Assembly: GCA_009835395.1 (NCBI GenBank)
Contig: VXXM01000068.1
Span: forward strand, 1,494-65,493
DNA from: Acidimicrobiia bacterium
Lineage (GTDB): Bacteria > Actinomycetota > Acidimicrobiia > Acidimicrobiales > CATQHL01
Reading direction: 5' to 3'
Length of the DNA stretch: 64,000 nt
In this document: positions 1 to 64,000 of the stretch, piece by piece
Position numbering within the stretch: the first letter of the stretch is position 1
How the letters are laid out: every line of letters begins with the position of its first letter
The notes under the pieces: model-generated
The model's input: the letters and a program-made list of their open reading frames with translations, nothing else
Databases searched by the model: none
Told to the model about the DNA's origin: nothing
Program-made: the position numbers and the translations under genes

Positions 1-1
1 G

Positions 2-673
2 ATCGGTGGCAGCAGCGGGCGGGTGGCCGTCGCCACCCAGGAGGACGTGTTCCTCTGGATCCACGGCGACCGCCACGACCTCAATTTCGAGGTGGCGCTG
101 GCGGCCCGGCGAGCCTTCGAGGAGATCGGGGAGCTTGCCCGAGAGACGCCGTCGTGGGTCTACCGGGACAGCCGTGACCTCACGGGGTTCATCGACGGCA
201 CCGAGAACCCGCCGGTGGAGGAGGCCCGCGAGCTGGCGGTGATCGCCGGCGGGCCCGGCGCCGGGGGGAGTTTCGTGCTGGCACAGCGCTGGATCCACGA
301 CCTCGACGGCTTCGCCGCCCTCCCCACCGCCGAGCAGGAACAGATCATCGGCCGCACGAAACCCGACAGCGTGGAGTTGGAGGACCTGCCACCGCACTCA
401 CACCTGGGCCGGGTCGTGCACAGCGACGAGGACGGGGAGGAGATCGAGATCTACCGCCGCTCGGTCCCCTACGGAACCTCCACCGAGGCCGGCCTGTACT
501 TCCTGGCCTTCACCGACGACCTCGCCAAGATCGACCTGATGCTGGAGTCCATGTTCGGGGCCACCGGCGACGGCCGTCACGACCCGCTCGTGACCTTCTC
601 CGAGACGGTCTCCGGCGCCTACTACTACGCGCCCTCCCGGGAGACGCTGCAGGGCCTGGGCCTCGCCGGCTGA
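2..673 (+). CDS. DyP-type peroxidase, C-terminal ~220 aa (5' end lies outside the window)
   Basis: The frame is open from the window edge to the stop at 671-673. It carries the DyP GXXDG motif (TGFIDGTENP) and a C-terminal ...VPYG...GLYFLAF... half. The start listed at 23 is probably internal. Confidence 0.85.
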   Translation: MGGSSGRVAVATQEDVFLWIHGDRHDLNFEVALAARRAFEEIGELARETPSWVYRDSRDLTGFIDGTENPPVEEARELAVIAGGPGAGGSFVLAQRWIHDLDGFAALPTAEQEQIIGRTKPDSVELEDLPPHSHLGRVVHSDEDGEEIEIYRRSVPYGTSTEAGLYFLAFTDDLAKIDLMLESMFGATGDGRHDPLVTFSETVSGAYYYAPSRETLQGLGLAG

Positions 674-709
674 GCGGCCCGGCACCGCCGCGCCCCGGCG
701 GGCGGCCGG

Positions 710-2265
710 TCAGATGCGCCGGGCGCGCCCTTCCCAGTACGGGTCCCGCAGGCGCCGCTTGTAGAGCTTGCCGCTGGGGTCGCGGGGCAGTTCCGCGATG
801 AAGTCCAGCGAGTGCGGCCTGCGCTGCTTCGCCAACCGGCCGTCGAGAAAATCGAGGATGTCCCGGCGGGCCGCCTCGCCCGCCTCAACCCCCGGAGCCG
901 GCTCCACCACAGCTTTGATGCTCTCACCCAGATCCTCGTCGGGGACGCCGAACACGGCGACATCGCCCACCAGCGGGCACTGGTGCAACACGGCCTCGAT
1001 CTCCGCCGGGTAGACGTTGACGCTCTCCACGATGATCATGTCGCGGGCACGGTCGTTGAGGAACAGGTATCCCTCCTCGTTGAAGTATCCCACGTCACCG
1101 ACGGTGAAGAACTCGCCCAGGTAGGCGTCGGCGGTCTTCCGGTCGTCCTTGTGGTACCTGAAGCGAAAACGTTCGGGCATCTTCATGTAGATGGTGCCGC
1201 TGTGGCCGGGTGGCAGTTCGGCGCCCTCGGAATCCACGACGATCACCTCGATCTCGGGCCACGCCCTCCCCACCGTGCCGGGGAATCGCCGCCAGTCCTC
1301 GGGACTGGCGAGCGTGCCGCCGCCCTCGCTCGCGGCGTAGTACTCCCAGATGCAGTCACCCCACCAGTCCAGCATCCGCTGCTTGGTCTCCACCGGGCAG
1401 GGGGCCCCTCCCCTGTATGGGCCACGTGGCGCAGCGAGGACGTGTCGTGGCGCCGCCGCACCTCCTCGGGGAGTTGCAGGAGGCGGTGGAACATCGTCGG
1501 CATCATGTGGGTCTGCGTGACCCGGTGGCGCTCGATGAGCTCGAGCGTCTCGGCAGCGCTCCAGCGGTCCATGAGCACGACTGTGTGGCCGAAGTGCAGC
1601 GACATGTTGACCCACTTGCCAGCGCCGTTGTAGTACATGGGACCGGCGCAGAGGTGCACGTTGCCGTCGTGGGGTTTCACGCCGAACAGCGCCAGCAACA
1701 GCGCCGAGAGCGGGGCCGACTCGTCGGGGTGCCAGTCCGGGAGGGGCCGGCGCACGCCCTTGGGCCTCCCGGTCGTGCCCGAGGTGTAGGCCATCACGCC
1801 CCCGGTGGACAGACCCTCGGGACGGACCGGCGGTTGGCCGGCCGTCAACTCCTCGAGCGGCCGGAACCCTTCGACGGCCCCGACCGAGAAGCGGTGCGGT
1901 ACGGCGGTCCGTTCCACGACGCCGGCCGCCTCGGCGGCGAAGCGCTCGTGGACGATGAGAACTCCGGCGTCGCTGTCGTCGACGATGTGGGCGATCTCGG
2001 GCGCGGCGAGATGCAAGGTGAAGACGGTCGCATACATCCCGCCCTGGTAGGCGGCAAGCCTGGCGGCGATCTGCTCCAGGCTGTTCGGCAGGAGGGCGAC
2101 GACGCAGTCACCGGCGTCGAGTCCGAGCGCACGGAAACCGTGGAGGTACCGGTTGGTGAGATCGGCCAGTTCGCCGAAGCTCGTGTGCCGCCCGTGCGGA
2201 TCCACGACGGCGAGGCGGTGCGGGTACTCGGCGGCAATGCTCCAGAAACCCAGCGGAGCGGTCAT
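710..2265 (-). pseudogene. Acyl-CoA synthetase (AMP-dependent ligase) paralog, disrupted by a frameshift (or a sequencing indel)
   Basis: The N-terminal two-thirds lie in ORF 1243..2265 (YTSGTTGRPKG AMP motif). The C-terminal third lies in ORF 710..1615 in another frame. Both are colinear with the intact paralog at 2374..3924. The frames switch in a G/C homopolymer stretch at 1400-1413. An RBS (GAGGAAG) sits upstream of the ATG at 2265. Confidence 0.8.
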
Positions 2266-2319
2266 GGCACTTCCTCGGGCAGGAGGCGATCCTACCGCGT
2301 CACCGCGTCACCACCGCGG

Positions 2320-2337
2320 GAGATCCTCGAGGATCTC
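2320..2337. promoter_or_regulatory. Perfect 18-bp palindrome GAGATCCTCGAGGATCTC between the two acyl-CoA synthetase paralogs (operator or terminator hairpin)
   Basis: Read directly: GAGATCCTC / GAGGATCTC are exact reverse complements. It lies 37 nt downstream of the stop of 2374..3924 and 55 nt upstream of the start at 2265. Confidence 0.45.
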
Positions 2338-2373
2338 GGCCTCTCCGGCTGAGACGCGGCCGGTACCGGCGAC

Positions 2374-3924
2374 TCAGATCCGCCGGGTATGTCCCTCCCA
2401 GTAGGGATCCCGCAGGCGCCGCTTGTAGAGCTTGCCGCTGGGATCGCGCGGGAGTTGCTCGGCGAAGTCCAGCGAGTGCGGCCGGCGCTGTTTCGCCAGC
2501 CGGCCTCCCAGGAAGTCCAGGATGGCCTGCCGGGTCTCCTCGCTCGGCTCGACGCCCGCCGCCGGCTCCACGACCGCCTTGATCCGCTCGCCGAGATCCT
2601 CGTCGGGGATGCCGAACACGGCCACGTCGCCCACCAACGGGCATTGCTGCATGCTGCCTTCGATCTCTGCGGGGTAGATGTTCACGCCACCCACGATGAT
2701 CACGTCGCGGGCCCGGTCGTTGAGGAACAGGTAGCCCTCCTCGTTGAAGTAGCCCACGTCTCCGACGGTGAAGAACTCGCCCAGGTGGGCATCTGCCGTC
2801 TTGTCCTCATCCTTGTGGTACCTGAAGCGCAGGCGCTCGGGCATCTTCATGTAGACGGTGCCGCTCCGGCCCGGCGGCAGTTCCTGACCCTCGGAGTCCA
2901 CGACGATCACCTCGGTCTCGGGCCACGCCCTCCCCACCGTGCCCGGGAAGCGCCGCCAGTCCTCGGGGCTTGCCAGCGTGCCGCCGCCCTCGGTCGCCCC
3001 GTAGTACTCCCAGACGCAGTCCCCCAGCCAGTCCAACATCTTCCGCTTGGTCTCGGTCGGGCAGGGCGCGGCCGCATGGATCACGTGCCGCAGCGAGGAG
3101 AGGTCATGGCGCCGCTGTACGTCCTCGGGCAGCTGCAGCAGCCGGTGGAACATGGTCGGCACCATGTGGGTCTGCGTGACCCGGTGCCGCTCCACGAGTT
3201 CGAGCATCCCCGCTGCGTCCCAGCGGTCCATGAGCACGACGGTGTGGCCGAAGTGCAGCGACATGGTGACCCACAGCCCGCCGGCGGCGTGGTACATGGG
3301 AGCCACGCAGAGGTGCACGTTGTCCTCGTGGGGTTTCACGCCGAACAGCGCCAGCAGCAGGGCCGAGAGCGGGGCCGACTCGTCGGGATGGCGGTCCCGG
3401 AGGGGCCGGCGCACGCCCTTGGGCCTCCCGGTCGTGCCCGAGGTGTAGGTCATCGTGCCCCCGGTGGACAGGTTCTCGGGACGGTCCGCCGGCTGGCCCG
3501 CCGTCAGCTCCTCGAGCGGCCGGAACCCCTCAACGGCGCCGACCGAGAAGCGGTACGGCACGTTGGTCCGCTCGGCGACGCCCGCCGCCTCGGCGGCGAA
3601 GCGCTCGTGGCTGACCAGCACCCGGGCGTCGCTGTCGTCGACGATGTAGGCGATCTCCGGAGCCGCCAGATGCCAGTTGACCGCGGTGGCGTACATGCCG
3701 CCCTGGTAGGCCGCCAGCAGCAGGGCGACCTGCTCCAGGCCGTTCGGCAGGACCGTGACGACCCCGTCGCCGGTGCCGAGACCCAGGGCGCGGAGCCCGC
3801 GAGTGCACCGGTTGGTCAGCTCCGCCAGCTCGCCGAAGGTGGTCTGCCGGCCCAGCGCCTCCACGACGGCCACGCGCCCCGGATCGTGCTCCGCAATGCT
3901 CCAGAACCCCAGCGGATCCGTCAT
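2374..3924 (-). CDS. Acyl-CoA synthetase / AMP-dependent synthetase-ligase (516 aa)
   Basis: Carries the AMP-binding motif YTSGTTGRPKG plus ...GEFFTVGDVGYFNEEGYLFLNDRARDVII... and ...GKLYKRRLR. The start was moved to the ATG at 3924 (MTDPLGFW...), which is preceded by GGAGGAGG. The 571-aa ORF is over-extended. Confidence 0.9.
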   Translation of the reverse strand: MTDPLGFWSIAEHDPGRVAVVEALGRQTTFGELAELTNRCTRGLRALGLGTGDGVVTVLPNGLEQVALLLAAYQGGMYATAVNWHLAAPEIAYIVDDSDARVLVSHERFAAEAAGVAERTNVPYRFSVGAVEGFRPLEELTAGQPADRPENLSTGGTMTYTSGTTGRPKGVRRPLRDRHPDESAPLSALLLALFGVKPHEDNVHLCVAPMYHAAGGLWVTMSLHFGHTVVLMDRWDAAGMLELVERHRVTQTHMVPTMFHRLLQLPEDVQRRHDLSSLRHVIHAAAPCPTETKRKMLDWLGDCVWEYYGATEGGGTLASPEDWRRFPGTVGRAWPETEVIVVDSEGQELPPGRSGTVYMKMPERLRFRYHKDEDKTADAHLGEFFTVGDVGYFNEEGYLFLNDRARDVIIVGGVNIYPAEIEGSMQQCPLVGDVAVFGIPDEDLGERIKAVVEPAAGVEPSEETRQAILDFLGGRLAKQRRPHSLDFAEQLPRDPSGKLYKRRLRDPYWEGHTRRI

Positions 3925-4092
3925 CACACCTCCTCCGGCAGGCGGCGACCCTACCGCGCCGTCTCGGGGACCGCCGCTGCGCCGCCGGCGTTCCACGGCG
4001 GCCGCACTCGCCGCCCGGCCGTCACGTGGAGGCAGCCTGGCCGAGCCTTCGGGTTGGACAATGCCGGCGACGGTGGTTAAGGTTCGCAACCT

Positions 4093-4311
4093 GTGGAATT
4101 GCTCGTTCCGGTTGCCGCATTTTTGGGCTCGTGCTTGCTGATCGCGCTCCTGGCCTGGTGGTCAGGTGCTTGGCGGTCGCTGTTCAGCGGGGTCAGCGAT
4201 GACGCCGACCCGCGCCACGACCCCGAGTTGTTGCTGCGGTCCGGCAACTCGGACTGGATCGAGAACCACGAGTTCTGGGAGACCTCCGAGATCGAGGAGA
4301 TCGCCCTCTGA
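4093..4311 (+). CDS. Small membrane protein, hypothetical (72 aa)
   Basis: GTG start. One hydrophobic helix (VPVAAFLGSCLLIALLAWW) is followed by an acidic tail. It occupies otherwise empty space between divergent and convergent genes. I recognise no homology. Confidence 0.4.
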   Translation: MELLVPVAAFLGSCLLIALLAWWSGAWRSLFSGVSDDADPRHDPELLLRSGNSDWIENHEFWETSEIEEIAL

Positions 4312-4367
4312 GCAACCCGGTCGTGGTCCGAGCGAGTGCCTCGAGAAGCCGGTTGCGAACTCTCCCC

Positions 4368-4985
4368 TCAGCTGCCGCTGACTGACGCCTCCAGATCCAG
4401 CAGCAGATCCTTGGCCGCGGTGCCGCCCCCGTAGGGTCCGCGACGGCCGTCGGCGCGGACGACCCGGTGGCAGGGCACCACCAGTGCAACCGGGTTGGTC
4501 GCCATGGCCGTGCCGACCGCCCGGGCGGCTCGGGGACTGCCGGCGCTCGCCGCCACGCCTGCGTAGCTGCGTGTCCGCCCGTAGGGAATGGCGGCTGTCA
4601 CCTCCAGCGCCCGGTGGTAGAAACCCGTGCTGTCGCGCCAGTCCACCTCCACGCTGAAGTCCCGCAGCCTGCCGGCGAAGTAGTCGTCGAGCTGCCGGCG
4701 CACGCCGTCCAGGGGCGCGGCGGCCACCGTCACTCGGGGTGACACCGTGGCGGCCATGGTGGCGGCCAACTCCTCGACGTCGCCGTCGGCGCGACCGGCG
4801 ACGCCGGGGGGCAGGAACGTGAGCCGTCGCAGTCCCGCCTCGGTGAGGGCCAGACCCAGGCGGCCCACAGGACTGTCGGTGTCCCACACCCAGACCGCCT
4901 CCGCGCCTGCTGTCCGGACCCCGTTACCTGAATCTGCTCCACCGATTGCTCGACGGGCTGCTCTTCGGTCCGCATCGTCAGTCAT
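4368..4985 (-). CDS. ogt: Methylated-DNA--protein-cysteine methyltransferase
   Basis: Active-site PCHRV motif (...NPVALVVPCHRVVRADG...) with a helix-turn-wing region (IPYGRTRSYAGVA). The start was set at the ATG at 4985 (MTDDADRR...). Confidence 0.9.
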   Translation of the reverse strand: MTDDADRRAARRAIGGADSGNGVRTAGAEAVWVWDTDSPVGRLGLALTEAGLRRLTFLPPGVAGRADGDVEELAATMAATVSPRVTVAAAPLDGVRRQLDDYFAGRLRDFSVEVDWRDSTGFYHRALEVTAAIPYGRTRSYAGVAASAGSPRAARAVGTAMATNPVALVVPCHRVVRADGRRGPYGGGTAAKDLLLDLEASVSGS

Positions 4986-5064
4986 GCGCCGACCATAGCC
5001 GGGCCGCGGTGACGGTCCTGCCGCGTGCGGGGAGCGCAGCGCCGGCAGGCGGCACGCGGCGCGG

Positions 5065-5562
5065 TCAGCCCCGCCGGGAGCCGCGCTGGACGGCGATGTC
5101 GGCAACCCAGCGACCGTCGGTTGCGACCCCGCTGAGGACCTCCGTCGCCGCCATCAGGAACCGCAGCACCTCGGCTGCGCCAACGCCGTCGGGCAGCTCG
5201 AACACGAGCCCTCGCCGGACGTGGTCCTGGCGCACCGTCCATGCCTGCGGCACGTGCACCCCGTTCTCAGCCAGCCGGCGCACCGCGAAGCGGCCGGTCG
5301 GGTGCGAGATGCCGATGGTGGCCCGCACGGTGCTGCGGCCGCGCCGGTGCTGCGGAACCCACGTGGCCTGGGGGATCTCCGGACCGCGCGCCGAGAACAT
5401 CCGCCCCAGCGGGGAGGTGGGCGGCCGGTCCTCGTCCTCCACCCAGGGCAGCAGGTTGAGCCAACCCCTGCCGTCGCCCCGCACGGCCAGGTCCTCCATG
5501 CACGAGAGAATCTCGACGGTGTCCTCGGAAGTGAACATGACACCGGTGTGGTCCACGGCCAT
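5065..5562 (-). CDS. Hypothetical protein (165 aa)
   Basis: ATG start and a non-overlapping fit between ogt and the divergent phosphatase gene. I recognise no motif. Confidence 0.55.
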   Translation of the reverse strand: MAVDHTGVMFTSEDTVEILSCMEDLAVRGDGRGWLNLLPWVEDEDRPPTSPLGRMFSARGPEIPQATWVPQHRRGRSTVRATIGISHPTGRFAVRRLAENGVHVPQAWTVRQDHVRRGLVFELPDGVGAAEVLRFLMAATEVLSGVATDGRWVADIAVQRGSRRG

Positions 5563-5655
5563 GGCGCGATGTTGTCACACGCGACTCCCGCGGCCTGCGT
5601 CACACCGCTGCTGCTCGGACCTGTCGGGGCGGACCGGCCGGTACCGTACGGTCAC

Positions 5656-6279
5656 GTGAAGCTGCTTCTGATCCGTCACGCCCTGCCCGAGCGGGTGGAG
5701 AACGCGGAGGGACCTGCCGATCCGGGCCTCACCGGCGTGGGGCGCGAGCAGGCGCGGCGCCTGGCGGCGTGGCTGGCCGCCGAAGAGATCGATCACGTCG
5801 CAGCCAGCCCCAAGCTCCGGGCGGTCGAGACGGCTGAGCCCCTGGCCATCCAGCGGGGTCTCGAGATCGAGACGGTGCAGGGCTTCGCCGAGATCGACAG
5901 CGGCAGCACCACCTACATCCCCTACGAGCAGATGCGGCGGGAGCGCCACGAGATCTGGCGCCACCTGCGCAGCGGGCGCTGGCAGGAGGCCGGATTCGCC
6001 GATCCGGAGCTCTTCCGCGACGACGTGGCGAAGACTTTCGCGGCCTGGGAGGCCGATCACACCGACCAGACCGTCGCGGTCGTCGCCCACAGCGGGACCA
6101 TCAACGCCCTCGTGAGCCACGTCCTGGGCATCGAGAACGTGTTCTTCTTCAGCTTGGAGTACACGGGCCTGTGCCGGCTGCGGCGCAACCTGCTGGGCGG
6201 CATGCATGTGACGTCGCTGAACGAGACCGCCCACCTGCACGCCGAGCGCGACAGCCTCGGCCCGCTGCCGCCGCCGTGA
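5656..6279 (+). CDS. Histidine phosphatase family protein (phosphoglycerate-mutase-like)
   Basis: Has the N-terminal catalytic RH motif (VKLLLIRHALPE) and a downstream AHSGTI motif. The start was set at the GTG at 5656. The upstream part of the 352-aa ORF overlaps the gene on the opposite strand. Confidence 0.85.
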   Translation: MKLLLIRHALPERVENAEGPADPGLTGVGREQARRLAAWLAAEEIDHVAASPKLRAVETAEPLAIQRGLEIETVQGFAEIDSGSTTYIPYEQMRRERHEIWRHLRSGRWQEAGFADPELFRDDVAKTFAAWEADHTDQTVAVVAHSGTINALVSHVLGIENVFFFSLEYTGLCRLRRNLLGGMHVTSLNETAHLHAERDSLGPLPPP

Positions 6280-8117
6280 GCACCCCGGACCTGCAACCTG
6301 CCCGACCGCTGCGCGTGCTGGCGCTGGCCAAGCAGATTCCGGTGTTCGAGGACATGCGCCTCGGTCCCGACCGCCGGCTCGTGCGCGACGGGCATGTGCT
6401 GCACATGAACGACTACTGCCGGCGCGGCGTCGCCCAGGGCCTGCAGATCGCCCGCGCCAGCGGCGGCACCCTCAGCGTGCTGACCCTGGGGCCACCGTCT
6501 GCGGACACGGTGTGCCGGGAGGCCATCGCCTTCGGCGCCGACGCCGGCTTCCACGTGACCGACCCCGCTTTCGCCGGCTCCGACACCCTGGCCACCGCCC
6601 GGGCGCTGGCCGCCGCGGTGGAACATCTCGGACCCTTCGACCTGATCTTCGCGGGACGGAACAGCGTGGATGCCGACACCGGACAGGTACCACCGCAGCT
6701 CGCCGAGTTGCTGGGGCTGCCTTTCGCCTGCGGGGTTCGCCGGCTGCGGCTCAGCGGGGAGCGGCTGTCGCTGCTCCTCGAGCACAACGACGAGTGGTTG
6801 GACGCCGAGTTGGATCTCCCGGCGGTGCTGTCGTGCGCCGAGCGACTGATCGATCCCTGCAAGATCAAGGATCCCACCGTCTGGGCCGGGGTCGACGGCT
6901 CGCGCATACGGACCATCGACGCAGCCGAGTTGGGGCCCGGGCCGTGGGGCGCCGCCGCCAGCCCCACCTCCGTCGGACCGATCTGGACCCTGACGATCGA
7001 CCGGCGACGCGAGGTGCTGTCCGGCGACCTTGCCGAGGGGGCCGACCGGGCGATCGCGGTATTGGAGGATCGGGGAGCGCTGGCGCCAGCCGGTGCCCCG
7101 GACGTCGCCCGGGGCTCCGGGCTGGTCGTCGAGTTGCCGGCGGCCCAGAGCGGCGGACCCACCGTCGGCGTGCTCGTCGAGCCGGCTCGGGACCGGCACT
7201 CCCGGGAGTTGCTGGGAGCCGCGGCGCGGCTGGCCAACGCCGTCGGCGGCCACGTCGTGGCTCTGGGCCCCGACGCGGGTGTCGAACTCGGCGGCTTCGG
7301 AGCAGACGCGGTCCAGCGGATCAGCGCCGCCGGTGCGGTGCCCGCCGGCGGCCACGGCGGGCTCGCCGAGGAGGATGTCGCCGCCGCGGTCGGCGACTGG
7401 GCCGAAGGCGTGCAACCCTGGGCGATCCTGGCGCCGAGCACGGCCTGGGGCCGCGAAGTGGCGTCACGTGTGGCGGCCCGCCTCGGCGCCGGCCTCACCG
7501 GCGACGCCGTGGGGCTCTCCTGCGAGGATGGTCGGCTGATCGCCGAGAAGCCGGCCTTCGGCGGCTATGTGATCGCGGACATCGCCTGCTCCTCGACGGT
7601 GCAGATGGCGACGGTGCGGGCCGGCGTGCTCGGGCTGCCCGAGCCGCGCCGGACGCCGGAGGTGCCCGTGACCGAGGTCACCGTGACGCCGGGGGGGCGC
7701 TTGCGGGTGCTGGGGCGCAGGCGGGACGACGACGGCGACCTGCTCGCTCACGCCGAGGTCGTGATCGGAATCGGCGTGGGCGTGGACGTCGACGACTACG
7801 ACCGCCTCCGGGCCGACGCCCGCAAGATCGGCGCCGAGTTGTGCGCCACGCGCAAGGTCACCGACGTCGGCGCCATGCCCCGGGCCCGCCAGGTGGGGAT
7901 CACCGGCCACAGCATCTCACCACGGCTGTACATCGCCATCGGCCTGTCGGGGAAGTTCAATCACACCTCGGGCGTGCGCGCCGCGGGCAGCATCGTGGCC
8001 ATCAATCCCGACCCCGAGGCGCTGATCTTCGACTGGTGTGATGTGGGGTTCGTGGCCGACTGGCGCGACGTGTTCGACGAGCTGATCCCGCGCCTGGAGG
8101 CCGCTCTGACGGGCTGA
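6276..8117 (+). CDS. Fused electron transfer flavoprotein, beta-like N-terminal half plus alpha-like C-terminal half (613 aa)
   Basis: The N-terminal half resembles EtfB/FixA (LRVLALAKQIP...DYCRRGVAQGL...AGRNSVDADTGQVPPQLAELLGLP). The C-terminal half resembles EtfA/FixB (...RKVTDVGAMPRARQVGITGHSISPRLYIAIGLSGKFNHTSGVRAAGSIVAINPDPEALIF). The GTG at 6276 overlaps the upstream TGA as GTGA. Confidence 0.85.
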   Translation: MSTPDLQPARPLRVLALAKQIPVFEDMRLGPDRRLVRDGHVLHMNDYCRRGVAQGLQIARASGGTLSVLTLGPPSADTVCREAIAFGADAGFHVTDPAFAGSDTLATARALAAAVEHLGPFDLIFAGRNSVDADTGQVPPQLAELLGLPFACGVRRLRLSGERLSLLLEHNDEWLDAELDLPAVLSCAERLIDPCKIKDPTVWAGVDGSRIRTIDAAELGPGPWGAAASPTSVGPIWTLTIDRRREVLSGDLAEGADRAIAVLEDRGALAPAGAPDVARGSGLVVELPAAQSGGPTVGVLVEPARDRHSRELLGAAARLANAVGGHVVALGPDAGVELGGFGADAVQRISAAGAVPAGGHGGLAEEDVAAAVGDWAEGVQPWAILAPSTAWGREVASRVAARLGAGLTGDAVGLSCEDGRLIAEKPAFGGYVIADIACSSTVQMATVRAGVLGLPEPRRTPEVPVTEVTVTPGGRLRVLGRRRDDDGDLLAHAEVVIGIGVGVDVDDYDRLRADARKIGAELCATRKVTDVGAMPRARQVGITGHSISPRLYIAIGLSGKFNHTSGVRAAGSIVAINPDPEALIFDWCDVGFVADWRDVFDELIPRLEAALTG

Positions 8118-8135
8118 GCGGGGCGTCGGGAGGCT

Positions 8136-8420
8136 TCAGACCTCGTCGCGAAGCTCCTTCGGCATGGCCTTGGCCGCGTATTTCCGCCAGTTGTCCTGCA
8201 GGGCATCGATGAGCTGCTGCACGAACAGCGGCGACATGTGGATCCGCTGGACCACGACGCCGTTGCGGGGCTCGACACCGTCGAAGTTCATGCGCACGAA
8301 GTCCAGCGTGAATTCGTAGGGGCTGTGCGTGACGGCCGCGAAGTTGGCCCAGCAGCCCCCCTCCAACTCCGGCGGCAACCGGATCGGCACCTCGCGCTTC
8401 TTCTCACCCTCCGTTGACAT
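8136..8420 (-). CDS. DUF3467-like small protein (94 aa)
   Basis: Sequence MSTEGEKKREVPIRLPPELEGGCWANFAAVTHSPYEFTLDFVRM.... The ATG at 8420 is preceded by GGAGG. The long upstream extension in the track is a shadow. Confidence 0.7.
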   Translation of the reverse strand: MSTEGEKKREVPIRLPPELEGGCWANFAAVTHSPYEFTLDFVRMNFDGVEPRNGVVVQRIHMSPLFVQQLIDALQDNWRKYAAKAMPKELRDEV

Positions 8421-8548
8421 ATCGACCTCCCGTCCTCGCCGGCCCGGCCGGAACACCCGAGCCGGCCTGCGCAACCAATAGCATCGCAGACCCGGTCGCG
8501 GCCCGTGCCCGCTCGCCGAGCGGCCCCGGGATTCGCCGCCCGAGATGG

Positions 8549-9361
8549 CTACTCGCCGGTGTAGTTGGGCTTTCGTTTTTGGACGAAGGCTTCGACGCCC
8601 TCGCGGAAGTCGGCTGTGGTGCGGAGGAAGCCGTAGGCGAGGCCCTCCAACTCGAGGCCCACGGGCAGCGGGCCGTCGTAGGCCTGGTTGAGGACCCGCT
8701 TCGCCATTCGGAGCGCCAGGGTGGGGAGTTTCGTGAGTTCGGCCACCAGGCGGTCGGTGGCCGTGTCGAGTTCGGCCCGGGGGACGACCTCGGACACCAG
8801 GCCGACGGCCATCGCCTCGTCCGCCGGCATGCGCCGGCCGCGCATCACCAGGTCCTTGGCTCGGCCCAGGCCGATCATGCGGGCCAGGCGCTGCGAGCCG
8901 CCGCTGCCGGGGATCATGCCGATGGACACCTCGGGCTGGCCGAGTTGCAGGTCGTCGGCGGCGATGCGGAAGTCGCAGGCGAGGGCGAGTTCCAGACCCA
9001 CGCCGAAGGTGAAGCCGTGCAGCTTGGCGATCACCGGCTTCGGGCAGCGCTCGGGGGCGGCCACGTTGTGGTGCAGGCGGGTGAGCACCTCCGGTGAGGC
9101 CTCCAGGAAGCCGGCGATGTCGCCGCCGGCGGTGAAGGCCCGCTCCCCCGCCCCGGCCAGCACGACCACGCGCACATCCGGGTCGCGGCCGCATGCCTCG
9201 AAAAGCGCCGAGAGGTGCTCGCGGGCCAGCATCGAGACGCGGTTCAGCTTGCCCGGCACGTCCAGGGTGATGGTGGCTGTGCCCCGCTCGGGATCGCGCT
9301 CGAAGCGCAGGCCGTCCAAGTCCTCGGGGTAGCTCACCGGTTCGGGATCTGTCGCAGGCAC
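8549..9361 (-). CDS. Enoyl-CoA hydratase/isomerase (crotonase) family protein, in the HmfE-like position
   Basis: Crotonase fold motifs are present (VVVLAGAGERAFTAGGDI..., GFTFGVGLELALACDFRIAA, GMIPGSGGSQRL). The GTG at 9361 sits 6 nt after GAAGGAG. Confidence 0.88.
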   Translation of the reverse strand: MPATDPEPVSYPEDLDGLRFERDPERGTATITLDVPGKLNRVSMLAREHLSALFEACGRDPDVRVVVLAGAGERAFTAGGDIAGFLEASPEVLTRLHHNVAAPERCPKPVIAKLHGFTFGVGLELALACDFRIAADDLQLGQPEVSIGMIPGSGGSQRLARMIGLGRAKDLVMRGRRMPADEAMAVGLVSEVVPRAELDTATDRLVAELTKLPTLALRMAKRVLNQAYDGPLPVGLELEGLAYGFLRTTADFREGVEAFVQKRKPNYTGE

Positions 9362-9377
9362 GGATCGGCTCCTTCGG

Positions 9378-10976
9378 TCATCGTCGCAGTCCAGCATTCT
9401 GCTCGCGCAGGACGCGGCGCAGGATCTTGCCGGACGGGCTCTTCGGCAGGGCTTCAGGAAAGCGGTACCGGCGGGGGCGCTTGAAGCGGGCCAGGTCGGC
9501 GGACTCCAGGCAGTAGGCGTCGAGCCGGGCCACGGCGGCGTGCTCGCCGGCCTCGGCAAGCTCGTCGTCGAGCACCACGAAGGCGGTGACCGCCTGGCCC
9601 CAGCGGTCGTCGGGCAGGCCGACCACCGCCACCTCCCGCACGCCCGGTGCCCGCTCCAGCACGTCCTCCACCTCCAGAGGGTGGACGTTCTCGCCGCCGC
9701 TGATGATCATGTCGTCGATCCGGCCGACGATCCAGAGGTTGCCGTCGTCGTCGAGGCGGCCCAGGTCACCGGTGAAGTACCAGTCGCCGCGGATCGCCCT
9801 GGCGTCGGCGTCGGGGCGGTTCCAGTAGCCGGCGAAGGCCTCATCGGAGCCGAGATGGCAGATGATCTCGCCGGTCTCGCCCGGCGCCACCTCGTCGTCG
9901 GGCCCGGTACCGGGTTCGGGGCGCACCAGGCGCAGCCGGGCGTTGGTGGCCGGCCGGCCGGCGCAGCCGGGAGCGGCGCGCTGATCGAAGTCGACCGAGT
10001 AGGTGTAGATCTCGGTGGAGCCGTAGTGATTGATGAACACCTCGGGGGCGAAGACCGCGACGCAGCGCTCCACGAGAGCGCTGGTCATGGCAGCCCCGGC
10101 GTAGGCCAGCGAGTGCACGCTGGACACGTCGGCGCCCGCGAGGTCCGGCAAGTGGACCAGATCGTGGAACAGCGTCGGGGCCAGGTACAGAGATCCGATT
10201 CGCTCAGACTCGATGAGTTCCAGTGCCGCCGCCGCGTCCCAGTCGGGTTGGCAGACGAAGCAGCCGCCGACGATCTGCGCCGCCAAGACCGTGTGGATGC
10301 CCATGGTGTGGTACAGCGGCATCACGCCGAGCGTGCGCTCGCCGGGCCGGTAGCTCTGGTGTAGCGACTGCGACAGACCGCCGGCCCGCTCGGCGGCGTG
10401 ACTGCGGGGCACCCCCTTGGGCCGGCCGGTGGTGCCGGAGGTGTACAGGAAGATGGACGTCTCACGGTCGTCCAGATCCTCGGGCGCGCCGGGCGCCTCA
10501 CCGGCTGCCAGCAGGCTCTCGTACGGCTCGCAGGGTTGCGCCTCGCCCCCGGCGCAGAACCGTGCCGCCAGGTCGGCGGAGGATCCGGCGCCGGCGGTGC
10601 CGACCGCCACGAATCGATCCACCGCGTCCGTGCACGCCCGGGCGTGCTCGAGGCCGACGTCCTCGAAGGCCACGACTGTGGCGCCGGAGTCGGCGACGCA
10701 GTAGGCCACGTCAGCGGCCGCAACCCGCCACGACAGCGGCACCACGACAGCCCCGAGCCACTGGCAGGCCCAGTACAACTCGACGGCCTCCCGGCGATTC
10801 TTCAACACGAGGGCCATCCGGTCGCCGCGGCCGACGCCCAACGATGCGAGCCCGCCCGCGACCTTGGCGGCGACCCGCTGCAAGTCCCGGTAGTCCAGAC
10901 AGGAGTCCCCGTCCACGACGGCGTCGGCCTCGGGCGTGCGCTCGGCGGCGTACAGCAGCGAGAGGCCCAGGTTCAC
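9378..10976 (-). CDS. AMP-dependent acyl/aryl-CoA ligase, in the HmfD-like position
   Basis: Motifs LYTSGTTGRPKGV, ...YGSTE..., ...GDWYFTGDLGRLDDDGNLWIVGRIDDMIISGGENV... and ...PKSPSGKILRR. The GTG at 10976 overlaps the upstream stop (GTGA). Confidence 0.9.
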   Translation of the reverse strand: MNLGLSLLYAAERTPEADAVVDGDSCLDYRDLQRVAAKVAGGLASLGVGRGDRMALVLKNRREAVELYWACQWLGAVVVPLSWRVAAADVAYCVADSGATVVAFEDVGLEHARACTDAVDRFVAVGTAGAGSSADLAARFCAGGEAQPCEPYESLLAAGEAPGAPEDLDDRETSIFLYTSGTTGRPKGVPRSHAAERAGGLSQSLHQSYRPGERTLGVMPLYHTMGIHTVLAAQIVGGCFVCQPDWDAAAALELIESERIGSLYLAPTLFHDLVHLPDLAGADVSSVHSLAYAGAAMTSALVERCVAVFAPEVFINHYGSTEIYTYSVDFDQRAAPGCAGRPATNARLRLVRPEPGTGPDDEVAPGETGEIICHLGSDEAFAGYWNRPDADARAIRGDWYFTGDLGRLDDDGNLWIVGRIDDMIISGGENVHPLEVEDVLERAPGVREVAVVGLPDDRWGQAVTAFVVLDDELAEAGEHAAVARLDAYCLESADLARFKRPRRYRFPEALPKSPSGKILRRVLREQNAGLRR

Positions 10977-11464
10977 GACGTCACTTCGGGCGTAGTGCCG
11001 GTGCCGGCCACGGCCGCGATGGCGTCGATGATGGGGGCGTAGCCGGTGCAGCGGCAGAGGTGCCCCGAGAGCATCTCGGCGATCTCGCGGCGGGTCGGCG
11101 TCGGGTTGTGGGCCAGGAAGTCCAGCGCGGCCATCAGGATGCCGGGCGTGCAGAAGCCGCATTGCAGGGCGAAGTGCTCCCGGAAGGCCTCCTGCAGCGG
11201 GTGCAGCCGGTCACCGGAGGCCAGGCCCTCCACGGTGCGCAGCTCGGTGCCGTCGGCCTGGGCGGCCAGCAGCAGGCACGAGCGCACGGCCGCGCCCTCG
11301 AGGTGCACGGTGCAGGAGCCGCACACCCCGTGCTCGCAGCCCACGTGCGTGCCGGTGAGTCCGAGGCGCTGGCGCAGGAAGTCCGAGAGCAGCATCCGGT
11401 CGGATGCCGCCTCGCGGTAGCGCCGGCCGTTGACGGTGACGGCGATCTCGCGGTGGTCGCTCAC
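10973..11464 (-). CDS. (2Fe-2S)-binding small subunit of a xanthine-dehydrogenase-family Mo-hydroxylase
   Basis: Two [2Fe-2S] cysteine motifs are present: GCEHGVCGSCTV and CGFCTPG...CRCTGY. The GTG start overlaps the upstream stop (GTGA). Confidence 0.93.
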   Translation of the reverse strand: MSDHREIAVTVNGRRYREAASDRMLLSDFLRQRLGLTGTHVGCEHGVCGSCTVHLEGAAVRSCLLLAAQADGTELRTVEGLASGDRLHPLQEAFREHFALQCGFCTPGILMAALDFLAHNPTPTRREIAEMLSGHLCRCTGYAPIIDAIAAVAGTGTTPEVTS

Positions 11465-12360
11465 GGGCCGCCCTCCCCCGCCCGGTCATCCGCGTCCAGC
11501 CAGCCCTGGCGGATCACCTGCTCGCTCAGCAGGCTCACGAGTTGCCGCCGGTAGGCCACCGAGGCGTGCAGATCCTCGAACGGCTGGGCCGCAGCGGCGG
11601 CCAGACTCGCCGCCTCACGCACCGCCTCATCGCCGGCAGCCCCGTCCAGGCTCTGACCCACCAGGACGCCGGCAGCCTCGCCGGCCAGCAGCGGCCGATC
11701 GGCCACCGCCCCCAGACCCAGCCGCACCTCGGCAACCACCCCGTCTCGGCGCCGCAGCGCGCAGGCCGCCATGGCGAGCGCGTAGTCGCCGTGTCGCTGG
11801 GCCATCTCGGCGAAGCCGTAGCCCCAGCCCGGCGCCGCAGCCGGCCAGCGAACGTCGGTGAGCAACTCGTCGGGTTCCAGGGCCGACGTGAAGTGGTACA
11901 GGAACAGATCCTCGGCGGCGATGCTGCGCCGACCACGCCGCGACTCCGCAAGCACCGAACCGCCCAGGGTGAGCAGCACCAGCGGCAGCTCGCCGCGGGC
12001 GTCGGCATGCGCCAGCGAGCCGCCGACCGTGCCCCGGTTGCGGGTCACGAAGTGCCCGATGTAGGGCGCGCAGGCGGCCGTCAGCGGCAGCGCCCCGCGC
12101 AGCTGCGGCGAACGCTCGAACGCCGACTGACGCAGCATGGCCCCGGTGGTCACATCGCCGTTGTCGGCGCGCACTTCGGCGAGGCCCCCGACGCGGTTCA
12201 CGTCGACGAGGACCTCGGGGCGCGCCAGGCGCATGTTCAGCATGGGGACGAGGCTGCAGCCGCCGGCCAGCACCTTGGCCTCATCGCCATGGGTGGCCAG
12301 CAGAGCCAGGGCCTCCTCCAGGCTGTCCGGGCGCACGTAACGGAACGGCGGCGGCTTCAC
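11461..12360 (-). CDS. FAD-binding medium subunit of the Mo-hydroxylase (CoxM/XdhB-like)
   Basis: N-terminus reads F.YVRPDSLEEALALLATHGDEAKVLAGGCSLVPMLNMR, with a ...GTVGGSLAHADA... FAD-binding fold. There is no extra Cys cluster. The GTG start overlaps the upstream stop. Confidence 0.9.
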   Translation of the reverse strand: MKPPPFRYVRPDSLEEALALLATHGDEAKVLAGGCSLVPMLNMRLARPEVLVDVNRVGGLAEVRADNGDVTTGAMLRQSAFERSPQLRGALPLTAACAPYIGHFVTRNRGTVGGSLAHADARGELPLVLLTLGGSVLAESRRGRRSIAAEDLFLYHFTSALEPDELLTDVRWPAAAPGWGYGFAEMAQRHGDYALAMAACALRRRDGVVAEVRLGLGAVADRPLLAGEAAGVLVGQSLDGAAGDEAVREAASLAAAAAQPFEDLHASVAYRRQLVSLLSEQVIRQGWLDADDRAGEGGP

Positions 12361-14762
12361 GAGCCTTCCCTCCCGCCGGCGCCGGCAAGGGCCTCCCAGA
12401 CTCGCGGTGCGGTCAGTGGAAGGTCGGGTCCGTCGAGGCCCAGAGCGTCGCAGACGGCGTTGGCCAGGGCGGCGGGGGCGCTCATGGTGTTGCCCTCCCC
12501 GAGGCCCTTGGCGCCGAGCGGCGTGAAGGGCGACGGTGTGCAGCGGTGCAGGATGCGCAGATCGGCCACCTCGGTCGAGGTGGCGCAGAGATAGTCCATG
12601 AAGCTGCCGGTCAGCAGGTTGCCGTCGTCGTCGTGGACGGTCTGCTCCAGCAGGGCCGGACCCAGGCCGTGGGCGAAGCTCCCCAGGATCTGGCCGTCCA
12701 CCAGGCGGGGGTGCAGCAGCGTGCCCGCGTCGTGCACCGTGACGTAGTCGAGGATCCGCACCTCACCGGTCGCGATGTCCACCTCCACCACCGCCACGTC
12801 GACCACGAACCCGTGCGCCGCCGAGGAGGCCACCTCGTCGGCGTCGTTGGGCGGGTCCAGGTTCGGGGCCGACACGAAGGCGGTCACCGCCAAGCCCGGC
12901 TCCAGCCCCGCCGGCAGCGACTCGGGATTCCAGTGCGCCGCCCCGGCGAGGCGGCGCAGCGAGACGCCGCGGTCGGGCTGGCCCACCACGCGGGCCTGCC
13001 CGTCGACGAGTTCCACGTCGGCCGGCGCGCACTCCAGGACGTCGCCCGCGATGCGGCGCAGCTTCCGCGCCAGTTGCGCCGCCGCCTCGGCGACGGCCGC
13101 GGCCCCGATCCCGGCGAAGCGGGAGGAGTAGTTCCCCGACGACACCGTCCAGGCGTTCACGTGGGTGTCCATCTCGCTCTGGACCTCCACGTCGGCGGGG
13201 CTGAGACCCAGGACGTCGGCGGCCACCTGGGCGGCCACGGTCCGGTGACCCTGCCCCTGCGGCACGGTGGAGAGCCGCACGGTCACCCCGCCGAGGGGGT
13301 TCATGGCCAGCGTGGCGCCCTCGGCATTGCCGGACTTCGGCCAGCCCCTGGCGCGCTCCTCCGCCGTCTCGGCGAGGGAGATGTAGCCCATGTTCGAGAT
13401 CGACGGCTCCACCACGCAGGCCAGCCCGATGCCCAGGCGCAGGCGGTCATCCCCGCCGGCGCGCCGCTCGGCTTGGCGTCGCCGCAGGCCCTCGTAGTCC
13501 ACGGCCTCGATCGCGTCGTCGAGGCAGGCGGCGTAGTCGCCGGAGTCGTACAGGCCACCTGTCGGCGTCCGGTACGGGAACGCCTCGGGCGGCACGAGGT
13601 TCCTGCGCGCCACCTCGACGGGGTCGAGACCCAGGCGGGCGGCGCCCCGCTCCATGATGCGCTCCAGTGCCAGGTACAGCTGCGGTCCGCCGAAGCCCCG
13701 GTTCAGCCCGGTCGGGCAGCGGTTGGTGTGGACGACCCGGTTGCGCACGGCCACGTTGTGCACGGCGTAGGCGCCGGTCAGCGAGCCGTGCATCCGGTAG
13801 AGGGTGGCCGGCTCGGGCGCCCGCAGGTAGGCCCCCACGTCCTCGATCACGTCGTAGCGCAGTGCCAGCAACTCGCCGTCGGCGGCGAAGGCGGCCTCCA
13901 CGTCGGTCACCCGGTGCGTGGCCGATCCGCTCGCAGCGAGATGCTCGACACGGTCCTCGATCCAGCGCACCGGCACACCGCAGATCTTCGAGGTGAGGCC
14001 GGCCAGGACGATGTAGCCGAACACGCCGGCCTTCACGCCGAAGCTCCCGCCGGAATCGGGCGGGGTGACGAGACGCAGCCGGGCGGCGGGCAGCCCCAGG
14101 GCTCCGGCCGCGACGGTGTGCAGGGTGAACGGCCCCTGGAAGTTGGCCCACACCGTGAGCGAGTCCGCGGCGTGGTCCCAATCGGCGATCACGCCGAAGC
14201 ACTCCACCGGGGCGGCGATCCAGCGACCGAACGGGAACCGGCCTCGAACCAGGGCGTGAGCGGCGGCGAACGCGGCCTCGGGGTCGCCGTAGCGGAACGA
14301 CCGATCCGACACCACCCGGCCCGCCTCGGCCGCCGCCAGTGGATCCACCAGCGCCTCGAGCGGCTCGTAGTCCACGTCCACCAGTTCCGCGGCGTCTTCT
14401 GCCAGGTAGCGGTCCCGCGCCACCACGACCGCCACCGGCTCGCCGGCGTAGCGGGCGACGTCTACGGCCACCGCGTGATGCTCGGTGGCGCCGCGGATCA
14501 CCGCTCCCAGGGGCCGGCCGGTCGCCGCCAGGTCGGCGCCTGTGAGCACCGCCAGGGTGCCCGGCGACGCCGCGGCGGCCGAGGTGTCGATGCCGCGGAT
14601 CCGCGCATGCGCGAACGGTGACCGCACCAGCGCCAGGTGCATCGCCCCCGGGACCGGCGAGAGATCGTCGATGAAGCGCCCCCGGCCCCGCAGCAGCGTC
14701 TCGTCCTCCACCCGGTGCGGGGTGGCGCCGATCCATCCGCCCGAGGCGCTCGCGCCGCTCAC
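12357..14762 (-). CDS. Molybdopterin-binding large subunit of a xanthine-dehydrogenase-family hydroxylase (801 aa)
   Basis: N-terminus reads RVEDETLLRGRGRFIDD.... The active-site loop is ...GLNRGFGGPQ..., which is XDH-like RGFGGPQ rather than the CODH AYXCSFR loop. The GTG at 14762 is preceded by GGAAGGG. Confidence 0.9.
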   Translation of the reverse strand: MSGASASGGWIGATPHRVEDETLLRGRGRFIDDLSPVPGAMHLALVRSPFAHARIRGIDTSAAAASPGTLAVLTGADLAATGRPLGAVIRGATEHHAVAVDVARYAGEPVAVVVARDRYLAEDAAELVDVDYEPLEALVDPLAAAEAGRVVSDRSFRYGDPEAAFAAAHALVRGRFPFGRWIAAPVECFGVIADWDHAADSLTVWANFQGPFTLHTVAAGALGLPAARLRLVTPPDSGGSFGVKAGVFGYIVLAGLTSKICGVPVRWIEDRVEHLAASGSATHRVTDVEAAFAADGELLALRYDVIEDVGAYLRAPEPATLYRMHGSLTGAYAVHNVAVRNRVVHTNRCPTGLNRGFGGPQLYLALERIMERGAARLGLDPVEVARRNLVPPEAFPYRTPTGGLYDSGDYAACLDDAIEAVDYEGLRRRQAERRAGGDDRLRLGIGLACVVEPSISNMGYISLAETAEERARGWPKSGNAEGATLAMNPLGGVTVRLSTVPQGQGHRTVAAQVAADVLGLSPADVEVQSEMDTHVNAWTVSSGNYSSRFAGIGAAAVAEAAAQLARKLRRIAGDVLECAPADVELVDGQARVVGQPDRGVSLRRLAGAAHWNPESLPAGLEPGLAVTAFVSAPNLDPPNDADEVASSAAHGFVVDVAVVEVDIATGEVRILDYVTVHDAGTLLHPRLVDGQILGSFAHGLGPALLEQTVHDDDGNLLTGSFMDYLCATSTEVADLRILHRCTPSPFTPLGAKGLGEGNTMSAPAALANAVCDALGLDGPDLPLTAPRVWEALAGAGGREGS

Positions 14763-14813
14763 GTCGCCCTTCCGGGGCCCGGGGTCCGCATCGCAGCTGT
14801 CACAGCGAGGTGC

Positions 14814-15989
14814 TCAGCCGTCCCCACCGGAGTCCAGAGCCTGCGCCACCAACTCCAGCGGGTGGCGCACGTCCAGACCGGCCGCCGCCAGGTGCAGGGA
14901 GCAACCGGGGTTGGCGCTGGCGACCACCGACGCCCCTGAACGTTCCACTGCCGCGGTCTTGCGGGCCCGGATGGCCATCGCCAGCTCGGGTTCCAGCATC
15001 GAGTAGGCGCCGCCGGCACCGCAGCAGAGGCCGTCGTCGTCGAGGGTCACCAGCTCCCGCACGAACGGCCCCAGCACCACCGGCACCGCCTCGTGGCTGC
15101 GCTGCGCATGGCGCAGGTGGCACGGGTCCTGCACGGCCACGGTCAACTCCAGCGGCGCGGCGGGGCGGCTGCCCAGCAGCACGTCGAGCCGGTCCGCCAG
15201 CCACTCGTGGACGTCGAACACGCGGGCCGCGAAGTCACGCGCCTCGGCAGTCCCCAGCAGGCGCCCGTAGTGCTTCATCGCCGCCCCGCAGCCCGCGGAG
15301 TCCACGAGCACGGGCCGGTCGTCAGCCGACAGGGCAGCCATGACCTGGCGGGCCATGGCGACGGCGTCGGGCTCCAAACCGGCGTGGGCGTGCAGCGCGC
15401 CGCAGCAGGGCGCCGCCCCGGCGGTGGGGGTCACGCCGACGCCAGCGGCTTCGAGGACCCGCTGGACGGCGAGATGGGTGTGACGCTGCCAGGCGTCCAT
15501 GACGCAGCCGGTGAAGAGCCAGACGTCGGACCCGGAGGCGCGGTGGCGGCCCCGGCGCAGCGGCAGGCGCGCCGGCAGGCCCAGCCGCCGGGCCGGCAGG
15601 AGGCCGAGCCGGCCGGCGAGCGCCAGCAGCGTGGAGCCGGCCAGCAGTAGGCGGCGGTGCCGCAGCAGCCTCAGCCCCAGACGCTGCCACCGCGGGGTGA
15701 TGCGCCTCTCGGCGGCCAGCGCGGCCCGGGTTCCCTCCATGAGGTGCCCGAAGGGCACACCGCTGGGGCAGGCCGTCTCGCAGCCGAGGCACTGCACGCA
15801 GGTCTCCATCGACCGCAGTACCTCGTGGGTGACCGGCGCCGCCTCGTCCTGCACCGCCCGCATTAGGGCGATGCGACCCCGCGGCGATTCGGTGTCGCGC
15901 CCGGTGATCACGAATGTCGGGCAGTGCGGCAGGCAGAGGCCGCACGCCACGCAGGAGTTGAGTTCGTCGTCGTCCAGACCGAGGTTCAT
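14814..15989 (-). CDS. glcF: Glycolate oxidase-type iron-sulfur subunit
   Basis: Two 4Fe-4S motifs (CVACGLCLPHCP and CVQCLGCETACP) plus CCG-domain-like C-terminal halves (...GCVMD..., ...CCGAGG...). The ATG at 15989 overlaps the upstream stop (TGATG). The 588-aa ORF is over-extended. Confidence 0.88.
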   Translation of the reverse strand: MNLGLDDDELNSCVACGLCLPHCPTFVITGRDTESPRGRIALMRAVQDEAAPVTHEVLRSMETCVQCLGCETACPSGVPFGHLMEGTRAALAAERRITPRWQRLGLRLLRHRRLLLAGSTLLALAGRLGLLPARRLGLPARLPLRRGRHRASGSDVWLFTGCVMDAWQRHTHLAVQRVLEAAGVGVTPTAGAAPCCGALHAHAGLEPDAVAMARQVMAALSADDRPVLVDSAGCGAAMKHYGRLLGTAEARDFAARVFDVHEWLADRLDVLLGSRPAAPLELTVAVQDPCHLRHAQRSHEAVPVVLGPFVRELVTLDDDGLCCGAGGAYSMLEPELAMAIRARKTAAVERSGASVVASANPGCSLHLAAAGLDVRHPLELVAQALDSGGDG

Positions 15990-16948
15990 CAGTTCCGCCG
16001 CAGCGGGTCGCGACCGGGGTTGAGGCGGCCGGTCGGATCGAAACGTTCCTTCATGCGCCGGTTCAGCTCGGCGACGCCCGGTGCCACAGGTCGGTGCGGT
16101 TGCGGCTCCGAGGCGTGCACCACACCGACTCCGATCTCGGCCACGAAGTCGATGCCAGCGGTGGCACCGTTCGGCGCCGCGCCGTTGCCGCTGCCGAAGG
16201 CGGCTGCCTCGGCCGGGGTGCACGACCAGCGGTGCGGCGGCAGCGCGGGTGGTCCCTCGACATCGGCCACCTCGCCGAGCTCGCCGAGAATCGCCCGGTC
16301 GGCGGCCGTGTCCGCGGCGTAGCCGCTCAGCAGCACCCAGGTCGCGCCGCCGTCCCAGAGGATCGAGTTGGCGGTGCGGCAGCGCTGCCACACCTGGCGG
16401 GGATCCACCGCCTCGAGGCGGAACCAAGCCTCCGACTCGGGGATCGGAACGGTGCGCAGCAGCGCCTCCCCGAGCAGGCCGAGGGTGCCGAGCGAGCCCA
16501 CGAGCAGCCGGCACAGGTCGAAGCCGCTGACGTTCTTCACCGTGCCGGCGCCGCCGGTGGCCACCCGCCCGTCGGCGCACACGTAGCGGGCCTGCAGCAG
16601 GGCGTCGCGCACGGGCCCGAGCCCCAGCCGGGTGATCGCCGACTCGCCGACCATCAATGCCCCGCCCACGGTGCCGCCCGGCCGCTCCGGCAGGGCGGTG
16701 CGCTGGCCCGAGGCAGCCAGGGCCTCGTGGAGTTCCGCCACGGTGGTGCCGGCGCGCACCCGCACCGTCATCTCGGCCGGCTCGAACGCCACAACGCCCG
16801 CCGGCGCGCGCAACTCCCGCGTGCCGGGCGCCACCTCGCCGCCGACGTGCCGACGGGTACCGCCGCCGCGCACGCCCACCGGCCCCTCCGGACCGACCTC
16901 GGTGGCGAAGTCGGTCAGCACCGGGTCGATCGTGCCCACGGTCGTCAT
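15989..16948 (-). CDS. glcE: Glycolate oxidase-type FAD-binding subunit
   Basis: FAD_binding_4-like fold (...FEPAEMTVRVRAGTTVAELHEAL...GGTVGGAL...VKNVSGFDLCRLLVGSLGTLG...) located between glcD and glcF. Confidence 0.8.
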   Translation of the reverse strand: MTTVGTIDPVLTDFATEVGPEGPVGVRGGGTRRHVGGEVAPGTRELRAPAGVVAFEPAEMTVRVRAGTTVAELHEALAASGQRTALPERPGGTVGGALMVGESAITRLGLGPVRDALLQARYVCADGRVATGGAGTVKNVSGFDLCRLLVGSLGTLGLLGEALLRTVPIPESEAWFRLEAVDPRQVWQRCRTANSILWDGGATWVLLSGYAADTAADRAILGELGEVADVEGPPALPPHRWSCTPAEAAAFGSGNGAAPNGATAGIDFVAEIGVGVVHASEPQPHRPVAPGVAELNRRMKERFDPTGRLNPGRDPLRRN

Positions 16949-16964
16949 CGCTGCCGCACCTCGC

Positions 16965-18470
16965 TCAGCCCCAGATCTTCCCGTCGGCGGCCCGCAGCAA
17001 GCCGATGTCGGCGCAGCTGTGAGCGCTGGGCAGCACCTTGCCGGGGTTCAGCCGGCAGTGCGGGTCGAATGCGGCCCGCAGCCGGCTCTGCTGGTCGAGA
17101 TCGGCGTCGCTGAACATGCGCTCCATGTAGTCGCGCTTCTCCACGCCGATGCCGTGCTCGCCCGAGAGGGCCCCACCCACCGCCAGCGAGGCCTCGATGA
17201 TCTCCCGGCCGGCGGCGTGCACGCGCTCCATGGTGCCGGGGACGCGGGCATCGAAGGCCAGGATGGGATGCAGGTTGCCGTCGCCGGCGTGGAACACGTT
17301 GAGCGCGGTCAGTTCGTATCGGTCGGCGATCTCGTAGACCTGCTCGAGCACCTCCACCAGGCGGCTGCGCGGCACCACGGTGTCATGCAGGTAGTAGTCG
17401 GGAAGGATGTTGGCGACCGCCCCGAAGGCGCTCTTGCGGCCCTTCCAGAGCCGCGCCCGCTCGGCGTCGTCGGCGGCGACCCGCACGCTCACAGCCCCGT
17501 TGGCGGTGGCGATCCTTGCCACCCGCTCGGCAGAGGCGGCCACCCCGCCGGGGGGACCGTCCACCTCCACGAGCAACACCGCGGCTGCGTCACGCGGGTA
17601 GCCGGCCTTGGCGAAGTCCTCGATGGCGCTGATGCAGCGCCGGTCCAACATCTCCAGGGCGGCCGGCACGATGCCGTCGGCGATGATCGCACCAACCGTG
17701 GCCGCGCCCGACGACACGTCGTTGTAGGCCATGAGCATCGTGCTCACGGCCGCCGGGTTGGGGGTGAGACGCACGGCCGCGCCCGTGGCGATGCCGCACA
17801 TCCCCTCCGAGCCGACGAACGCCCCGCGCAGGTCGTAGCCGGCGGGCTCGGCGTCGAGTCCGCCGAGGGTCACGACGGAGGCGTCCGACAGCACCACCTC
17901 CAGCGCCACCACGTGGGCGCTGGTCACGCCGTAGGCCAGGCAGTGCGGCCCGCCGGAGTTGGTGGCCACGTTTCCGCCGATCGTGCAGGCCTGCTGGCTC
18001 GACGGATCCGGCGCGTAGTGCATCCCGTAGGGCGCCAGCCGCCGCGACAGCTCCAGGTTCACCATGCCGGGCTGCACCCACGCCACGCCGTTGTCGAGGT
18101 CCACCGACAGCAGCTCGTTCATGCGGGTGAGCGACAGCACCACGGGCCGGCCCAGGGGCGCGGCGCCGCCCGAGAGTCCCGTGCCCGCCCCTCGTGGCAC
18201 CACGGCGCGGCCGTGGTCGGCCGCGATCCGCACGCAGGCGCTGACCTGTTCGGTGGTGACGGGGAAGCACAGCGGCCCAGCAGTGCCCTCGCTGTAGATG
18301 GAGGCGTCGCGGGAGGCGAGGTAGCGGGCGGCGGCGTCGGCCCGCACCCGCTCGGCGCCGACGGCCGCACGCAACTCGGCGACGAGGGCGGCGTCGGCCT
18401 CCCCTTCAGGCTCGGGTCGGTGCGCCCGGCGCCCCAGGCGGCGCGCCGCGGCGGCGAGCAGCGGCGACAT
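16965..18470 (-). CDS. glcD: FAD-linked oxidase, glycolate oxidase / D-2-hydroxyacid dehydrogenase subunit
   Basis: Motifs ...VVPRGAGTGLSGGAAP..., ...HYAPDPSSQQACTIGGNVATNSGGPHCLAYGVT... and a C-terminal ...GEHGIGVEKRDYM.... The ATG overlaps the upstream stop (TGATG). Confidence 0.9.
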   Translation of the reverse strand: MSPLLAAAARRLGRRAHRPEPEGEADAALVAELRAAVGAERVRADAAARYLASRDASIYSEGTAGPLCFPVTTEQVSACVRIAADHGRAVVPRGAGTGLSGGAAPLGRPVVLSLTRMNELLSVDLDNGVAWVQPGMVNLELSRRLAPYGMHYAPDPSSQQACTIGGNVATNSGGPHCLAYGVTSAHVVALEVVLSDASVVTLGGLDAEPAGYDLRGAFVGSEGMCGIATGAAVRLTPNPAAVSTMLMAYNDVSSGAATVGAIIADGIVPAALEMLDRRCISAIEDFAKAGYPRDAAAVLLVEVDGPPGGVAASAERVARIATANGAVSVRVAADDAERARLWKGRKSAFGAVANILPDYYLHDTVVPRSRLVEVLEQVYEIADRYELTALNVFHAGDGNLHPILAFDARVPGTMERVHAAGREIIEASLAVGGALSGEHGIGVEKRDYMERMFSDADLDQQSRLRAAFDPHCRLNPGKVLPSAHSCADIGLLRAADGKIWG

Positions 18471-18790
18471 CAGGGGTCCGTGGACTTGACGGCCGCCCGC
18501 TGGATCAGATCCTCGCTGGGTCCGTCAGAGGTGCACAGCGCCCGGAAGGCCTCCAACACCAGCATCGGGGAGTTGCGGTGGCGCTTGGCGGCGACGGCCA
18601 GCGGCTCGTGGAACGCCCCGCTGCAGTGGGCGCACGGCCAATTGAGGCGTGACATCAGCCTGGCCGCCTCACCGCCGGGGAACATGCGCAGGACCTCCAC
18701 GACGGTGGTCCTGCCCTTGATCTCCCGGGCGTCTGTGGGCGGCTCAGCGGGCCCAGCCGTCCCGCGCCCGCTGATGCCGCGCACCGTCAC
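18470..18790 (-). CDS. DUF1858 / redox-disulfide-like small protein with a CxxC motif (CAHC)
   Basis: C-terminal sequence ...TTVVEVLRMFPGGEAARLMSRLNWPCAHCSGAFHEPLAVAAKRHRNSPMLVLEAFRAL.... It is translationally coupled to glcD. The start is uncertain: GTG at 18790 or 18784, or the internal ATG of MFPGG. Confidence 0.55.
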   Translation of the reverse strand: MTVRGISGRGTAGPAEPPTDAREIKGRTTVVEVLRMFPGGEAARLMSRLNWPCAHCSGAFHEPLAVAAKRHRNSPMLVLEAFRALCTSDGPSEDLIQRAAVKSTDP

Positions 18791-18807
18791 CGATGCGCTC
18801 GGAGGAT

Positions 18808-20223
18808 TCAGAGGCGCACCTGCTCGAGCACCCGCACGTCCTCGGAATGCATGCGGATGGCGTTGCGTGGCAGCTGGTAGCGGGCGAACGGCAGCACGAT
18901 CACCTTGGCGTCGGGGCCGTGGCGCTCCATGGCCGCGCCGAAGGCCTCGTCGAGGCTGGTTGTGGCGTCGAGGCCGATGTCGGCAGCCATCTCCAGGTTC
19001 TCCTCCAGGGTGACCATCGTGAGGTGCTTGCGGGTCATCACCTCGTAGATGGGCACCCATATGCAGCCGGCCCACATCTGGATGTTGCGGCCGTGGATGT
19101 CGCGCAGCACCTTCTGGTAGTTCTCCGGCGAGGCCGGCATGTAGGGCTTCATGAGGTCCATCAGCGCCAGGCCGGGGAAGTCGCCGATCGCCGTGGACAC
19201 CCCCGGTGAGGGCGAGCAGTAGATGATCGTGCCGCCCTCGCGCACCACCAGGTCCGAGGACATGCAGCCCCAGCCGGTGTGGAAGAACAGGTGGTCGGTG
19301 GGGGCGAACACGCCGCAGACGGCGATGTCGGCCGGACCGGCCTCGGCCACCGGATTGTCGTAGGCGTAGATGGCGTTGAACCGGTTGATGGCCTCGATGT
19401 GCGCGTCGGGGTGCGCGCCGTAGATGCAGTCGATGACGCGGCCGCGGGTGTCCAGCAGCACGTTCATGGTGGCCGAGAGGCCGCACATCGTGGCGGTCTC
19501 GTCGATGTCGGCCCGCATGGGCCCGGCGTAGGCCCCGTAGTGGGTCTGCGGCGACGGCACGAAGGCGCAGTGGTTGGACTCGACGGTCTCGTCGGACACC
19601 ACGCCCGGCAGGATCAGCTTGCCGCCGCCGCCGGCACCCCAGTGGTTGGCCTGCGCGTGGCCGATGGTGAAGATGACCTCCGAGCGGGCCACCTCGTTGT
19701 GCAGCCACACGGGAGTGCCCCGGGAGGTGACGCCCACGAAGCTGTAGTTGTCGGCGTTGCGAGGCTCGTTCTGGAAGAAGCCGATGCCCATGCGCTCCAT
19801 GCGGGCCAGGTTCTCGTCGCCCAGCTTCTGGGAGATGTCGCTGTCGGACATCGGGAAGACCTTGCCGTTGGCACACACCACCCGGGCGTCGGTGATCCCC
19901 GCGGCCTCGATGGCGTCGAACACCGGCGGCAGCAGCTTGGAGGCCGGCGTCGGCCGGAACTGGTTGTCGATGACCACCGCCACGCTGGAGGCACCGGCCA
20001 GGAGTTCGCTGAACCGCGGCCCGCTGTGCGGGCTCTCCAGGGCCGCCCGGGCGGCCTCGGTGGCGTTGGGCACCGGATCCGGCTCGTCCGGGTAGATGGC
20101 CGCCAGCAGGTTCTCGTCGGAGATCTCCAACTCGAGAGTCTCCCGGTACACCTTGGTCTCGTCGTCGGCGGCGCCGATCGTCAACGGATCAAGGGACTCG
20201 TACGGAATCGAGTATCTGCCCAT
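18808..20223 (-). CDS. LarA-like (DUF2088) nickel-pincer-dependent 2-hydroxyacid racemase/epimerase homolog (471 aa)
   Basis: Core motif ...TIGHAQANHWGAGGGGKLILPGVVSDETVESNHC..., with Lys and His 16 residues apart as in the LarA cofactor-binding Lys/His pair (recalled from memory). The ATG at 20223 is preceded by GGGAGGAA. Confidence 0.75.
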   Translation of the reverse strand: MGRYSIPYESLDPLTIGAADDETKVYRETLELEISDENLLAAIYPDEPDPVPNATEAARAALESPHSGPRFSELLAGASSVAVVIDNQFRPTPASKLLPPVFDAIEAAGITDARVVCANGKVFPMSDSDISQKLGDENLARMERMGIGFFQNEPRNADNYSFVGVTSRGTPVWLHNEVARSEVIFTIGHAQANHWGAGGGGKLILPGVVSDETVESNHCAFVPSPQTHYGAYAGPMRADIDETATMCGLSATMNVLLDTRGRVIDCIYGAHPDAHIEAINRFNAIYAYDNPVAEAGPADIAVCGVFAPTDHLFFHTGWGCMSSDLVVREGGTIIYCSPSPGVSTAIGDFPGLALMDLMKPYMPASPENYQKVLRDIHGRNIQMWAGCIWVPIYEVMTRKHLTMVTLEENLEMAADIGLDATTSLDEAFGAAMERHGPDAKVIVLPFARYQLPRNAIRMHSEDVRVLEQVRL

Positions 20224-20332
20224 CGTTCCTCCCGGTCTTCGAGGAGTCGTGCCGAATCCGGCCCCGAGCATAGTTCGCCGTCCCGGGCGGTCTCCGCTGC
20301 TCAGCGGCGCCAAGCGGGTGCCGGCGGCGGGA

Positions 20333-21292
20333 CTATGGGGGCGGCAGAGGGCGGCCGTCGGCGATTGCGGCGCGGAACCAGTCGGCGGTCTCCGCCACGC
20401 CCTCGGCGAGGGGCGTGCGCGGAACCGAGCCCAGGCGTGCCTCGAGCGCGCTGTCGTCGAGCCCGCGGGGGAAGGGCAGCTGATCGGTTCCGTGGGTGAT
20501 CCCCGCGAAGTCGGTGGTCCCGATGATGGCCTCGACGAAGGAGGCGACCGGGGCCAAGCTGCCGTGGATGTTGTAGACGTCGCAGCCGCCCGGCTCGGCC
20601 CGCGCTGCGCCGATCACGATGCGCGCCACGTCGGAGGCGTACTGGAAGTCCATCCACCCGCCGTAGTCGATGTGGTAGGGCAGGCCCCGCACGGCGGCCA
20701 GCAGCGCCTGGCACGGGTAGGACGTGACGCCCTGGTCGCGGCCCGGTCCGTACACGGTGTGCGGGCGCAGGCCCACGCTGGGGGTGCCGTTCTCCTCCCA
20801 GTACACCCTGGCGGTGTCCTCGTTGGCCACCTTGTAGACGCCATAGTGCGTGGCCGGGTGGCGCTGGGCGTCGTTGGGCAGGGCGTCGGCGTCGTACAGG
20901 TCCGGATGGCCGAATACGGCCACGCTGCTGGTGTAGACGAGATTGTCGATTCCGTGCGCCTGAGCCGCCTCGAAGACGTTGGCGGTGCCGGCCACGTTGA
21001 TGGCGGCGCCCAGGGGCGGGTTGGCCCGGCAGGTCGGCACCTGCAGGGCCCCCAGGTGGATGATGTGGGTTGCACCCGCGGCGGCGGCCAGCACCTGATC
21101 GGTCACCGTGAGGTCGCCCTGGATGCGCCGGGGACCGGCCAGGTCGGCCTCATCGACGATGAGCCGCAGCCGCTTGTCGTCGGTGCTGATGTCGAAGAGC
21201 GTCATCTCGGCGCCCTCGTGGGACAGGTGGCGCACGACCCAGGCGCCGATGCAGCCCATGGCGCCCGTGATGAGGAAATGTTCTTCACTCAC
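20333..21292 (-). CDS. NAD-dependent epimerase/dehydratase (extended SDR)
   Basis: Rossmann motif ITGAMGCIGAWV and catalytic YGVYK. The GTG start lies 7 nt after GGAGG. Confidence 0.88.
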   Translation of the reverse strand: MSEEHFLITGAMGCIGAWVVRHLSHEGAEMTLFDISTDDKRLRLIVDEADLAGPRRIQGDLTVTDQVLAAAAGATHIIHLGALQVPTCRANPPLGAAINVAGTANVFEAAQAHGIDNLVYTSSVAVFGHPDLYDADALPNDAQRHPATHYGVYKVANEDTARVYWEENGTPSVGLRPHTVYGPGRDQGVTSYPCQALLAAVRGLPYHIDYGGWMDFQYASDVARIVIGAARAEPGGCDVYNIHGSLAPVASFVEAIIGTTDFAGITHGTDQLPFPRGLDDSALEARLGSVPRTPLAEGVAETADWFRAAIADGRPLPPP

Positions 21293-21362
21293 AGAAGCAC
21301 CTCCGTCTCAGAATTGTCCGTTCCGGCGACTCCAGTGGCGCGGCCTGCCCGCACCGCCGGGT

Positions 21363-22196
21363 CTAGACGCACCGGTTGGTGATCTCGCCGAGGCCCTCGA
21401 TGGTCGAGACGATCACGTCGCCGGGTGCCAGGTACTGCGGCGGATCCATACCGAATCCCACACCCGACGGCGTCCCGGTGAAGATGATGTCGCCGGGGAG
21501 CAGTTCGCAGATCGACGACAGGTAGGTGATCAGGCGCGGGACGTCGTTGATGAAGTACGTGGTGCGGGCGTCCTGCATCATGACGCCGTTGACCGAGCAG
21601 GTCAGGCCCAGATCCCATGGATTCTCCAGCTCGTCGAGGGTCACCACCGCCGGGCCGACCGGCGAGAAGTTGCGGTGCGACTTGCCCAGGTTGAACTGCG
21701 GGTACCCGCCGGCGAACTGGCCGATCCGCTCGCTCACGTCCTGCCCCACCGTGAACCCGGCGATGTGGTCGGCGATGTCGCCGGCCGCGATGTCCCGCCC
21801 GGCGCGCCCGATCACGACCACCAACTCCACTTCCCAGTCGCAGTTGCCGGGCACGAGCGGGACCTCGGCGTTCGGCGCGGCCATGCAGGACGGGAACTTG
21901 GTGAACACCAGCGGATCGTCGGGGACCTCCATCCCCGACTCGCCGGCGTGGTCGGCGTAGTTGAGACCGATGCCGAACACCTGCGGCGGGCGCGGCACCG
22001 GGCAGGTCAGGTCGTCGGCGCGGTAGGCCTCGCCGCCGGCGGGGGCGTTGTCGGCGGCCCACGCCAGGAATTCGTCCCACCTGCCCAGGACCTGCATCGG
22101 ATCGGGCCCGAAGGCACCTCCGGAGGCCTCGGCGATGTCCCAGGCCCGGTCGCCGGCCAGGCCCACTGCACGATGATCGATTGCTGCCATTCGCAT
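21363..22196 (-). CDS. Fumarylacetoacetate hydrolase (FAH) family protein
   Basis: Motifs ...QVFGIGLNYADHAGE...PLVFTKFPS...DWEVELVVVIG...GDIIFTGTPSGVG.... The start is the ATG at 22196 (or 22190). Confidence 0.88.
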   Translation of the reverse strand: MRMAAIDHRAVGLAGDRAWDIAEASGGAFGPDPMQVLGRWDEFLAWAADNAPAGGEAYRADDLTCPVPRPPQVFGIGLNYADHAGESGMEVPDDPLVFTKFPSCMAAPNAEVPLVPGNCDWEVELVVVIGRAGRDIAAGDIADHIAGFTVGQDVSERIGQFAGGYPQFNLGKSHRNFSPVGPAVVTLDELENPWDLGLTCSVNGVMMQDARTTYFINDVPRLITYLSSICELLPGDIIFTGTPSGVGFGMDPPQYLAPGDVIVSTIEGLGEITNRCV

Positions 22197-22198
22197 GG

Positions 22199-22486
22199 CT
22201 AAAGGTCTACCAGATCGGCCCCGCCTTCCAATCCGCCCTGCGGCTCCGGCGGCCGCAGCGGGGACCAACGCCAGGGCGGGGGCGGCAACTCGGGAACCGG
22301 GACCGGGTCGCCCGGCAACCCGCCGGCGCCGGACGCGGTCGGGGCACCCCCGCCGCGTAGCGCTCTGATCTTGTGCCATGCCGCGTCCTCCATCCACTGG
22401 CTGATGCGGCGAGGCCCCGCCAACTCGCAGAGTTGCTCGTAGAGGGGCATCGTGACGGTGATCGTGAGCCGATGGCGCCCGGGCAC
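22199..22486 (-). CDS. Ribbon-helix-helix-like small protein, hypothetical
   Basis: The N-terminus HRLTITVTMPLYEQLCELAG...ISQWMEDAAWHKI looks like an RHH strand plus two helices. The stop lies 2 nt before the FAH start. The Pro-rich tail is low complexity. Confidence 0.45.
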   Translation of the reverse strand: MPGRHRLTITVTMPLYEQLCELAGPRRISQWMEDAAWHKIRALRGGGAPTASGAGGLPGDPVPVPELPPPPWRWSPLRPPEPQGGLEGGADLVDL

Positions 22487-22689
22487 GGGGGCACCCTAGG
22501 GGGCGAGGTCGTCGGCGACTCCCGTATTGTTCCGACTTAGCGGATATTCACAGCTCCGCTGGGGAGATCAGGAGGACCGGGAGAGGACGCAACGAGCAGG
22601 CTGCGGGCACATCGTCGCCCGGCCGACCTCGCGGGTACAGCGGCGAACATTCGTTGAGTCCGGAGAACGAAGCCAGCAAGGAGCGTTGA

Positions 22690-22926
22690 ATGACCATGAT
22701 CCAGATGACCGTCGAGGAGCGACCGCAGACCCGCGGCACGTGCCCCGACATCGACCTCGTGGGACCGTTGGAGGCGTGCGAGATGCTCGTCGTCGACGAG
22801 TCCGAACTGCTCGAAATGGTGAACGACGACCAACTCTCCGCCTACCGCCTGGGCGGGCACATCAGGTTCCGCGCCGCCGACGTGGTGCGCCTCGCCAGGA
22901 CCTGCCTCCAGCACGAAGCCGGCTAG
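22690..22926 (+). CDS. Excisionase/MerR-like helix-turn-helix DNA-binding protein (78 aa)
   Basis: The sequence ...ACEMLVVDESELLEMVNDDQLSAYRLGGHIRFRAADVVRLA resembles the excisionase-family HTH_17 signature. AAGGAG lies 6 nt upstream of the ATG. Confidence 0.75.
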   Translation: MTMIQMTVEERPQTRGTCPDIDLVGPLEACEMLVVDESELLEMVNDDQLSAYRLGGHIRFRAADVVRLARTCLQHEAG

Positions 22927-22937
22927 GCGGCGAACGG

Positions 22938-22962
22938 CGCGCCGGCCAGGTTCCGGCCGGCG
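22938..22962. terminator. GC-rich hairpin between convergent genes (9-bp stem GCGCCGGCC/GGCCGGCGC, 7-nt loop)
   Basis: Read directly. It lies 12 nt after the stop of 22690..22926 and 70 nt from the gatB stop. There is no U-tract. Confidence 0.4.
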
Positions 22963-23032
22963 CACGTGTCCAGCGGCCTGACCGGGGTCACGAGCCCCGG
23001 CGGGCCGCCGGCGCCGTCACAGCCCTTCGGCC

Positions 23033-24523
23033 TCAGGCGCCCGCCCGGTCCGCCAGCAGCGCCGCCACGTCGCGCCCGTTGGCCTGGCCCTTCGTGGCAC
23101 GCATCACCTGGCCGGTGAAGAACCCCTGCATCTTCTTGCGCTCCCTGTCGTCGCCGGCGCACAGACGCTGCCACTCGGCGGGATGCTCGGCGATGATCCG
23201 GTCCACCACACCGGCCAACTCCCCCGCGCCGACCGCTTCGAACCCCGCCCGCCGGGCGACCGTGGCGGGGCTCTCGCCGCTGGTCACCATCTCCGCCAGC
23301 ACCTCCTTCACCTGGTTGGAGGTCAACTCGCCGCTCTGCTCCATGGTGATCAACCCGGCCAGGCCCGCCGCGGTCAGCCGGCCCGTGCCATCGGCGAGGT
23401 TCTGCTCCAGGTGCTTCAGCACAGCCTCGGGATCCGCCCCCGCCTCGGTGGCCTCCAGCGCCAGTTCGTCCTGGCCGCGCTCGACCACCAGCGCCAGCCT
23501 CGCCGGCGGTCGCCCGGTGGCGGCGGCCAGCCGGTGGCGGCGTTGGCGGGGCAGCAGCGGAAGCTCGGAGCGGACCTGCTCGATCCAGGCCGGGTCCGGA
23601 ACCAGCGGCACGAGGTCGGGCTCGGGGAAGTACCGGTAGTCGGTCGCCTCCTCCTTGGAGCGCAGCGGCGAGGTGCGGCCGGTGTCCTCGTTCCAGTGGC
23701 GGGTCTCCTGGGCGACCCGCTCGCCGGAGCTCAGCAGTTCGATCTGCCGCCGGGCCTCGTACTCCAGCGCCCTGCCGAGTGAGCGCAGCGAGTTGACGTT
23801 CTTGACCTCGCAGCGGGTGCCGAACTCGGCGGACCCCAATGGGCGCACCGAGACGTTGGCGTCCACGCGCAGCGAGCCCTCCTCCATCTTGCCGTCGGAG
23901 GCGCCCACGGCCAGCAGCGTCGCCCGCAGCTCGGTGACGTATTCGCGGGCCTCGGCGGCCGAGCGCAGGTCGGGATGGCTAACGATCTCCAGCAGCGGCA
24001 CCCCGGCGCGGTTGTAGTCCACGAGCGACCAGGCGGCATCGTCGATCCGTCCCGCCCCGCCCACGTGGGTGGACTTGCCGGTGTCCTCCTCGAGGTGCGC
24101 CCGCACGATGCCCACCACCTTGCCCGACGGCAGCTCCAGGCTGCCGCCCACGTTGATGGGCCGGTCGTACTGGCTGATCTGGTAGTTCTTCGGCATGTCC
24201 GGGTAGTAGTAGTTCTTGCGGGCGAAGATCGACGGCCGGACCTCGGCGCCTAGGGCCAGCCCCACCCTCATGGCCAGTTCCACGGCGTGGCGGTTGAGGA
24301 CCGGCAGCGTGCCCGGCAACCCCAGGCACACCGGATCGATGTGGCTGTTGGGCTCGCCGCCGAAGGAGTTGAGGCTGGCGCTGAACAGCTTGGTGCGGGT
24401 CAGCAGCTCGGCGTGGACCTCCAAGCCGATGACCGTCTCCCACTCGGTGCCGGCCGGGGCGCCCAACCCGGGCGATCCCGCCTCCCAGACGATGTCGGCG
24501 CCGCTGCCCGGCCCATCGCTCAC
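23033..24523 (-). CDS. gatB: Asp-tRNA(Asn)/Glu-tRNA(Gln) amidotransferase subunit B
   Basis: Motifs ...[20 protein letters not shown]...[15 protein letters not shown]...[19 protein letters not shown]...HLEEDTGKS.... The GTG at 24523 overlaps the gatA stop (GTGA). The 809-aa ORF is over-extended. Confidence 0.95.
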
Positions 24524-26007
24524 GGCGCTGTCTCCTTCGTGACCGCGCCGGCACTGCGGGCGCCCGCCGTCGCCGGTTGCGTCTCTGGCAGGAGGCGCTC
24601 CAGGGCGGCGGCGGCCCGGAACATCACGTCCTCGCCCAGGGCGGGCGCCATCACCTGCACCCCCACGGGCAACCCGTCGGCGCCGCTGCCGAACGGCACC
24701 GAGATGGCCGGGTGTCCGGCCAGGTTCGACGCCACGGTGCACACGTCGGAGAGGTACATGGCCAGCGGGTTGGCGGTGCGCTCGCCGAAACGGAAAGCCA
24801 CGGTGGGCGAGGTGGGCGCCAGCAGCACGTCGAAGCGCTCGTAGGCGGCGGCGAAGTCCCGCACCACGAGCGTCCGGACCTTCAGCGCCTTGCCGTAGTA
24901 GGCGTCGTAGTACCCCGCGGAGAGGGCGAAGGTGCCGAGCATGATGCGCCGCTTCACCTCGTCGCCGAATCCGGCCGTGCGGGTGGCCACGTTCATGTCG
25001 GTGGCCCCCGGAGCCGGAACCCGCAGCCCGTAGCGGACGCCGTCGTAGCGGGCGAGGTTGCTGGAGGCCTCCGCCGGGGCGATGAGGAAGTAGGCCGACA
25101 GGCCGAAGACCGCCGCCGGCACGCTCACCTCCCCCACCTCGGCACCGGCGGACGCCAGCGCCCCCGCCGCCGCCTCGAGCCGCGCCAGTACGTCGCCGTC
25201 GATCCCCTCCCCGCAGAGTTCGCTCACGACGCCCACCCGCAGACCGTCCACGTCGCCGTCGAGGGGGCCGTTCAGGTCGCCGACCGGTTCGGGGATCGAC
25301 GTCGAGTCCCGCGGGTCGTGGCCGGCGATGACCGAGTAGAGCAGGGCGGCATCGGCGACGGTGCGGGCCATCGGGCCGATCTGGTCCAGCGAAGAGGCGA
25401 AGGCCACCAGGCCGTAGCGCGACACCCGACCGTAGGTCGGCTTCATTCCCACGATCCCGCACAGCGCGGCGGGTTGGCGGATGGATCCACCCGTGTCACT
25501 CGCCAGTGCCAGCGGTGTCAGACCCCCGGCGACCGCCGCGGCGCTGCCGCCCGAGGAGCCGCCCGGCACCCGTCCGGGGTCGTGCGGGTTGCGGGTGGGC
25601 CCGAACGCCGAGTTCTCCGTGGAGGAGCCCATGGCGAACTCGTCCATGTTGGTCTTGCCGACCACGACCGCCCCGGCTGCGTTCAGGAGATCCACGACGG
25701 TGGCGTCGTACGGCGGCTCCCAGCCTTCGAGGATGCGCGAGGAGCAGGTGGTCGGGGTGCCGCGGGTGCAGATGTTGTCCTTCAGCGCCACCGGCACGCC
25801 GGCCAGAGGACCGGGATCCTCCCCGGCTGCCACAGCGCTGTCGATGGCCTCGGCCCGGGCCAGTGCCGCCTCGGCGGTCACCGCGTTGAAGGCGCCGAGC
25901 TCGCCGCCGGCGGCGATCGCGGCGAGTGACTCCTGCACCGCGCTCGCGGCCGACCGCTCGCCGGCGCGGACCGCCGCGGCGATGGCCTCTGCGGGGCCGG
26001 CGGTCAC
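24520..26007 (-). CDS. gatA: Glutamyl-tRNA(Gln) amidotransferase subunit A
   Basis: Amidase signature ...[12 protein letters not shown]...[18 protein letters not shown].... The GTG start overlaps the gatC stop. Confidence 0.95.
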
Positions 26008-26306
26008 GGTGCCTCACCCCGCACCGGGGGCACGCGGAACTGCCCGGCCTCGGTCTCAGGGGCCTGCGCCAGCACCTCGGCCCGATTCAGGCTCGGCTCG
26101 GGCACGTCATCGCGCAACACGTTGCCGACCGGGTAGGGATGCGACGTGGCGGGCACGCCGTCGAGGTTCAGGGCCTCCACGTCGGCGGCGTGGTCGAGGA
26201 CGTCGGCCAGTTGCGTCGTGAACCGCGCCAGTTCCTCGTCGCCGAGTTCCAGGCGGGCCAGCCACGCCACGTGCGCCACATCGTGGCGGGAGATCCGGTC
26301 GGCCAT
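26004..26306 (-). CDS. gatC: Glutamyl-tRNA(Gln) amidotransferase subunit C
   Basis: Sequence [40 protein letters not shown].... The start is the ATG at 26306. Confidence 0.9.
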
Positions 26307-26316
26307 GGTTCGGAAG

Positions 26317-27960
26317 CTACCCGCCGACGGCGACCACCAGATCGACAGCTGAACCGCGCGGCAATTCCGGAAGCATCTCGTTGACCGCAACCACCGAGCC
26401 TTCGGGCACGGCGGGATCCAGCGTGGTCTGCACGATGCCGACCCTGAGACCGATCTCGGAGAGCCGCAACCCGGCCTCCTCGACGGTCATCCCCACGATG
26501 TCGGCGGGGATGACGACCAGCGGCTCCCCCAGGCTCACCTGCACCTTGACCGTCTGGCCCTCGTCGAGCAGGCCGCCCTGGGAGGGAAGTTGCCCGACGA
26601 CCTCGCCGGGCGATGCGCCCGGGACCCGCACGTCCAGGCGGCGCACGTCCCAACCCGAGGTCGCGAGCGTCTCCGAGGCCTCCGACCAGTCCATGCCGAC
26701 CACGCCGGGGACGGCGCGAGCCGGCGTGTCGTCACCGGGAGCGCTGAAGATCACCAGCAGCGCCGCGGCGACGACGACCGCCGCCGCGGCCACCGAGCGC
26801 AGCGCCAGGCCCCGGATGCGGCCGGGCTGCGTCGCCGGGCCGGCCTCCCCCGGCTCCGGCGTGGCGGGCCTCGCTTCGTACTCCTCGGCGCGCCGGAACG
26901 CCTCGTCGAGTCGAGTGGGCGGCGGGAACATCTCGGCGGTGGCCCGCAGCGCCAGCGCCAACTCGTCGGCCTCGAGGCGGTTCTCGGGTCTGGTCGCCGA
27001 CGCCTGCGCCAGCAGCGGGGCCAGGCGGGCCACGTTCCTGGCGGTGGCCGTCCCCCCGCCCACGGGAGCCATCGAGCGCCCGAGTCGGCTTATCTCCGCA
27101 GCCGCCACGGGTCGGCCGGCGGCGGCGTCGGTCAGCACCACCGCCAGGCTGTACACGTCGGCCGCGGCGGCCTCGGCAACGGGGTCGCGGTCCGCTGACG
27201 GCGCCTCGCCGGGGTCGGCGGCCGCGCCGGTCCCCGCTGCGGGCGCGAGCGCGTCGGCCGCGCCCTCAACGGCGGGAATCTCGCCCGTCTCGTCCTCCGC
27301 GACGACAACCGGTGTTTCAGCCGCTTCGTCCCCGGCAACCGGCGTCTCGAGGTCGGCGACCGGGATCGTCTCGGGGGCGTCGTAGCGGGTCGCTTCGGAG
27401 GGATGCAGCGGGAGCCGCAGGAAGTCCACTCCCATCTCGGCCAGCCGCAGCCGGCCGCGCACGTCGACGCAGCAGTTCGCCGGAGTGATCGCCCCGTGGG
27501 TGACGCCGCTCCGGCGCAGGCTGTGGAGCGTCTCGGCACCCTGCAGACCTATGAGCAGCGTCTGGGAGGGCGTCAGGGCCGTCCCCGATTCGAGGAGTCT
27601 TTGCAGGCGCATCGCCGGGGCCGGATGGACCAGGTAGGGCACCGGGTCGAGTTGCCAGTCCAGAAGCGGTAGCACGTGCAGGTGCCGGAGGGTGCGCAAT
27701 TCGTCCAGGCGGGCCGCGGCGTCCTCGGAGTCGACCACCGCCTCAGCGTCGAGGAACGTCACCTCCACGTCCTGGCCGGTGTCGCCGTCGGTGGCCCGGT
27801 AGGTCCTCCCGAGCCGGCTCTCTGCCACATATTCGCCAATCCGGTAGCGCCCGGCGATCGGGGCGGGCTCCCAGGCGGTCTCGCCGGGTTCGCCGGCAGG
27901 GAGTTCGGCAGCCTCCTCCGGGCTGCCGGTGGACACTTCCTCGGAGCGTTCCGGCTCCAT
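26317..27960 (-). CDS. Membrane pseudokinase with two extracellular PASTA domains
   Basis: Kinase-like fold with degenerate catalytic motifs (VEVTFLD in place of VAIK, THGAITPAN in place of HRDLKPxN, EMG in place of DFG). A TM helix follows (LRSVAAAAVVVAAALLVIFSA), then two PASTA-like repeats (VPGVVGMDWSEASETL... and IPADIVGMTVEEAGLRL...). The start is uncertain; I used the ATG at 27960. Confidence 0.75.
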   Translation of the reverse strand: MEPERSEEVSTGSPEEAAELPAGEPGETAWEPAPIAGRYRIGEYVAESRLGRTYRATDGDTGQDVEVTFLDAEAVVDSEDAAARLDELRTLRHLHVLPLLDWQLDPVPYLVHPAPAMRLQRLLESGTALTPSQTLLIGLQGAETLHSLRRSGVTHGAITPANCCVDVRGRLRLAEMGVDFLRLPLHPSEATRYDAPETIPVADLETPVAGDEAAETPVVVAEDETGEIPAVEGAADALAPAAGTGAAADPGEAPSADRDPVAEAAAADVYSLAVVLTDAAAGRPVAAAEISRLGRSMAPVGGGTATARNVARLAPLLAQASATRPENRLEADELALALRATAEMFPPPTRLDEAFRRAEEYEARPATPEPGEAGPATQPGRIRGLALRSVAAAAVVVAAALLVIFSAPGDDTPARAVPGVVGMDWSEASETLATSGWDVRRLDVRVPGASPGEVVGQLPSQGGLLDEGQTVKVQVSLGEPLVVIPADIVGMTVEEAGLRLSEIGLRVGIVQTTLDPAVPEGSVVAVNEMLPELPRGSAVDLVVAVGG

Positions 27961-28063
27961 TTCGGCTTGGCCGGTGTCGCCGCCTTCGAGGAGTCCCGGC
28001 TCCTCCTCGGGCACGCCGTTGCCTGCGTTCTCCTTGGGAGGCTCGACGGCTCCGGTGTCCACG

Positions 28064-28540
28064 ATGGTCGAGATTACCGCCGCGGCTGGTGAGCCGACCG
28101 CCTCTAGCCTGACCTGCGTGGCCCTGAGCAGACGCCGCCAGGCACTCATCGCCGCCCTCATCGCCACCGCGGGGGTCGCCTCGATCACCGCCGCCGTCCT
28201 GGTGCGCGACGGCGACAGCGGCCCTCCGGTGGATTCCCGGGTGGAGGAGCTGATCCCCGAGCCTGGCAGCGAGGTGCTGGTGCAGCAGGCGTTCGGGCTC
28301 GACCTCACCGACTCGCCCCGCTATGTCATCGAGCTGTATCTGAACGGCCATCGACTGCCCGACAACGAGTCGGTGCAGGCCACCTCGGTGAACCGGTCCG
28401 TGTACCAGCCGGGCCGGACGCAGACCGTCACGAAGCTGCGCGCCGGGGAGAACTGCGCCCGGGCGGTCTTCTACCCGTTCGCCGAGGGCCCCACCTCGCC
28501 GCGCCGGGGCGAGGTCCGCTGGTGCTTCAGAGCCGCCTGA
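28064..28540 (+). CDS. Membrane-anchored hypothetical protein (~158 aa)
   Basis: One TM helix (ALIAALIATAGVASITAAVLV) followed by a ~110-aa extracytoplasmic domain. It is divergent from the pseudokinase gene. The start is uncertain. Confidence 0.5.
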   Translation: MVEITAAAGEPTASSLTCVALSRRRQALIAALIATAGVASITAAVLVRDGDSGPPVDSRVEELIPEPGSEVLVQQAFGLDLTDSPRYVIELYLNGHRLPDNESVQATSVNRSVYQPGRTQTVTKLRAGENCARAVFYPFAEGPTSPRRGEVRWCFRAA

Positions 28541-28577
28541 GCGGCGCGGCCCGACCTCCCGCCTGCGGGAAGTTCCG

Positions 28578-32539
<3,962 letters not shown>

Positions 32540-32545
32540 GAGGTC

Positions 32546-32570
32546 GGACCGCAGCGCCGCCCCGCGGTCC
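32546..32570 (+). terminator. Intercistronic hairpin after the SBP gene (7-bp stem GGACCGC/GCGGTCC, 11-nt loop)
   Basis: Read directly, 7 nt after the stop. This is the typical position for an SBP-mRNA stabiliser or partial terminator in ABC operons. Confidence 0.3.
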
Positions 32571-32650
32571 CCCGCACGGGCGCCGGCCGGGCACAGGAGG
32601 CGAGGCCGAGGCGAAGTGAGCAGAGTCCACAGGTCCCGGCGGCGACGCCC

Positions 32651-33658
32651 GTGATCGCCTACGCCCTGCGCCGTCTGGCCATCACCGTCCCGGTGCTGGT
32701 GGTCATCTCCTTCGGCACGTTCTGGGCGGCCGGGCAGATCTCCAGCCCCACCGCCCAGCTCACGCTCAACCCGCGCATCAGCCCCGAGACCAAGCAGGCC
32801 TACGTGGAACTGCTCGGCCTGGACCGCCCGCTGCACGTGCAGTACGGCAAGTGGCTCGGCAACTTCGTGACCGGCGACTTCGGCACGTCACTGGTCAAGA
32901 ACGGCCAGGACGTATGGCCCTTCGTGGAGCGGGCGCTGGCCAACACGCTGCTGCTGGTGGCCGCAGCGGTGAGCCTGTCGCTGCTGATCGGCCTGGCGGT
33001 GGGCACGATCTCGGCCATCCGCCAGGGCTCGCTGTGGGACTACGGCTCGGTGACCGTGTCGTTCCTGGGCATCTCCATCCCGGTGTTCTGGCTGGGCCTC
33101 ATGCTGCAGCTGTTCTTCGGCCTGTACCTGGCCAACTGGCTGGGTGTCGGCCCGCCGCTGCTGCCCACCGCCGGCATCTACTCCCCCGGGCAGCAGGGAT
33201 TCGACCTCCTCGACCGGGTGCGCCACCTGGTGCTGCCCACGCTGGCGCTGTCGCTGCAACTCGTGGCCGTCTACAGCCGCTACATGCGGGCCTCGATGCT
33301 GGAGGTGATGAGCGCCGACTACATCCGCACCGCCCGCAGCAAGGGCCTGCGGGAGAGCCGGGTGGTGGTCCGCCACGGCATGCGCTCGGCGCTGGTACCG
33401 GTCACGACCCAGGTCGCCATCGACATCGGTCAGCTGGTCGGCGGGCTGATCGTCACCGAGCGGGTCTTCCAGTACCCGGGGATGGGGCTGCTGTTCCTGG
33501 ACTCGCTGGAGGGCGGCGACTACACGATCCTGCTGCCGACGGTGATGATCGCCGCAGTCGTGGTGTTCGCCCTGAACCTGGTCGCCGACCTGCTCTACGG
33601 GGTGCTGGATCCCCGGGTGCGCCTGGGACGGGACAGGCGGGTGGCCCGCAATGTCTGA
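32651..33658 (+). CDS. ABC transporter permease (DppB/OppB-like)
   Basis: N-terminus MIAYALRRLAITVPVLVVISF.... Multiple TM segments and an EAA-like loop (...YIRTARSKGLRESRVVVRHGMRSALVPV...). Confidence 0.9.
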   Translation: MIAYALRRLAITVPVLVVISFGTFWAAGQISSPTAQLTLNPRISPETKQAYVELLGLDRPLHVQYGKWLGNFVTGDFGTSLVKNGQDVWPFVERALANTLLLVAAAVSLSLLIGLAVGTISAIRQGSLWDYGSVTVSFLGISIPVFWLGLMLQLFFGLYLANWLGVGPPLLPTAGIYSPGQQGFDLLDRVRHLVLPTLALSLQLVAVYSRYMRASMLEVMSADYIRTARSKGLRESRVVVRHGMRSALVPVTTQVAIDIGQLVGGLIVTERVFQYPGMGLLFLDSLEGGDYTILLPTVMIAAVVVFALNLVADLLYGVLDPRVRLGRDRRVARNV

Positions 33659-34598
33659 GCAGGGCCCCGGCCCCGGCAGCGAGGTCCCGGTGGGCGTTCC
33701 GGACGTCCCCGTGGGCGGCGGCGAGACCGAGTCCCTGGCCACGGCGACGCCGATCAGCCCGTGGCGGCTGGCGCTGCGGCGCTTCCTGCGCCGCAAGCCG
33801 GCGGTGATCTCGGTCGCGATCCTGGGCGTCATCGTCGTCGGAGCCGCCTTCGCCGAGTGGATCGCCCCCTTCGGCGCCGTGGAGCAGAACCTGGACGACA
33901 TCCTGCAGAGCCCCGACGGCACCTACCTGCTAGGAACCGACACCCTGGGGCGCGACAACTTCAGCCGCATCCTGCACGGCGGGCGGGTGTCGCTGCTGGT
34001 GGGGATCACCGTGGCGCTCATCGCCGGCGGCGTCGGCACGCTCATCGGCATCCTGGCCGGGTACTACGGCGGCTTCATCGACGCCGCCCTGATGCGCCTC
34101 ACCGACACGCTGCTGGCCCTGCCGGGCCTGATGGTCGTCATCATCGCCGCCCGGCTGCTGGGCGACGGCGTGTGGGACGTGGTGCTGGTGCTGTCGGGCA
34201 TCGCCTGGATGACCCTGGCCCGCATCGTGCGGGGCAAGGTGCTGACGCTCAAGGAGCAGGAGTTCGTGGAGGCGGCGCGGGCCCTGGGCGTGCCGGTGCG
34301 CCAGATCATGCGCCGCCACCTGCTGCCGAACCTGGTCGGTGAGATCACCGTGACCATCTCGCTGACCGTGGCGGCCGCCATCCTGGCCGAGTCGACCCTC
34401 AGCTTCCTGGGCCTCGGCGTCAGTGCCACCCACACCGCCACCTGGGGCAACATGCTGGGCGGAAACGAGGGCTTCGTGACCACGGCGCCGTGGCTGGTAT
34501 GGGGTCCCGGCCTGGCCATCGTGATCACCGCCCTGTGCGTGAACTTCATCGGCGACGGGCTGCGAGACTCGCTGGATCCCACACAGGAGAAGTTGTGA
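33651..34598 (+). CDS. ABC transporter permease (DppC/OppC-like)
   Basis: Motifs ...LGTDTLGRDNFSRILHGGRVSL... and ...FVEAARALGVPVRQIMRRHLLPN.... It overlaps the upstream gene by 8 nt (ATGTCTGA). Confidence 0.9.
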   Translation: MSEQGPGPGSEVPVGVPDVPVGGGETESLATATPISPWRLALRRFLRRKPAVISVAILGVIVVGAAFAEWIAPFGAVEQNLDDILQSPDGTYLLGTDTLGRDNFSRILHGGRVSLLVGITVALIAGGVGTLIGILAGYYGGFIDAALMRLTDTLLALPGLMVVIIAARLLGDGVWDVVLVLSGIAWMTLARIVRGKVLTLKEQEFVEAARALGVPVRQIMRRHLLPNLVGEITVTISLTVAAAILAESTLSFLGLGVSATHTATWGNMLGGNEGFVTTAPWLVWGPGLAIVITALCVNFIGDGLRDSLDPTQEKL

Positions 34599-35611
34599 AC
34601 GCCCCGGGGGTCAGGAGTTCGAGCGCGGCCACGCTGCTGTCGGTCCGCAACCTGCGCACCGAGATCGACACCGAGAACGGCACCGTCACCGCAGCCGACG
34701 GCGTGAGCCTCGACCTGCACGGCGACGAGGTGCTGGCGGTGGTCGGCGAGTCCGGCTGCGGGAAGACGATGCTGGCGCTGTCGATCCTGGGACTGCTGCC
34801 GAGGCGCACGGGCCGCATCGTCGACGGCCAGGTGCTGTTCCGGGGTGAGGACCTGACGCAGGCCACACCGGCCCGCCTGCGGGAGATCCGCGGTGCCGAG
34901 ATCGCCATGATCTTCCAGGACGCGCTCACCGGACTGCACCCGCTGCAGCGCGTCGGCGACCAGATCGTCGAGATGATCCGGGCCCACGAGCCCGCGCGGC
35001 GTGACGCTGCCCGGCGGAGGGCGGTCGACTTGCTGGACCTCGTAGGCATCCCCGATCCGGATCGCCGCGCGGAGTCGTTCCCCCATGAGCTCTCCGGCGG
35101 CATGCGCCAGCGGGTCATGATCGCCATGGCGGTGGCGCTGGACCCTGCCGTGCTGATCGCCGATGAGCCGACCACCGCCCTGGACGTCACGGTGCAGGCG
35201 CAGGTGCTGGAGACCCTCGCCAGGATCAGCGGCGACCTCAACGGCTCGATCCTGCTGATCACCCACGACTTCGGCGTCGTGGCCGGCTTCGCCGACCGCG
35301 TGGCGGTCATGTACGCCGGACGGCTCGTGGAACAGGGACCGGTGGCGGAGGTGTACGGCCGCCCCCGCCACCCCTACACGGCCGGTCTCCTGGCCTCCAT
35401 GCCGCGCATCGACGACGTCCCCGGCCGCCTTCCGCGCATCGCCGGCACCCCTCCCAACCTCGTGTCGCCGCCGCCGGGGTGCCGCTTCGCGCCCCGTTGC
35501 AGCCTCGCCGGCGACATCTGCAGGGAAGTGCCGCCGGAGACGCGGCTCTGGCCACCCGACGGCGGGGTCACGGTGGCCTGCCACCACGCCGAGCAGGTCG
35601 GAGCGGGCTGA
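34595..35611 (+). CDS. ABC transporter ATP-binding protein (DppD/OppD-like)
   Basis: Walker A GESGCGKT, signature LSGGMRQR, Walker B LLIADEPTTALD. The GTG at 34595 overlaps the upstream stop (GTGA). Confidence 0.92.
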   Translation: MNAPGVRSSSAATLLSVRNLRTEIDTENGTVTAADGVSLDLHGDEVLAVVGESGCGKTMLALSILGLLPRRTGRIVDGQVLFRGEDLTQATPARLREIRGAEIAMIFQDALTGLHPLQRVGDQIVEMIRAHEPARRDAARRRAVDLLDLVGIPDPDRRAESFPHELSGGMRQRVMIAMAVALDPAVLIADEPTTALDVTVQAQVLETLARISGDLNGSILLITHDFGVVAGFADRVAVMYAGRLVEQGPVAEVYGRPRHPYTAGLLASMPRIDDVPGRLPRIAGTPPNLVSPPPGCRFAPRCSLAGDICREVPPETRLWPPDGGVTVACHHAEQVGAG

Positions 35612-35614
35612 ACG

Positions 35615-36658
35615 ATGGCCGGCCCGTCCTCCCCGCACCATGACGTCGCCTACCGGCATTCCGGCGAGGACCGGAATCCAGGCTCCGGTCCCACGCCGCT
35701 GCTGGCCGTGGAGGGGCTGGCCAAGCACTTCAGCACGCGGCGGGCGACCCTGAAGGCCGTCGACGGGGTCTCGTTCACGCTCGAGGAGGGGCGCAGCCTG
35801 GGCCTCGTCGGCGAGTCGGGCTGCGGCAAGTCCACGACGGCGCGGCTGATCCTGCGCCTCCTGGAGCCCACCGCCGGCTCGGTCCGTTTCCGGGGCCGCG
35901 AACTCACCACCCTCTCCCAAGCCGAGATGCGCAGGGTGCGCAGCCAGCTCGGGATCGTCTTCCAGGACCCCTACGCCAGCCTGAACCCCCGCATGACGCT
36001 GCGGAACGTCGTGGCCGAGGGGCTGCGCGTGTGGCACCCGGAGGCCGACATCGATCGCCGGGTCGCCGAAGTGCTGGAGCGGGTGGGCCTGGCCGCCCGT
36101 TTCGCCCGCCGCTACCCCCACGAACTCTCCGGCGGGCAGCGCCAGCGGGTGGCCATCGCCCGGGCGCTGGCGCCGGGGCCGTCGCTGTTGATCTGCGACG
36201 AGCCGGTCTCGGCGCTGGACGTGTCCGTGCAGGCGCAGATCCTCAACCTGCTCGCCGACCTGCAGCACGAACTGCGGCTGACGATCCTGTTCATCTCCCA
36301 CGACCTGGCAGTGGTGCGGCACGTCTGCGAGCGGGTGGCGGTCATGCACCTGGGGCGGATCGTGGAGATCGGCACCCGGGCACAGGTCTACGGCAACCCC
36401 CGCCACCCGTACACGGCGGCGCTGCTGTCGGCGGTGCCGGCACCCGACCCGGCGCGCCGCCACGACGGCAGGCGGGTGCAGCTCTCCGGCGAGATCCCCA
36501 GCCCGCTGGACCCGCCGTCGGGATGCACGTTCCGCACCCGCTGCGCCCACGCCGCCGAGCTCTGCGCGGCCACCGAGCCCGAGCTGACGCCGCGGGGTGT
36601 CGACCACCCCGTGGCCTGCCACTTCGCGGCCGATCTGCCACTGACGCCCGCGCCGTAG
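35615..36658 (+). CDS. ABC transporter ATP-binding protein (DppF/OppF-like)
   Basis: Walker A GESGCGKST, signature LSGGQRQR, Walker B LLICDEPVSALD, and a C-terminal oligopeptide-type extension (...PSGCTFRTRC...). Confidence 0.92.
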   Translation: MAGPSSPHHDVAYRHSGEDRNPGSGPTPLLAVEGLAKHFSTRRATLKAVDGVSFTLEEGRSLGLVGESGCGKSTTARLILRLLEPTAGSVRFRGRELTTLSQAEMRRVRSQLGIVFQDPYASLNPRMTLRNVVAEGLRVWHPEADIDRRVAEVLERVGLAARFARRYPHELSGGQRQRVAIARALAPGPSLLICDEPVSALDVSVQAQILNLLADLQHELRLTILFISHDLAVVRHVCERVAVMHLGRIVEIGTRAQVYGNPRHPYTAALLSAVPAPDPARRHDGRRVQLSGEIPSPLDPPSGCTFRTRCAHAAELCAATEPELTPRGVDHPVACHFAADLPLTPAP

Positions 36659-36670
36659 CAGGCTGGTGCG

Positions 36671-37540
36671 GTGGCCGGGAAGATCTGGATCGGCGCGCTG
36701 CGGGCGCTCTGGGCGTCACTGCCCTGGAGTGCCGGGTGGCTGTTGGGCGAGGCGCTGGAGGGCGTCTCCGGCGCCTTCGCCACCACCGCCGGCGCCGGCG
36801 CCTGGGCGCTGTGGGCGGTGGGCCTCACCGCCCTGCTCGTGCCGCACACGGTGTCGCTGACGGCGCTGCGGATCTTGGCGCCGGGGGTGCTGGCGGCGAC
36901 ATGCTGGGCGGCGGCGGTCACCGGAGCCGGGGCGGCGGTCGCGCTGGGCCTGGCCTGTGGCGTGGCGACCGCCATCGGCGCCCTGTCGCCGCTGGTGGGC
37001 GACCGGTTCATCGACGCCACCAGCTACGGCCACGAGCGGCGCCTGGCACTGCGTGCCCCGGCGGCGGTCCTGGTGGGCGCCCTGGCACCCACCTGGGCGT
37101 TGACGCTGGGGGGGATGGCGGCGGGCCCGCTGCTGTGGGCGGCGGGCCACTGGGTGCTGGGGCCGCTGGTCACCGTGGCGGGCTGGCTGATCGCCGTGGC
37201 CGGGATGCGGGCCCTGCACGGCCTGGCCCGACGCTGGCTGGTGTACGTCCCGGCGGGACTGGTGCTGCACGATCGTCTGGTCCTGGCCGAGCCGACGCTG
37301 TTCCGCCGGCCCGTCATCGCCGCCTTCGGGCCGGCGCCGGCCGGCAGCGGCGCCCGCGACTTCACCGCCGGCGCCGGCGGGTTGCTCTTCGAGCTGCGTC
37401 TCTCAGAGCCGGTCAGCCTCACCCCCGCCCGCTCCGGCGGCGCCTCCGAGAAGGTCGCCGCCCTGCTCGTGGCGCCCACCCGCCCGGCCGCCGTCGTGGC
37501 CGAGGCCCGCAAGCGCCGCATCCCCACGCCGGCCGGCTGA
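36671..37540 (+). CDS. Polytopic membrane protein, hypothetical
   Basis: GTG start 12 nt after the ATPase stop. There are at least 5 hydrophobic helices rich in Ala/Gly/Trp, then a soluble C-terminal ~90 aa. Confidence 0.6.
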   Translation: MAGKIWIGALRALWASLPWSAGWLLGEALEGVSGAFATTAGAGAWALWAVGLTALLVPHTVSLTALRILAPGVLAATCWAAAVTGAGAAVALGLACGVATAIGALSPLVGDRFIDATSYGHERRLALRAPAAVLVGALAPTWALTLGGMAAGPLLWAAGHWVLGPLVTVAGWLIAVAGMRALHGLARRWLVYVPAGLVLHDRLVLAEPTLFRRPVIAAFGPAPAGSGARDFTAGAGGLLFELRLSEPVSLTPARSGGASEKVAALLVAPTRPAAVVAEARKRRIPTPAG

Positions 37541-37553
37541 GGACCCGACGACC

Positions 37554-38576
37554 TCAGGCGGCTATCCCGCCGCCCAGTACCTCGTCGCCGTCGTAGAACA
37601 CCATGCTCTGGCCCGGTGCCACCCGCTGCTGCGGCGCCAGCCAGCACACCCGGGTGCCGTCGAGGGCCGCCGGGCGCGCTGCGCCGTGGGCGCTGGTCTG
37701 CACCAGCACCGGCCCCTGCACCGGCCCGGCCGCCCACGCCACGTCGCGCACCTCCTGGTGGTCTCTCAGCAGGTCGGCCCGGTCGCCGAGGGTCACCACG
37801 CCCGCCGCCACGTCGGCGTCGACCACGTACAGCGGGCGTTCCTGCCCGCCGACGCCGAGCCCCCTGCGCTGGCCGAGGGTCACCAACTGTGCCGACGGGA
37901 TCTCGCCGAGCTGCCGGCCCGAGGTGTCGACGACTCGGGCCGGAGTCGCTTCCAGTCGCTCGGCCAGGAACGATCCCCGCTCGCCGCGCCGGATGAAGCA
38001 GACGTCGATGCTGTCGGGCTTGGCGGCGGTGCGCAGCCCCAGTTCGGCGGCCAGGGCCCGCACCCGCGCCTTGGTCATGTCGCCCACCGGCAGCAGCACC
38101 CGGGAGAGAGTCTCCTGGCCCAGCATGTACAGCACGTAGGACTGGTCCTTGGCGGCGTCGGCGCCCCTCGCCAGGCGGCGGGTGCCGTCGGGACGGTGCA
38201 GCACGCGGGCGTGGTGGCCCGTGGCGACGGCGTCGAATCCCAGCGCCTCGGCCCGGCGCAGCAGCCTGTCGAACTTGATGTGGCGGTTGCACTCCACGCA
38301 AGGGTTGGGGGTGCGGCCGGCGGCGTGGTCGCCCACGTAGGGAGCCACCACCCTGGCGGAGAAGTCCTCGCCGAAGTTGAAGACGTGATGGTCGATACCG
38401 AGGGCGTCCGCCACCCGCCGGGCGTCGATCACGTCGGCCACGGAGCAGCAGCCGGTGTCCGACGGCCCGCCCCAAAGCTTCATCGTGACGCCGACCACCT
38501 CGTGGCCGTCCTGAGCCAGCAGCGCCGCGGCCACCGAGGAGTCCACGCCCCCCGACATCGCCGCCAGGACCTGCAT
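37554..38576 (-). CDS. mnmA: tRNA-specific 2-thiouridylase
   Basis: PP-loop AMSGGVDSSVAA plus ...NPCVECNRHIKF... and ...ATGHHAR.... Confidence 0.93.
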   Translation of the reverse strand: MQVLAAMSGGVDSSVAAALLAQDGHEVVGVTMKLWGGPSDTGCCSVADVIDARRVADALGIDHHVFNFGEDFSARVVAPYVGDHAAGRTPNPCVECNRHIKFDRLLRRAEALGFDAVATGHHARVLHRPDGTRRLARGADAAKDQSYVLYMLGQETLSRVLLPVGDMTKARVRALAAELGLRTAAKPDSIDVCFIRRGERGSFLAERLEATPARVVDTSGRQLGEIPSAQLVTLGQRRGLGVGGQERPLYVVDADVAAGVVTLGDRADLLRDHQEVRDVAWAAGPVQGPVLVQTSAHGAARPAALDGTRVCWLAPQQRVAPGQSMVFYDGDEVLGGGIAA

Positions 38577-38603
38577 CGGCCGATCCCCGTTCCCGGACCC
38601 TGC

Positions 38604-39770
38604 CTAGGCCGCCGCCCGGCGCAGTTGGGCGACCGCCGGGGGCAACACCGCCAGAGCCGTCTCCACGTCGGCCTCGCTGCTGGCGGCGCCGAGCGACAGG
38701 CGCAGCGAACCCCGCGCCAGCGACCGGGGATAGCCCATGGCGGCGAGCACGTGCGAGGGGTGCTCGGCGCCGCTGGCGCACGACGAAGCCGCCGAGGCGT
38801 ACACCCCGCCCCGCTCGGCCAGGAACAGCAGGGCCTCGCTCTCGATGCCCTCGAAGCACAGGTGACACGACCCCGCCACCTTCGCCGACCGGTCGACCGG
38901 CATGCCGGCGCCGGAGGCGGGCCGCACACCCGACTCGGTGACGCCCTCGAGGGCGGCCCGCAGCCCGTCGGCGAGGCGGTCACGCAGCCGGCCGACGCGC
39001 TCGACGGTCTCGGCGCGCCGAGCCACGGTGATCTGCGCCGCCCGGCCCATGCCCACGATGCCGGCCACGTTCGGCGTGCCGCCGCGGCGCTCGGCCTCCT
39101 GGCCGCCGCCCACGATCTGGGGCTGCAGCGCTACGCCGTCACGCACCACCAGGGCGCCGACGCCCTTGGGGCCGCCGAACTTGTGGGCGCTCACCGAGAC
39201 CAGGTCGGCCGGTGCCGCCCGTGCGGCCACGTCCAGCCAGGGGAAGGCCTGCACGGCGTCGGTGTGCAGCAGCGCCCCGGGTGCGCGGCGCGCCATCACC
39301 TCGGCCACCTCCTCCAGGGACCACACCACGCCGTTCTCGTTGTTGGCCAGCATCACCGACACCAGGCGCACGTCGCCGTCCAGCGCCGCCGCGAGGGCGT
39401 CGAGGTCGAGCATCCCCGCGCTGTCCACCCCCACGACGCGCCCGCCCAGTTGCTCCACCGGGCGCAGCACGGCGGGGTGCTCGATGGCGCTGCACACGAC
39501 CGTTCCGCCCGAGCCGGCTGCGGCGCCGAAGACAGCCAGGTTGTCGGCCTCGGTGCCGCTGCCGCAGAAGACGATCTCGCCGGGCCGGGCGCCGAGCGCC
39601 TCGGCCAGGATGTCCCGGGCGTCGTCGCCGGCCCGCCGGGCCTCGCGGGCCATGCGGTGCGCCCCGGTGGGGTTGGCGTAGCAGCCGTCGAAGAACTCCC
39701 GCATCGCCTCGACGACCTCGGCGTGCATCGGCGTGGAGGCGGCATGATCCAGGTAGGCGACGGCGGCCAT
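38604..39770 (-). CDS. Cysteine desulfurase (IscS/NifS class V aminotransferase)
   Basis: Motifs ...YLDHAASTP..., PLP-Lys SVSAHKFGGPKGVGAL, and ...ASSCASG... for the active-site Cys loop. It lies upstream of mnmA, as in other Actinomycetota. Confidence 0.9.
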   Translation of the reverse strand: MAAVAYLDHAASTPMHAEVVEAMREFFDGCYANPTGAHRMAREARRAGDDARDILAEALGARPGEIVFCGSGTEADNLAVFGAAAGSGGTVVCSAIEHPAVLRPVEQLGGRVVGVDSAGMLDLDALAAALDGDVRLVSVMLANNENGVVWSLEEVAEVMARRAPGALLHTDAVQAFPWLDVAARAAPADLVSVSAHKFGGPKGVGALVVRDGVALQPQIVGGGQEAERRGGTPNVAGIVGMGRAAQITVARRAETVERVGRLRDRLADGLRAALEGVTESGVRPASGAGMPVDRSAKVAGSCHLCFEGIESEALLFLAERGGVYASAASSCASGAEHPSHVLAAMGYPRSLARGSLRLSLGAASSEADVETALAVLPPAVAQLRRAAA

Positions 39771-39920
39771 GTCCCCAGGCTACGAGGCCGCCGGGCTCGA
39801 CAGTTGACGCACGCGCTGTCTGGATTCCGGCCGCCGCCCGAATGACGGATCAGTGGGCGGAATCAAGTGAGGGCGGGCCGGCGGTGTGGTATTCGGGGCG
39901 GGCAGCGACAGGCTGGAGTC

Positions 39921-40706
39921 GTGGAGGACTACCACCCCCGGACCTACGGCGAGGCGTTCGCCGATGTCTACGACGAGTGGTACGCCGACGTCACCGACAC
40001 CGAAGCGTGCGTGACCGCGGTCGCCCGGCTGTCCGGCGGGGGGCCGGTGCTGGAGATGGGGGCGGGCACGGGACGCCTGGCTCTGCCGCTGGCGGCGGCC
40101 GGCGCCGACGTCTGGGCCTTGGATGCCTCCCGGGCGATGCTGGCCGCCCTGGCCGCCAAGCCCGGCGGCGAGCGTGTGGTGGCGATGCTCGGCGACATGG
40201 CCCGCCCGCCGTTGCGGCCCGGGGCCGGCTTCGCGGTGGTGCTTTGCGCCTTCAACTCGCTGTTCAACCTGCCCGACGCCGCGGAGCAGCGGCTCTGCCT
40301 GCAAGCGGCGGCCACGCTGCTGGCACCCGCCGGTCTCCTGATCGTGGAGACCTCGCTGCCGGGCGCCGGCCACGAACCCGGAGAGGCCACCGGGATCGCC
40401 ACCGAAGCCGGGGACTTCCAGGTCGACAGCGTGGACGTGCGAGCCGTCGAGTCCGACCGGGTGGTGCTCAGCGCCTGGCAGCACGATCCGGTGAACCAGA
40501 ACATCCGCGGTCAGATGATCGACATCGGCGCCGGGGGGATCCGGCTGCGCCCGTGGCGGCTGCACTACCGCACCGCGGCCCAGCTCGACGCCGCCGCCCG
40601 CGACGCCGGGCTGGAACTGGTCGAACGCTGGGCGGACTGGGGTGGCGGGACGTTCGATCCGATCCTCTCGACCGAGCAGATCGCCGTCTACCGGCCGCGC
40701 CGGTGA
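39921..40706 (+). CDS. Class I SAM-dependent methyltransferase
   Basis: SAM motif I VLEMGAGTGRLALPLA plus ...VVLCAFNSLFNL.... The start is uncertain: the GTG at 39921 was chosen, while the ORF opens at 39867. Confidence 0.8.
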   Translation: MEDYHPRTYGEAFADVYDEWYADVTDTEACVTAVARLSGGGPVLEMGAGTGRLALPLAAAGADVWALDASRAMLAALAAKPGGERVVAMLGDMARPPLRPGAGFAVVLCAFNSLFNLPDAAEQRLCLQAAATLLAPAGLLIVETSLPGAGHEPGEATGIATEAGDFQVDSVDVRAVESDRVVLSAWQHDPVNQNIRGQMIDIGAGGIRLRPWRLHYRTAAQLDAAARDAGLELVERWADWGGGTFDPILSTEQIAVYRPRR

Positions 40707-40716
40707 GTGCCCGGCG

Positions 40717-41169
40717 ATGAGGCTGCGCGTCGAGACCACCATCGCCGCCCCGCCCGAGGCGGTCTGGGCGCACCTGGAGGACATCGCCACCCACACCGAG
40801 TGGATGGCCGACGCCGTGGCGATCGACTTCCTGACGGCTCAGCACCGGGGTGCCGGAGTGCGCTTCGCCTGCCGGACACGGGTGGGGCCGCTGAGCACGA
40901 CCGACCTCATGGAGATCACCGAATGGTCGCCGCCGAGCCTCATGGGGGTGCGCCACACGGGCGCGGTCTCCGGCGAGGGGAGCTTCGAGCTGACCGCGGC
41001 GGGTCCGGCCGGCGAGTCCACCAGGATGGTGTGGCTGGAGACCCTGCGGTTGCCATGGTGGCTCGGCGGGCGGCTCGGTTCCCTGCCGGCCCGCCCCGTG
41101 CTGCAGAGCATCTGGCGGGGGAACCTCGCCCGGCTGAAGGCCCGGGTGGAGTACGGCGCCGGCCCCTAG
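40717..41169 (+). CDS. SRPBCC (START/polyketide-cyclase-like) family protein
   Basis: The sequence MRLRVETTIAAPPEAVWAHLEDIATHTEWM... is a typical SRPBCC N-terminus. About 150 aa. Confidence 0.8.
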   Translation: MRLRVETTIAAPPEAVWAHLEDIATHTEWMADAVAIDFLTAQHRGAGVRFACRTRVGPLSTTDLMEITEWSPPSLMGVRHTGAVSGEGSFELTAAGPAGESTRMVWLETLRLPWWLGGRLGSLPARPVLQSIWRGNLARLKARVEYGAGP

Positions 41170-41187
41170 CGGCCCCGGCGGCCCGAC

Positions 41188-42120
41188 TCAGATGATCGGG
41201 TTGGTCCAGGTCGTGGCGGCCAGCAGGCCGGTGAAGAAGAACAGCCCGGCGAGCCCGAGTCCGGCCGTCGAGGCCAGCCAGCGAGGCACCCGCCTGCCAC
41301 GGTCGGGGCTCAGCACGACCCAGCTGGCCAGCAGGCCGCCGGCCAGGCCGCCGATGTGGCCGCCGATGGAGATGTTCGGGATGAGGAACGTGGTGACCAG
41401 GTTCAGCACCAGCAGCCCCATCACCCCCGAGTCCCTGGCCCTGCGTCCCACGGCTCGGGACACCATGAGGTGCGCCCCCATCAGGCCGAACACCGCCCCG
41501 GAGGCGCCGATGGTGAGCGCCCGTGGCGATGCCAGCAGGGCACCGAGCGAGCCCGCCAGAAGCGCCGCCACGTACAGCACGGCGAACCGCACGACCCCCA
41601 GTTGCCGTTCCAGAGCCGCCCCCAGCAGGCCCAGCAGCAGCACGTTGAAGCCGACGTGGAGGATGTTGGCGTGCAGGAATCCGCTGGTGAAAAGGCGCCA
41701 CCACTCCCCGCCGACATCCACCGCCGGTCCCCACAGGGCGCCGTTGTTCATGATGTCGCCCAAGCCGCTCCACGCCGACCGCTGCGTGGCCGCCGAGACG
41801 ACGAACAGCACCAGGTTGGCCGCCACCAGGACTCCGGTCAGCACCGCCCGGCGCTTGGCGAGGTTGAAGGCCGCCGGGCCGGACACCACGACCGGCTGCA
41901 GGCGGCGCCGCCGGGGGCGAGTTCCGGGATGGGACGCGGCAGCGGCTCCGACCGCCCTCGCCCGGCGGGCGGCGGCGACGCAGCCGGGACACTGGAACCC
42001 GACGGGGGCGATGATCTGGCAATCGGGACAGATCGGCCGCTCGCAACGCTGGCAGCGCACACCGGCGGGACGGCTCGTGTGCCGGTAGCAGACCGGCTCC
42101 GATCCTGCCCGGTCACTCAC
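41188..42120 (-). CDS. Rhomboid-family intramembrane serine protease with an N-terminal zinc ribbon
   Basis: N-terminal CYRH...CQRC...CPDC...CPGC. The rhomboid core has ...WRLFTSGFLHANILHVGFN..., catalytic GASGAVFGL, and the His in ...GGHIGGLAGG. Confidence 0.9.
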   Translation of the reverse strand: MSDRAGSEPVCYRHTSRPAGVRCQRCERPICPDCQIIAPVGFQCPGCVAAARRARAVGAAAASHPGTRPRRRRLQPVVVSGPAAFNLAKRRAVLTGVLVAANLVLFVVSAATQRSAWSGLGDIMNNGALWGPAVDVGGEWWRLFTSGFLHANILHVGFNVLLLGLLGAALERQLGVVRFAVLYVAALLAGSLGALLASPRALTIGASGAVFGLMGAHLMVSRAVGRRARDSGVMGLLVLNLVTTFLIPNISIGGHIGGLAGGLLASWVVLSPDRGRRVPRWLASTAGLGLAGLFFFTGLLAATTWTNPII

Positions 42121-42191
42121 CCCGTCACCCTACCGGGGCCCTGCGGTGCCTCCGGCGCCGGTTACAGTGAGCGCCGAGCTGCGGAGGCCCC

Positions 42192-42371
42192 ATGATCGCC
42201 AACTCGATTCTCGCCCACCAGGGCGGCTGGGACGAGATCCTCATCATCATCGGCCCGATCGCCGCCATCGTCGGGATCGTGGCGCTGGTCCGCCGCCGGC
42301 TGCACCGCGAGGCCGAGGAGACCGAGGCCGACGTCGCCTCGCCGACCGGCGGCGGCGCCCTACCCTCCTAG
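42192..42371 (+). CDS. Small membrane protein (59 aa), absent from the supplied ORF track
   Basis: My own translation: MIANSILAHQGGWDEILIIIGPIAAIVGIVALVRRRLHREAEETEADVASPTGGGALPS*. GGAGG lies 5 nt upstream of the ATG. One TM helix is followed by an RRR anchor. The 3' end overlaps the convergent murA stop by 4 nt. Confidence 0.6.
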   Translation: MIANSILAHQGGWDEILIIIGPIAAIVGIVALVRRRLHREAEETEADVASPTGGGALPS

Positions 42372-43714
42372 CCGGCCGGAACCCAGGCGACGTCGGCGCC
42401 GAGCGCCTGCAGCTTGCCGACCAGGTCCTCGTGACCGCGGCTGATGTGGTGGGTGTCTCGCACGATGGTCTCGCCCTCGGCGGCCAGTCCGGCCACCACG
42501 AGGGCCGCCCCCGCCCGGATGTCGGTCGCCCGCACCGGGGCGCCGGAGAGGCGCTCCTGGCCGCGCACGATGGCGCAGCGGCCCTCCACGCGGATGTCGG
42601 CTCCCATGCGCACCAACTCGCCCACGTAGCGGAAGCGGTTGGCGAATACGTTCTCGGTCACCAGCCCCACTCCCTCGGCGAGGCTCAGCATGGCCACCAG
42701 CAGGGGCTGGTAGTCGGTGGCGACGCCCGGGTACGGCAGCGTGACGATCTCGGTGGCCCGCAGCCGGTGCGGCGCCATCGCCCACAACCCGCCCTTGATG
42801 GTGGAGGTGCGCAGGTTCATCTCGCCGAGCTTGTCGCAGAGCATCCGCAGGTGGCCCGGCTGGGCGCCGCGCAGGGTGATCTCGCCGCCGGCGATTCCCA
42901 CCGCCGCCAGGAAGACCGCCGTCTCGATGCGGTCCGGGACGGGAGTGTGATCCACCGGCACCAGCGGGCCGCCGCCGTTGATGGTGATCGTCGGGCTGCC
43001 GGCACCCAGCACCTCGGCACCCATGCGGTTCAGGAACGCCGCCAAGTCGGCGATCTCGGGCTCCCGGGCGGCGTTGTGGATGACCGTGCGGCCCTCCGCG
43101 GCGGTGGCGGCCATCATGATGTTCTCGGTGGCGCCGACGCTGGGCCACGCCAGGCTCACCTCCTCGCCCTTCAGGACGCTTGCCCGGGCGTGCACGTAGC
43201 CGTGGCTCACCTCGATGTCGACGCCGAGACGTTCCAACGCCGAGAGGTGCATGTCGATGGGGCGGGAACCGAAGTCGTCACCGCCGGGCAACGCCACCAT
43301 CGCCTCGCCGCAGCGGGCCAGCAGCGGGCCGAGCACGGCGATCGATGCCCGCATCCGGCTGACCAGGTCGTAGGAGGCGTGCGGCTGCAGCCGTTCAGGC
43401 ACCTCCACGTGCAGGACGTCGTCGTCGCTGAACCGCGCCCCGCAGCCGAAGCTCTGCAGCAGTTCGATCATCGTGGTGACATCGGCGATGCGAGGGACCC
43501 GCCGCAGCGTGGAACGGCCCTCGGCCAGCGTGGTGGCCGCCAGGAGTTTCAGGACGCTGTTCTTGGCGCCGCCGATCTCCAACTCACCGGCGAGGGGCTC
43601 GCCGGGCCGCACGCGGATCTCCGCCGGCGCGCGGCCCGTGTCCTCGAGCGCGCCGGGCGGGCCGGCCTGCCGGCTGCCGGCGTCGGGCACGGCCGAGTCC
43701 CCGGTCGGATTCAT
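42368..43714 (-). CDS. murA: UDP-N-acetylglucosamine 1-carboxyvinyltransferase
   Basis: Motifs ...LEIGGAKNSVLKLLAATTLAEG..., ...LPGGDDFGSRPIDMH..., ...ATENIMMAATAAEGRT..., ...PYPGVATDYQP.... The start is the ATG at 43714. Confidence 0.93.
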   Translation of the reverse strand: MNPTGDSAVPDAGSRQAGPPGALEDTGRAPAEIRVRPGEPLAGELEIGGAKNSVLKLLAATTLAEGRSTLRRVPRIADVTTMIELLQSFGCGARFSDDDVLHVEVPERLQPHASYDLVSRMRASIAVLGPLLARCGEAMVALPGGDDFGSRPIDMHLSALERLGVDIEVSHGYVHARASVLKGEEVSLAWPSVGATENIMMAATAAEGRTVIHNAAREPEIADLAAFLNRMGAEVLGAGSPTITINGGGPLVPVDHTPVPDRIETAVFLAAVGIAGGEITLRGAQPGHLRMLCDKLGEMNLRTSTIKGGLWAMAPHRLRATEIVTLPYPGVATDYQPLLVAMLSLAEGVGLVTENVFANRFRYVGELVRMGADIRVEGRCAIVRGQERLSGAPVRATDIRAGAALVVAGLAAEGETIVRDTHHISRGHEDLVGKLQALGADVAWVPAG

Positions 43715-43746
43715 CCCCTCAAGTATGCTCGGCCCATGCCCGGGTC

Positions 43747-45363
43747 TTGGCGATAGGGGCGCGTTTGCCCCACCTGACCTGCACCGAAGCGTGCAGCCCG
43801 GACGAATTGCAACGCCTGCTCCGGCCTCGTTCCGATGTCGTGGTCGAAGAGCCGGATCTCTCGACGCCCGAGGACGCGCTGCCACCGGGGACTCCGGCAG
43901 CCGAGGCGGCTTTTCGGGCGGTCGGCGGGCCCTTCACCCAATACCGCCGCACCGTGCACATCCTCGAGCGCCGCGACGCCGAGTGCCTGGTCCGCCAGCA
44001 CATCTCCTACCGGCTCTCGGTGCCGGTGTGGGGGTGGTTCCTGACGCCGCTGGCCAACCGGGAGCTGCGCCGGCCCCGCAGCGACGGGCAGCCCTTCTGG
44101 GCGCCCGCCGAGCGACTGGATCCCCGCTCCGGCCAAGTCCTGGGGGTGCTGTGCCTGCTGGGGGTGGTGGCCGGCTACCTGGGCACGCTGCTGAGCCAGA
44201 CCATCACCTTCGCCTTCGACGAGTTCGACGCCGGACTTGCCACGCAGGGCAACACCCTCACAGCGGTGCGGGTGGGCGTGCTGCTGGCGCTGGCGCTGGT
44301 GGCACTGGCGGACCGCCGGGGGCGACGGCCGGTGCTGCTCTTCGCCGCCGTGGCCGGCTGCCTGGTGGCGACCGCCACCGCGGCTTCGACCGGGGTGTGG
44401 ACCTATGGCGCCAGCCAGGCCGTCTCGCGCAGCCTCGCCACGGCGATGCTGGTACTGCTGGTGGTGATCGCCGCCGAGGAGGTTCCCGCCGGGGCGCGGG
44501 CCTACGCCGTGTCGGTGCTGACGCTGTCGGCGGGGCTGGGGTCGGGCATGGTGGTGTGGCTGCTGCCGCTGGCCGACCTGGGGCTGCGAGCCTGGCGCAT
44601 CCTCTTCCTGGCGCCGCTGCTGGCGCTGCCGCTGGTGCTGTTCTGCGCCCGCCGGTTGCCCGAGAGCAGGCGCTTCGCACCGCAGCCGGCTGAGACCCCG
44701 CCGAGCGGGCACCCCGGAGACGCCGAGCGCCGGCGCCGCCGGGCCAAGCGCATGTTCCTGCTGGGGTGCGGGGCGCTCGGGGTCAGCCTGTTCGCAGCGC
44801 CCGCCTCGCAGTTCCTGAACGAGTTCCTGCGCAGCCAGCGGTCGTTCTCCGCCGGCAACATCAGTGTCTTCCAGCTCTCCATCAACACGCCGGCGGCGAT
44901 CGGCGTGCTCATCGGCGGCCGCTTCTCCGACGTCCGGGGGCGGCGACGGATCGGCGCCCTCGGTCTCGCCGCCGGTGCGGCCTTCACGGTGTTCCGCTAC
45001 GTGGCGGACGGCTGGCCGATGTGGATGTGGGGCGTGCTGGCGGGCATCTTCGGCGCCGCCAGCGTTCCGATCATGGGAGCCTTCGGAGGAGAGCTGTTCG
45101 GCACGTCCAAACGTGCCGGCTCCAACGGTGTGATCACGACCATGGGCGTGATCGGCTCGGTGATCGGCCTGCAGATCGTGGGCCGCTTCACCGACGCCGG
45201 CGGTGAGTTCGGGCACGTCTTCGCCATGATCGCCGGAGCGCCGCTGGTGGTGGCGCTGCTGATCCTGTTCGTCTTCCCCGAGACGGCCTGGCGCGAGCTG
45301 GAGGACCTGAACCCCGAGGACCTCAAGCCGGCGGACCGGGCCGCCCGCCCGCCGCCGGGCTGA
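43747..45363 (+). CDS. MFS transporter with a ~130-aa N-terminal soluble extension
   Basis: About 12 hydrophobic segments and an MFS loop motif (ALADRRGRRPVLL). The start is uncertain: the listed start at 43747 is TTG. Confidence 0.75.
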   Translation: MAIGARLPHLTCTEACSPDELQRLLRPRSDVVVEEPDLSTPEDALPPGTPAAEAAFRAVGGPFTQYRRTVHILERRDAECLVRQHISYRLSVPVWGWFLTPLANRELRRPRSDGQPFWAPAERLDPRSGQVLGVLCLLGVVAGYLGTLLSQTITFAFDEFDAGLATQGNTLTAVRVGVLLALALVALADRRGRRPVLLFAAVAGCLVATATAASTGVWTYGASQAVSRSLATAMLVLLVVIAAEEVPAGARAYAVSVLTLSAGLGSGMVVWLLPLADLGLRAWRILFLAPLLALPLVLFCARRLPESRRFAPQPAETPPSGHPGDAERRRRRAKRMFLLGCGALGVSLFAAPASQFLNEFLRSQRSFSAGNISVFQLSINTPAAIGVLIGGRFSDVRGRRRIGALGLAAGAAFTVFRYVADGWPMWMWGVLAGIFGAASVPIMGAFGGELFGTSKRAGSNGVITTMGVIGSVIGLQIVGRFTDAGGEFGHVFAMIAGAPLVVALLILFVFPETAWRELEDLNPEDLKPADRAARPPPG

Positions 45364-45368
45364 GCCCG

Positions 45369-45956
45369 CTAACCCCCTGGCGCCGCCAGCCAGGCGCGCA
45401 CCGCGGCGACCACCGCCTCGTCGTCGGCGGGGCGGGTGTCGTGGCCGCGGCCGGGGAGCCACACGTGGCTGACATCACCGGCGATGGCGGCGGTGTGCGT
45501 GGCGAACTCCTCGGGCGTGCCGAACGGGTCCCGGTCGCCGCCCACGAAGAGGCAGGGCACCGCCAGGCCGCCGAAGTGGGCCACCCGCAGGTTGTCGGGT
45601 CGGCGGGGCGGGTGCAGCGGGTAGCTCAGCAGCACGAGACCGGCGGCGGGCAGCCCGTCGGCGACCGCCAGCGAGCAGACGCGGCCGCCCATGGAGCGCC
45701 CGCCCAGGGCAAGGCCCGCCGGATCGATGGACTCCTCGGCGCACATCGCCGCCGCCTGCTCGGCGATGTGGGGCACCAGCCGTTCGGCCCGCGGCGGTGG
45801 CCCCCGGCGGCCGCCGCTGCGGTGGGGGAACCCCACACGGCGCACCGGCAGCGGGGCCAGCGCGCGCTCCAGGGCGACCAGGGTGTGGTGGTCGGGGTCG
45901 CCGCCGGCGCCGGGCGCCAGGAGCAGGCCCCCGGCGGCGCGTACGGCGGTGCTCAC
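45369..45956 (-). CDS. Alpha/beta hydrolase (dienelactone-hydrolase / KANL3-Tex30-like)
   Basis: Nucleophile elbow GGRSMGG plus ...LSYPLHPP... and ...GDRDPFG.... The GTG start overlaps the upstream stop (GTGA). Confidence 0.75.
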   Translation of the reverse strand: MSTAVRAAGGLLLAPGAGGDPDHHTLVALERALAPLPVRRVGFPHRSGGRRGPPPRAERLVPHIAEQAAAMCAEESIDPAGLALGGRSMGGRVCSLAVADGLPAAGLVLLSYPLHPPRRPDNLRVAHFGGLAVPCLFVGGDRDPFGTPEEFATHTAAIAGDVSHVWLPGRGHDTRPADDEAVVAAVRAWLAAPGG

Positions 45957-46645
45957 GACAGCAGGATCCGCCGCGCCTCCACGAGGTCGCTGATCCGTGC
46001 GCCGGCCTCACCGTCGGCGCCGCCGGTGTCGGGATGCGCCGTGGCGACCAGGCGACGGAAGCGCTTCTGCACGTCGGCCGCGACGAGCCCGTCGAGCGTC
46101 TCCAGCTCCAGGATCTCCAGAGCCCAGCTTCGGTCCTCGGGCACCGGGACCGGCGCGGCCCGATGGCCGTCGAGGAAGCGCAGCAGTTCGCCGTCGGTGC
46201 CGCCGGGCCAGGTGAGAGCGCGCCGCACCGCCGCCAGCACCTCGTGGCGCTGGGATGCCGGCAGTTGCCGGGCGGCGTACACGGCCCCTAGCACGTACTG
46301 CGCCGCCGAGCCGCCCCGGTCGCTGAACTCGAAGGACGGCCGGCCGCTGCTCAGACGCACGAGACGGTGGCGGCTGCGGGTCAGTCCGATCCTGTCCTCC
46401 TGCAAACGGTGCCGCAGGCGGGGCTGGCGGATGCGCTCGCCGCGGGCGATCTGACCGATCAGCAGGTGCAGGTCGTCGAGGGAGTCCTCGTCCAGCCTCT
46501 CGAGGTGACGGCCCACGACGCCGGCGAGAAGCACCGCGCCGGGGCGCAACGGGGGATCCAGAGGCAGCTTGCTGTCGCCGACCGCCACCCGCCGGGTGGG
46601 CACCACCGCCCGCGAGTGGAACGTCACCAACTCGGCCAGGATCAC
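45953..46645 (-). CDS. Protein with a C-terminal J-domain (HPD motif) and an N-terminal domain I do not recognise
   Basis: The C-terminal ...VQKRFRRLVATAHPDTGGADGEAGARISDLVEARRILLS matches J-domain helix II-HPD-helix III. I do not recognise the N-terminal ~160 aa. Confidence 0.7.
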   Translation of the reverse strand: MILAELVTFHSRAVVPTRRVAVGDSKLPLDPPLRPGAVLLAGVVGRHLERLDEDSLDDLHLLIGQIARGERIRQPRLRHRLQEDRIGLTRSRHRLVRLSSGRPSFEFSDRGGSAAQYVLGAVYAARQLPASQRHEVLAAVRRALTWPGGTDGELLRFLDGHRAAPVPVPEDRSWALEILELETLDGLVAADVQKRFRRLVATAHPDTGGADGEAGARISDLVEARRILLS

Positions 46646-46731
46646 CGCCCCAAGCTAACCGGCCCGGGGGACGCACTGACCGGAGATCGTGCCGCGTGCC
46701 CGGCCACGCGGGGCTGAATTAGCGTCTTCGT

Positions 46732-47700
46732 GTGGCCGCCTCACCCGCCAGCGACCGCCACGAGTCGAGCCGCGCTGGCCGCCCGGCGGCTCTGTCGGTC
46801 GGCTTCATCGGGTTGGGGAACATGGGGCGGCCGATGTGCCTGCGGCTGCTGCAGGCCGGCCTGCGGGTGGTCGCCCACGACATCGACCCGGCCGCCACCG
46901 AGGAGGTCGCCGGACACGGCGCCCTGGCCGCGGGCTCGGCCCGACGCTGCGCCGAGGAGGCCGACGTCCTGCTCACCTCGCTGCCGGCACCCCGCCACGT
47001 GGCGGCCGCCATGGTCGGCGAGGACGGCGCCCTCGGCGCGCTCAGGCCCGGCACGGTGTGGGTGGATCTCACGACCGGCGACCCCGCGGCTGTGCGGGAG
47101 CTCGCCGCGGCGGCGCCGGAGGGCGTGGCCGTCGTCGACTGCCCGGTCACCGGCGCGGTGGACGGGGCCCGCCGGGGCGAGCTCACGCTCTTCGCCGGTG
47201 GCGATGGCGAAGTCATCGACCGGGTCCGGCCGGTGCTGTCGCCTCTCGGCACGATCCTGGAGTGCGGACCGCTCGGCAGCGGCAGCGTCGTCAAGCTGGT
47301 CACCAACCAGCTGTGGTTCGTGGCCGCGGCCGCTCTCGGCGAGGGGTTCGCCGTCGGACTCGCCAACGGCGTGGAACTGGGCACGCTGTGGCGGGCGATC
47401 CTCGCCAGCGTGGGCGACAGCTTCGTGGCCCGCCACGATGCACCCAGCATCTTCGCCGGCCACTGGGATCCGACCTTCCCCCTGGACATGTGCCTCAAGG
47501 ATCTGGGTCTGCTCGCCGACCTGGAGGCGAACGTCGGAGCCGATCTGCCCGTCACTGCCGGCGCACGGTCGGCGTTCGAGCGCGCCGCCGCCCGCTACGG
47601 CGGGGCGGCCGGCGAGATGTGCGTCGCCCGCCGGATCGCCGAGGATGCCGGCCTCTCGATGCGCCTGGACGGCGACTGGGTCCCCCACTGGCAGGCCTGA
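46732..47700 (+). CDS. NAD(P)-dependent oxidoreductase, 3-hydroxyisobutyrate/6-phosphogluconate dehydrogenase-like
   Basis: Rossmann motif VGFIGLGNMGRPM plus ...GSGSVVKLVTNQL.... GTG start. Confidence 0.88.
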   Translation: MAASPASDRHESSRAGRPAALSVGFIGLGNMGRPMCLRLLQAGLRVVAHDIDPAATEEVAGHGALAAGSARRCAEEADVLLTSLPAPRHVAAAMVGEDGALGALRPGTVWVDLTTGDPAAVRELAAAAPEGVAVVDCPVTGAVDGARRGELTLFAGGDGEVIDRVRPVLSPLGTILECGPLGSGSVVKLVTNQLWFVAAAALGEGFAVGLANGVELGTLWRAILASVGDSFVARHDAPSIFAGHWDPTFPLDMCLKDLGLLADLEANVGADLPVTAGARSAFERAAARYGGAAGEMCVARRIAEDAGLSMRLDGDWVPHWQA

Positions 47701-47760
47701 GAGGCCGGGGAACACGCCGATGCCGACCGCTGCGCCCGACGAGTCCACCGGGCGCAGCAC

Positions 47761-48648
47761 GTGACCGGCGTGCCCGGCCAAGCCGTTCGCAGCGTCGGGC
47801 TGGCGGACCTGGTGGATCTGGCACGCTTCCCGGTCGACGAGCCGGCATCGCCGGGGTACCTGGCGGCCGTCGAGATCGCACGCCGGGGACTGCGCAGCCT
47901 GGGTTGCGCCGTGCTCGAGGGATTCGTGCGTCCCGAGGCGGTGCGGGTTCTGAACGAGGAGATCCTCGAACGCAAGCACGCCACCCACTACTCCACCGAG
48001 ATCATCAACCCCTACTTCCACACGACCGTCGACCCCACGTACCCCGACGATCACGTCGTCAACACCTTCCTCGAGCGCACCAGCGGCTTCATACCCGGCG
48101 ACGCCTGGGATCCCGGCTGCGCCACCGACACGCTGTTCCGCGCCCCCGAGGTGGCCCGCCTGCTGGCCGACTGCCTGGAGATCCCCGAACTGCACTGCTA
48201 CGACGATCCCCTGGCCGGGCTCACCGCCAACATCTGCGACCCGGGCCAGCAGTTCACCTGGCACTTCGACACGAACGACTTCGCCGTGACGGTGCTGGTG
48301 CAGCCCGCCGCCGCCGGCGGCGTCTTCGAGTACGCGCCGGACATCCGCTCGGCCGACGACGAGGCGTTCGAGGCGATCGGGTCCGTGCTGGACGGCGACC
48401 GCAGCCGCGTGCACTCCCTGGACCTGCAGCCCGGTGACCTGCAGATCTTCCGCGGCCGCCACTCGCTGCACCGGGTGACGAGGGTGGCGGCGGACTCCTG
48501 TCCCCGCCACGCCGCCATCTTCGCCTACACCCGAGAGCCGGGCGTCATCGGCCGCCTGGCCCGCACCCGGCAGCTCTTCGGCAGGGCCCTGCCCGAGCAC
48601 GAGCAGGCCGAACGCGAGAGAGTCCGCTCCGACCCGCTGCTCGACTGA
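47761..48648 (+). CDS. Putative Fe(II)/2-oxoglutarate-dependent oxygenase-like protein
   Basis: Candidate HxD...H facial triad (WHFDTND ... GRHSLHRV) in a ~295-aa protein. This family call is tentative. Confidence 0.55.
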   Translation: MTGVPGQAVRSVGLADLVDLARFPVDEPASPGYLAAVEIARRGLRSLGCAVLEGFVRPEAVRVLNEEILERKHATHYSTEIINPYFHTTVDPTYPDDHVVNTFLERTSGFIPGDAWDPGCATDTLFRAPEVARLLADCLEIPELHCYDDPLAGLTANICDPGQQFTWHFDTNDFAVTVLVQPAAAGGVFEYAPDIRSADDEAFEAIGSVLDGDRSRVHSLDLQPGDLQIFRGRHSLHRVTRVAADSCPRHAAIFAYTREPGVIGRLARTRQLFGRALPEHEQAERERVRSDPLLD

Positions 48649-48659
48649 CCCGTCGGGGG

Positions 48660-48686
48660 CCGCAGGACCCCGGCGGTTCCCTACAC
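48660..48686. terminator. Hairpin between convergent genes (9-bp stem CCGUCGGGG/CCCCGGCGG with one G.U pair, 9-nt loop)
   Basis: Read directly in the 32-nt spacer between the stops at 48648 and 48681. Confidence 0.35.
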
Positions 48687-49523
48687 GAAGTGGTGCAGGA
48701 CGTCGCGGGTCGTGGCTGCGGCGGTGGCGATCTCGTCCTGCGTGGCGTCGCTATCGACGATGTCGACGAGTGCCTCCACCTGGTTCAGCACGGCCCGCCA
48801 GGTGCGAGCCTCGAAGCCGAACGGCAGGGCGAGCTGCACGATCTCCTCACTGCTCCGGGCCAGGTTGCGGTTGCCCTTGCGGTCGCGGGGGTTCCGCTGC
48901 AGCCGGTCGCTCGCCACAAACAGCCGCGACAGCACCTCGTGGGCGTCGACGCCGTCGAGCCCCGGCCCGAACTCACCGGAATCGCCCTCGCCGTCGTCAC
49001 CCGCCAGCTTGTCGAAGAGCTTCTCGACCCGCGCCTCGTCGGCCACAGCAACCTGCAGGTCACCGTCCTCGTCGAATCCGTAGGCGATGCCGGCGGAGTC
49101 GAGTGCGCCGGTGAGGCGGCCCACGTAGTCGTCGTCGAAGTCGGAGATCTCGTAGGCCACCCGCGGGGCGTCGTCGGGCAGCGCCGGGGCGGCGGCCCGG
49201 TCGACGGCCCCCACGAGGGTGTCCACCTGCTCCTCGTCGGCCTCCCGCACCACCAGCACCGCACCCTGCCAGGCGTGCGGCAGGCCGGCGCCCAGCAGCA
49301 GGCTCTCCATCATCGAGCGGGACTGCGAGGAGTACTCGTGCAGGTCGTACTCGAGCTGGTCCTCGTCGGCCTCGCCCACGTCGGCCACATCGGCCGGCGG
49401 TTCGCTCACCGTGGCGACGCCGCACTCCACGCAGGACGCAACCTCGGCCGCGTAACCCGCACCGCACTGGAAGCACCACACCTGTGACTCGGAGCCGCCC
49501 ACGCCGCTGCTGCACACAACCAT
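48681..49523 (-). CDS. Acidic hypothetical protein with an N-terminal zinc-ribbon (280 aa)
   Basis: N-terminus reads CFQCG...14 aa...CVECG. The rest is a highly acidic body. The start is the ATG at 49523. The remainder of the 555-aa ORF is antisense to glpX. Confidence 0.6.
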   Translation of the reverse strand: MVVCSSGVGGSESQVWCFQCGAGYAAEVASCVECGVATVSEPPADVADVGEADEDQLEYDLHEYSSQSRSMMESLLLGAGLPHAWQGAVLVVREADEEQVDTLVGAVDRAAAPALPDDAPRVAYEISDFDDDYVGRLTGALDSAGIAYGFDEDGDLQVAVADEARVEKLFDKLAGDDGEGDSGEFGPGLDGVDAHEVLSRLFVASDRLQRNPRDRKGNRNLARSSEEIVQLALPFGFEARTWRAVLNQVEALVDIVDSDATQDEIATAAATTRDVLHHFV

Positions 49524-49641
49524 GGCTCCATGCTGACACGCCGGACGCCGTTCCCCAACGCGATCCCGCCGGCCGGGCGTCACCCCGCGTACCCCGCGCG
49601 GCGTCCCCGGCCGGGCCGGAGCCGGTCGGTAAGGTGCGGGC

Positions 49642-50613
49642 GTGGACTTCCAACCAGGGCGCAACCTGGCGCTCGAACTGGTGCGGGTCACCGAGGCGGC
49701 GGCGATCGGGGCGGCGCCGTGGATGGGGCGGGCCGACAAGATCGGGGTGGACGCCGCCGCTGTGGACGGCATGCGGCGAGCGCTCGGCGACGTGCACATG
49801 GACGGCATCGTGGTGATCGGCGAGGGCGAGAAGGACGAGGCCCCCATGCTGTTCAACGGCGAGCGCGTGGGCGACGGCTCCCCGCCGCTGTGCGACGTGG
49901 CGGTGGATCCCGTGGACGGCACGACCCTGGTGTCGCTGGGACGGGGCAACGCCCTGGCGGTGATCGCCGTGTCGAACCGCAACTCCATGTACGACCCGGG
50001 AGCCTGCGTGTACATGAACAAGATCGCCGTGGGCCCCGAGGCGGCGGGGCAGGTCGACATCGAGGCCTCCCCCACCGAGAACCTGCGCCGGGTGGCCGCC
50101 GCCAAGGGCGAGAAGATCTCCGACCTCACCGCCGTGATCCTCGACCGCCCGCGCCACGACGACCTCATCGCCGAGGTCCGCGAGGCGGGGGCGCGCATCC
50201 GCCTCATCCCCGACGGCGACGTGGCGGGCGCGCTGAGCACGGCGTGGCCGGAGTCGGGCGCCGACATCCTGTTCGGCATCGGCGGGACGCCCGAGGGCGT
50301 GATCTCCGCGGCGGCTCTCAAATGCATGGGCGGCGACATGCAGGGCAAGCTCTGGCCGCGGGACGACGCCGAGCGGTCGGCCGCTGAGGCGGCCGGCTAC
50401 GAACTCGACGCCGTGTTGGGCATCGACGATCTCGTGGCCGGCGACAACTGCTTCTTCGCCGCCACCGGCGTGACCAATGGCGACCTGCTGCGGGGCGTGC
50501 AGTTCCACCCGTGGGGAATCTCCACGCAGTCCCTGGTGATGCGCTCCCGCTCGGGCACGGTGCGCCTCATCAACACCCGCCACCGCCCGACCGGCAGCGA
50601 CCCCTACGCCTGA
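49642..50613 (+). CDS. glpX: Class II fructose-1,6-bisphosphatase
   Basis: Motifs ...[23 protein letters not shown]..., ...[14 protein letters not shown]..., ...AVDPVDGTT... and ...[19 protein letters not shown].... Confidence 0.93.
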
Positions 50614-50726
50614 GCCGGCACTCGAATCCGCTCCCGGCGGGAACCAGCGCCGAACGGCGAGCGTCGGAATGGGTGAGCGGCCCGATACCGGGTCGCTGCG
50701 CAACCGACGACACGGAGGCCGGATCG

Positions 50727-51608
50727 ATGGACGCCAACCCCAGGGTCACAGCCCCGCCAGGCGTCGCGGTCGCGCTGGCAGCGCTGGTCCTCCTGATCAC
50801 CGCCGGCTGCGGCAGCGCGACCGGGCCGGAGCAGGTCCGCACGACGGTGGCTCCCCCCGCACCCGCCGGCGAGGCCGTGGCGCCCGAGCCCGACACACCG
50901 GCCTCACCGCGGGGCGACGCCGAGGTGCGCGGCACGGTCACCTACCGGGAGCGCATCGCCCTCACGCCCGGGGCGACGCTCACCGTGCAGATCAGGGACA
51001 CCTCCTACGCCGACGCCGCCTCCGAACTGATTGCCGAGCAGGTCATCCCGAATCCGGGCCAGGTGCCGATCCGCTTCGAAGTCGCCTACGAGTCCGCCCG
51101 CATCGACCCGCGCAACACCTACTCCGTCTCGGCCCGGATCACCGAGGCCGACGGCCGCTTGGCGTTCATCAACGACACCGCCTACGACGTCATCACGCGG
51201 GACAATCCCTCCCGCGTCGACATGGTGCTGGTGATGGTCGAGCCCCCGCCCGAGATGGTCGACGGCGAGTGGAATCCCGGGGACGCCGGCCCGGTGGAAG
51301 CCCCGGTGACCGTCACCGGCACCGAGCTGCTCTGGGAAGGATCCGACCTCTACGTACGGGTCACTTTCGTCATCGCCGATCGGGACGGCTGCTACCGCCG
51401 GGGCCGCGAGGAGGCCATCGTCGACGGCACCACCATCAACGTGACAATCACCGCCTGGGTCCCACCACCGACCCCCTGGGCCATCGACTGCTCCAACAAG
51501 ACCCTCGAACTAGACGCCATCGCCCACGTAGACGCCCCGCTGACCCCCGGCCAGACCTACACCATCACCCTCAACGGCGAGCAATCCCTGACCTTCACAG
51601 CACGCTAA
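50727..51608 (+). CDS. Lipoprotein with a YbaY/YscW-like domain
   Basis: Signal peptide plus lipobox (LLITAGC). The YbaY-like segment reads VRGTVTYRERIALTPGATLTVQIRDTSYADAASELIAEQVI...PIRFEVAY.... Confidence 0.75.
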   Translation: MDANPRVTAPPGVAVALAALVLLITAGCGSATGPEQVRTTVAPPAPAGEAVAPEPDTPASPRGDAEVRGTVTYRERIALTPGATLTVQIRDTSYADAASELIAEQVIPNPGQVPIRFEVAYESARIDPRNTYSVSARITEADGRLAFINDTAYDVITRDNPSRVDMVLVMVEPPPEMVDGEWNPGDAGPVEAPVTVTGTELLWEGSDLYVRVTFVIADRDGCYRRGREEAIVDGTTINVTITAWVPPPTPWAIDCSNKTLELDAIAHVDAPLTPGQTYTITLNGEQSLTFTAR

Positions 51609-51665
51609 GGCTGCACTGAGCAACGGAAATTGGACGGCGCCCAACCCGTTGAGGCATCCGCTCGA

Positions 51666-52499
51666 CTACGACGGCCACGTGACGGTGTTCGACCTGTTCC
51701 CGTTCACGACAACCCACACCTGCTCGCCCGGATAACCGAAATAGCAGCCCCCGTTCTGCCACAAGGTCGAATCCGGCCAACGCCATCCAGCACTCCTACC
51801 GGCGGTCTGGTACCAGGGTTGACTCTGATCGCGGCTTGACCAGCACTCGACGCTGTACACGCCAGCAGGCGCATCCCCCAGATCGATCTCGAGCTCCCTG
51901 CAATAGCGGGAACTGCACCCCGGCCGACCCTGCGCGCTGTCACCGGACGCCAAACGCACGGACAACGGCGCATCGACGCTCCCACCAGACGATTCCTGCG
52001 TTGTCGACGGCGGCGAGGAGACCGCAGATGACTCGGTTGCGGCAGAATCCGGTGGCGTCGAGTCGGAAGGGGCTCCGCCATTTGAACCACCATTCGATCC
52101 GCCAGTGTTCACTGCGTTGCCGTTCCCGAATTGGCCAGGATCACTTGGAGGATAGTTAAACGTCTGGTAAATATTCTGGCTCTGCTGTTGGTCCTGCTGT
52201 TGGCCCTGCGCCTGCTCCAAGGCCAACTCCAAGTCCTGAACCTGCTCCTGAACCTGCGTCAGATTCTGCTCTAGAGCTTGGACCAGCCTCTGCTCCACCT
52301 CCAGCTTCTGCTCCAATTCCTGAACTACCGCCTGTTGCTGATTGATACCGAGGAAGTACGTTCCCGTCATCCCACCTGCAAGCAGCGTGAGTACCGAAAC
52401 AGCCTTCGCGAGTTGCGGTCTCGCACTACGTTTCTCGTTGCCAGACTCCTCAGAATTCCGCTGTGCAGTAGTCACGTCCATGCTCGCTGGTGTCCGCAT
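51666..52499 (-). CDS. Membrane-anchored Q/E-rich coiled-coil protein with a Cys-containing C-terminal domain, hypothetical
   Basis: TM helix (AVSVLTLLAGGMTGTYFLGI), heptad-like QELEQKLEVEQRLVQALEQNLTQVQEQVQDLELALEQAQGQQQDQQQ, a G/S/N/P-rich linker, then a ~95-aa domain with 4 Cys. The gene has atypically low G+C. An alternative ATG lies at 52481. Confidence 0.7.
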   Translation of the reverse strand: MRTPASMDVTTAQRNSEESGNEKRSARPQLAKAVSVLTLLAGGMTGTYFLGINQQQAVVQELEQKLEVEQRLVQALEQNLTQVQEQVQDLELALEQAQGQQQDQQQSQNIYQTFNYPPSDPGQFGNGNAVNTGGSNGGSNGGAPSDSTPPDSAATESSAVSSPPSTTQESSGGSVDAPLSVRLASGDSAQGRPGCSSRYCRELEIDLGDAPAGVYSVECWSSRDQSQPWYQTAGRSAGWRWPDSTLWQNGGCYFGYPGEQVWVVVNGNRSNTVTWPS

Positions 52500-52510
52500 A
52501 TGTGATACAC

Positions 52511-52525
52511 AATATAGTGATTATA
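52511..52525 (-). promoter_or_regulatory. Candidate sigma-70-type -10 elements on the minus strand (TGcTATAAT extended -10, then TATATT)
   Basis: The reverse complement of 52511-52528 reads TGCTATAATCACTATATT. This sits in a 60-nt stretch with 19/60 G+C directly upstream of the ATG at 52499. The short distance to the ATG suggests a short-leader or leaderless mRNA. Confidence 0.4.
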
Positions 52526-52804
52526 GCAAGGATTACGTATTAAATTTGAGCGTCGATTTGATGAGGGCTGACGGGCTGAGGCCATACTTTCGGGCCGAGC
52601 CCGCCACCACTGGTCACCGCGGTGCGATTACGGTGCACGTCGACCTATCGAAGGAGTCGCCGTGGACGTTCAGCAGGCCGGTGGCATCCGCGCCCGTCAC
52701 ATCGGACATTGTGGCGAGTTGGCTGTGCTGGTCGTAGTCCATGAGCCCGGCTCGCTCCCGCGATCGCAGGGCAGGGCGCAGAGGGTTACTCGTACGGCGA
52801 ACCC

Positions 52805-53728
52805 GTGACTCTCGACATCCCGGCCCGCCTGCAGGCGTGGCGCGCCCTACCTCACATTTCCGCTCGGTCGGTGCTCGCCACGATCGCCGTCGACGCCTCC
52901 GCGCCGGTCATCGACCGGATCTGGCTGTCGCAGGTGATCGAACTCGGCGAGCCCTTCGGCTTCAACTCGCGCTTGGTCCGCACATCGCTGTTCAGATTGG
53001 TGCAGGAGGGCTTGATCGAGAACGAGCGAACGGGCCGCCGCAGCCGCTATCGACTCGCGCCCAGCAGAGAGAGGGAGTACGCCGAGGTCTCCGCTCGCCT
53101 CTACCGCCACAACGTGCCACCGCTCGATGCCGAGTGGACCCTGGTCCTGTTCGACAGCAGCCGCGTCGCAGCTCGCGACCGGGACCGACTGGCGAGCCAC
53201 CTCGGATTGGTGGTGCTCGAGCGCGGCGTGCTGGCCTCCCCGATCCGCAGCACCAGGGCCGTCCGGCGAGTCCTCGACGAGGCGTTCCCGAACATCCTCG
53301 CGGCAGTGGTGCGCGCCGAGTTCTCCGACGTCGCCGAACTCGCAAGCAAGGGATTCTTCTCCACGGCCTTCGCCTTCGAGAGCACGGAGCAGGCCTTCGG
53401 GGAGTTCGTCGAGAGCTACAGCGAATTCCGGGGGACGTGCGAGGAGTTGTCACCCGTGGACGCTTTCCGCGCTCGGACGATGCTGATACACGACCTGCGC
53501 CGCATCGCACTACCGATGCCGGCTCTTCCCCGGGAGTTGCTCCCGTCGCCTTGGTCGGGTGACGACGCCTACGACCTGGCGACCGAGCTCTACCCGCCGC
53601 TGTGCGCAAGAAGCGCAAGCCTGCTCGCGGATATCCTCGAAGTCGACTATCCGGAGGCCTTCCCGGATCGCTTCCCCGCCCGGATACCCCACGATGCCCA
53701 GGACTCGAGAGCTCTGATCAACGGATGA
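52805..53728 (+). CDS. PaaX-family transcriptional regulator
   Basis: N-terminal wHTH (...ARSVLATIAVD...LVRTSLFRLVQEGLIENERTGRRSRYRL) and PaaX_C-like C-terminal (...FRARTMLIHDLRRIAL..P.LPRELLP..W.G). Confidence 0.8.
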   Translation: MTLDIPARLQAWRALPHISARSVLATIAVDASAPVIDRIWLSQVIELGEPFGFNSRLVRTSLFRLVQEGLIENERTGRRSRYRLAPSREREYAEVSARLYRHNVPPLDAEWTLVLFDSSRVAARDRDRLASHLGLVVLERGVLASPIRSTRAVRRVLDEAFPNILAAVVRAEFSDVAELASKGFFSTAFAFESTEQAFGEFVESYSEFRGTCEELSPVDAFRARTMLIHDLRRIALPMPALPRELLPSPWSGDDAYDLATELYPPLCARSASLLADILEVDYPEAFPDRFPARIPHDAQDSRALING

Positions 53729-53775
53729 GGTTGGGGGCGGCGGGAGAGTGCATCGGGGCACGTAGCGGCCGGGAG

Positions 53776-54564
53776 ATGCCGATGACCGAAGACACCTCCG
53801 GCTGGCTCACCGAGCGTTACCTGCGCCTCCCCGACGGTTCGTTCCCGCATCTGGGCGTCCGCGACGGTGACGTGGCCGCTGTGGCGCTGCTCTCAGGCAG
53901 CCCGGAGCGGGTGGAGTTGATGGCGGGGATGCTCGACAACGCCGAGCAGGTGGGCGATCGCCGCGGCTACGCGGTGTTCACCGGCTCTTTGGGGGGCGCC
54001 GGCTTGAGCGTCGCCACCAGCGGCGTGGGGTCGCCGTCGATGGCGATCGCCGTCGAGGAACTGGCCGCCTGCGGCGCATCGTGCTTCATCCGGGTGGGGA
54101 GCTGCGCCGCGCTGTCGCCCCGCATGCCGGTCGGCGCGATCGCCGTGGCAACCGGCGCGGTCAGCGACGAGGGCACCAGCCGCTACTACGCGCCCGGGAA
54201 CTTCCCACCCGTCGCCTCGCATCGCGTGACCGCTGCGCTGGTCGCCGCCGCGGCACGCCGCGGCACGCCGGTGCAAGTGGGCCTGACCCGCTCAACGGAC
54301 AGCTTCTACGAGGGTGAGCGCACCACTGAGGTGATCCGGCGCTGGAAGGATCTCGGCGTGCTCGCCTTCGAGATGGAGACGTCCTGCCTGTTCACCGCTG
54401 CCGCGGCGCTGGGCTGCGAAGCCGGCTCGGTGCTGTGCGCCGGCTCCGATCTGCTCACCGGCGAAGCCACCTATCAGGGCGACCGGCTCGAGGAGTACGC
54501 AGCCGGCCAGCAGGCGATGCTGGAATTCGCCCTGGCCGCAGCCGCCGACCTCGCCCGATCCTGA
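53776..54564 (+). CDS. Nucleoside phosphorylase, PNP_UDP_1 family (paralog 1)
   Basis: Motifs ...LLSGSPERVELMA..., ...ATSGVGSPSMAIAVEELAACG...FIRVGSCAAL and ...LAFEMETSCLF.... The start is the ATG at 53776 or 53782, after GGGAG. Confidence 0.8.
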   Translation: MPMTEDTSGWLTERYLRLPDGSFPHLGVRDGDVAAVALLSGSPERVELMAGMLDNAEQVGDRRGYAVFTGSLGGAGLSVATSGVGSPSMAIAVEELAACGASCFIRVGSCAALSPRMPVGAIAVATGAVSDEGTSRYYAPGNFPPVASHRVTAALVAAAARRGTPVQVGLTRSTDSFYEGERTTEVIRRWKDLGVLAFEMETSCLFTAAAALGCEAGSVLCAGSDLLTGEATYQGDRLEEYAAGQQAMLEFALAAAADLARS

Positions 54565-54657
54565 GGACCGCAGCGACCGCCCCCGAGTCACCGCGGCCCG
54601 CTCACCGGAATCGGCTGCTCCCCTGTCCGGATCGACGCGCGACCGCCAAACATCTGC

Positions 54658-54687
54658 TTGACCGTATGACTTGATCTATGACAGAAT
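54658..54687 (+). promoter_or_regulatory. Candidate promoter TTGACC-18 nt-(TGa)CAGAAT ending 6 nt before the GTG at 54694 (leaderless candidate)
   Basis: Read directly in the lower-G+C spacer at 54640-54693. Confidence 0.35.
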
Positions 54688-54693
54688 CGCACC

Positions 54694-55866
54694 GTGCGAG
54701 GGGGACATCGCCGAGGGGGACACCGGCACGGCACGGAGCCGGCCGCTCCGATCAGGGTCAGCGATTCCAGCAGGGTGCCGCTGGCGACCCAGATCGCCCG
54801 GCAGTTCATGTGGCAGGTGGCCTCGGGCAGGATCGCCGCCGGCAGCAACCTCCCCGTGATCGCCGAACTGGCGACCGAACTCGGCGTCAGCGTTCACACG
54901 GTCCGGGCCGCCTACCGGCAGCTCGCCGACGACGGCATCGTGTCGATCAGCCGCGGCTCCCGCACGCGGGTGCTGGGCTACGACAGGGATCGCGCCTCGA
55001 TCGGCAACGACTCCCACCCGAGCTACAGCATCGGCGTGATGGTGCCCGCCTTCACGGACTACTACGCCCACTACCTCCAGGCCCTCAGTCAGGAGGCCGA
55101 ACTCGAGGGCTGGCTGCCGATCATCTGCCAGACGCAGCACTACGACGCGCAGGTCGTGTCACGTCACCTCGACCAACTGTTCAGCCGCAACGTGGACGGC
55201 GTGATCCTGATCCACTTCACCGCCGCCGGGGACGAGGCGGTCGTGGGTGTCGTCGAGTCCTCGTCGGCCCTCCGACCCTTCGTGTTCGTCGACAGCGCCA
55301 ACATCGGGACGGGGTCGCACATCCTGGCCGATCGCACTTCCGACGCCTACGAGGCGACGATGCATCTGGTCTCTCACGGCCACCGCCGGATCGCGCACAT
55401 CGCCTCGCCGGCGGACTCGGTCTCGAACCTCCTCGGCGCCGGTTACTCCCGGGCGCTGGCCGCCGCCGATCTCCAAGCCGATGACCAACTCGTCGCCGGC
55501 GTGGCGGACTTCTCGCTCGAAGCGGGGGCGAAGGCTGCAACGCAGTTGCTGCTTGCCGAGCAGCCCCCCACCGCCATCTTCTGTGCCGGTGACATCCTGG
55601 CTCTCGGCGCGATCTCCGCGATTCACGAGCGCGGCCTCCGCGTTCCACAGGACATCGCCGTGATGGGCTACGGGGAGATCCCGCTGGCCCGCCTGGCCGC
55701 CCCGTCGCTGTCAACGGTGCGGCTGCCGGCGGACGAACTCGGATTCGAAGCGATCCGCACGCTCCACCAGGTGCTCCAGCACGGGAAGCCCCAACCACCG
55801 GTGACGGTGGCGACCGCGCTCATCACCCGGGAGTCCTGCAGCTGCCCGACTCCTTCCGGCGGATGA
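54694..55866 (+). CDS. AraR-type regulator with a GntR-family wHTH fused to a LacI/PBP1-type sugar-binding domain
   Basis: The N-terminal GntR HTH reads LATQIARQFMWQVASGRIAAGSNLPVIAELATELGVSVHTVRAAYRQLADDGIVSISRGSRTRV. A Peripla_BP-like body follows (...IGVMVPAFTDYY..., ...PTAIFCAGDILALGAISAIHERGLRVPQDIAVMGYGEIP...). The start is uncertain; the alternative GTG is the Val codon of VPLATQ, about 26 codons downstream. Confidence 0.8.
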   Translation: MRGGHRRGGHRHGTEPAAPIRVSDSSRVPLATQIARQFMWQVASGRIAAGSNLPVIAELATELGVSVHTVRAAYRQLADDGIVSISRGSRTRVLGYDRDRASIGNDSHPSYSIGVMVPAFTDYYAHYLQALSQEAELEGWLPIICQTQHYDAQVVSRHLDQLFSRNVDGVILIHFTAAGDEAVVGVVESSSALRPFVFVDSANIGTGSHILADRTSDAYEATMHLVSHGHRRIAHIASPADSVSNLLGAGYSRALAAADLQADDQLVAGVADFSLEAGAKAATQLLLAEQPPTAIFCAGDILALGAISAIHERGLRVPQDIAVMGYGEIPLARLAAPSLSTVRLPADELGFEAIRTLHQVLQHGKPQPPVTVATALITRESCSCPTPSGG

Positions 55867-55912
55867 TCGCAAGAGACCTCGACGCACGATTCCACAACGA
55901 AAGGGGAAACAA

Positions 55913-57040
55913 ATGAGACGTGCAAAGTACTGGAGTCGCTGGCTGGCGCTGCTCCTCGCAGTGGCCGTCGTCGCGGCCGCCTGTGGCGGGGACGACGAGG
56001 ACACCGCGGCACCCCCGGCGCCTCCGCCGGCTGCCGAACCTCCGGCACCGGCGCCCGAACCCGCACCCGAACCGGCACCTGAGCCGCCGCCACCGCCCGA
56101 ACCGGCACCTGAGCCGCCGCCACCGCCGGAGCCGGCCCCCGAGCCGGTGTCGGTCTCGCTGCGACTCCCGTGGTTCCCGAACGTCCAGTTCACGGGCTCG
56201 TTCGTCGCTCAGGCGAAGGGCTTCTTCGCCGACGAGGGCCTTGACGTGACGATCAATCCGGGCGGATTCGACGTGAACAGCATCACGCTCGTGGCGGCCG
56301 GCTCGGACACGTTCGGACTCCACGACACCAATTCGCTGCTGTTCGCGGCCGCCGAGGACATCCCCCTCATCACCGTCGCCACCTACTTCCACAAGCACCC
56401 GGGGGGTGTGATGGCGCTCGCCGACTCCGGCATCGAGACCCTCGAGGACTTCGTGGGCCGGAGGATCGGCTTCGCAGAGGGCGGGCCGTGGCAGCTCACC
56501 CAGGCCATGCTGGCCAAGAACGGCATCGATGTGAACGACATCGAGCAGGTCACGGTCGGCTTCGACCTGAGTGCCATCCTGAACGGCGACATCGACCTGC
56601 AGACGGTGTTCTTCACCAACCAGCCGGTCCTTGCCGAGGGCGAGGGCTACGAGGTCAACGTGTTCGTCCCCTATGACTACGGGATCGAGACCTCGGCGAA
56701 CGCGCTGTTCACCACCAAGGACTACTTCGAGTCCAACCCCGAGGTGGCGTGCGCGATGGTCCGTGCCATCTCCCGCGGCTGGGAATACGCCTTCGAGAAC
56801 CCCGAGGAGGCGCTGGACATCGTCATCGCGGTCGACCCCGAGAACCTCGACCGGGACAAGGAGCGCCGCAGCCTCGAAGTCACGAAGACCGTCGTGCTGA
56901 CGCCCGACGCCGTCGCCGACGGCATCGGCTCGATGAAGCACAGCCGTTGGGAGACCGTCGACGAGGTGCTCCGCGAATACGGCGGCCTCGAGGCGGAGGT
57001 GGACCTCAACTCGGTCTACTCCGACGCGTGCTACTCGTGA
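55913..57040 (+). CDS. ABC transporter substrate-binding lipoprotein, NMT1/THI5 (ThiY/NitT-TauT) type
   Basis: Lipobox LLLAVAVVAAACGG, a long Pro/Ala/Glu linker, then an NMT1-like body (LRLPWFPNVQFTGSFVAQAKGFFADEGLDV...). RBS AAAGGGGAAAC. Confidence 0.85.
   Translation: MRRAKYWSRWLALLLAVAVVAAACGGDDEDTAAPPAPPPAAEPPAPAPEPAPEPAPEPPPPPEPAPEPPPPPEPAPEPVSVSLRLPWFPNVQFTGSFVAQAKGFFADEGLDVTINPGGFDVNSITLVAAGSDTFGLHDTNSLLFAAAEDIPLITVATYFHKHPGGVMALADSGIETLEDFVGRRIGFAEGGPWQLTQAMLAKNGIDVNDIEQVTVGFDLSAILNGDIDLQTVFFTNQPVLAEGEGYEVNVFVPYDYGIETSANALFTTKDYFESNPEVACAMVRAISRGWEYAFENPEEALDIVIAVDPENLDRDKERRSLEVTKTVVLTPDAVADGIGSMKHSRWETVDEVLREYGGLEAEVDLNSVYSDACYS
56069..56128 (+). repeat. Tandem 30-nt direct repeat (2 copies, 29/30 identical) encoding EPAPEPPPPP x2 in the lipoprotein linker
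   Basis: Read directly: gaaccggcacctgagccgccgccaccgccc / gaaccggcacctgagccgccgccaccgccg. Confidence 0.9.
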
Positions 57041-57109
57041 ATGGCATGATGCGATTCCCGCTGTAGAGCGACAATCGTTAACACGACCGCCCGCTGACGG
57101 AGGAGCGCG

Positions 57110-57892
57110 TTGGCAATATTCGACAAGGGCGCGACCACCCAGGACATACTCCAGTACCACTTGAGGGTCGGGCCCGGCGATGTCGCCGATTACGTGCTCC
57201 TCCCCGGCGACCCGGGGAGGGTGGCGCTGATCGCGGAACACCTCGACGACCCGCGTGAGGTCGCCGACCACCGCGAGTACCGGACGGTCACCGGCTCCTA
57301 CCGGGGCATTCCCGTCAGTGCCACCTCCACCGGGATCGGCTGCCCGTCGGCCGCCATCGCCGTGGAGGAGCTCTGCAATGTGGGGGTCTCGCACTTCATC
57401 CGGGTCGGGAGCAGCGCCGCCTTCGTGGAGGGAATCCACAAGGGCGACATCTTGATCAACACCGCCTCGATGCGCTGTGACGGCGCCAGCGCCATGTACG
57501 TGGACGACGGATTCCCGGCAGTCGCCGACCACTTCCTCGTGCGCGGCCTGATCGACGCGGCGGCGGATCTGGCCCCCGGCCGGGGTTTCGCCACCCACGT
57601 CGGCATCAACGTGTCGAGCGACGCCTTCTACGCCGAGACCCCCGAGTGGGTGGAGCGGATGATCGGCCAGAGGATCATGAACGTCGAGATGGAGTCCTCG
57701 GCGATCTTCACGATCGCGCACCTGCGCCAGGTGAAGGCGGCCATGGTCTGTGCGGTGTCCTACAACTTCACCGCACCGGCCGAGATCGACTACGAAGGTG
57801 TCAACGAGCCCCTGGTGGCCGGCTGGCACAACGCCATCGACGTGGCGCTCGAAGGGATACGGCGGTACGAGGCGACGAAGAGAACCGAGTGA
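57110..57892 (+). CDS. Uridine-phosphorylase-like nucleoside phosphorylase, PNP_UDP_1 family (paralog 2)
   Basis: Close to the Udp pattern: ...VLLPGDPGRVALIAEHLD...HREYRTVTGSYRGIPVSATSTGIGCPSAAIAVEELCNVGVSHFIRVGS...ASMRCDGAS...FPAVAD...NVEMESSAIF. The TTG start lies 4 nt after GGAGGAG. Confidence 0.85.
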   Translation: MAIFDKGATTQDILQYHLRVGPGDVADYVLLPGDPGRVALIAEHLDDPREVADHREYRTVTGSYRGIPVSATSTGIGCPSAAIAVEELCNVGVSHFIRVGSSAAFVEGIHKGDILINTASMRCDGASAMYVDDGFPAVADHFLVRGLIDAAADLAPGRGFATHVGINVSSDAFYAETPEWVERMIGQRIMNVEMESSAIFTIAHLRQVKAAMVCAVSYNFTAPAEIDYEGVNEPLVAGWHNAIDVALEGIRRYEATKRTE

Positions 57893-58728
57893 GCGAGGTA
57901 GGCCCGCCTGGAGGTGGAGGTCCCGAAGGGATCGTCGTCGACGGCATCACGATGCGGTTCGGCGGCCACGAGCCGATCACCGCGCTGGAGGATGTCAGCT
58001 TCGACATCGACGACGGCGAGTTCGTGGCCATCGTCGGTCCCTCGGGTTGCGGCAAGTCGACGCTCCTTCGCATCATCGCCGGCCTGCTGGAACCCACCGC
58101 CGGCTCGGTGACGGTGCGGGGAAAGACGCCGAGCGAGGCCCGGCGCGACGTGGAGTTCGGCTTCGTCTTCCAGAGTCCGGTGCTGTTCCCCTGGCTGCGA
58201 GTCCTGGGCAACGTGCTGCTGCCCGACCGGATCCTGGGCAAGCGCAACCCGCTGGCGGTGGCCGACGCCGAGAGGCACGCCCGCGGCCTGCTCCGGGACG
58301 TGGGCCTGGAGGGATTCGAGGAGTACTACCCCGAGCAGATCTCCGGCGGGATGCAGCAACGCGTGGCGCTCGCCCGGGCGCTCAGCTATGGCGCCTCGAC
58401 CCTGCTGATGGACGAGCCGTTCGGCGCGCTCGACGAATTCACCCGAGACAATCTGAACATCCAGCTTCTCGAGGTGTGGCAGCAGACCCGCTCGACGGTG
58501 CTGTTCGTGACCCACAGCCTGCAGGAGGCGATCTTCCTGTCCGACCGGGTGGTCGTGCTGAGCCCCCGGCCCGGCAGTGTCATGAGGATCGCCGACGTGC
58601 CGTTCGGCCGGCCGAGAGATCTCACGATCCGCTACCGCCCCGACTTCGCCGCGCTGAACGGCGAACTCCGGGAACTCCTGCAGATCGACGCGGGAGCCGC
58701 CGGCGACGGGGAGGTTGCGCCACCATGA
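57889..58728 (+). CDS. ABC transporter ATP-binding protein (NitT/TauT family)
   Basis: Walker A GPSGCGKST, Q-loop FVFQSP, signature ISGGMQQRVALARAL, Walker B LLMDEPFGALD. The GTG overlaps the upstream stop (GTGA). Confidence 0.92.
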   Translation: MSEVGPPGGGGPEGIVVDGITMRFGGHEPITALEDVSFDIDDGEFVAIVGPSGCGKSTLLRIIAGLLEPTAGSVTVRGKTPSEARRDVEFGFVFQSPVLFPWLRVLGNVLLPDRILGKRNPLAVADAERHARGLLRDVGLEGFEEYYPEQISGGMQQRVALARALSYGASTLLMDEPFGALDEFTRDNLNIQLLEVWQQTRSTVLFVTHSLQEAIFLSDRVVVLSPRPGSVMRIADVPFGRPRDLTIRYRPDFAALNGELRELLQIDAGAAGDGEVAPP

Positions 58729-59519
58729 CGGGCGCCGGCGCGGGCACCCGCCGTCGCTCGAAGTGGCGGACATACGTCCCCGCGATCCTGCTGTTCCTCG
58801 CCGCCCTCGGGATCTGGGAACTCTGGGTGGTGGCACGCGACGTGCCCACCTACCTCCTGCCCCGGGTGTCGGAGATCGGCATCGAGCTGGGCGAGCAGGG
58901 TTGGTCGCTGTTCCGCCACCTGCGCTGGACGATGCTCGAGGCGGTCCTGGGCTTCCTGGCGGGGAGCACCGCGGCGTTCCTGGCGGCGGTCATCTTCGTC
59001 CACATGCGTGCAGTCGAGGGAGCCCTGTTCCCGTGGGCGATCGTGCTGCAGACCATCCCGATCGTGGCCATCGCACCGCTGCTGACCATCTGGTTCGGCT
59101 TCACCCTGGTCCCGAAGGTGGTGATCGCGGCGATCATCTGCTTCTTCCCGGTACTGGTGAACACCGCGCGCGGCCTCAGATCCATCAGCGCGCAGGCCGT
59201 GGAGTTGATGAGCGTGCTATCCGCGCGCAAGACGGCGGTGTTCTGGCGTCTGCGGGTGCCGAGCTCGCTGCCGTACGTGTTCGCCGGGCTCCGCATCGCC
59301 TCCACGCTGGCGGTCATCGGCGCCATCGTGGCCGAGTTCACCGGGGCGGACCGCGGGATCGGGTTCGTGATCATCCAGGCCAGCTACCGCCTCGACACCA
59401 AGCGCCTCTTCGCCGGCCTGGTGCTCTCCTCAGCGGGCGGGATCGTGTTCTTCAATCTCATCGGCCTCCTCGAGCGGCTCACCGTCCGCTGGCCTGGAGC
59501 GCGCCTGCAGGAGTCCTGA
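58725..59519 (+). CDS. ABC transporter permease (NitT/TauT family)
   Basis: Six hydrophobic segments and an EAA-like loop (...ELMSVLSARKTAVFWRLRVPSSLPYVFAGLRIA...). The ATG overlaps the upstream stop (ATGA). Confidence 0.9.
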   Translation: MTGAGAGTRRRSKWRTYVPAILLFLAALGIWELWVVARDVPTYLLPRVSEIGIELGEQGWSLFRHLRWTMLEAVLGFLAGSTAAFLAAVIFVHMRAVEGALFPWAIVLQTIPIVAIAPLLTIWFGFTLVPKVVIAAIICFFPVLVNTARGLRSISAQAVELMSVLSARKTAVFWRLRVPSSLPYVFAGLRIASTLAVIGAIVAEFTGADRGIGFVIIQASYRLDTKRLFAGLVLSSAGGIVFFNLIGLLERLTVRWPGARLQES

Positions 59520-59676
59520 CCCGACGCCGGCGCGGTGGGCTCGGGCGGCACCCTCCTAGGATCTGTGCCCGATGCCGCGCGGTTTCCCATTCTGGGCGAT
59601 TCTGAGTTCCCTGTCCGGGCCGATCCGGGGCCCCCGCCTACCTCCGCCGGAGCCGAACCCACGCCGCACTGCGCCA

Positions 59677-60864
59677 GTGTTCGAACTCTCCGCGCGCGGC
59701 ATGACGAGCCGGCGGGCCGCCGATCTGGCGCCGAGCCTCATCCGGGACATCGCGAATGCCGGCATTGGACGAAGAGACGTCATCCCCCTCTGGTTCGGCG
59801 AGGGCTGCTGGCCGAGTCCAGACATCGCCGTCGAGGCCGCAAGGCGGGCACTCGCTGACGGAGATCACTTCTACCAGCCCAACAGCGGCAAGACGGAGTT
59901 GCGCGAGGAACTCAGCGCCTACCACCGGCGCATCTACGACGTCGAGATCGACCCCCGCCGCATCACGGTCACCGCGTCGGGCATGCAGGCCCTCGCCCTG
60001 GTCGCCCAGGCGCTCATTGATCCGGGCGACCGTGCCGTGATCATCGGCCCCGTCTGGCCCAACATCCGAGAGACGCTGCGCATCAGCGGGGCCTTCGTCA
60101 TCGAGCACGCCCTGCGCCCCGCCAGCGGTCGCTGGTCGCTCGACGTCGGGCGGCTCATCGACGACATCGGCGAGAACACCCGACTCGTCTTCATCAACAG
60201 CCCGGCCAACCCGACGGGCTGGACGGCCACCCCCGACGAACTGGACGCGGTCATCGAGCACTGCCGGCGCAACAAGGTCTGGCTGGTCGCCGACGACGCC
60301 TACTCGCGGCTCTGCTACGGCCGCCGGTACGCCCCCTGCGCCCTGACGCGCACCGAGCCCGACGACCTGGTCATCTCGGTGAGCACGTTCTCCAAGGCCT
60401 GGTCGATGACCGGCTGGCGCCTCGGCTGGATCACCGCACCGGCGGAACTCGAAGCCCCGCTGGCGATGCTCACCGAGTACAACATCGCCGGGGCGCCAGG
60501 GTTCGTGCAGGCCGCCGGCATCGCCGCGCTGAGGGACGGCGAACCCGACGTTGCGCTGCTGCAGCAGCGCCTGGCCGCTCTGAGGCCGCTGGCCGGCGAG
60601 CACCTCGCCGGCGTCCCCGGCGTCCGCTACCTCGAACCCGAGGGAGCCTTCTACAGCTTCTTCGGCGTCGACGGGATGACCGACAGCGTCGCCACGGCCA
60701 AGCACATCCTCGCCACCTGCGGCGTCGGCCTGGCACCCGGCCGGGCGTTCGGCCCCCACGGCGAGGGCCACCTCCGCCTCTGCTTCGCCCAACCCCCCGA
60801 GACCCTCACGACCGCCCTCGAACGCCTCGCCGACTACTTCGACGCCACCGCAGCCGGCGGCTGA
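59677..60864 (+). CDS. Class I/II pyridoxal-phosphate-dependent aminotransferase
   Basis: Motifs ...INSPANPTGW..., ...ADDAYSRL... and PLP-Lys STFSKAWSMTGWRLGW. The start is uncertain: the GTG at 59677 was chosen, while the ATG at 59572 would add a Pro-rich 35 aa. Confidence 0.85.
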   Translation: MFELSARGMTSRRAADLAPSLIRDIANAGIGRRDVIPLWFGEGCWPSPDIAVEAARRALADGDHFYQPNSGKTELREELSAYHRRIYDVEIDPRRITVTASGMQALALVAQALIDPGDRAVIIGPVWPNIRETLRISGAFVIEHALRPASGRWSLDVGRLIDDIGENTRLVFINSPANPTGWTATPDELDAVIEHCRRNKVWLVADDAYSRLCYGRRYAPCALTRTEPDDLVISVSTFSKAWSMTGWRLGWITAPAELEAPLAMLTEYNIAGAPGFVQAAGIAALRDGEPDVALLQQRLAALRPLAGEHLAGVPGVRYLEPEGAFYSFFGVDGMTDSVATAKHILATCGVGLAPGRAFGPHGEGHLRLCFAQPPETLTTALERLADYFDATAAGG

Positions 60865-61077
60865 GGGGCAGGTGCCTGAAGAGCCGACACTCCGGGCGGC
60901 TGCAGGCGGGGGTCTATGCCGCTTAGGCCTCCGCCTGGCTGCGCCGCCGGAGCCAGCGCACCACAGCGACCACGAGCGCGGTTATCGCCAGGAACTTCAC
61001 GACTCCAGTGTGCCACGGGCCGCCGCATCTTCCGGTGGCGCGCCGGGCACCTCGGCGAGCCCGGTAGGTTGCGGCCC

Positions 61078-61983
61078 ATGAGTATGGGCGACATCGACCT
61101 GGGGCCGATCGGCGTCTGGACCGGCATGCTCGACCAGTTGCCGTCGGCGCGTGCGGCCGAACTGGCCGCCGAGATCGAGGAGCTGGGCTACGGGGCGATC
61201 TGGATCCCCGAGGCCGTAGGGCGCGATCCGTTCGTGATGGCCACCCTGCTGCTGGCAGGCACGTCGTCGATCCCCGTCGCCACCGGCATCGCCAACATCT
61301 ACGCCCGCGACGCCATGACTATGGCCAACGCCCAGCGCACCGTCGACGAGGCGTTCGAGGGCCGCTTCCTGCTGGGTCTCGGCGTCAGCCACGCGCACCT
61401 GGTGGCGGGCCTGCGCAAGCACGACTACTCGCGCCCTCTCAGCTACATGCGCGAGTACCTGGAACGCATGCACAAGGCGGTGTTCTTCGCCCACGGGCCC
61501 GGGGAGCTGCCCGAGATGGTGCTCGCCGCGCTCGGGCCGAAGATGCTGCAATTGTCGGCCACGGCGACCGCCGGCGCGCACCCCTACTTCGTGCCTCCGG
61601 AGCACACCGCCCTCGCTCGGGAGACGATGGGGCCCGACGCGGCCCTGTATCCCGAGCAGATGGTCATCCTCGACACCGACCCCGACTCGGCCCGTGAGCT
61701 GGCGCGCAAGAACATGGCCATCTACCTCGGGCTGCCCAACTACGCCAACAACCTGCTGCGCCTCGGCTTCGAGCAGTCCGACATCGACGGTGGGCCCGGC
61801 GGCGGACCGTCGGACCGACTCGTCGACGCCATCGTCGTCTGGGGCACTCCGGAACAGATCGAAGCCCGCGTCCAGGAGCACCTCGACGCCGGCGCCGACC
61901 ACGTGGGCGTGCAGGTCCTCGCCGAGGATCCCGACACCACCGCCGAAGGCTGGAGGATCCTGGCCCCGGTACTGCTGGCCTGA
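61078..61983 (+). CDS. Luciferase-like monooxygenase (LLM) class, probably an F420-dependent oxidoreductase
   Basis: Motifs ...ELGYGAIWIPEAVGRDPF..., ...FLLGLGVSH... and ...ALGPKMLQLSATATAGAHPYF.... The start is the ATG at 61078. Confidence 0.8.
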   Translation: MSMGDIDLGPIGVWTGMLDQLPSARAAELAAEIEELGYGAIWIPEAVGRDPFVMATLLLAGTSSIPVATGIANIYARDAMTMANAQRTVDEAFEGRFLLGLGVSHAHLVAGLRKHDYSRPLSYMREYLERMHKAVFFAHGPGELPEMVLAALGPKMLQLSATATAGAHPYFVPPEHTALARETMGPDAALYPEQMVILDTDPDSARELARKNMAIYLGLPNYANNLLRLGFEQSDIDGGPGGGPSDRLVDAIVVWGTPEQIEARVQEHLDAGADHVGVQVLAEDPDTTAEGWRILAPVLLA

Positions 61984-62015
61984 CGCACCGCCGCAGCAGC
62001 CGGCGGCGGTCGCGG

Positions 62016-62810
62016 TCACCTCACGTTCTTCGTGTTCCTGCCGATGAGCCGGACCGCCCACCGCCGAGGCAAGAGGCGACCCGTGAGCACGGCGGTCATC
62101 CGGTTGACCACTCCCGGCACCAAGCGCGGTCCCCGACCGAGCCCGTCGAGTGTCCGGCGCGCCGCCTCATCGGGCGACAGCATGCCGGGCACGTCACGGT
62201 CGAAAGACCTGATGTAGCCCGGGGTGCGCATCGCCCCGGCACAGCAGGCGACGACCTCGACGCCGTGGGATCGAAGCTCGTACCAGAGACCCTCGGCGAG
62301 AATCGTGTTGAACGCCTTGCTGGCCGCGTAGACCGAGATGTAGGGCGTCCCCTGCAGGCCCGAGAGTGACGACATCAACACCACGGCACCCCTGCCCCTG
62401 GCGCACATGGCCGGTAACAGGGCCCGCAGCACCCGCAGCGGCCCGCGCACGTTGACGTCGACCACCCGTTCGATCTCCTCCTCGGGGGCCTCGGCGAAGG
62501 GGCCCACCGACGTGTACGCCGCGTTGTAGATGATGATCCCGAGATCCAGGTCGGCGACGGCGTCTGCCAGCGCCTCGGCGACCGTGGGGTCGGCCAGGTC
62601 CTCGACCAGGCAGCGAACCTCGACCTGGTGCTCGGTGGTGAGCTGCGCCTGGAGTTCGGCCAGCAGGTCGCCGCGGCGCGCGACCAACACCAGGTGCATG
62701 CCCCGTGAGGCGAGCTGGGCGGCGAACGCGGCGCCGAGCCCTTCGGAGGCGCCGGCGACCAGGGCCCAGCGGCCGTAGCGGTCCGGAAGGGCACGGGCAC
62801 GGGGCTTCAC
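62016..62810 (-). CDS. Short-chain dehydrogenase/reductase (classical SDR)
   Basis: Cofactor motif ALVAGASEGLGAAFA, NNAG-like IIYNAA, and catalytic S...YAASK. Confidence 0.9.
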   Translation of the reverse strand: MKPRARALPDRYGRWALVAGASEGLGAAFAAQLASRGMHLVLVARRGDLLAELQAQLTTEHQVEVRCLVEDLADPTVAEALADAVADLDLGIIIYNAAYTSVGPFAEAPEEEIERVVDVNVRGPLRVLRALLPAMCARGRGAVVLMSSLSGLQGTPYISVYAASKAFNTILAEGLWYELRSHGVEVVACCAGAMRTPGYIRSFDRDVPGMLSPDEAARRTLDGLGRGPRLVPGVVNRMTAVLTGRLLPRRWAVRLIGRNTKNVR

Positions 62811-62917
62811 GAGCTCTGCTCGCCGTGCGAATCGCTCACCACAGAACTAGGACTACCGCACGACGGCGCGGCGAACCAACCTGGGGATCCACGCCGACTC
62901 GTGGGAGACTCTGCGCC

Positions 62918-63466
62918 ATGTCACGCATCGAGGTCATTCCCGACGACTCCTGGGACGGCGCACTCGGTGAGATGCACCCCCGGGTCGTGGATCCCACCTA
63001 CGGCCGGGTCGACAACGTCCTGGCGGTGCATTCGCTGAACCCCCGGGGCATGGCGGCACACCTGGGCCTGTACGAGTCGGCCATGGCCGGCACGGCCACC
63101 TTGCGCAAGGTGGAGCGCGAGCTCATCGCCCTGGTCGTGAGCCTCGAGAACGACTGCCACTATTGAGTCGTCCACCACCGGCGCGGTCTGCGCCGGCTCA
63201 TCCACGACGACGAGCTCGTGGCGGAGGTGGAGGAGGACTGGCGGGCCGCCGGGTTGTCGCCGAAGCGGCTGGCGATGCTGGGCTACGCGGTCAAGTTGAC
63301 GAGGACGCCGGCGGCGGTGAGCGATGCCGACGTGGAGGCCCTGCGATCGGCCGGCTTCTCCGACCGTGACATCCTCGACATCGTCGAGGTGGTCGCCTAT
63401 TACGCCTACGCCAACCGCATCGCCGACGGTCTCGGCATCGAGACCGAGTCCTGGATCCCCGACTGA
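62918..63466 (+). CDS. AhpD/carboxymuconolactone-decarboxylase-family 'peroxidase-related' protein with in-frame TGA (63164-63166) read as selenocysteine (C-H-Y-U)
   Basis: ORFs 62705..63166 and 63218..63466 share one frame and are separated only by the TGA. The read-through product aligns as one ~182-aa family member, with the TGA at the second Cys of CxxC. A SECIS-like hairpin follows. The start is the ATG at 62918, after GGGAGA. Confidence 0.7.
63167..63211 (+). promoter_or_regulatory. Candidate bacterial SECIS element
   Basis: Lower stem GUCGUC (63167-72) / GACGAC (63206-11). Upper stem CCGGCGC (63178-84) / GCGCCGG (63190-96). Apical loop GGUCU (63185-89). The upper stem starts 11 nt after the UGA. 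Confidence 0.6.
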
Positions 63467-63554
63467 CCTCCCGGGGCTGGCGCCCTCGATCGGGTCGTGG
63501 GCGGGCCGTGTAGTGTCGGCGCGCAGACCGGTCTGCGGCTGAGGGGGGTGCCCC

Positions 63555-63992
63555 GTGTTCCGCCTGAAGGCTCTCGATCATGTGGTGCTGCGGGTGGCCG
63601 ACGTGGAGACCTGCCAGCGGTTCTACGAGGAGGTGCTCGGCTGCACCCTGGAGGCGGCCCGTCTCGAACTCGGCCTGTACCACCTGCGTGCCGGCAACTT
63701 CCTCATCGACCTGGTGGATGTGGCCGGCCCCCTCGGTGCCACCGGCGGTCCCCCGCCCGGCGCCACGGGGCACAACGTCGACCACGTCTGCATCCGGATC
63801 GAGCCCTTCGACGAGGACGAGGTCCGCCGGCACCTCGCCGCCCACGGCATCGAGACCGGCGACCTGGCCAACAACTGGGGCGCCGACGGTCGGGGGCCCT
63901 CGCTGTACATCCAGGACCCCGCAGGCAACACCATCGAACTCAAGGGTCCCCCGACCGAGCCCTACGACCCCGCCGCAGGCTTCATCCCGTAG
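63555..63992 (+). CDS. VOC-family (glyoxalase/bleomycin-resistance/dioxygenase) protein
   Basis: Motifs ...LDHVVLRVADVETCQRFYEEVLG..., ...VDHVCIRIE... and ...LYIQDPAGNTIEL. The GTG start follows GAGGGGGG. Confidence 0.85.
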   Translation: MFRLKALDHVVLRVADVETCQRFYEEVLGCTLEAARLELGLYHLRAGNFLIDLVDVAGPLGATGGPPPGATGHNVDHVCIRIEPFDEDEVRRHLAAHGIETGDLANNWGADGRGPSLYIQDPAGNTIELKGPPTEPYDPAAGFIP

Positions 63993-64000
63993 CCGCGGGC

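What the first reader, a model, noticed from the sequence alone, without database searches (positions are those of the whole stretch)
8549..14762. Five-gene cluster with the exact hmfABCDE order: candidate heteroaryl-2-carboxyl-CoA (furoyl-CoA-type) hydroxylation pathway in an actinobacterium
Seen in the sequence: in transcription order on the minus strand the genes are Mo-hydroxylase large subunit (12357-14762), FAD medium subunit (11461-12360), 2Fe-2S small subunit (10973-11464), AMP-dependent CoA ligase (9378-10976) and crotonase-family protein (8549-9361). The first four junctions are GTGA overlaps.

Established knowledge:
- The 2-furoate pathway of Cupriavidus basilensis HMF14 is encoded as hmfA (large), hmfB (FAD), hmfC (2Fe-2S), hmfD (furoyl-CoA synthetase) and hmfE (crotonase-like 2-oxoglutaroyl-CoA hydrolase).
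- That is the same L-M-S order, and it differs from the coxMSL order of CO dehydrogenases.

Further sequence points:
- The large subunit has an XDH-like RGFGGPQ loop, not the CODH AYXCSFR loop.
- The medium subunit has no extra Cys cluster, which argues against a 4-hydroxybenzoyl-CoA reductase.

Inference: this is a CoA-dependent hydroxylase for furoate or a related heteroaromatic carboxylate (thiophene- or pyrrole-2-carboxylate are alternatives). The end product would be 2-oxoglutarate.
Basis: partly seen in the sequence, partly recalled or inferred. Interest (0 to 1): 0.6.

Follow-up and report, generated by a model that had tools for sequence, protein, structure and literature searches.

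The report
Furoate-degradation (hmfABCDE) operon, actinobacterial variant
The five genes are a genuine counterpart of the known bacterial operon that breaks down 2-furoic acid (from furfural) to 2-oxoglutarate; that part is ordinary, but in this actinobacterial lineage the operon lacks one usual domain (CoxG) and is always paired with an unusual nickel-cofactor (LarA-like) enzyme of unknown role.

Summary
Five co-directional minus-strand genes at 8549-14762 encode a Mo-hydroxylase large subunit, FAD subunit, 2Fe-2S subunit, AMP-forming CoA ligase and crotonase. One correction: three junctions are GTGA overlaps, not four.

- All five proteins are 40-65% identical to HmfA-E of Cupriavidus pinatubonensis, Dinoroseobacter shibae DFL12 and Geobacillus kaustophilus pHTA426.
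- They are reciprocal best hits in the window's own genome.
- The large subunit sits inside a strongly supported HmfA clade, sister to proteobacterial HmfA. It is separate from about 12 own-genome paralogs, including a true form-I CoxL.
- JGI already names homologs "2-furoyl-CoA dehydrogenase large subunit", so this part is a routine annotation.

Two variant features go beyond the finding.
- HmfA here lacks the CoxG domain that is fused (Proteobacteria) or adjacent (Bacilli).
- In 21 of 21 genomes of this Actinomycetota clade, and in a second lineage with a different gene order, the operon is preceded by a LarA-like gene plus a small CxxC gene. The LarA-like protein keeps the nickel-pincer cofactor-binding residues but has lost both catalytic histidines. 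Its role is unexplained.

The substrate (furoate versus another heteroaryl carboxylate) was not tested.

The parts
12357..14762 (-). hmfA-like Mo-hydroxylase large subunit (801 aa), without a CoxG tail
   Evidence: Pfam Ald_Xan_dh_C + MoCoBD_1/2. 54/50/51% identity to HmfA of C. pinatubonensis, D. shibae and G. kaustophilus. Inside the HmfA clade with 100/99 support. RGFGGPQ at 355-361 and GLGEGNT at 753-759.
11461..12360 (-). hmfB-like FAD subunit (299 aa)
   Evidence: FAD_binding_5 + CO_deh_flav_C. 40-44% identity to HmfB. Three Cys only, so no Fe-S insertion. GTGA overlap with A.
10973..11464 (-). hmfC-like 2x[2Fe-2S] subunit (163 aa)
   Evidence: Fer2 + Fer2_2. 55-65% identity to HmfC. GTGA overlaps on both sides.
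9378..10976 (-). hmfD-like AMP-forming (furoyl-)CoA ligase (532 aa)
   Evidence: AMP-binding + AMP-binding_C. 46-47% identity to HmfD over the full length. Reciprocal best hit: 438 bits against 159 for the next paralog.
8549..9361 (-). hmfE-like crotonase-family protein (270 aa)
   Evidence: ECH_1. 49-56% identity to HmfE. Both crotonase catalytic Glu positions (E124, E144) are invariant across HmfE homologs. A 16-nt spacer with AAGGAG lies before its GTG.
18808..20223 (-). LarA-like nickel-pincer-nucleotide enzyme (471 aa), conserved companion of the operon
   Evidence: Lar_N. Best NCBIfam match is malate racemase LarAH6, 183 bits against a cut-off of 500. R75/K184/H200 equivalents are kept, while H108 is Val and H174 is Asn; this is invariant in 21 homologs. 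It lies upstream of hmfA in all loci of the clade.
18470..18790 (-). Small CxxC (CAHC) protein directly after the LarA-like gene
   Evidence: Read. Conserved next to the LarA-like gene in 20 other loci at 54-87% identity. No Pfam match here. Earlier notes call it DUF1858-like.
14814..18470 (-). glcD/glcE/glcF-like FAD/Fe-S 2-hydroxyacid dehydrogenase genes (16965-18470, 15989-16948, 14814-15989), between the CxxC gene and hmfA
   Evidence: Pfam and NCBIfam. glcE/glcF junction and start. Present at this position only in the window and its 87% relative L007.
20333..22196 (-). Extended-SDR 'epimerase' (20333-21292) and FAH-family hydrolase (21363-22196)
   Evidence: Pfam, NCBIfam. The pair also lies next to the hmf genes in L004 (directly after hmfE), L006 and L007.
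8136..8450 (-). DUF3467 protein downstream of hmfE
   Evidence: PF11950. Found only in the window and L007.

Best explanation
The five genes are the actinobacterial counterpart of hmfABCDE, the 'Trudgill' 2-furoate pathway.

Inferred sequence of steps:
1. D activates 2-furoate (or a very similar five-membered heteroaryl-2-carboxylate) to its CoA thioester.
2. The A-B-C molybdenum hydroxylase (Mo-pterin, then two 2Fe-2S clusters, then FAD) hydroxylates C5 using water and passes two electrons to an acceptor.
3. The 5-hydroxy product tautomerises to a lactone.
4. The lactone is opened and de-esterified with the help of the crotonase E, giving 2-oxoglutarate.

Shown here: orthology of all five proteins, gene order, phylogenetic position, and conservation of the Mo-site and crotonase catalytic residues.

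Inferred: the substrate, the product and the electron acceptor.

The window's organism is an Acidimicrobiia-type actinobacterium. It has no UbiD/UbiX (hmfFG) genes, so it would use furoate or furfural but not HMF or FDCA.

In this lineage the enzyme lacks CoxG. The operon is also coupled to a LarA-like nickel-pincer enzyme plus a CxxC protein, which probably add or replace a step that is still unknown.
For: Closest annotated matches:
- tblastn of A against 72,556 plasmids gives, as top hits (50-54% identity, 95-98% coverage), the large subunits of hmfABCDE clusters in Cupriavidus, Paraburkholderia phymatum STM815, D. shibae DFL12 and G. kaustophilus pHTA426.
- D. shibae DFL12 and P. phymatum are listed furfural degraders, and C. 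pinatubonensis JMP134 grows on furoate with hmfABCDE only (PMC3223595, PMC8091172).

Pairwise identity and reciprocity:
- A/B/C/D/E are 54/44/59/47/53% identical to C. pinatubonensis and 51/41/65/47/56% to G. kaustophilus.
- For comparison, C. pinatubonensis and D. shibae HmfA share only 55%.
- Reciprocal best hits have wide margins: A 698 against 404 bits, D 438 against 159, E 235 against 108.

Phylogeny (careful ML tree):
- The Hmf clade has 100/99 support.
- The window lies in an Actinomycetota clade (100/100) that is sister (100/98) to proteobacterial HmfA.
- Own-genome paralogs lie outside, including a bona fide CoxL (TIGR02416, 1160 bits).

Other support:
- JGI names 65-85% homologs '2-furoyl-CoA dehydrogenase large subunit'.
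- Related Actinomycetota clusters carry ALDH + UbiD + UbiX (L088) or ADH + ALDH (L004). These are the usual furfural/FDCA upper-pathway genes.
Against: - No experiment exists on any actinobacterial member. The Gram-positive clusters were only 'to be confirmed' in PMC3223595.
- I compared with orthologs in C. pinatubonensis, D. shibae and G. kaustophilus, not with the C. basilensis HMF14 sequences themselves.
- HmfA of HMF14 is 1015 aa (PMC8091172) because of a CoxG tail that is absent here.
- The strict coupling to a LarA-like enzyme, unknown in characterised furoate degraders, could mean a different substrate or an altered route.
- No transporter or classic catabolic regulator lies in the block.
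Confidence: 0.75

Rival explanations
1. The machinery is the same, but the physiological substrate is another heteroaryl-2-carboxylate: thiophene-2-carboxylate, pyrrole-2-carboxylate or a substituted furoate. The LarA-like enzyme would serve a step specific to that substrate.
For: Substrate specificity cannot be read from sequence. Identity to proven-context Hmf proteins is only about 50%. The clade differs from characterised systems by losing CoxG and gaining the LarA-like/CxxC module. An earlier agent raised the same alternative.
Against: The clade is nested between Bacilli and Proteobacteria clusters that carry furan-specific companions (UbiD/UbiX FDCA decarboxylase homologs, ALDH). No genes are known for the thiophene or pyrrole routes to compare with.
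Confidence: 0.15
2. The five genes are only part of a larger 14-gene pathway (FAH, SDR, LarA-like, CxxC, GlcDEF, HmfABCDE, DUF3467). That pathway would handle a 2-hydroxy or 2-oxo acid, for example a sugar-acid-derived compound, and the Hmf-like enzymes would act on a CoA ester that is not an aromatic heterocycle.
For: All 14 genes lie on one strand with short spacers and no terminator-like sites. FAH + SDR recur next to the hmf genes in L004, L006 and L007. LarA-family enzymes act on 2-hydroxy acids (PMC11770544).
Against: GlcDEF, FAH, SDR and DUF3467 are not conserved beyond the Acidimicrobiia subclade. XDH-family hydroxylases known to act on CoA esters use aromatic rings (my own knowledge). 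The orthology to Hmf is strong.
Confidence: 0.07
3. It is a CO dehydrogenase-like, xanthine/quinoline-type hydroxylase or a 4-hydroxybenzoyl-CoA reductase that merely sits beside unrelated fatty-acid genes.
For: The best NCBIfam and PDB sequence matches are CODH and quinoline oxidoreductase. The best NCBIfam hit of the ligase is a 'long-chain-fatty-acid--CoA ligase' subfamily.
Against: All those matches are far below curated cut-offs: 485 against 991 bits for CODH, 332 against 995 for HcrA, 93 against 405 for HcrB. There is no AYxCSFR motif and no Fe-S insertion in B. The tree separates it from true CoxL. The five-gene order recurs across phyla.
Confidence: 0.03

Closest known systems
hmfABCDE of Cupriavidus basilensis HMF14 and its orthologs in C. 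pinatubonensis, D. shibae DFL12 and P. phymatum (2-furoyl-CoA synthetase, 2-furoyl-CoA dehydrogenase, 2-oxoglutaroyl-CoA hydrolase)
   Same: The five protein families are the same and in the same A-B-C-D-E order. Identity is 40-59% per protein. Overlapping start and stop codons are also seen. The two large-subunit clades are sisters in the tree.
   Different: Proteobacterial HmfA is about 1000 aa with a C-terminal CoxG (SRPBCC) domain, while the window's is 801 aa with none. No LysR/AraC regulator, MFS transporter, XdhC or hmfFG lies nearby. The LarA-like/CxxC module is present here and absent there.
hmf-like cluster on Geobacillus kaustophilus HTA426 plasmid pHTA426 (Gram-positive putative furfural degrader, PMC3223595)
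   Same: L, M, S, ligase and crotonase in the same order. Identity is 51/41/65/47/56%. The large subunit has no fused tail.
   Different: Geobacillus has a separate coxG gene between A and B, plus xdhC, a MocA-like nucleotidyltransferase, UbiD and MFS genes. It has no LarA-like gene.
Form-I aerobic CO dehydrogenase CoxMSL
   Same: Same enzyme superfamily and the same three-subunit cofactor chain. It gives the best PDB sequence match (8uem).
   Different: Gene order is M-S-L. The AYxCSFR active-site loop is present in the genome's real CoxL on C22 and absent here. Identity is 34-36%, and the two lie in separate clades.
4-hydroxybenzoyl-CoA reductase HcrABC
   Same: An XDH-family enzyme that acts on an aryl-CoA thioester.
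   Different: NCBIfam scores are far below cut-off for all three subunits. B lacks the Cys-rich Fe-S insertion.
LarA superfamily of NPN-dependent 2-hydroxyacid racemases/epimerases (for the companion gene)
   Same: Lar_N fold. The NPN-binding Arg, Lys and His are conserved. larB, larC and larE are present in the genome.
   Different: Both catalytic His positions (108, 174) are replaced (Val, Asn) and this is invariant in the clade. The protein scores below every curated LarAH model. The papers read here report no LarA homolog in an hmf context.

Membership tests
hmfABCDE furoate pathway cluster | HmfA homolog at or above the published thresholds (at least 40% similarity, PMC3223595; at least 45% identity, PMC8091172) | tested here: met
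   50-54% identity over 95-98% of the length to HmfA orthologs of C. pinatubonensis, D. shibae and G. kaustophilus. This is an indirect test: the HMF14 sequence itself was not available.
hmfABCDE furoate pathway cluster | HmfD (CoA ligase) and HmfE (crotonase) homologs of at least 40% in the immediate vicinity | tested here: met
   D 46-47% and E 49-56%. They are adjacent, co-directional and reciprocal best hits.
hmfABCDE furoate pathway cluster | Canonical gene order A-B-C-D-E | tested here: met
hmfABCDE furoate pathway cluster | Large subunit falls in the HmfA clade, not with CoxL or other XDH-family clades | tested here: met
   Careful ML tree: Hmf clade 100/99, with own-genome CoxL and other paralogs outside.
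hmfABCDE furoate pathway cluster | CoxG (SRPBCC) domain fused to HmfA (about 1000 aa) or encoded in the cluster | tested here: not met
   A is 801 aa. No CoxG is found in any Actinomycetota locus, and the genome's only CoxG lies on contig C89. This trait is common in Proteobacteria and Bacilli, but the literature does not use it as a defining criterion.
hmfABCDE furoate pathway cluster | Growth on, or enzymatic conversion of, 2-furoate to 2-oxoglutarate | not testable with these tools
   Needs culture or biochemistry.
Form-I CO dehydrogenase | AYxCSFR active-site loop and a TIGR02416 score above the 991-bit cut-off | tested here: not met
   The motif is absent and the score is 484.7 bits. The genome's real CoxL scores 1159.9.
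4-hydroxybenzoyl-CoA reductase | Cys-rich [4Fe-4S] insertion in the FAD subunit, and TIGR03193-5 scores above cut-off | tested here: not met
   B has 3 Cys. Scores are 332/92.8/171.5 bits against cut-offs of 995/405/258.
LarA-type racemase (companion gene) | Two catalytic histidines (His108, His174 of L. plantarum LarA) plus NPN-binding Arg75, Lys184 and His200 | tested here: not met
   Arg, Lys and His are conserved, but position 108 is Val and position 174 is Asn (with His at +1). This is invariant in 21 sequences. Residue roles are taken from PMC11770544.

The most novel reading that the evidence does not exclude
In soil and water Actinomycetota (Acidimicrobiia, Gaiellales, Thermoleophilia) the furoyl-CoA pathway has recruited a histidine-less LarA-like nickel-pincer-nucleotide enzyme and a small CxxC partner as dedicated components. 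Together they would catalyse a reaction that is not a racemisation. Two candidates are one of the still unassigned steps after ring hydroxylation (tautomerisation or ring opening), or a redox link that stands in for the missing CoxG-mediated electron outlet. That would be a new reaction type for the NPN cofactor and a new variant of the furoate pathway.
Probability: 0.3. Interest if true: 0.7.

Novelty: new variant of a known kind. Interest (0 to 1): 0.38.

Why it matters
The core result is a solid but routine annotation. It extends the furoate/furfural lower pathway to uncultured Acidimicrobiia, Gaiellales and Thermoleophilia, groups that are abundant in soil and activated sludge. Furfural and furoate turnover there may therefore not be limited to Proteobacteria.

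The more useful outcome is the variant architecture.
- The conserved pairing with an atypical nickel-pincer enzyme gives LarA researchers a concrete metabolic context in which to look for a non-racemase NPN reaction.
- The presence or absence of CoxG gives a handle on how furoyl-CoA dehydrogenase hands its electrons on.

Tried and rejected
- CODH, XDH, quinoline oxidoreductase or 4-HBCR identity. Rejected by sub-threshold NCBIfam scores, missing motifs and the tree.
- Ligase and crotonase as generic beta-oxidation genes. Rejected by 46-56% identity to HmfD/E and by reciprocal best hits.
- A hidden CoxG in the cluster or genome neighbourhood. None was found; the only CoxG is on contig C89 beside another XDH-type cluster.
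- Strict CoxG-or-LarA complementarity. Rejected, because several lineages have neither: f25 Actinomycetota, Dormiibacterota, Tectomicrobia and some Alphaproteobacteria.
- Regulatory signals. No sigma-70-like promoter, intrinsic terminator or Rfam family was found in 7.5-23.5 kb.
- A literature link between LarA homologs and furoate or Mo-hydroxylases. None was found.
- Expression or habitat from sequencing runs.
- Pfam assignment of the CxxC protein to DUF1858. No match at E <= 1.
- The top 120 homologs of the LarA-like protein were all at least 78% identical, so they gave no divergent contexts.

Full report
**1. Observation**

The window is 70-75% G+C. The five minus-strand ORFs exist exactly as described.

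Pfam and NCBIfam give the expected domains:
- A, 12357-14762: Ald_Xan_dh_C + MoCoBD_1/2.
- B, 11461-12360: FAD_binding_5 + CO_deh_flav_C.
- C, 10973-11464: Fer2 + Fer2_2.
- D, 9378-10976: AMP-binding.
- E, 8549-9361: ECH_1.

Junctions:
- A/B, B/C and C/D are GTGA overlaps.
- D/E has a 16-nt spacer with an AAGGAG Shine-Dalgarno, so there are three overlaps, not four.

Motifs:
- RGFGGPQ is at residues 355-361 of A.
- No CODH loop is present.
- B has only three scattered cysteines.

The same genome holds a true form-I CoxL (TIGR02416, 1160 bits against a cut-off of 991; AYxCSFR present) in M-S-L order.

**2. Identity of the five genes**

No NCBIfam equivalog reaches its cut-off for any of the five proteins. 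The same holds for proteobacterial and Geobacillus HmfA. NCBIfam therefore appears to have no Hmf model.

Homolog names:
- Homologs at 65-91% identity come from MAGs of Acidimicrobiia, Thermoleophilia and unnamed bacteria.
- JGI names many of them '2-furoyl-CoA dehydrogenase large subunit'.

tblastn against annotated plasmids gave as best hits (50-54% identity, 95-98% coverage) the first genes of five-gene clusters in:
- Cupriavidus and Paraburkholderia, including P. phymatum STM815;
- D. shibae DFL12 pDSHI01;
- G. kaustophilus pHTA426.

The annotated regions show the canonical order L-M-S-ligase-crotonase. They carry a LysR or AraC regulator, an MFS or ABC transporter, XdhC, UbiD/UbiX and an aldehyde dehydrogenase.

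These are the hmf clusters of the literature:
- D. shibae DFL12 is the confirmed furfural degrader with the most divergent HmfA (54% to HMF14).
- G. kaustophilus is the Gram-positive candidate (PMC3223595).
- C. pinatubonensis JMP134 grows on furoate with hmfABCDE only (PMC8091172).

Pairwise BLASTP:
- Window A/B/C/D/E against C. pinatubonensis: 54/44/59/47/53%.
- Against D. shibae: 50/40/55/46/49%.
- Against G. kaustophilus: 51/41/65/47/56%.
- The two proteobacterial HmfA share only 55%.

Searching the reference proteins against the window's own 3.16-Mb genome returns the window genes as best hits by wide margins. About 12 other XDH-family large subunits in that genome are at most 38% identical.

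**3. Phylogeny**

A quick tree of 46 rows and a careful tree of 31 rows agree:
- All Hmf-context large subunits form one clade (100/99).
- That clade excludes the own-genome paralogs, including true CoxL and an AYRGAGR form-II-like protein.
- The window protein lies in an Actinomycetota clade (100/100) with Acidimicrobiales, Gaiellales and Thermoleophilia MAGs.
- This clade is sister (100/98) to proteobacterial HmfA.
- Bacilli, a second actinobacterial family (f25), Dormiibacterota and Tectomicrobia branch outside.

**4. Distribution and context**

A scan of GTDB species genomes returned 80 loci. I scored them by tblastn with window and reference proteins.
- The five genes travel together in nearly all loci that are long enough.
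- Furan-specific companions (UbiD/UbiX = HmfFG-like, ALDH, MFS) occur in Proteobacteria and Bacilli.
- They also occur in f25 Actinomycetota: L088 has A-D-E-B-C + ALDH + UbiD + UbiX.
- L004 has ADH + ALDH upstream.
- The window's genome has no UbiD/UbiX. Only the lower (furoate) pathway is expected.

**5. Variant features**

(a) CoxG
- The roughly 200-aa C-terminal extension of proteobacterial HmfA is a CoxG/SRPBCC domain. Bacilli encode it as a separate gene between A and B.
- No Actinomycetota locus has it.
- The window genome's only CoxG lies on another contig.

(b) LarA-like gene and CxxC gene
- A LarA-like gene (18808-20223) followed by a small CxxC gene (18470-18790) lies upstream of hmfA on the same strand in every genome of the window's clade.
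- That makes 21 of 21 genomes. One case looked separate but is a contig break. In one further case (L020, G408) the LarA-like gene is on a different contig of a fragmented assembly, so adjacency could not be checked.
- The pair is often separated from hmfA only by divergently transcribed larB/larC/larE.
- The pairing recurs in a phylogenetically separate lineage with the order D-A-E-B-C (L082, L089).
- The LarA-like protein is 73-93% identical across these loci. That is more conserved than HmfA (50-87%).
- It keeps the NPN-binding Arg75, Lys184 and His200 equivalents. It has Val at His108 and Asn at His174, invariantly.
- It is the only LarA-family gene in the genome. larB and larC (contig C25) and larE (contig C34) are kept elsewhere.
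- In an even sample of 401 genomes of the phylum, the ortholog occurs in three: the window's own genome, G145 (next to hmf) and a fragment in G274.

The association is not universal for Hmf. The f25 Actinomycetota, Dormiibacterota, Tectomicrobia and some Alphaproteobacteria have neither CoxG nor LarA. LarA therefore cannot simply be 'the CoxG substitute'.

An earlier agent of this scan reached the same association from another genome. I re-derived it independently before seeing that note.

**6. Other neighbours**

In the window the block reads, all on the minus strand:
- a small unassigned ORF (22199-22486);
- FAH;
- extended SDR;
- LarA-like;
- CxxC;
- GlcD, GlcE, GlcF;
- HmfA-E;
- DUF3467.

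Spacers are short. No terminator-like, promoter-like or Rfam hits were found. GlcDEF and DUF3467 are shared only with the 87% relative L007. FAH + SDR recur in L004 (directly after hmfE), L006 and L007. Their role is open.

**7. Mechanism**

The best-supported reading is the Trudgill pathway:
1. The ligase makes furoyl-CoA.
2. The Mo-hydroxylase hydroxylates C5 with water.
3. Tautomerisation gives the lactone.
4. Ring opening and thioester cleavage, involving the crotonase, give 2-oxoglutarate (PMC3223595).

Both crotonase catalytic glutamates are invariant in HmfE homologs. This fits enolate chemistry, not a simple thioesterase, but that is inference.

The substrate, the electron acceptor and the LarA-like step are not shown.

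**8. Verdict**

- Observation: confirmed.
- Interpretation: supported.
- The core is a new member of a known, already auto-annotated family.
- The CoxG-less, LarA-coupled architecture makes it a new variant.
- Interest is modest for the finding as written and higher for the LarA link.

Noticed in passing
window 18808-20223 (-) and 18470-18790 (-); loci L004-L021, L059, L064, L078, L082, L089, L091: A LarA-like NPN enzyme with both catalytic His replaced (Val, Asn) plus a small CAHC protein always precede the hmf genes in this Actinomycetota clade. The LarA-like protein is more conserved (73-93%) than HmfA itself.
   Followed up: yes
L001 11356-11946, L002 11368-11916, L003 11403-11858: The extra ~200 aa of proteobacterial HmfA (about 1000 aa) is a CoxG/SRPBCC domain. 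In Bacilli it is a separate gene between hmfA and hmfB. Published descriptions read here do not mention this.
   Followed up: partly
L088 (G141:C22) and L087 (G167:C13): A second actinobacterial family has the order A-D-E-B-C followed by ALDH, UbiD and UbiX, i.e. an HMF/FDCA-type cluster. It has no LarA-like gene anywhere in the genome.
   Followed up: partly
window 22199-22486 (-) and 22690-22926 (+): A 95-aa ORF with no Pfam match ends 2 nt before the FAH start and would be the first gene of the 14-gene block. A divergent 78-aa HTH_17 (excisionase/BldC-like) ORF lies in the 630-bp gap before gatB. Both are possible regulators.
   Followed up: partly
own genome contigs C54, C45, C22, C28, C39, C38, C82, C57, C73, C19, C18, C17: The 3.16-Mb genome carries about a dozen XDH/CODH-family large-subunit paralogs. 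They include a true form-I coxMSL on C22 and an AYRGAGR form-II-like gene on C39.
   Followed up: partly
window 14814-18470 (-): GlcD/GlcE/GlcF-like genes are wedged between the CxxC gene and hmfA. glcE and glcF overlap by 1 nt (TGATG). This arrangement occurs only here and in L007.
   Followed up: partly
L004 3406-7255 and 16003-19431: In a 70% relative the operon is flanked by FAH, a 4-OT-family tautomerase, Zn-ADH and ALDH upstream. Downstream lie FAH, SDR and a convergent ThDP enzyme. The ThDP enzyme recurs in L006, L012, L013, L016, L021 and L059.
   Followed up: no
G408:C753:2911-5283 (locus L020): The hmfA ortholog of this Actinomycetota MAG has one in-frame TGA. It may be a sequencing error or a pseudogene.
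   Followed up: no
window 6171-8117 (+): A single ORF carries both ETF-beta and ETF-alpha domains (a fused ETF). It is divergent from the block and is a conceivable electron acceptor for the flavoenzymes next door. It was also noted by another first-stage reader.
   Followed up: no

What the first reader, a model, noticed from the sequence alone, without database searches (positions are those of the whole stretch)
14814..20223. LarA-like racemase, a CxxC DUF1858 protein and glcDEF fused into one translationally coupled unit
Seen in the sequence:
- A LarA (DUF2088) homolog lies at 18808-20223. It keeps the ...GGGGK-x15-H... Lys/His spacing that I recall for the nickel-pincer cofactor tether and Ni ligand of lactate racemase.
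- After 17 nt comes a ~106-aa DUF1858-like protein with a CAHC motif.
- The stop of that protein overlaps the glcD start (TGATG).
- glcE and glcF are coupled the same way.

Established knowledge: LarA homologs racemize or epimerize diverse 2-hydroxyacids. GlcDEF-type enzymes oxidize D-configured 2-hydroxyacids (glycolate, D-lactate, D-2-hydroxyglutarate-type substrates).

Inference:
- This is a racemize-then-oxidize module that lets a stereospecific dehydrogenase consume both enantiomers.
- The small redox-disulfide protein may be a dedicated accessory factor.
- Because the module sits directly upstream of a cluster predicted to yield 2-oxoglutarate, 2-hydroxyglutarate is an attractive but unproven substrate.

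No larB, larC or larE cofactor genes are present in this window.
Basis: partly seen in the sequence, partly recalled or inferred. Interest (0 to 1): 0.6.

Follow-up and report, generated by a model that had tools for sequence, protein, structure and literature searches.

The report
Atypical nickel-pincer LarA with CxxC partner
The genes are arranged as described, but the LarA-type protein has lost every residue that lactate racemases use for catalysis, always travels with a small CxxC protein and normally heads a furoate-type degradation operon, so it probably performs an undescribed nickel-cofactor reaction, not a racemisation that feeds GlcDEF.

Summary
Observation: confirmed. LarA homolog (18808-20223, minus strand), 17 nt, a 106-aa DUF1858-fold CAHC protein, then glcD/E/F. 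The small/glcD and glcE/glcF junctions overlap by one base; glcD/glcE has a 16-nt spacer. larB, larC and larE lie elsewhere in the genome.

Interpretation: partly supported.
- The LarA homolog keeps the cofactor-binding residues: Arg90, tether Lys202, Ni-ligand His218.
- The racemase catalytic and substrate residues are all replaced: D72→N87, H108→V122, H174→N193, Q295→H315, K298→W318.
- These replacements are invariant in 80/80 relatives.
- The protein sits in a well-supported clade that lacks both histidines.

Context in 59 related loci:
- The CxxC gene follows in 58.
- An hmfABCDE-like cluster (Mo hydroxylase, CoA ligase, crotonase; 44-59% identical to the Cupriavidus pinatubonensis furoate genes) follows in about 48.
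- larBCE lie between in 25.
- glcDEF occurs only in 9, all from the closest Acidimicrobiales lineage.
- In 251 sampled Actinomycetota genomes, the LarA type and the CxxC protein occur in the same two genomes only.

Best reading (0.6): an NPN-dependent, non-racemase enzyme pair serving a furoyl-CoA-type pathway, with glcDEF, FAH and SDR as lineage-specific additions. The reaction itself is inferred, not shown.

The parts
21363..22166 (-). FAH-family (fumarylacetoacetate hydrolase fold) enzyme, first or second gene of the block
   Evidence: Pfam FAA_hydrolase E 3e-57. Best NCBIfam match is 2,4-didehydro-3-deoxy-L-rhamnonate hydrolase, 186 bits against a cut-off of 500. Recurs with the cluster in 12/59 loci, and downstream of hmfE in L100.
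20333..21292 (-). Extended SDR (NAD-dependent epimerase/dehydratase family)
   Evidence: Pfam Epimerase E 5.5e-33. Upstream of the LarA homolog in Acidimicrobiia loci, downstream of hmfE in L100.
18808..20223 (-). LarA-superfamily protein, 471 aa. NPN-binding residues kept (R90, K202, H218). Racemase residues replaced (N87, V122, N193, H315, W318).
18470..18790 (-). DUF1858-fold protein, 106 aa, with invariant C53-A-H-C56 and H71. Obligate partner of this LarA clade.
16965..18470 (-). GlcD-type FAD-linked 2-hydroxyacid dehydrogenase subunit. Its start overlaps the stop of the small gene.
   Evidence: 462 bits to PRK11230, cut-off 897.
15989..16948 (-). GlcE-type subunit, 16 nt after glcD
   Evidence: 129 bits, cut-off 284.
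14814..15989 (-). GlcF-type Fe-S subunit (2x[4Fe-4S] plus two CCG domains). Its start overlaps the glcE stop.
   Evidence: 225 bits, cut-off 333.
12357..14762 (-). HmfA-like molybdopterin large subunit of an XDH/CoxL-family hydroxylase
   Evidence: Pfam. 53.7% identical over 791 aligned residues to the C. pinatubonensis hmfA homolog.
11461..12360 (-). HmfB-like FAD subunit
   Evidence: 43.5% identity.
10973..11464 (-). HmfC-like 2x[2Fe-2S] subunit
   Evidence: 59.2% identity.
9378..10976 (-). HmfD-like AMP-forming CoA ligase
   Evidence: 47.0% identity.
8549..9397 (-). HmfE-like crotonase-family protein
   Evidence: 52.5% identity.

Best explanation
The 5.4-kb stretch is the middle of one 14-kb, single-strand catabolic block: FAH, SDR, LarA-like, CxxC protein, GlcDEF, HmfABCDE-like.

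What the LarA-like protein is:
- It belongs to a very conserved clade of the LarA superfamily found in Acidimicrobiia and Thermoleophilia/Gaiellales.
- It still binds the nickel-pincer nucleotide (NPN). Arg90, tether Lys202 and Ni-ligand His218 are kept. larBCE are in the genome, and they are adjacent to the gene in many relatives.
- It has lost the two acid/base histidines and the carboxylate-binding Gln/Lys of the racemase mechanism.
- It works as an obligate pair with a DUF1858-fold CxxC protein.
- The pair's conserved task is tied to a furoyl-CoA-type pathway (CoA ligase, Mo hydroxylase, crotonase, ending in 2-oxoglutarate), not to GlcDEF.

Favoured mechanism (inferred, about 0.25 on its own):
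- NPN takes a hydride from a hydroxylated carbon of a ring-opened or butenolide-derived C5 intermediate, such as a 2-hydroxy-enoyl species.
- It returns the hydride to another carbon, a redox-neutral isomerisation towards the 2-oxo product.
- Invariant His194, His315 or Lys121 would serve as the acid/base.
- The CxxC protein would act as a thiol/disulfide partner, either as a redox sink or source or as protection of the cofactor in these aerobes.

In this sponge-type Acidimicrobiales lineage larBCE moved elsewhere. glcDEF, together with FAH and SDR, was recruited into the operon, plausibly to oxidise a 2-hydroxy-dicarboxylate side or intermediate product.

Shown: gene order, residue replacements, fold, co-occurrence, presence of the cofactor genes.
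Inferred: NPN loading, the substrate, the reaction, and the roles of the CxxC protein and GlcDEF.
For: Residue mapping:
- Three pairwise HMMER alignments to solved LarAs (5HUQ, 9EIA, 6D6Z) and two MSAs agree.
- The map is D72→N87, R75=R90, H108→V122, H174→N193, K184=K202, H200=H218, Q295→H315, K298→W318.
- The motifs DNQFR, ANGKVFP, Q(A/S)NHW, GGGGK, E(S/A)NH and FFHTGW are present in 80/80 family members.
- 231 of 471 positions are at least 97% identical across two classes.

Phylogeny:
- The window family plus four sister representatives (37-43% identical) form a clade with SH-aLRT 100 that lacks both histidines.
- All solved and characterised LarAs fall in a distant clade with the DRHHKHQK signature.
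- No NCBIfam LarA equivalog cut-off is reached; the best is 183 bits against 500.

NPN dependence:
- larB, larC and larE all score over their cut-offs in the genome.
- larE-larC-larB lie between the CxxC gene and hmfA in 25/59 loci.

Pairing with the small protein:
- The small gene follows in 58/59 loci.
- Both genes occur in the same 2 of 251 phylum-wide genomes.
- C53, C56 and H71 are invariant in 72 sequences.
- The fold is DUF1858.
- CxxU selenoprotein forms of DUF1858 are listed in PMC9312934; I read this as support for a redox role.

Pathway link:
- coxL 48, coxS 44 and coxM 41 of 59 loci; CoA ligase 32 and crotonase 18, both limited by the flank length.
- 54/44/59/47/53% identity and the same gene order as the C. 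pinatubonensis hmfABCDE-like cluster.
- That species grows on furoate using hmfABCDE alone (PMC8091172).
- In L100 an ADH and an ALDH precede the LarA gene, and FAH plus SDR follow hmfE.

glcDEF occurs in only 9/59 loci.

Literature:
- LarA homologs lacking a histidine are expected to do other hydride-mediated reactions (PMC7583248).
- Single-His LarAHs show no lactate racemase activity (PMC12611868).
Against: - No activity, cofactor-loading or transcript data exist for any member.
- I could not inspect model coordinates. A compensating shift cannot be excluded: Lys121 lies one residue before the His108 position and His194 one residue after the His174 position. Such a shift could preserve a two-base racemase.
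- The Trudgill furoate pathway as written needs no hydride-transfer step, and Proteobacteria run it without LarA.
- Three sampled Actinomycetota genomes carry an hmf-like cluster (order A-D-E-B-C) without the LarA/CxxC pair, so the pair is not essential to every such cluster.
- In this lineage the small gene is translationally coupled to glcD, which does suggest some local functional tie to GlcDEF.
- Gene neighbourhood is only circumstantial evidence for a shared pathway.
Confidence: 0.6

Rival explanations
1. The LarA homolog is a true 2-hydroxyacid racemase or epimerase that uses substitute bases (Lys121, His194, His315). It converts the L-form of a 2-hydroxyacid (lactate, 2-hydroxyglutarate or a related dicarboxylate) to the D-form, which GlcDEF then oxidises. 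The CxxC protein is an accessory factor.
For: - The genes are contiguous, with the CxxC stop overlapping the glcD start.
- The arrangement is conserved in 9 of 59 long loci, all close relatives of the window.
- The NPN-binding residues and the larBCE genes are present.
- Basic residues lie next to both lost histidine positions.
- GlcD/GlcF-type COGs are known neighbours of several LarAH groups (PMC7583248).
- The hmf pathway ends in 2-oxoglutarate, so 2-hydroxyglutarate is a conceivable side product.
Against: - Five of the residues that define the racemase active site are replaced, including the carboxylate-binding Lys298 (→Trp).
- glcDEF is absent from 50 of 59 loci that carry the same, nearly identical LarA/CxxC pair.
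- The score to every characterised racemase model is far below its cut-off.
- This is the genome's only glcDEF set, so it may be a housekeeping enzyme.
Confidence: 0.18
2. The LarA-like/CxxC pair is not a metabolic enzyme of the pathway. It would be an accessory system for the Mo hydroxylase, acting as an electron or hydride acceptor for HmfABC or as a factor in maturation (sulfuration or insertion) of its molybdenum cofactor.
For: - The pair lies immediately upstream of the Mo hydroxylase genes in most loci.
- In some Thermoleophilia it sits between MoxR/VWA genes (which I take to be CoxD/E-like) and the hydroxylase.
- Sister clades lacking both histidines sit next to tungsten/molybdenum AFOR-family enzymes.
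- The physiological acceptor of furoyl-CoA dehydrogenase is unknown (PMC3223595).
Against: - Proteobacterial hmfABCDE works with an XdhC-type chaperone and no LarA.
- The window genome has no MoxR or VWA homologs of those genes.
- A covalently tethered hydride cofactor has no known role in Moco maturation.
- No precedent exists.
Confidence: 0.1
3. The pair acts upstream of CoA ligation as an NPN-dependent aldehyde or alcohol hydride transferase. It would carry out dismutation or thiohemiacetal oxidation of furfural-type aldehydes to supply the carboxylate substrate of the CoA ligase. The CxxC thiols would form the hemithioacetal or accept the reducing equivalents.
For: - Intermolecular hydride shuttling by an NPN enzyme is now documented, though in a different fold (PMC13524815).
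- ADH and ALDH genes precede the LarA gene in L100.
- Sister clades lie next to aldehyde:ferredoxin oxidoreductases and an Fe-ADH.
Against: - Ordinary ADH and ALDH genes in the same loci would make such an enzyme redundant.
- There is no direct evidence.
- The sister-clade loci lack the CxxC partner.
Confidence: 0.08

Closest known systems
LarA-family NPN-dependent 2-hydroxyacid racemases/epimerases (LarA L. plantarum 5HUQ, LarA I. pallida 9EIA, Mar2 6D6Z)
   Same: - Same two-domain fold, TM 0.8-0.89.
- Same cofactor-binding Arg, tether Lys and Ni-ligand His with K-x15-H spacing.
- Depends on a genome that encodes LarB, LarC and LarE.
   Different: - 18-23% identity in the Foldseek structural alignments.
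- D72, H108, H174, Q295 and K298 are all replaced by invariant N, V, N, H and W.
- Has an extra N-terminal insertion of 12-17 residues.
- Has an obligate CxxC partner.
- Its gene context is a CoA-dependent Mo-hydroxylase pathway, not a simple hydroxyacid pathway.
Single-histidine LarA homologs (LarA of Blautia wexlerae and Streptococcus plurextorum, 9Q3J/9Q2U/9Q3K; PMC12611868)
   Same: - LarA fold with His174 replaced by Asn.
- NPN binding retained.
- Reaction unknown, and no lactate racemase activity.
   Different: - Those keep His108; this clade has lost it as well.
- Only distant similarity (E 1e-7, TM about 0.65-0.69).
- Different context: carbohydrate genes there, a furoyl-CoA-type cluster here.
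- No CxxC partner is described for them.
HmfABCDE furoic acid (Trudgill) pathway of Cupriavidus basilensis/pinatubonensis
   Same: The downstream five genes have the same order and 44-59% identity to the C. pinatubonensis cluster.
   Different: Proteobacterial clusters carry a LysR regulator, an MFS transporter and XdhC, but no LarA, DUF1858, glcDEF, FAH or SDR. The substrate in Actinomycetota is untested.
DUF1858 / TIGR03980 'hybrid-cluster-protein-associated redox disulfide' domain (NMR structure 2K5E)
   Same: Small helical fold with a CxxC motif at the same place.
   Different: Scores are below the curated cut-offs. It has its own invariant signature, PCAHCGGAFHEPL...KRH. It is linked to a LarA clade, not to hybrid cluster protein.
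E. coli-type glycolate oxidase GlcDEF
   Same: Three subunits in the same order with the same domains. The best NCBIfam matches are GlcD, GlcE and GlcF.
   Different: All three score below the equivalog cut-offs. The genes are embedded in a catabolic operon and translationally coupled to a CxxC protein.

Membership tests
LarA superfamily (DUF2088 / Lar_N fold) | Lar_N domain above the Pfam gathering score, and the two-domain LarA fold | tested here: met
   Lar_N 107.3 bits against 23.3. LarA_C only 22.6 against 25. AF2 pLDDT 91.5; Foldseek E 1e-31 to 1e-33, TM 0.8-0.89 to 5HUQ, 9EIA and 2YJG.
NPN-dependent LarA-type racemase/epimerase | NPN-binding residues Arg75, Lys184 and His200 (PMC7583248) | tested here: met
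   R90, K202 and H218, invariant in 80/80 relatives.
NPN-dependent LarA-type racemase/epimerase | First catalytic histidine (His108) | tested here: not met
   Aligned to Val122 in ANGKVFP, anchored by Gly at -2 and Pro at +2. Invariant in 80/80.
NPN-dependent LarA-type racemase/epimerase | Second catalytic histidine (His174) | tested here: not met
   Aligned to Asn193 in Q(A/S)NHW. His194 follows. A one-residue shift cannot be excluded without coordinates.
NPN-dependent LarA-type racemase/epimerase | Asp72 and substrate-carboxylate residues Gln295 and Lys298 | tested here: not met
   N87 (with Asp86 adjacent), H315 and W318 in FFHTGW. Invariant in 80/80.
NPN-dependent LarA-type racemase/epimerase | Score above the cut-off of a curated equivalog model (LarA, MAR, LarAH10, LarAH14-16) | tested here: not met
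   The best is NF052593, 183 bits against 500.
NPN-dependent LarA-type racemase/epimerase | larB, larC and larE present in the genome | tested here: met
   217, 208 and 286 bits, all over their cut-offs. Adjacent to the gene in 25/59 related loci.
NPN-dependent LarA-type racemase/epimerase | Racemase or epimerase activity on a 2-hydroxyacid | not testable with these tools
   Needs a biochemical assay.
DUF1858 (PF08984) / TIGR03980 redox-disulfide domain | Profile match at the curated cut-off | tested here: not met
   The window protein has no Pfam hit. TIGR03980 scores 20.8 bits against 44.95. 14 of 23 family members hit DUF1858 at E up to 1, best 8e-5.
DUF1858 (PF08984) / TIGR03980 redox-disulfide domain | Fold and CxxC motif | tested here: met
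   Best PDB match is 2K5E, probability 0.99, TM 0.71, rmsd 2.0 A. C53 and C56 are invariant in 72/72.
GlcDEF glycolate oxidase | Three subunits with FAD_binding_4/FAD-oxidase_C (D, E) and Fer4 plus 2x CCG (F) | tested here: met
GlcDEF glycolate oxidase | Equivalog-level score | tested here: not met
   GlcD 462 against 897 (456 against 568 for TIGR00387), GlcE 129 against 284, GlcF 225 against 333.
HmfABCDE furoyl-CoA pathway | Homologs of HmfA, HmfD and HmfE (at least 40% similarity) next to each other, in the order A-B-C-D-E (criterion of PMC3223595) | tested here: met
   54/44/59/47/53% identity to the C. pinatubonensis cluster, same order.
HmfABCDE furoyl-CoA pathway | Growth on or turnover of 2-furoate | not testable with these tools
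   The organism is an uncultured MAG.

The most novel reading that the evidence does not exclude
This LarA clade, together with its CxxC partner, catalyses an NPN reaction that is not a racemisation. It would be either an intramolecular hydride shift on a ring-opened furan intermediate or a thiol-coupled net redox step. That reaction would be a previously unrecognised enzymatic step of heteroaroyl-CoA (furoate-type) catabolism in aerobic Actinomycetota. In the sponge-associated lineage, the CCG-domain subunit GlcF may recycle the CxxC protein's disulfide.
Probability: 0.3. Interest if true: 0.8.

Novelty: new variant of a known kind. Interest (0 to 1): 0.6.

Why it matters
- Nearly all NPN chemistry characterised so far is racemisation or epimerisation that uses two histidines. 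Intermolecular hydride shuttling was reported in 2026, in a different fold.
- This is a large LarA clade (more than 1000 protein hits at E ≤ 1e-10) under strong constraint. It keeps the cofactor site, has rebuilt the rest of the active site, and has acquired an obligate CxxC partner.
- That makes it a concrete, testable candidate for new nickel-pincer chemistry.
- It would also assign a role to a DUF1858 protein.
- It suggests that the textbook furoate pathway has an extra or alternative step in Gaiellales, Thermoleophilia and Acidimicrobiia, including sponge symbionts.
- For annotation, these proteins should not be named lactate racemase.

Tried and rejected
- Terminator and promoter scan of 7900-22800: nothing found. 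This is weak evidence at 72% G+C.
- Rfam scan of 7500-23500 at E up to 1: no riboswitch or other RNA.
- Fusion proteins joining LarA and the CxxC domain: the few candidates (P0170, P0174, P0268) look like frameshifted fragments, not fusions.
- The 476-aa protein of unknown family next to sister-clade LarA P0125 was compared with the LarA profile: not significant, probability 5.6%.
- A CxxC partner in the sister-clade loci: none found within the available flanks.
- Complex prediction of LarA plus the small protein is not possible with the tools.
- The careful tree did not finish in time, so the quick IQ-TREE tree (SH-aLRT only) is reported.
- I considered that the cluster might be a mandelate-type alpha-oxidation route (TPP decarboxylase plus aldehyde oxidoreductase). 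I dropped it because the Mo-enzyme, ligase and crotonase genes match hmfABCDE at 44-59% identity, and the TPP gene is present in only 6/59 loci.

Full report
**1. What is in the sequence**

The window is about 72% G+C. Its closest relatives are Acidimicrobiales MAGs; from bin names such as IRC4_bin and APA_bin I guess some are sponge-derived.

On the minus strand there is one uninterrupted block of genes:
- FAH-family hydrolase, 21363-22166
- extended SDR, 20333-21292
- LarA homolog, 18808-20223
- a 106-aa CAHC protein, 18470-18790
- glcD 16965-18470, glcE 15989-16948, glcF 14814-15989
- a CoxL/M/S-type molybdenum hydroxylase, 12357-14762, 11461-12360 and 10973-11464
- an AMP-forming CoA ligase, 9378-10976
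- a crotonase, 8549-9397

glcD and glcE are 16 nt apart. No terminator-like site and no Rfam element lies inside the block.

**2. The LarA homolog: cofactor site kept, racemase site gone**

Pfam Lar_N scores 107 bits. The AF2 model (pLDDT 91.5) superposes on lactate and malate racemases with TM 0.8-0.89.

No curated LarA equivalog is reached; the best is 183 bits against a cut-off of 500.

The literature defines R75, K184 and H200 as NPN-binding residues, and D72, H108, H174 and K298 as catalytic residues (PMC7583248). HMMER alignments to 5HUQ, 9EIA and 6D6Z and two multiple alignments give one consistent map:

| LarA L. plantarum | Window protein |
|---|---|
| R75 | R90 (kept) |
| K184 | K202 (kept) |
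| H200 | H218 (kept) |
| D72 | N87 |
| H108 | V122 |
| H174 | N193 |
| Q295 | H315 |
| K298 | W318 |

The six motifs that carry these residues are identical in all 80 relatives from different species. Across the family, 231 of 471 positions are at least 97% conserved. This is a constrained, rebuilt active site, not a decaying one.

Caveat: Lys121 and His194 sit next to the two lost histidine positions. Without coordinates I cannot exclude that they take over.

**3. Phylogenetic position**

- A search of 1.8 billion representatives shows that the whole family collapses into one 50%-identity cluster. The next relatives are only 37-43% identical.
- In a quick ML tree, the family plus these four sisters form a clade with SH-aLRT 100 in which neither histidine is present.
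- The next group out has His108 but Asn at position 174.
- All solved LarAs lie in a distant clade with the full signature.
- Published "single-histidine" LarAHs (PMC12611868) lack only His174 and are remote from this protein (E 1e-7).
- I found no paper in the searched library that links a LarA homolog to furoate metabolism.

**4. The cofactor genes**

larB and larC (adjacent, contig C25) and larE (C34) are present above their cut-offs. The genome has a second LarA homolog on C41. It is a bona fide LarAH14/15/16 member, 881 bits against 740, so larBCE alone do not prove use by the window protein. However, in 25 of 59 long related loci larE-larC-larB sit directly between the small gene and the hydroxylase genes. 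That ties the cofactor to this clade.

**5. The small protein**

- It matches TIGR03980 only weakly.
- 14 of 23 family members hit Pfam DUF1858.
- The AF2 model's only confident PDB match is the DUF1858 structure 2K5E.
- C53, C56, E62-P63-L64 and H71 are invariant in 72 sequences.
- CxxU selenoprotein forms of DUF1858 are catalogued (PMC9312934), which I read as support for a redox role.
- The small gene lies downstream of the LarA gene, directly or within a few kb, in 58 of 59 loci.
- In an even sample of 251 Actinomycetota genomes, the LarA type and the small protein are found in exactly the same two genomes.
- The sister-clade loci lack it.

It is a dedicated partner of this LarA family.

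**6. The conserved neighbourhood is not glcDEF**

Counts among 59 loci longer than 15 kb:

| Gene(s) | Loci |
|---|---|
| coxL | 48 |
| coxS | 44 |
| coxM | 41 |
| CoA ligase | 32 (flank-limited) |
| crotonase | 18 (flank-limited) |
| divergent branched-chain-type solute-binding protein | 30 |
| larBCE | 25 |
| FAH, SDR | 12 each |
| glcDEF | 9 |

- The nine glcDEF loci are the closest relatives of the window. In them glcDEF occupies the place where others carry larBCE.
- The five downstream genes are 54, 44, 59, 47 and 53% identical to a C. pinatubonensis cluster, and in the same order.
- That species carries only hmfABCDE and grows on 2-furoate (PMC8091172).
- This meets the published heuristic for hmf clusters (PMC3223595).
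- In locus L100 an alcohol dehydrogenase and an aldehyde dehydrogenase precede the LarA gene, and FAH plus SDR follow hmfE. FAH and SDR are therefore recurrent members of the same gene set.
- The sister clades without histidines sit next to tungsten/molybdenum AFOR enzymes.
- Not every actinobacterial hmf-like cluster has the pair. Three sampled genomes have an A-D-E-B-C version without it.

**7. What it most likely does**

Shown:
- an NPN-binding LarA fold without the racemase machinery
- an obligate CxxC partner
- a conserved link to larBCE and to a furoyl-CoA-type pathway

Inferred:
- The pair performs a hydride-transfer reaction other than racemisation on an intermediate of that pathway.
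- The Trudgill scheme leaves the tautomerisation and lactone-opening steps without assigned enzymes.
- A butenolide tautomer would open to a 2-hydroxy-enoyl species. Converting that species to the 2-oxo product is a redox-neutral hydride relocation.
- This is the kind of reaction Desguin et al. proposed for LarAHs that lack a histidine.
- I favour this, at about 0.25. The alternatives are a thiol-coupled net redox step, an aldehyde hydride transferase, or an accessory role for the Mo enzyme.
- In this lineage, GlcDEF (the genome's only set), FAH and SDR would process 2-hydroxy or 2-oxo dicarboxylate products.
- The start-stop overlap of the CxxC gene with glcD, and the CCG domains of GlcF, leave room for a local redox link. 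Nothing tests it.

**8. Verdict**

- The central idea, a racemase feeding GlcDEF, is not supported by the active-site residues or by comparative context.
- An earlier follow-up in this scan reached the same view of the clade in another genome. I reproduced its main claims independently here.
- The clade is a new variant within the LarA superfamily and a good target for experiment.

Noticed in passing
own genome, contig C41:88278-88871 (minus strand; outside the window): A second LarA homolog of about 538 aa. It is a full member of the LarAH14/15/16 'NPN-dependent hydroxyacid isomerase' family (881 bits, cut-off 740). It keeps His108 but has no His at the 174 position, so both LarA homologs of this genome are non-canonical.
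   Followed up: partly
own genome, contig C25:72040-76814: larB and larC lie next to a TPP-dependent enzyme gene. A TPP enzyme (only about 30% identical to this one) also accompanies the LarA/CxxC cluster in several Thermoleophilia loci (L087, L099, L100).
   Followed up: no
window 6276-8117 (+): A single ORF carries both an ETF (beta-type) domain and an ETF_alpha FAD-binding domain, which looks like a beta-alpha fused electron-transfer flavoprotein. It lies divergently next to the catabolic block.
   Followed up: no
L087:11773-12549 and L088:6671-7405: In two Thermoleophilia loci a heliorhodopsin gene is inserted between the CxxC gene and larE.
   Followed up: no
L109 (G145:C11:184000-203900) and L112: In this distant carrier (LarA 73% identical) the order is ligase-hmfA-crotonase-hmfB-hmfC-LarA, with LarA last. 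HmfC is fused to a C-terminal extension of about 230 aa. larBCE are divergent. The CxxC gene sits 18 kb away beside an ABC transporter.
   Followed up: partly
L106-L108 (genomes G167, G141, G180, one family): These have an hmf-like cluster in the order A-D-E-B-C, with no LarA-like or CxxC gene anywhere in the genome. All three contigs end at or within the 5' end of hmfA.
   Followed up: partly
L092/L093 and L094/L095 (sister-clade LarA homologs P0125, P0128): LarA homologs lacking both histidines lie next to aldehyde:ferredoxin oxidoreductase (AFOR) genes and ferredoxins. One locus also carries TRAP transporter genes, two QRPTase-like genes, FAH and DmpFG-type genes. Three of the four sister representatives (P0125, P0141, P0143) have also lost the tether Lys.
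   Followed up: partly
window 22199-22486 (-) and 8136-8474 (-): Two small ORFs flank the block: a 95-aa ORF with no family hit, conserved in 7 near relatives, and a 112-aa ORF with a DUF3467 domain. They have coding-like G+C at the third codon position. Whether they belong to the operon is unknown.
   Followed up: no

What the first reader, a model, noticed from the sequence alone, without database searches (positions are those of the whole stretch)
62918..63466. In-frame UGA at the CxxC cysteine of an AhpD/CMD-family gene plus a SECIS-like hairpin: probable selenoprotein split in two by the ORF track
Seen in the sequence:
- ORFs 62705..63166 and 63218..63466 are in the same frame (both start coordinates are 2 mod 3) and are separated only by TGA at 63164-63166.
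- Read through, they form one ~182-aa protein: ...RELIALVVSLENDCHY[TGA]VVHHRRGLRRLIHDDELVAEVEEDWRAAGLSPKRLAMLGYAVKLTRTP...DILDIVEVVAYYAYANRIADGLG.
- That is the full architecture of the AhpD-core 'peroxidase-related' family. The TGA sits where the family carries the second Cys of its redox CxxC, giving C-H-Y-U here.
- Eleven nt after the UGA begins a perfect 7-bp stem, CCGGCGC/GCGCCGG, with apical loop GGUCU.
- A 6-bp lower stem, GUCGUC/GACGAC, flanks it.

Established knowledge: the spacing, overall size and G-G-U-C loop resemble the E. coli fdhF SECIS. AhpD-like/CMD selenoproteins have been predicted in other bacteria by comparative genomics.

Inference: this is a Sec-decoding gene rather than a nonsense-mutated pseudogene. 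An automated annotation would miss it or call two fragments.
Basis: partly seen in the sequence, partly recalled or inferred. Interest (0 to 1): 0.85.

Follow-up and report, generated by a model that had tools for sequence, protein, structure and literature searches.

The report
AhpD-like selenoprotein gene with SECIS hairpin
The in-frame TGA is almost certainly a real selenocysteine codon in a small antioxidant-type (AhpD-like) enzyme of a sponge-associated actinobacterium, but this selenoprotein family has been known since 2005, so the only new point is that public annotation splits this gene in two.

Summary
One reading frame runs from ATG 62918 to TGA 63464-63466 and is interrupted only by TGA 63164-63166. 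Eleven nt after that TGA comes a 7-bp hairpin with a GGUCU loop.

Read through, the 182-aa product is a TIGR01926 "peroxidase-related" AhpD-core protein. The TGA sits on the second Cys of E-x11-C-x-x-C-x3-H.

All 80 species-level Acidimicrobiia orthologues I fetched keep TGA at this codon. Downstream, synonymous sites are nearly frozen (GGT 83/84, CTG 84/84) and one stem pair covaries. The part after the TGA is under purifying selection.

Relatives carry tRNA-Sec, selA, selB and a Sec-containing selD within 0.1-8 kb of the gene. The source contig itself holds a second TGA-split redox gene (ResA-like WAxxUGC) with the same GGUCU loop.

Pseudogene, two-gene, sequencing-error and alternative-code readings are rejected.

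However, the AhpD-like CxxU selenoprotein (COG2128/TIGR01926) was described in 2005 and is among the commonest marine selenoproteins. The sel genes of the source genome itself could not be scanned.

The parts
62903..62907 (+). Shine-Dalgarno-like GGGAG, 10 nt before the ATG
   Evidence: Read directly from the sequence. Homologues start at the equivalent M-[AS]-[RW]-I.
62918..63466 (+). Complete AhpD-like (TIGR01926) selenoprotein gene: 182 codons including Sec83, plus the true stop TGA 63464-63466
   Evidence: GC3 is 0.94 upstream and 0.98 downstream of the internal TGA. dN/dS downstream of the TGA is 0.14-0.36 against 30 close relatives.
63119..63121 (+). Glu68 codon of the E-x11-C-x-x-U-x3-H AhpD-core motif
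   Evidence: Invariant column E68 in alignment A1.
63155..63157 (+). Cys80 codon (TGC), first residue of the C-x-x-U redox pair
   Evidence: Invariant column C80. TGC/TGT in 84/84 orthologues.
63164..63166 (+). UGA read as selenocysteine (Sec83)
   Evidence: TGA in 84/84 distinct orthologous sequences from 80 species. It aligns with the second Cys of CxxC in Cys homologues and in PDB 3c1l/2pfx.
63176..63178 (+). His87 codon of the AhpD-core motif
   Evidence: Invariant columns H86/H87.
63178..63196 (+). SECIS core hairpin: 5' arm 63178-63184, apical loop GGUCU 63185-63189, 3' arm 63190-63196. The loop begins 18 nt after the UGA.
   Evidence: MFE -14.0 kcal/mol, z -3.6. The six core pairs are 91-100% paired, and pair 30-42 covaries as GC61/GU12/CG4/AU3. 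Synonymous-site entropy falls to 0.00-0.56 bits at codons +5 to +8. All four bSECIS model criteria are met.
63167..63172 (+). 5' half of the lower stem (GUCGUC); weakly conserved
   Evidence: Pairs in the window. Only 68% of cells are paired across relatives, with some both-sided changes.
63206..63211 (+). 3' half of the lower stem (GACGAC); weakly conserved

Best explanation
The region 62918-63466 is one gene for a 182-residue AhpD-like (CMD-fold, TIGR01926 'peroxidase-related') selenoprotein.

How decoding works: UGA at codon 83 is decoded as selenocysteine. The hairpin that starts 11 nt downstream (7-bp stem, GGUCU loop 18 nt after the UGA) is a canonical in-ORF bacterial SECIS. It would bind SelB·GTP·Sec-tRNA(Sec) and deliver it to the ribosome when the UGA is in the A site.

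What the product does: it carries a Cys80-x-x-Sec83 redox pair inside the AhpD-core motif Glu68-x11-Cys-x-x-Sec-x3-His87. Sec replaces the second Cys, which is the nucleophile in M. tuberculosis AhpD (my own knowledge). The enzyme most likely cycles between selenol/thiol and selenenylsulfide. In doing so it would reduce hydroperoxides or re-reduce an oxidised peroxiredoxin-type partner.

Shown: the gene structure, family membership, Sec/Cys column, SECIS conservation and covariation, purifying selection downstream, Sec machinery in relatives, and a second selenoprotein gene on the source contig.

Inferred: actual Sec insertion, SelB binding, and the biochemical substrate.
For: - Family: TIGR01926 at 144.1 bits (cutoff 81.8), Pfam CMD. 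PDB homologues 3c1l, 2pfx, 2oyo, 6k40 and 2prr match at E 2e-31 to 2e-21.
- Column: the TGA aligns with the second CxxC Cys.
- Conservation: 80 of 80 species-level Acidimicrobiia loci have TGA at this codon.
- Synonymous constraint is confined to the hairpin. Gly+7 is GGT in 83/84 sequences, whereas another Gly column reads GGC50/GGT13/GGG10/GGA9. Leu+8 is CTG in 84/84.
- Covariation: compensatory CGG/CGC to CGC/CGG and CGA/CGT changes occur at pair 30-42.
- bSECIS criteria: loop 5 nt, stem 7 bp, GGU in the loop, spacing 18 nt, MFE -14 kcal/mol.
- Cys forms: L087 and L090 (TGC) have lost the hairpin, with z +0.5 and +0.6.
- Translation downstream: dN/dS after the TGA is 0.14-0.36 at dS 0.3-1.1.
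- tRNA-Sec in L072 and L076, found by ARAGORN; the L072 copy was also confirmed by Rfam RF01852 at 66 bits.
- selA and selB in L072 score 380 and 301 bits, both above cutoff. selA in L074 starts about 55-75 nt after the gene.
- selD in L047 carries an in-frame TGA.
- A second selenoprotein gene (WSSW[TGA]GC, NF041054 at 265 bits) with a GGUCU-loop hairpin lies on the source contig.
- TGA is the normal stop in 25 of 31 well-supported genes of the window.
Against: - No sel gene or tRNA-Sec lies in the 64-kb window. The rest of the source genome could not be scanned.
- The sel genes were seen only in relatives at 66-71% protein identity, not in the sponge-symbiont clade closest to the window.
- In the single sequence, most of the hairpin follows from the RRGLRR peptide in CGN codons.
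- No Rfam family matches the hairpin.
- No expression, proteomic or selenium-labelling data exist.
- Single relatives carry TGG (L092) or TTA (L091) at the codon with the hairpin intact.
Confidence: 0.93

Rival explanations
1. Pseudogene: a nonsense mutation has inactivated an ordinary CxxC AhpD-like gene.
For: Gene callers end the product at the TGA. Variants with internal deletions of the middle (P0015, P0028) exist in related genomes.
Against: TGA is present at exactly this codon in 80/80 species and 84/84 distinct sequences. There is no other disruption. dN/dS downstream is 0.14-0.36 and GC3 is 0.98. RNA-level constraint and covariation occur just after the codon.
Confidence: 0.01
2. Two separate small genes: an 82-aa N-terminal protein, and a C-terminal protein started at an internal GTG (63218 or 63227).
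For: This is how public annotation reads it. In many relatives the codon right after the TGA is GTG, so callers produce 100-aa 'M[TV]HHRRG...' products.
Against: The split would cut the E-x11-C-x-x-C-x3-H active site between Cys80 and His87. In the window the codon after the TGA is GTC, and the first in-frame start lies 17 codons later. Yet those 17 codons, including the invariant HH, are conserved at protein level. Cys homologues are single 182-193-aa proteins.
Confidence: 0.02
3. Read-through without selenocysteine: the hairpin stimulates near-cognate decoding of UGA (Trp, Cys or Arg), or the organism uses a code in which TGA is a sense codon.
For: One metagenomic relative has TGG (L092) and one has TTA (L091), both with the hairpin intact. 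JGI callers translated the codon as Trp.
Against: TGA ends 25 of 31 well-supported genes in the window, including this one. The JGI 'W' proteins that were checked are TGA read under an alternative code. The column is the catalytic Cys. The hairpin meets the bSECIS model with a GGU loop at 18 nt. tRNA-Sec, selA, selB and selD lie beside the orthologues. A second known-family selenoprotein gene on the same contig has the same loop.
Confidence: 0.03
4. Sequencing or assembly error: the codon is really TGC or TGT.
For: None found.
Against: An identical TGA occurs in four independent assemblies from different samples (L003-L006) and in all 80 related species. The 82-aa fragment is deposited under three GenBank protein accessions.
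Confidence: 0.005

Closest known systems
AhpD-like selenoprotein family ('AhpD-like 1', COG2128 / TIGR01926, CxxU): Zhang et al. 2005 (PMC1088965), Zhang & Gladyshev 2008 (PMC2398784), 2026 review (PMC13188914)
   Same: Same HMM family, same CxxU position, and the same in-ORF hairpin with G in a small apical loop. The family had 27 sequences in the Sargasso Sea and 299 in GOS.
   Different: Nothing material. This copy comes from a sponge-associated Acidimicrobiia population and is deposited as two 'peroxidase' fragments.
Mycobacterium tuberculosis AhpD (TIGR00777; Cys130-x-x-Cys133)
   Same: AhpD-core motif E-x11-C-x-x-C-x3-H. The second position of the pair is the nucleophile (my own knowledge).
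   Different: It uses Cys, not Sec. The window protein scores 17.8 bits against a cutoff of 192 for TIGR00777, so it belongs to a different subfamily. No AhpC partner gene is adjacent.
Escherichia coli fdhF SECIS and the bSECIS consensus model
   Same: Hairpin inside the ORF. The loop starts 18 nt after the UGA and reads GGUC(U). My recollection of fdhF gives the same 18-nt spacing and GGUCUGC string. All four consensus criteria are met.
   Different: The stem sequence differs. The loop is 5 nt closed by C-G, and no bulged U is evident. No Rfam model detects it.
Solved Cys homologues: PDB 3c1l (Mlr4105), 2pfx, 2oyo, 6k40 (AhpD), 2prr
   Same: Matches at E 2e-31 to 2e-21 over about 147 residues. 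Their CxxC aligns with C80/U83.
   Different: All have Cys at the second position. They lack the HH-RRGLRR segment that encodes the hairpin (for example 'AHGAAVRQL').
NF041238 AhpD_rel_CFYUT ('hypothetical protein 1' of the Sargasso Sea) and NF053654 YciW-related (seleno)protein
   Same: AhpD-related, with CxxU.
   Different: Weak partial matches only: 38.8 bits against a cutoff of 175, and 15.7 against 310. These are other families.

Membership tests
AhpD-like selenoprotein (TIGR01926 peroxidase-related enzyme, CxxU) | Whole-protein HMM score above the curated cutoff | tested here: met
   144.1 bits against 81.8, covering residues 24-175 of 182. Pfam CMD at 49.8 bits against 23.
AhpD-like selenoprotein (TIGR01926 peroxidase-related enzyme, CxxU) | AhpD-core motif E-x11-C-x-x-[C/U]-x3-H | tested here: met
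   E68, C80, U83 and H87. Columns E68, C80, H86 and H87 are invariant in A1.
AhpD-like selenoprotein (TIGR01926 peroxidase-related enzyme, CxxU) | In-frame UGA aligned with the second Cys of Cys-containing homologues | tested here: met
   Alignment A1 with P0007-P0011, P0014-P0017 and P0026. PDB alignments to 3c1l and 2pfx.
AhpD-like selenoprotein (TIGR01926 peroxidase-related enzyme, CxxU) | UGA conserved in orthologues, with the downstream part under purifying selection | tested here: met
   80/80 species have TGA. dN/dS is 0.14-0.36.
AhpD-like selenoprotein (TIGR01926 peroxidase-related enzyme, CxxU) | All-helical CMD/AhpD fold | tested here: inconclusive
   Shown only through sequence homology to solved structures.
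Bacterial SECIS (bSECIS consensus model, PMC13188914 Fig. 2A) | Apical loop of 3-9 nt and upper stem of 4-16 bp | tested here: met
   5-nt loop and 7-bp stem, of which 6 bp are conserved.
Bacterial SECIS (bSECIS consensus model, PMC13188914 Fig. 2A) | G in the first two loop positions, usually followed by G or U | tested here: met
   The loop is GGUCU. GG, C and the final U are invariant, and the middle U is kept in 84 of 85 aligned sequences.
Bacterial SECIS (bSECIS consensus model, PMC13188914 Fig. 2A) | 16-37 nt between the UGA and the apical loop | tested here: met
   18 nt (63167-63184).
Bacterial SECIS (bSECIS consensus model, PMC13188914 Fig. 2A) | MFE of -7.5 kcal/mol or lower | tested here: met
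   -14.0 kcal/mol for the 19-nt hairpin.
Bacterial SECIS (bSECIS consensus model, PMC13188914 Fig. 2A) | Binds SelB and is required for UGA recoding | not testable with these tools
   Needs a binding or reporter assay.
Sec-decoding trait (selA, selB, selC, selD) | Machinery genes present in the source genome | not testable with these tools
   None lie in the window or in the 9 kb beyond it. Indirect support comes from a second selenoprotein gene on the same contig.
Sec-decoding trait (selA, selB, selC, selD) | Machinery genes present in genomes that carry the TGA orthologue | tested here: met
   tRNA-Sec in L072 and L076. selA and selB in L072 and L076, and selA in L074; the L072 and L074 copies were scored against NCBIfam models. 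selD in L047.
Canonical AhpD (TIGR00777) | HMM score above the cutoff | tested here: not met
   17.8 bits against 191.95.

The most novel reading that the evidence does not exclude
In Acidimicrobiia this AhpD-like gene may be the 'anchor' selenoprotein that keeps the Sec trait in place.
- It is present with UGA in every one of the 80 closest species.
- It sits beside selC, selA/selB or selD in several genomes.
- Its SECIS has dictated the protein sequence. The HH-RRGLRR peptide exists only in the UGA clade and in a few close Cys forms. Those Cys forms would then be recent Sec-to-Cys reversions carrying a decaying 'fossil' SECIS.
Probability: 0.35. Interest if true: 0.35.

Novelty: already known. 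Interest (0 to 1): 0.22.

Why it matters
- Annotation: the gene should be recorded as one 182-aa selenoprotein. GenBank currently holds it as two 'peroxidase' fragments (MXV91047.1/MYI18931.1 plus MYI18932.1). Hundreds of orthologues in public protein sets are likewise stored as about 82-aa or about 100-aa halves.
- Biology: together with the neighbouring WAxxUGC gene, it shows that this sponge-associated Acidimicrobiia population uses selenocysteine in thiol-redox defence.
- Limits: it does not open a new question. The family, the motif and the SECIS type have been described before.

Tried and rejected
- Rfam, at gathering threshold on the whole window and at E up to 10 on 63100-63300, gave no SECIS or other meaningful match. 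Bacterial SECIS elements are poorly covered there.
- The promoter and terminator scan of 62700-63700 found nothing.
- No tRNA lies in the window. tblastn with E. coli SelD, SelA and SelB found none in the window or in the 30 sponge-clade loci. I recalled those three query sequences from memory and validated them at 619, 632 and 921 bits.
- The metagenome scan seeded with Cys forms returned only 2 loci, so the Cys-form comparison rests on three sequences.
- The SelD homologue search returned over 8000 hits with only the top 120 listed and almost no organism names. It could not be tied to the source MAG.
- Trp at the column (P0001, P0003-P0006) was considered as evidence for UGA-to-Trp decoding and rejected. 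P0003 and P0004 are TGA translated under another code, and only P0001 is a true TGG.
- Gene neighbourhood is not conserved among relatives, so it gives no functional clue.
- I could not walk further along the source contig, because look-ups are limited to window proteins.

Full report
**Observation.** The sequence is as described. ORFs 62705..63166 and 63218..63466 share a frame and are separated only by TGA 63164-63166. The biologically sensible start is ATG 62918, with GGGAG 10 nt upstream. This gives 182 codons and a true stop at 63464-63466. Eleven nt after the internal TGA lies CCGGCGC / GGTCT / GCGCCGG (63178-63196), flanked by GTCGTC (63167-63172) and GACGAC (63206-63211). A scan of all in-frame TGAs in the window for a coding signature on both sides returned this site (GC3 0.94 and 0.98) and one other. 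The other looks like two abutting genes.

**Identity of the protein.** With Cys substituted for the TGA, the protein scores 144.1 bits on NCBIfam TIGR01926 'peroxidase-related enzyme' (cutoff 81.8). It also matches Pfam CMD and the AhpD-core domain TIGR00778. It is not canonical AhpD: TIGR00777 scores 17.8 bits against a cutoff of 192. Solved homologues (3c1l, 2pfx, 2oyo, 6k40, 2prr) match at E 2e-31 to 2e-21. Their CxxC aligns with C80 and the TGA column. In an alignment with Cys-containing homologues the TGA column is the second Cys. E68, C80, H86 and H87 are invariant, giving E-x11-C-x-x-U-x3-H.

**Comparative evidence for the codon.**
- A protein search returned hundreds of half-length products, either ending ...CHY or starting M[TV]HHRRGLRRL. 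This is the signature of a gene split at one fixed codon.
- A scan of one genome per species found more than 560 related loci. The best 80 are all Acidimicrobiia at 62-85% identity, and all have TGA at this codon.
- In the 30 closest species (sponge-symbiont genera such as Ca. Poriferisodalis, Aldehydirespirator and Spongiisocius), the part downstream of the TGA has dN/dS 0.14-0.36 at dS 0.3-1.1. It is therefore translated.
- The TGA is identical in four independent assemblies of the source population.

**The hairpin.**
- In the 85-sequence alignment A2, the six core pairs are 91-100% paired. Pair 30-42 covaries as GC61/GU12/CG4/AU3, for example CGG...CGC changing to CGC...CGG or CGA...CGT. 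The closing pair tolerates C-G to U-G.
- The strongest signal is synonymous-site freezing. Third-position entropy falls to 0.56, 0.28, 0.09 and 0.00 bits at codons +5 to +8. Other conserved four- and six-fold degenerate codons in the gene mostly run at about 1.2-1.9 bits. Gly+7 is GGT in 83/84 sequences, while another conserved Gly uses GGC50/GGT13/GGG10/GGA9. Leu+8 is CTG in 84/84.
- The element meets the published bacterial SECIS model: loop of 3-9 nt, stem of 4-16 bp, G in the first two loop positions followed by G or U, spacing of 16-37 nt, and MFE of -7.5 or lower. Here these are 5 nt, 7 bp, GGU, 18 nt and -14.0 kcal/mol.
- From memory, E. coli fdhF also places GGUCUGC 18 nt after its UGA.

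**A caveat and a corollary.** RRGLRR written in CGN codons yields four of the six pairs automatically, so the hairpin in one sequence is weak evidence. But that peptide is confined to the UGA clade and its nearest Cys forms. More distant Cys homologues read HHAEALKAY or AHGAAVRQL. Of three close TGC forms, two have lost the fold: L087 reads CGT CGG GGC CTG CGC CGA and L090 has CGG for the second Arg, with z +0.5 and +0.6. One form, L089, still has it. This fits RNA-driven constraint in the Sec forms and decay after Sec-to-Cys replacement.

**Sec machinery.**
- The window has no tRNA and no sel gene.
- L072 and L076 carry tRNA-Sec 8 kb upstream of the orthologue, found by ARAGORN; the L072 copy also scores 66 bits on Rfam RF01852 against a cutoff of 47. 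Both loci carry selA-selB about 6 kb downstream. The L072 copies score 380 bits on TIGR00474 and 301 bits on TIGR00475, both above cutoff.
- In L074, selA begins about 55-75 nt after the gene.
- In L047, a selD with its own in-frame TGA (HGAG[TGA]GCK) lies 4.3 kb upstream.
- A 2026 preprint reports universal Sec machinery in another Acidimicrobiia order.

**Evidence from the source contig itself.** L003 is the ENA contig that matches window 52918-64000 at 99.90% identity. About 4.8 kb past the window's end it carries a second TGA-split gene, L003 15103-16257 (-), with the context ...FTWSSW[TGA]GCRISLPVWQ.... This gene matches Pfam AhpC-TSA/Redoxin. It also matches NCBIfam NF041054 'ResA-like WAxxUGC motif-containing protein' at 265 bits, E 8e-79, just under the 300 cutoff. 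Its hairpin is CCUGCC-GGUCU-GGCAGG, with the loop starting 20 nt after the UGA, and the loop is the same as in the AhpD-like gene. A homologue in L086 keeps the TGA. Two independent redox genes with the same SECIS loop within 6 kb make a functional Sec system in this organism very likely. The sel genes themselves were not seen.

**Rival readings.**
- Pseudogene, two-gene and sequencing-error readings are excluded by the conservation, the selection and the multiple assemblies.
- A reassigned code is excluded because TGA terminates 25 of 31 well-supported genes here.
- The 'W' in some database homologues comes from callers that read TGA as Trp. One relative has a true TGG and one has TTA, both with intact hairpins. 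These are isolated exceptions.

**Novelty.** The AhpD-like CxxU selenoprotein (COG2128) was described from the Sargasso Sea in 2005 with its SECIS. It was the fourth most abundant prokaryotic selenoprotein family in GOS, with 299 sequences. A 2026 review lists it as TIGR01926, CxxU. This gene is an orthodox member of that family. What is wrong is the annotation: GenBank holds the halves as 'peroxidase' entries MXV91047.1/MYC44622.1/MYI18931.1 (82 aa) and MYI18932.1.

**Limits.** There is no direct scan of the source genome for sel genes, no experimental evidence of Sec insertion, and no known substrate.

Noticed in passing
L003 15103-16257 (-); about 4.8 kb beyond the window's end (would be window ~68,020-69,174): A second TGA-split redox gene lies on the source contig: ...FTWSSW[TGA]GCR..., AhpC-TSA/Redoxin, NF041054 'ResA-like WAxxUGC' at 265 bits (cutoff 300). 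Its hairpin CCUGCC-GGUCU-GGCAGG starts its loop 20 nt after the UGA, and the loop matches the AhpD-like SECIS. Gene callers split it into 138 aa plus 220 aa. A homologue in L086 (162-989, -) keeps the TGA.
   Followed up: yes
L072 2236-2331 (-) and ~16.5-19.6 kb (+); L076 1908-2003 (-) and ~17.1-20 kb (+); L074 1265-2308 (+): In three Acidimicrobiia genomes the AhpD-like selenoprotein gene is linked to Sec machinery. In L072 and L076, tRNA-Sec lies 8 kb upstream and selA-selB 6 kb downstream. In L074, selA lies directly downstream on the same strand.
   Followed up: yes
L047 ~4760-5710 (+): A selD gene with an in-frame TGA at the active-site position (HGAG[TGA]GCK) lies 4.3 kb upstream of the AhpD-like gene. 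The reading frame shifts several times in this long-read MAG, probably through assembly indels. About 316-aa N-terminally truncated SelD products dominate the database hits, which suggests that Sec-SelD is common in this clade.
   Followed up: partly
L089, L090, L087 (Cys forms P0009, P0010, P0007): Close TGC homologues keep the RRGLRR peptide but show the hairpin intact (L089) or decayed (L087, L090). They look like recent Sec-to-Cys replacements with a fossil SECIS. Only three sequences were available.
   Followed up: partly
L091 3247 (TTA) and L092 701 (TGG): Two metagenomic relatives have Leu (TTA) or Trp (TGG) at the Sec codon with an intact hairpin. L091 even carries a compensatory U-A pair. 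These are either recent inactivating point changes or sequencing errors.
   Followed up: partly
L093 272-829, L094 306-941 (JGI proteins P0004, P0003): JGI gene calls give Trp at the Sec position because the contigs were translated with a TGA=Trp code. P0003 also runs through its real TGA stop. This annotation artefact creates false full-length 'CxxW' proteins.
   Followed up: yes
L032 2442-3013 and 9982-10552; L033 10111-10562 and 16697-17145: Two sponge-clade genomes carry two copies of the gene, 97-98% identical at nucleotide level and 6.6-7.5 kb apart. Both copies have TGA and the hairpin.
   Followed up: partly
Proteins P0015 (Ca. Poriferisodalis sp., 112 aa) and P0028 (153 aa): These variants of the gene have an internal in-frame deletion that removes the middle of the protein, including the CxxU site and the SECIS. 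They are probably degenerate paralogues. Their DNA was not examined.
   Followed up: no
window 63522-63537: A perfect 16-nt palindrome, CGCAGACCGGTCTGCG, sits in the 88-nt spacer between the selenoprotein gene and the downstream glyoxalase-family gene (63555-63992). There is no T-tract, so it is not called as a terminator. It shares GGTCTGCG with the SECIS loop and 3' arm.
   Followed up: no
window 5577 (-): This is the only other TGA in the window with a coding signature on both sides. The context ...GSRV*QHRAMAVDH... suggests two same-frame adjacent genes rather than recoding.
   Followed up: no
window 52918-64000 vs L003 1-11083: The window is not identical to the public contig. There are 11 mismatches in 11,083 nt (99.90%). 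Over the aminotransferase gene (59572-60849) the tblastn protein match was 97.7% identical, while the selenoprotein gene is identical. The window therefore comes from a strain-level variant of the same population.
   Followed up: partly
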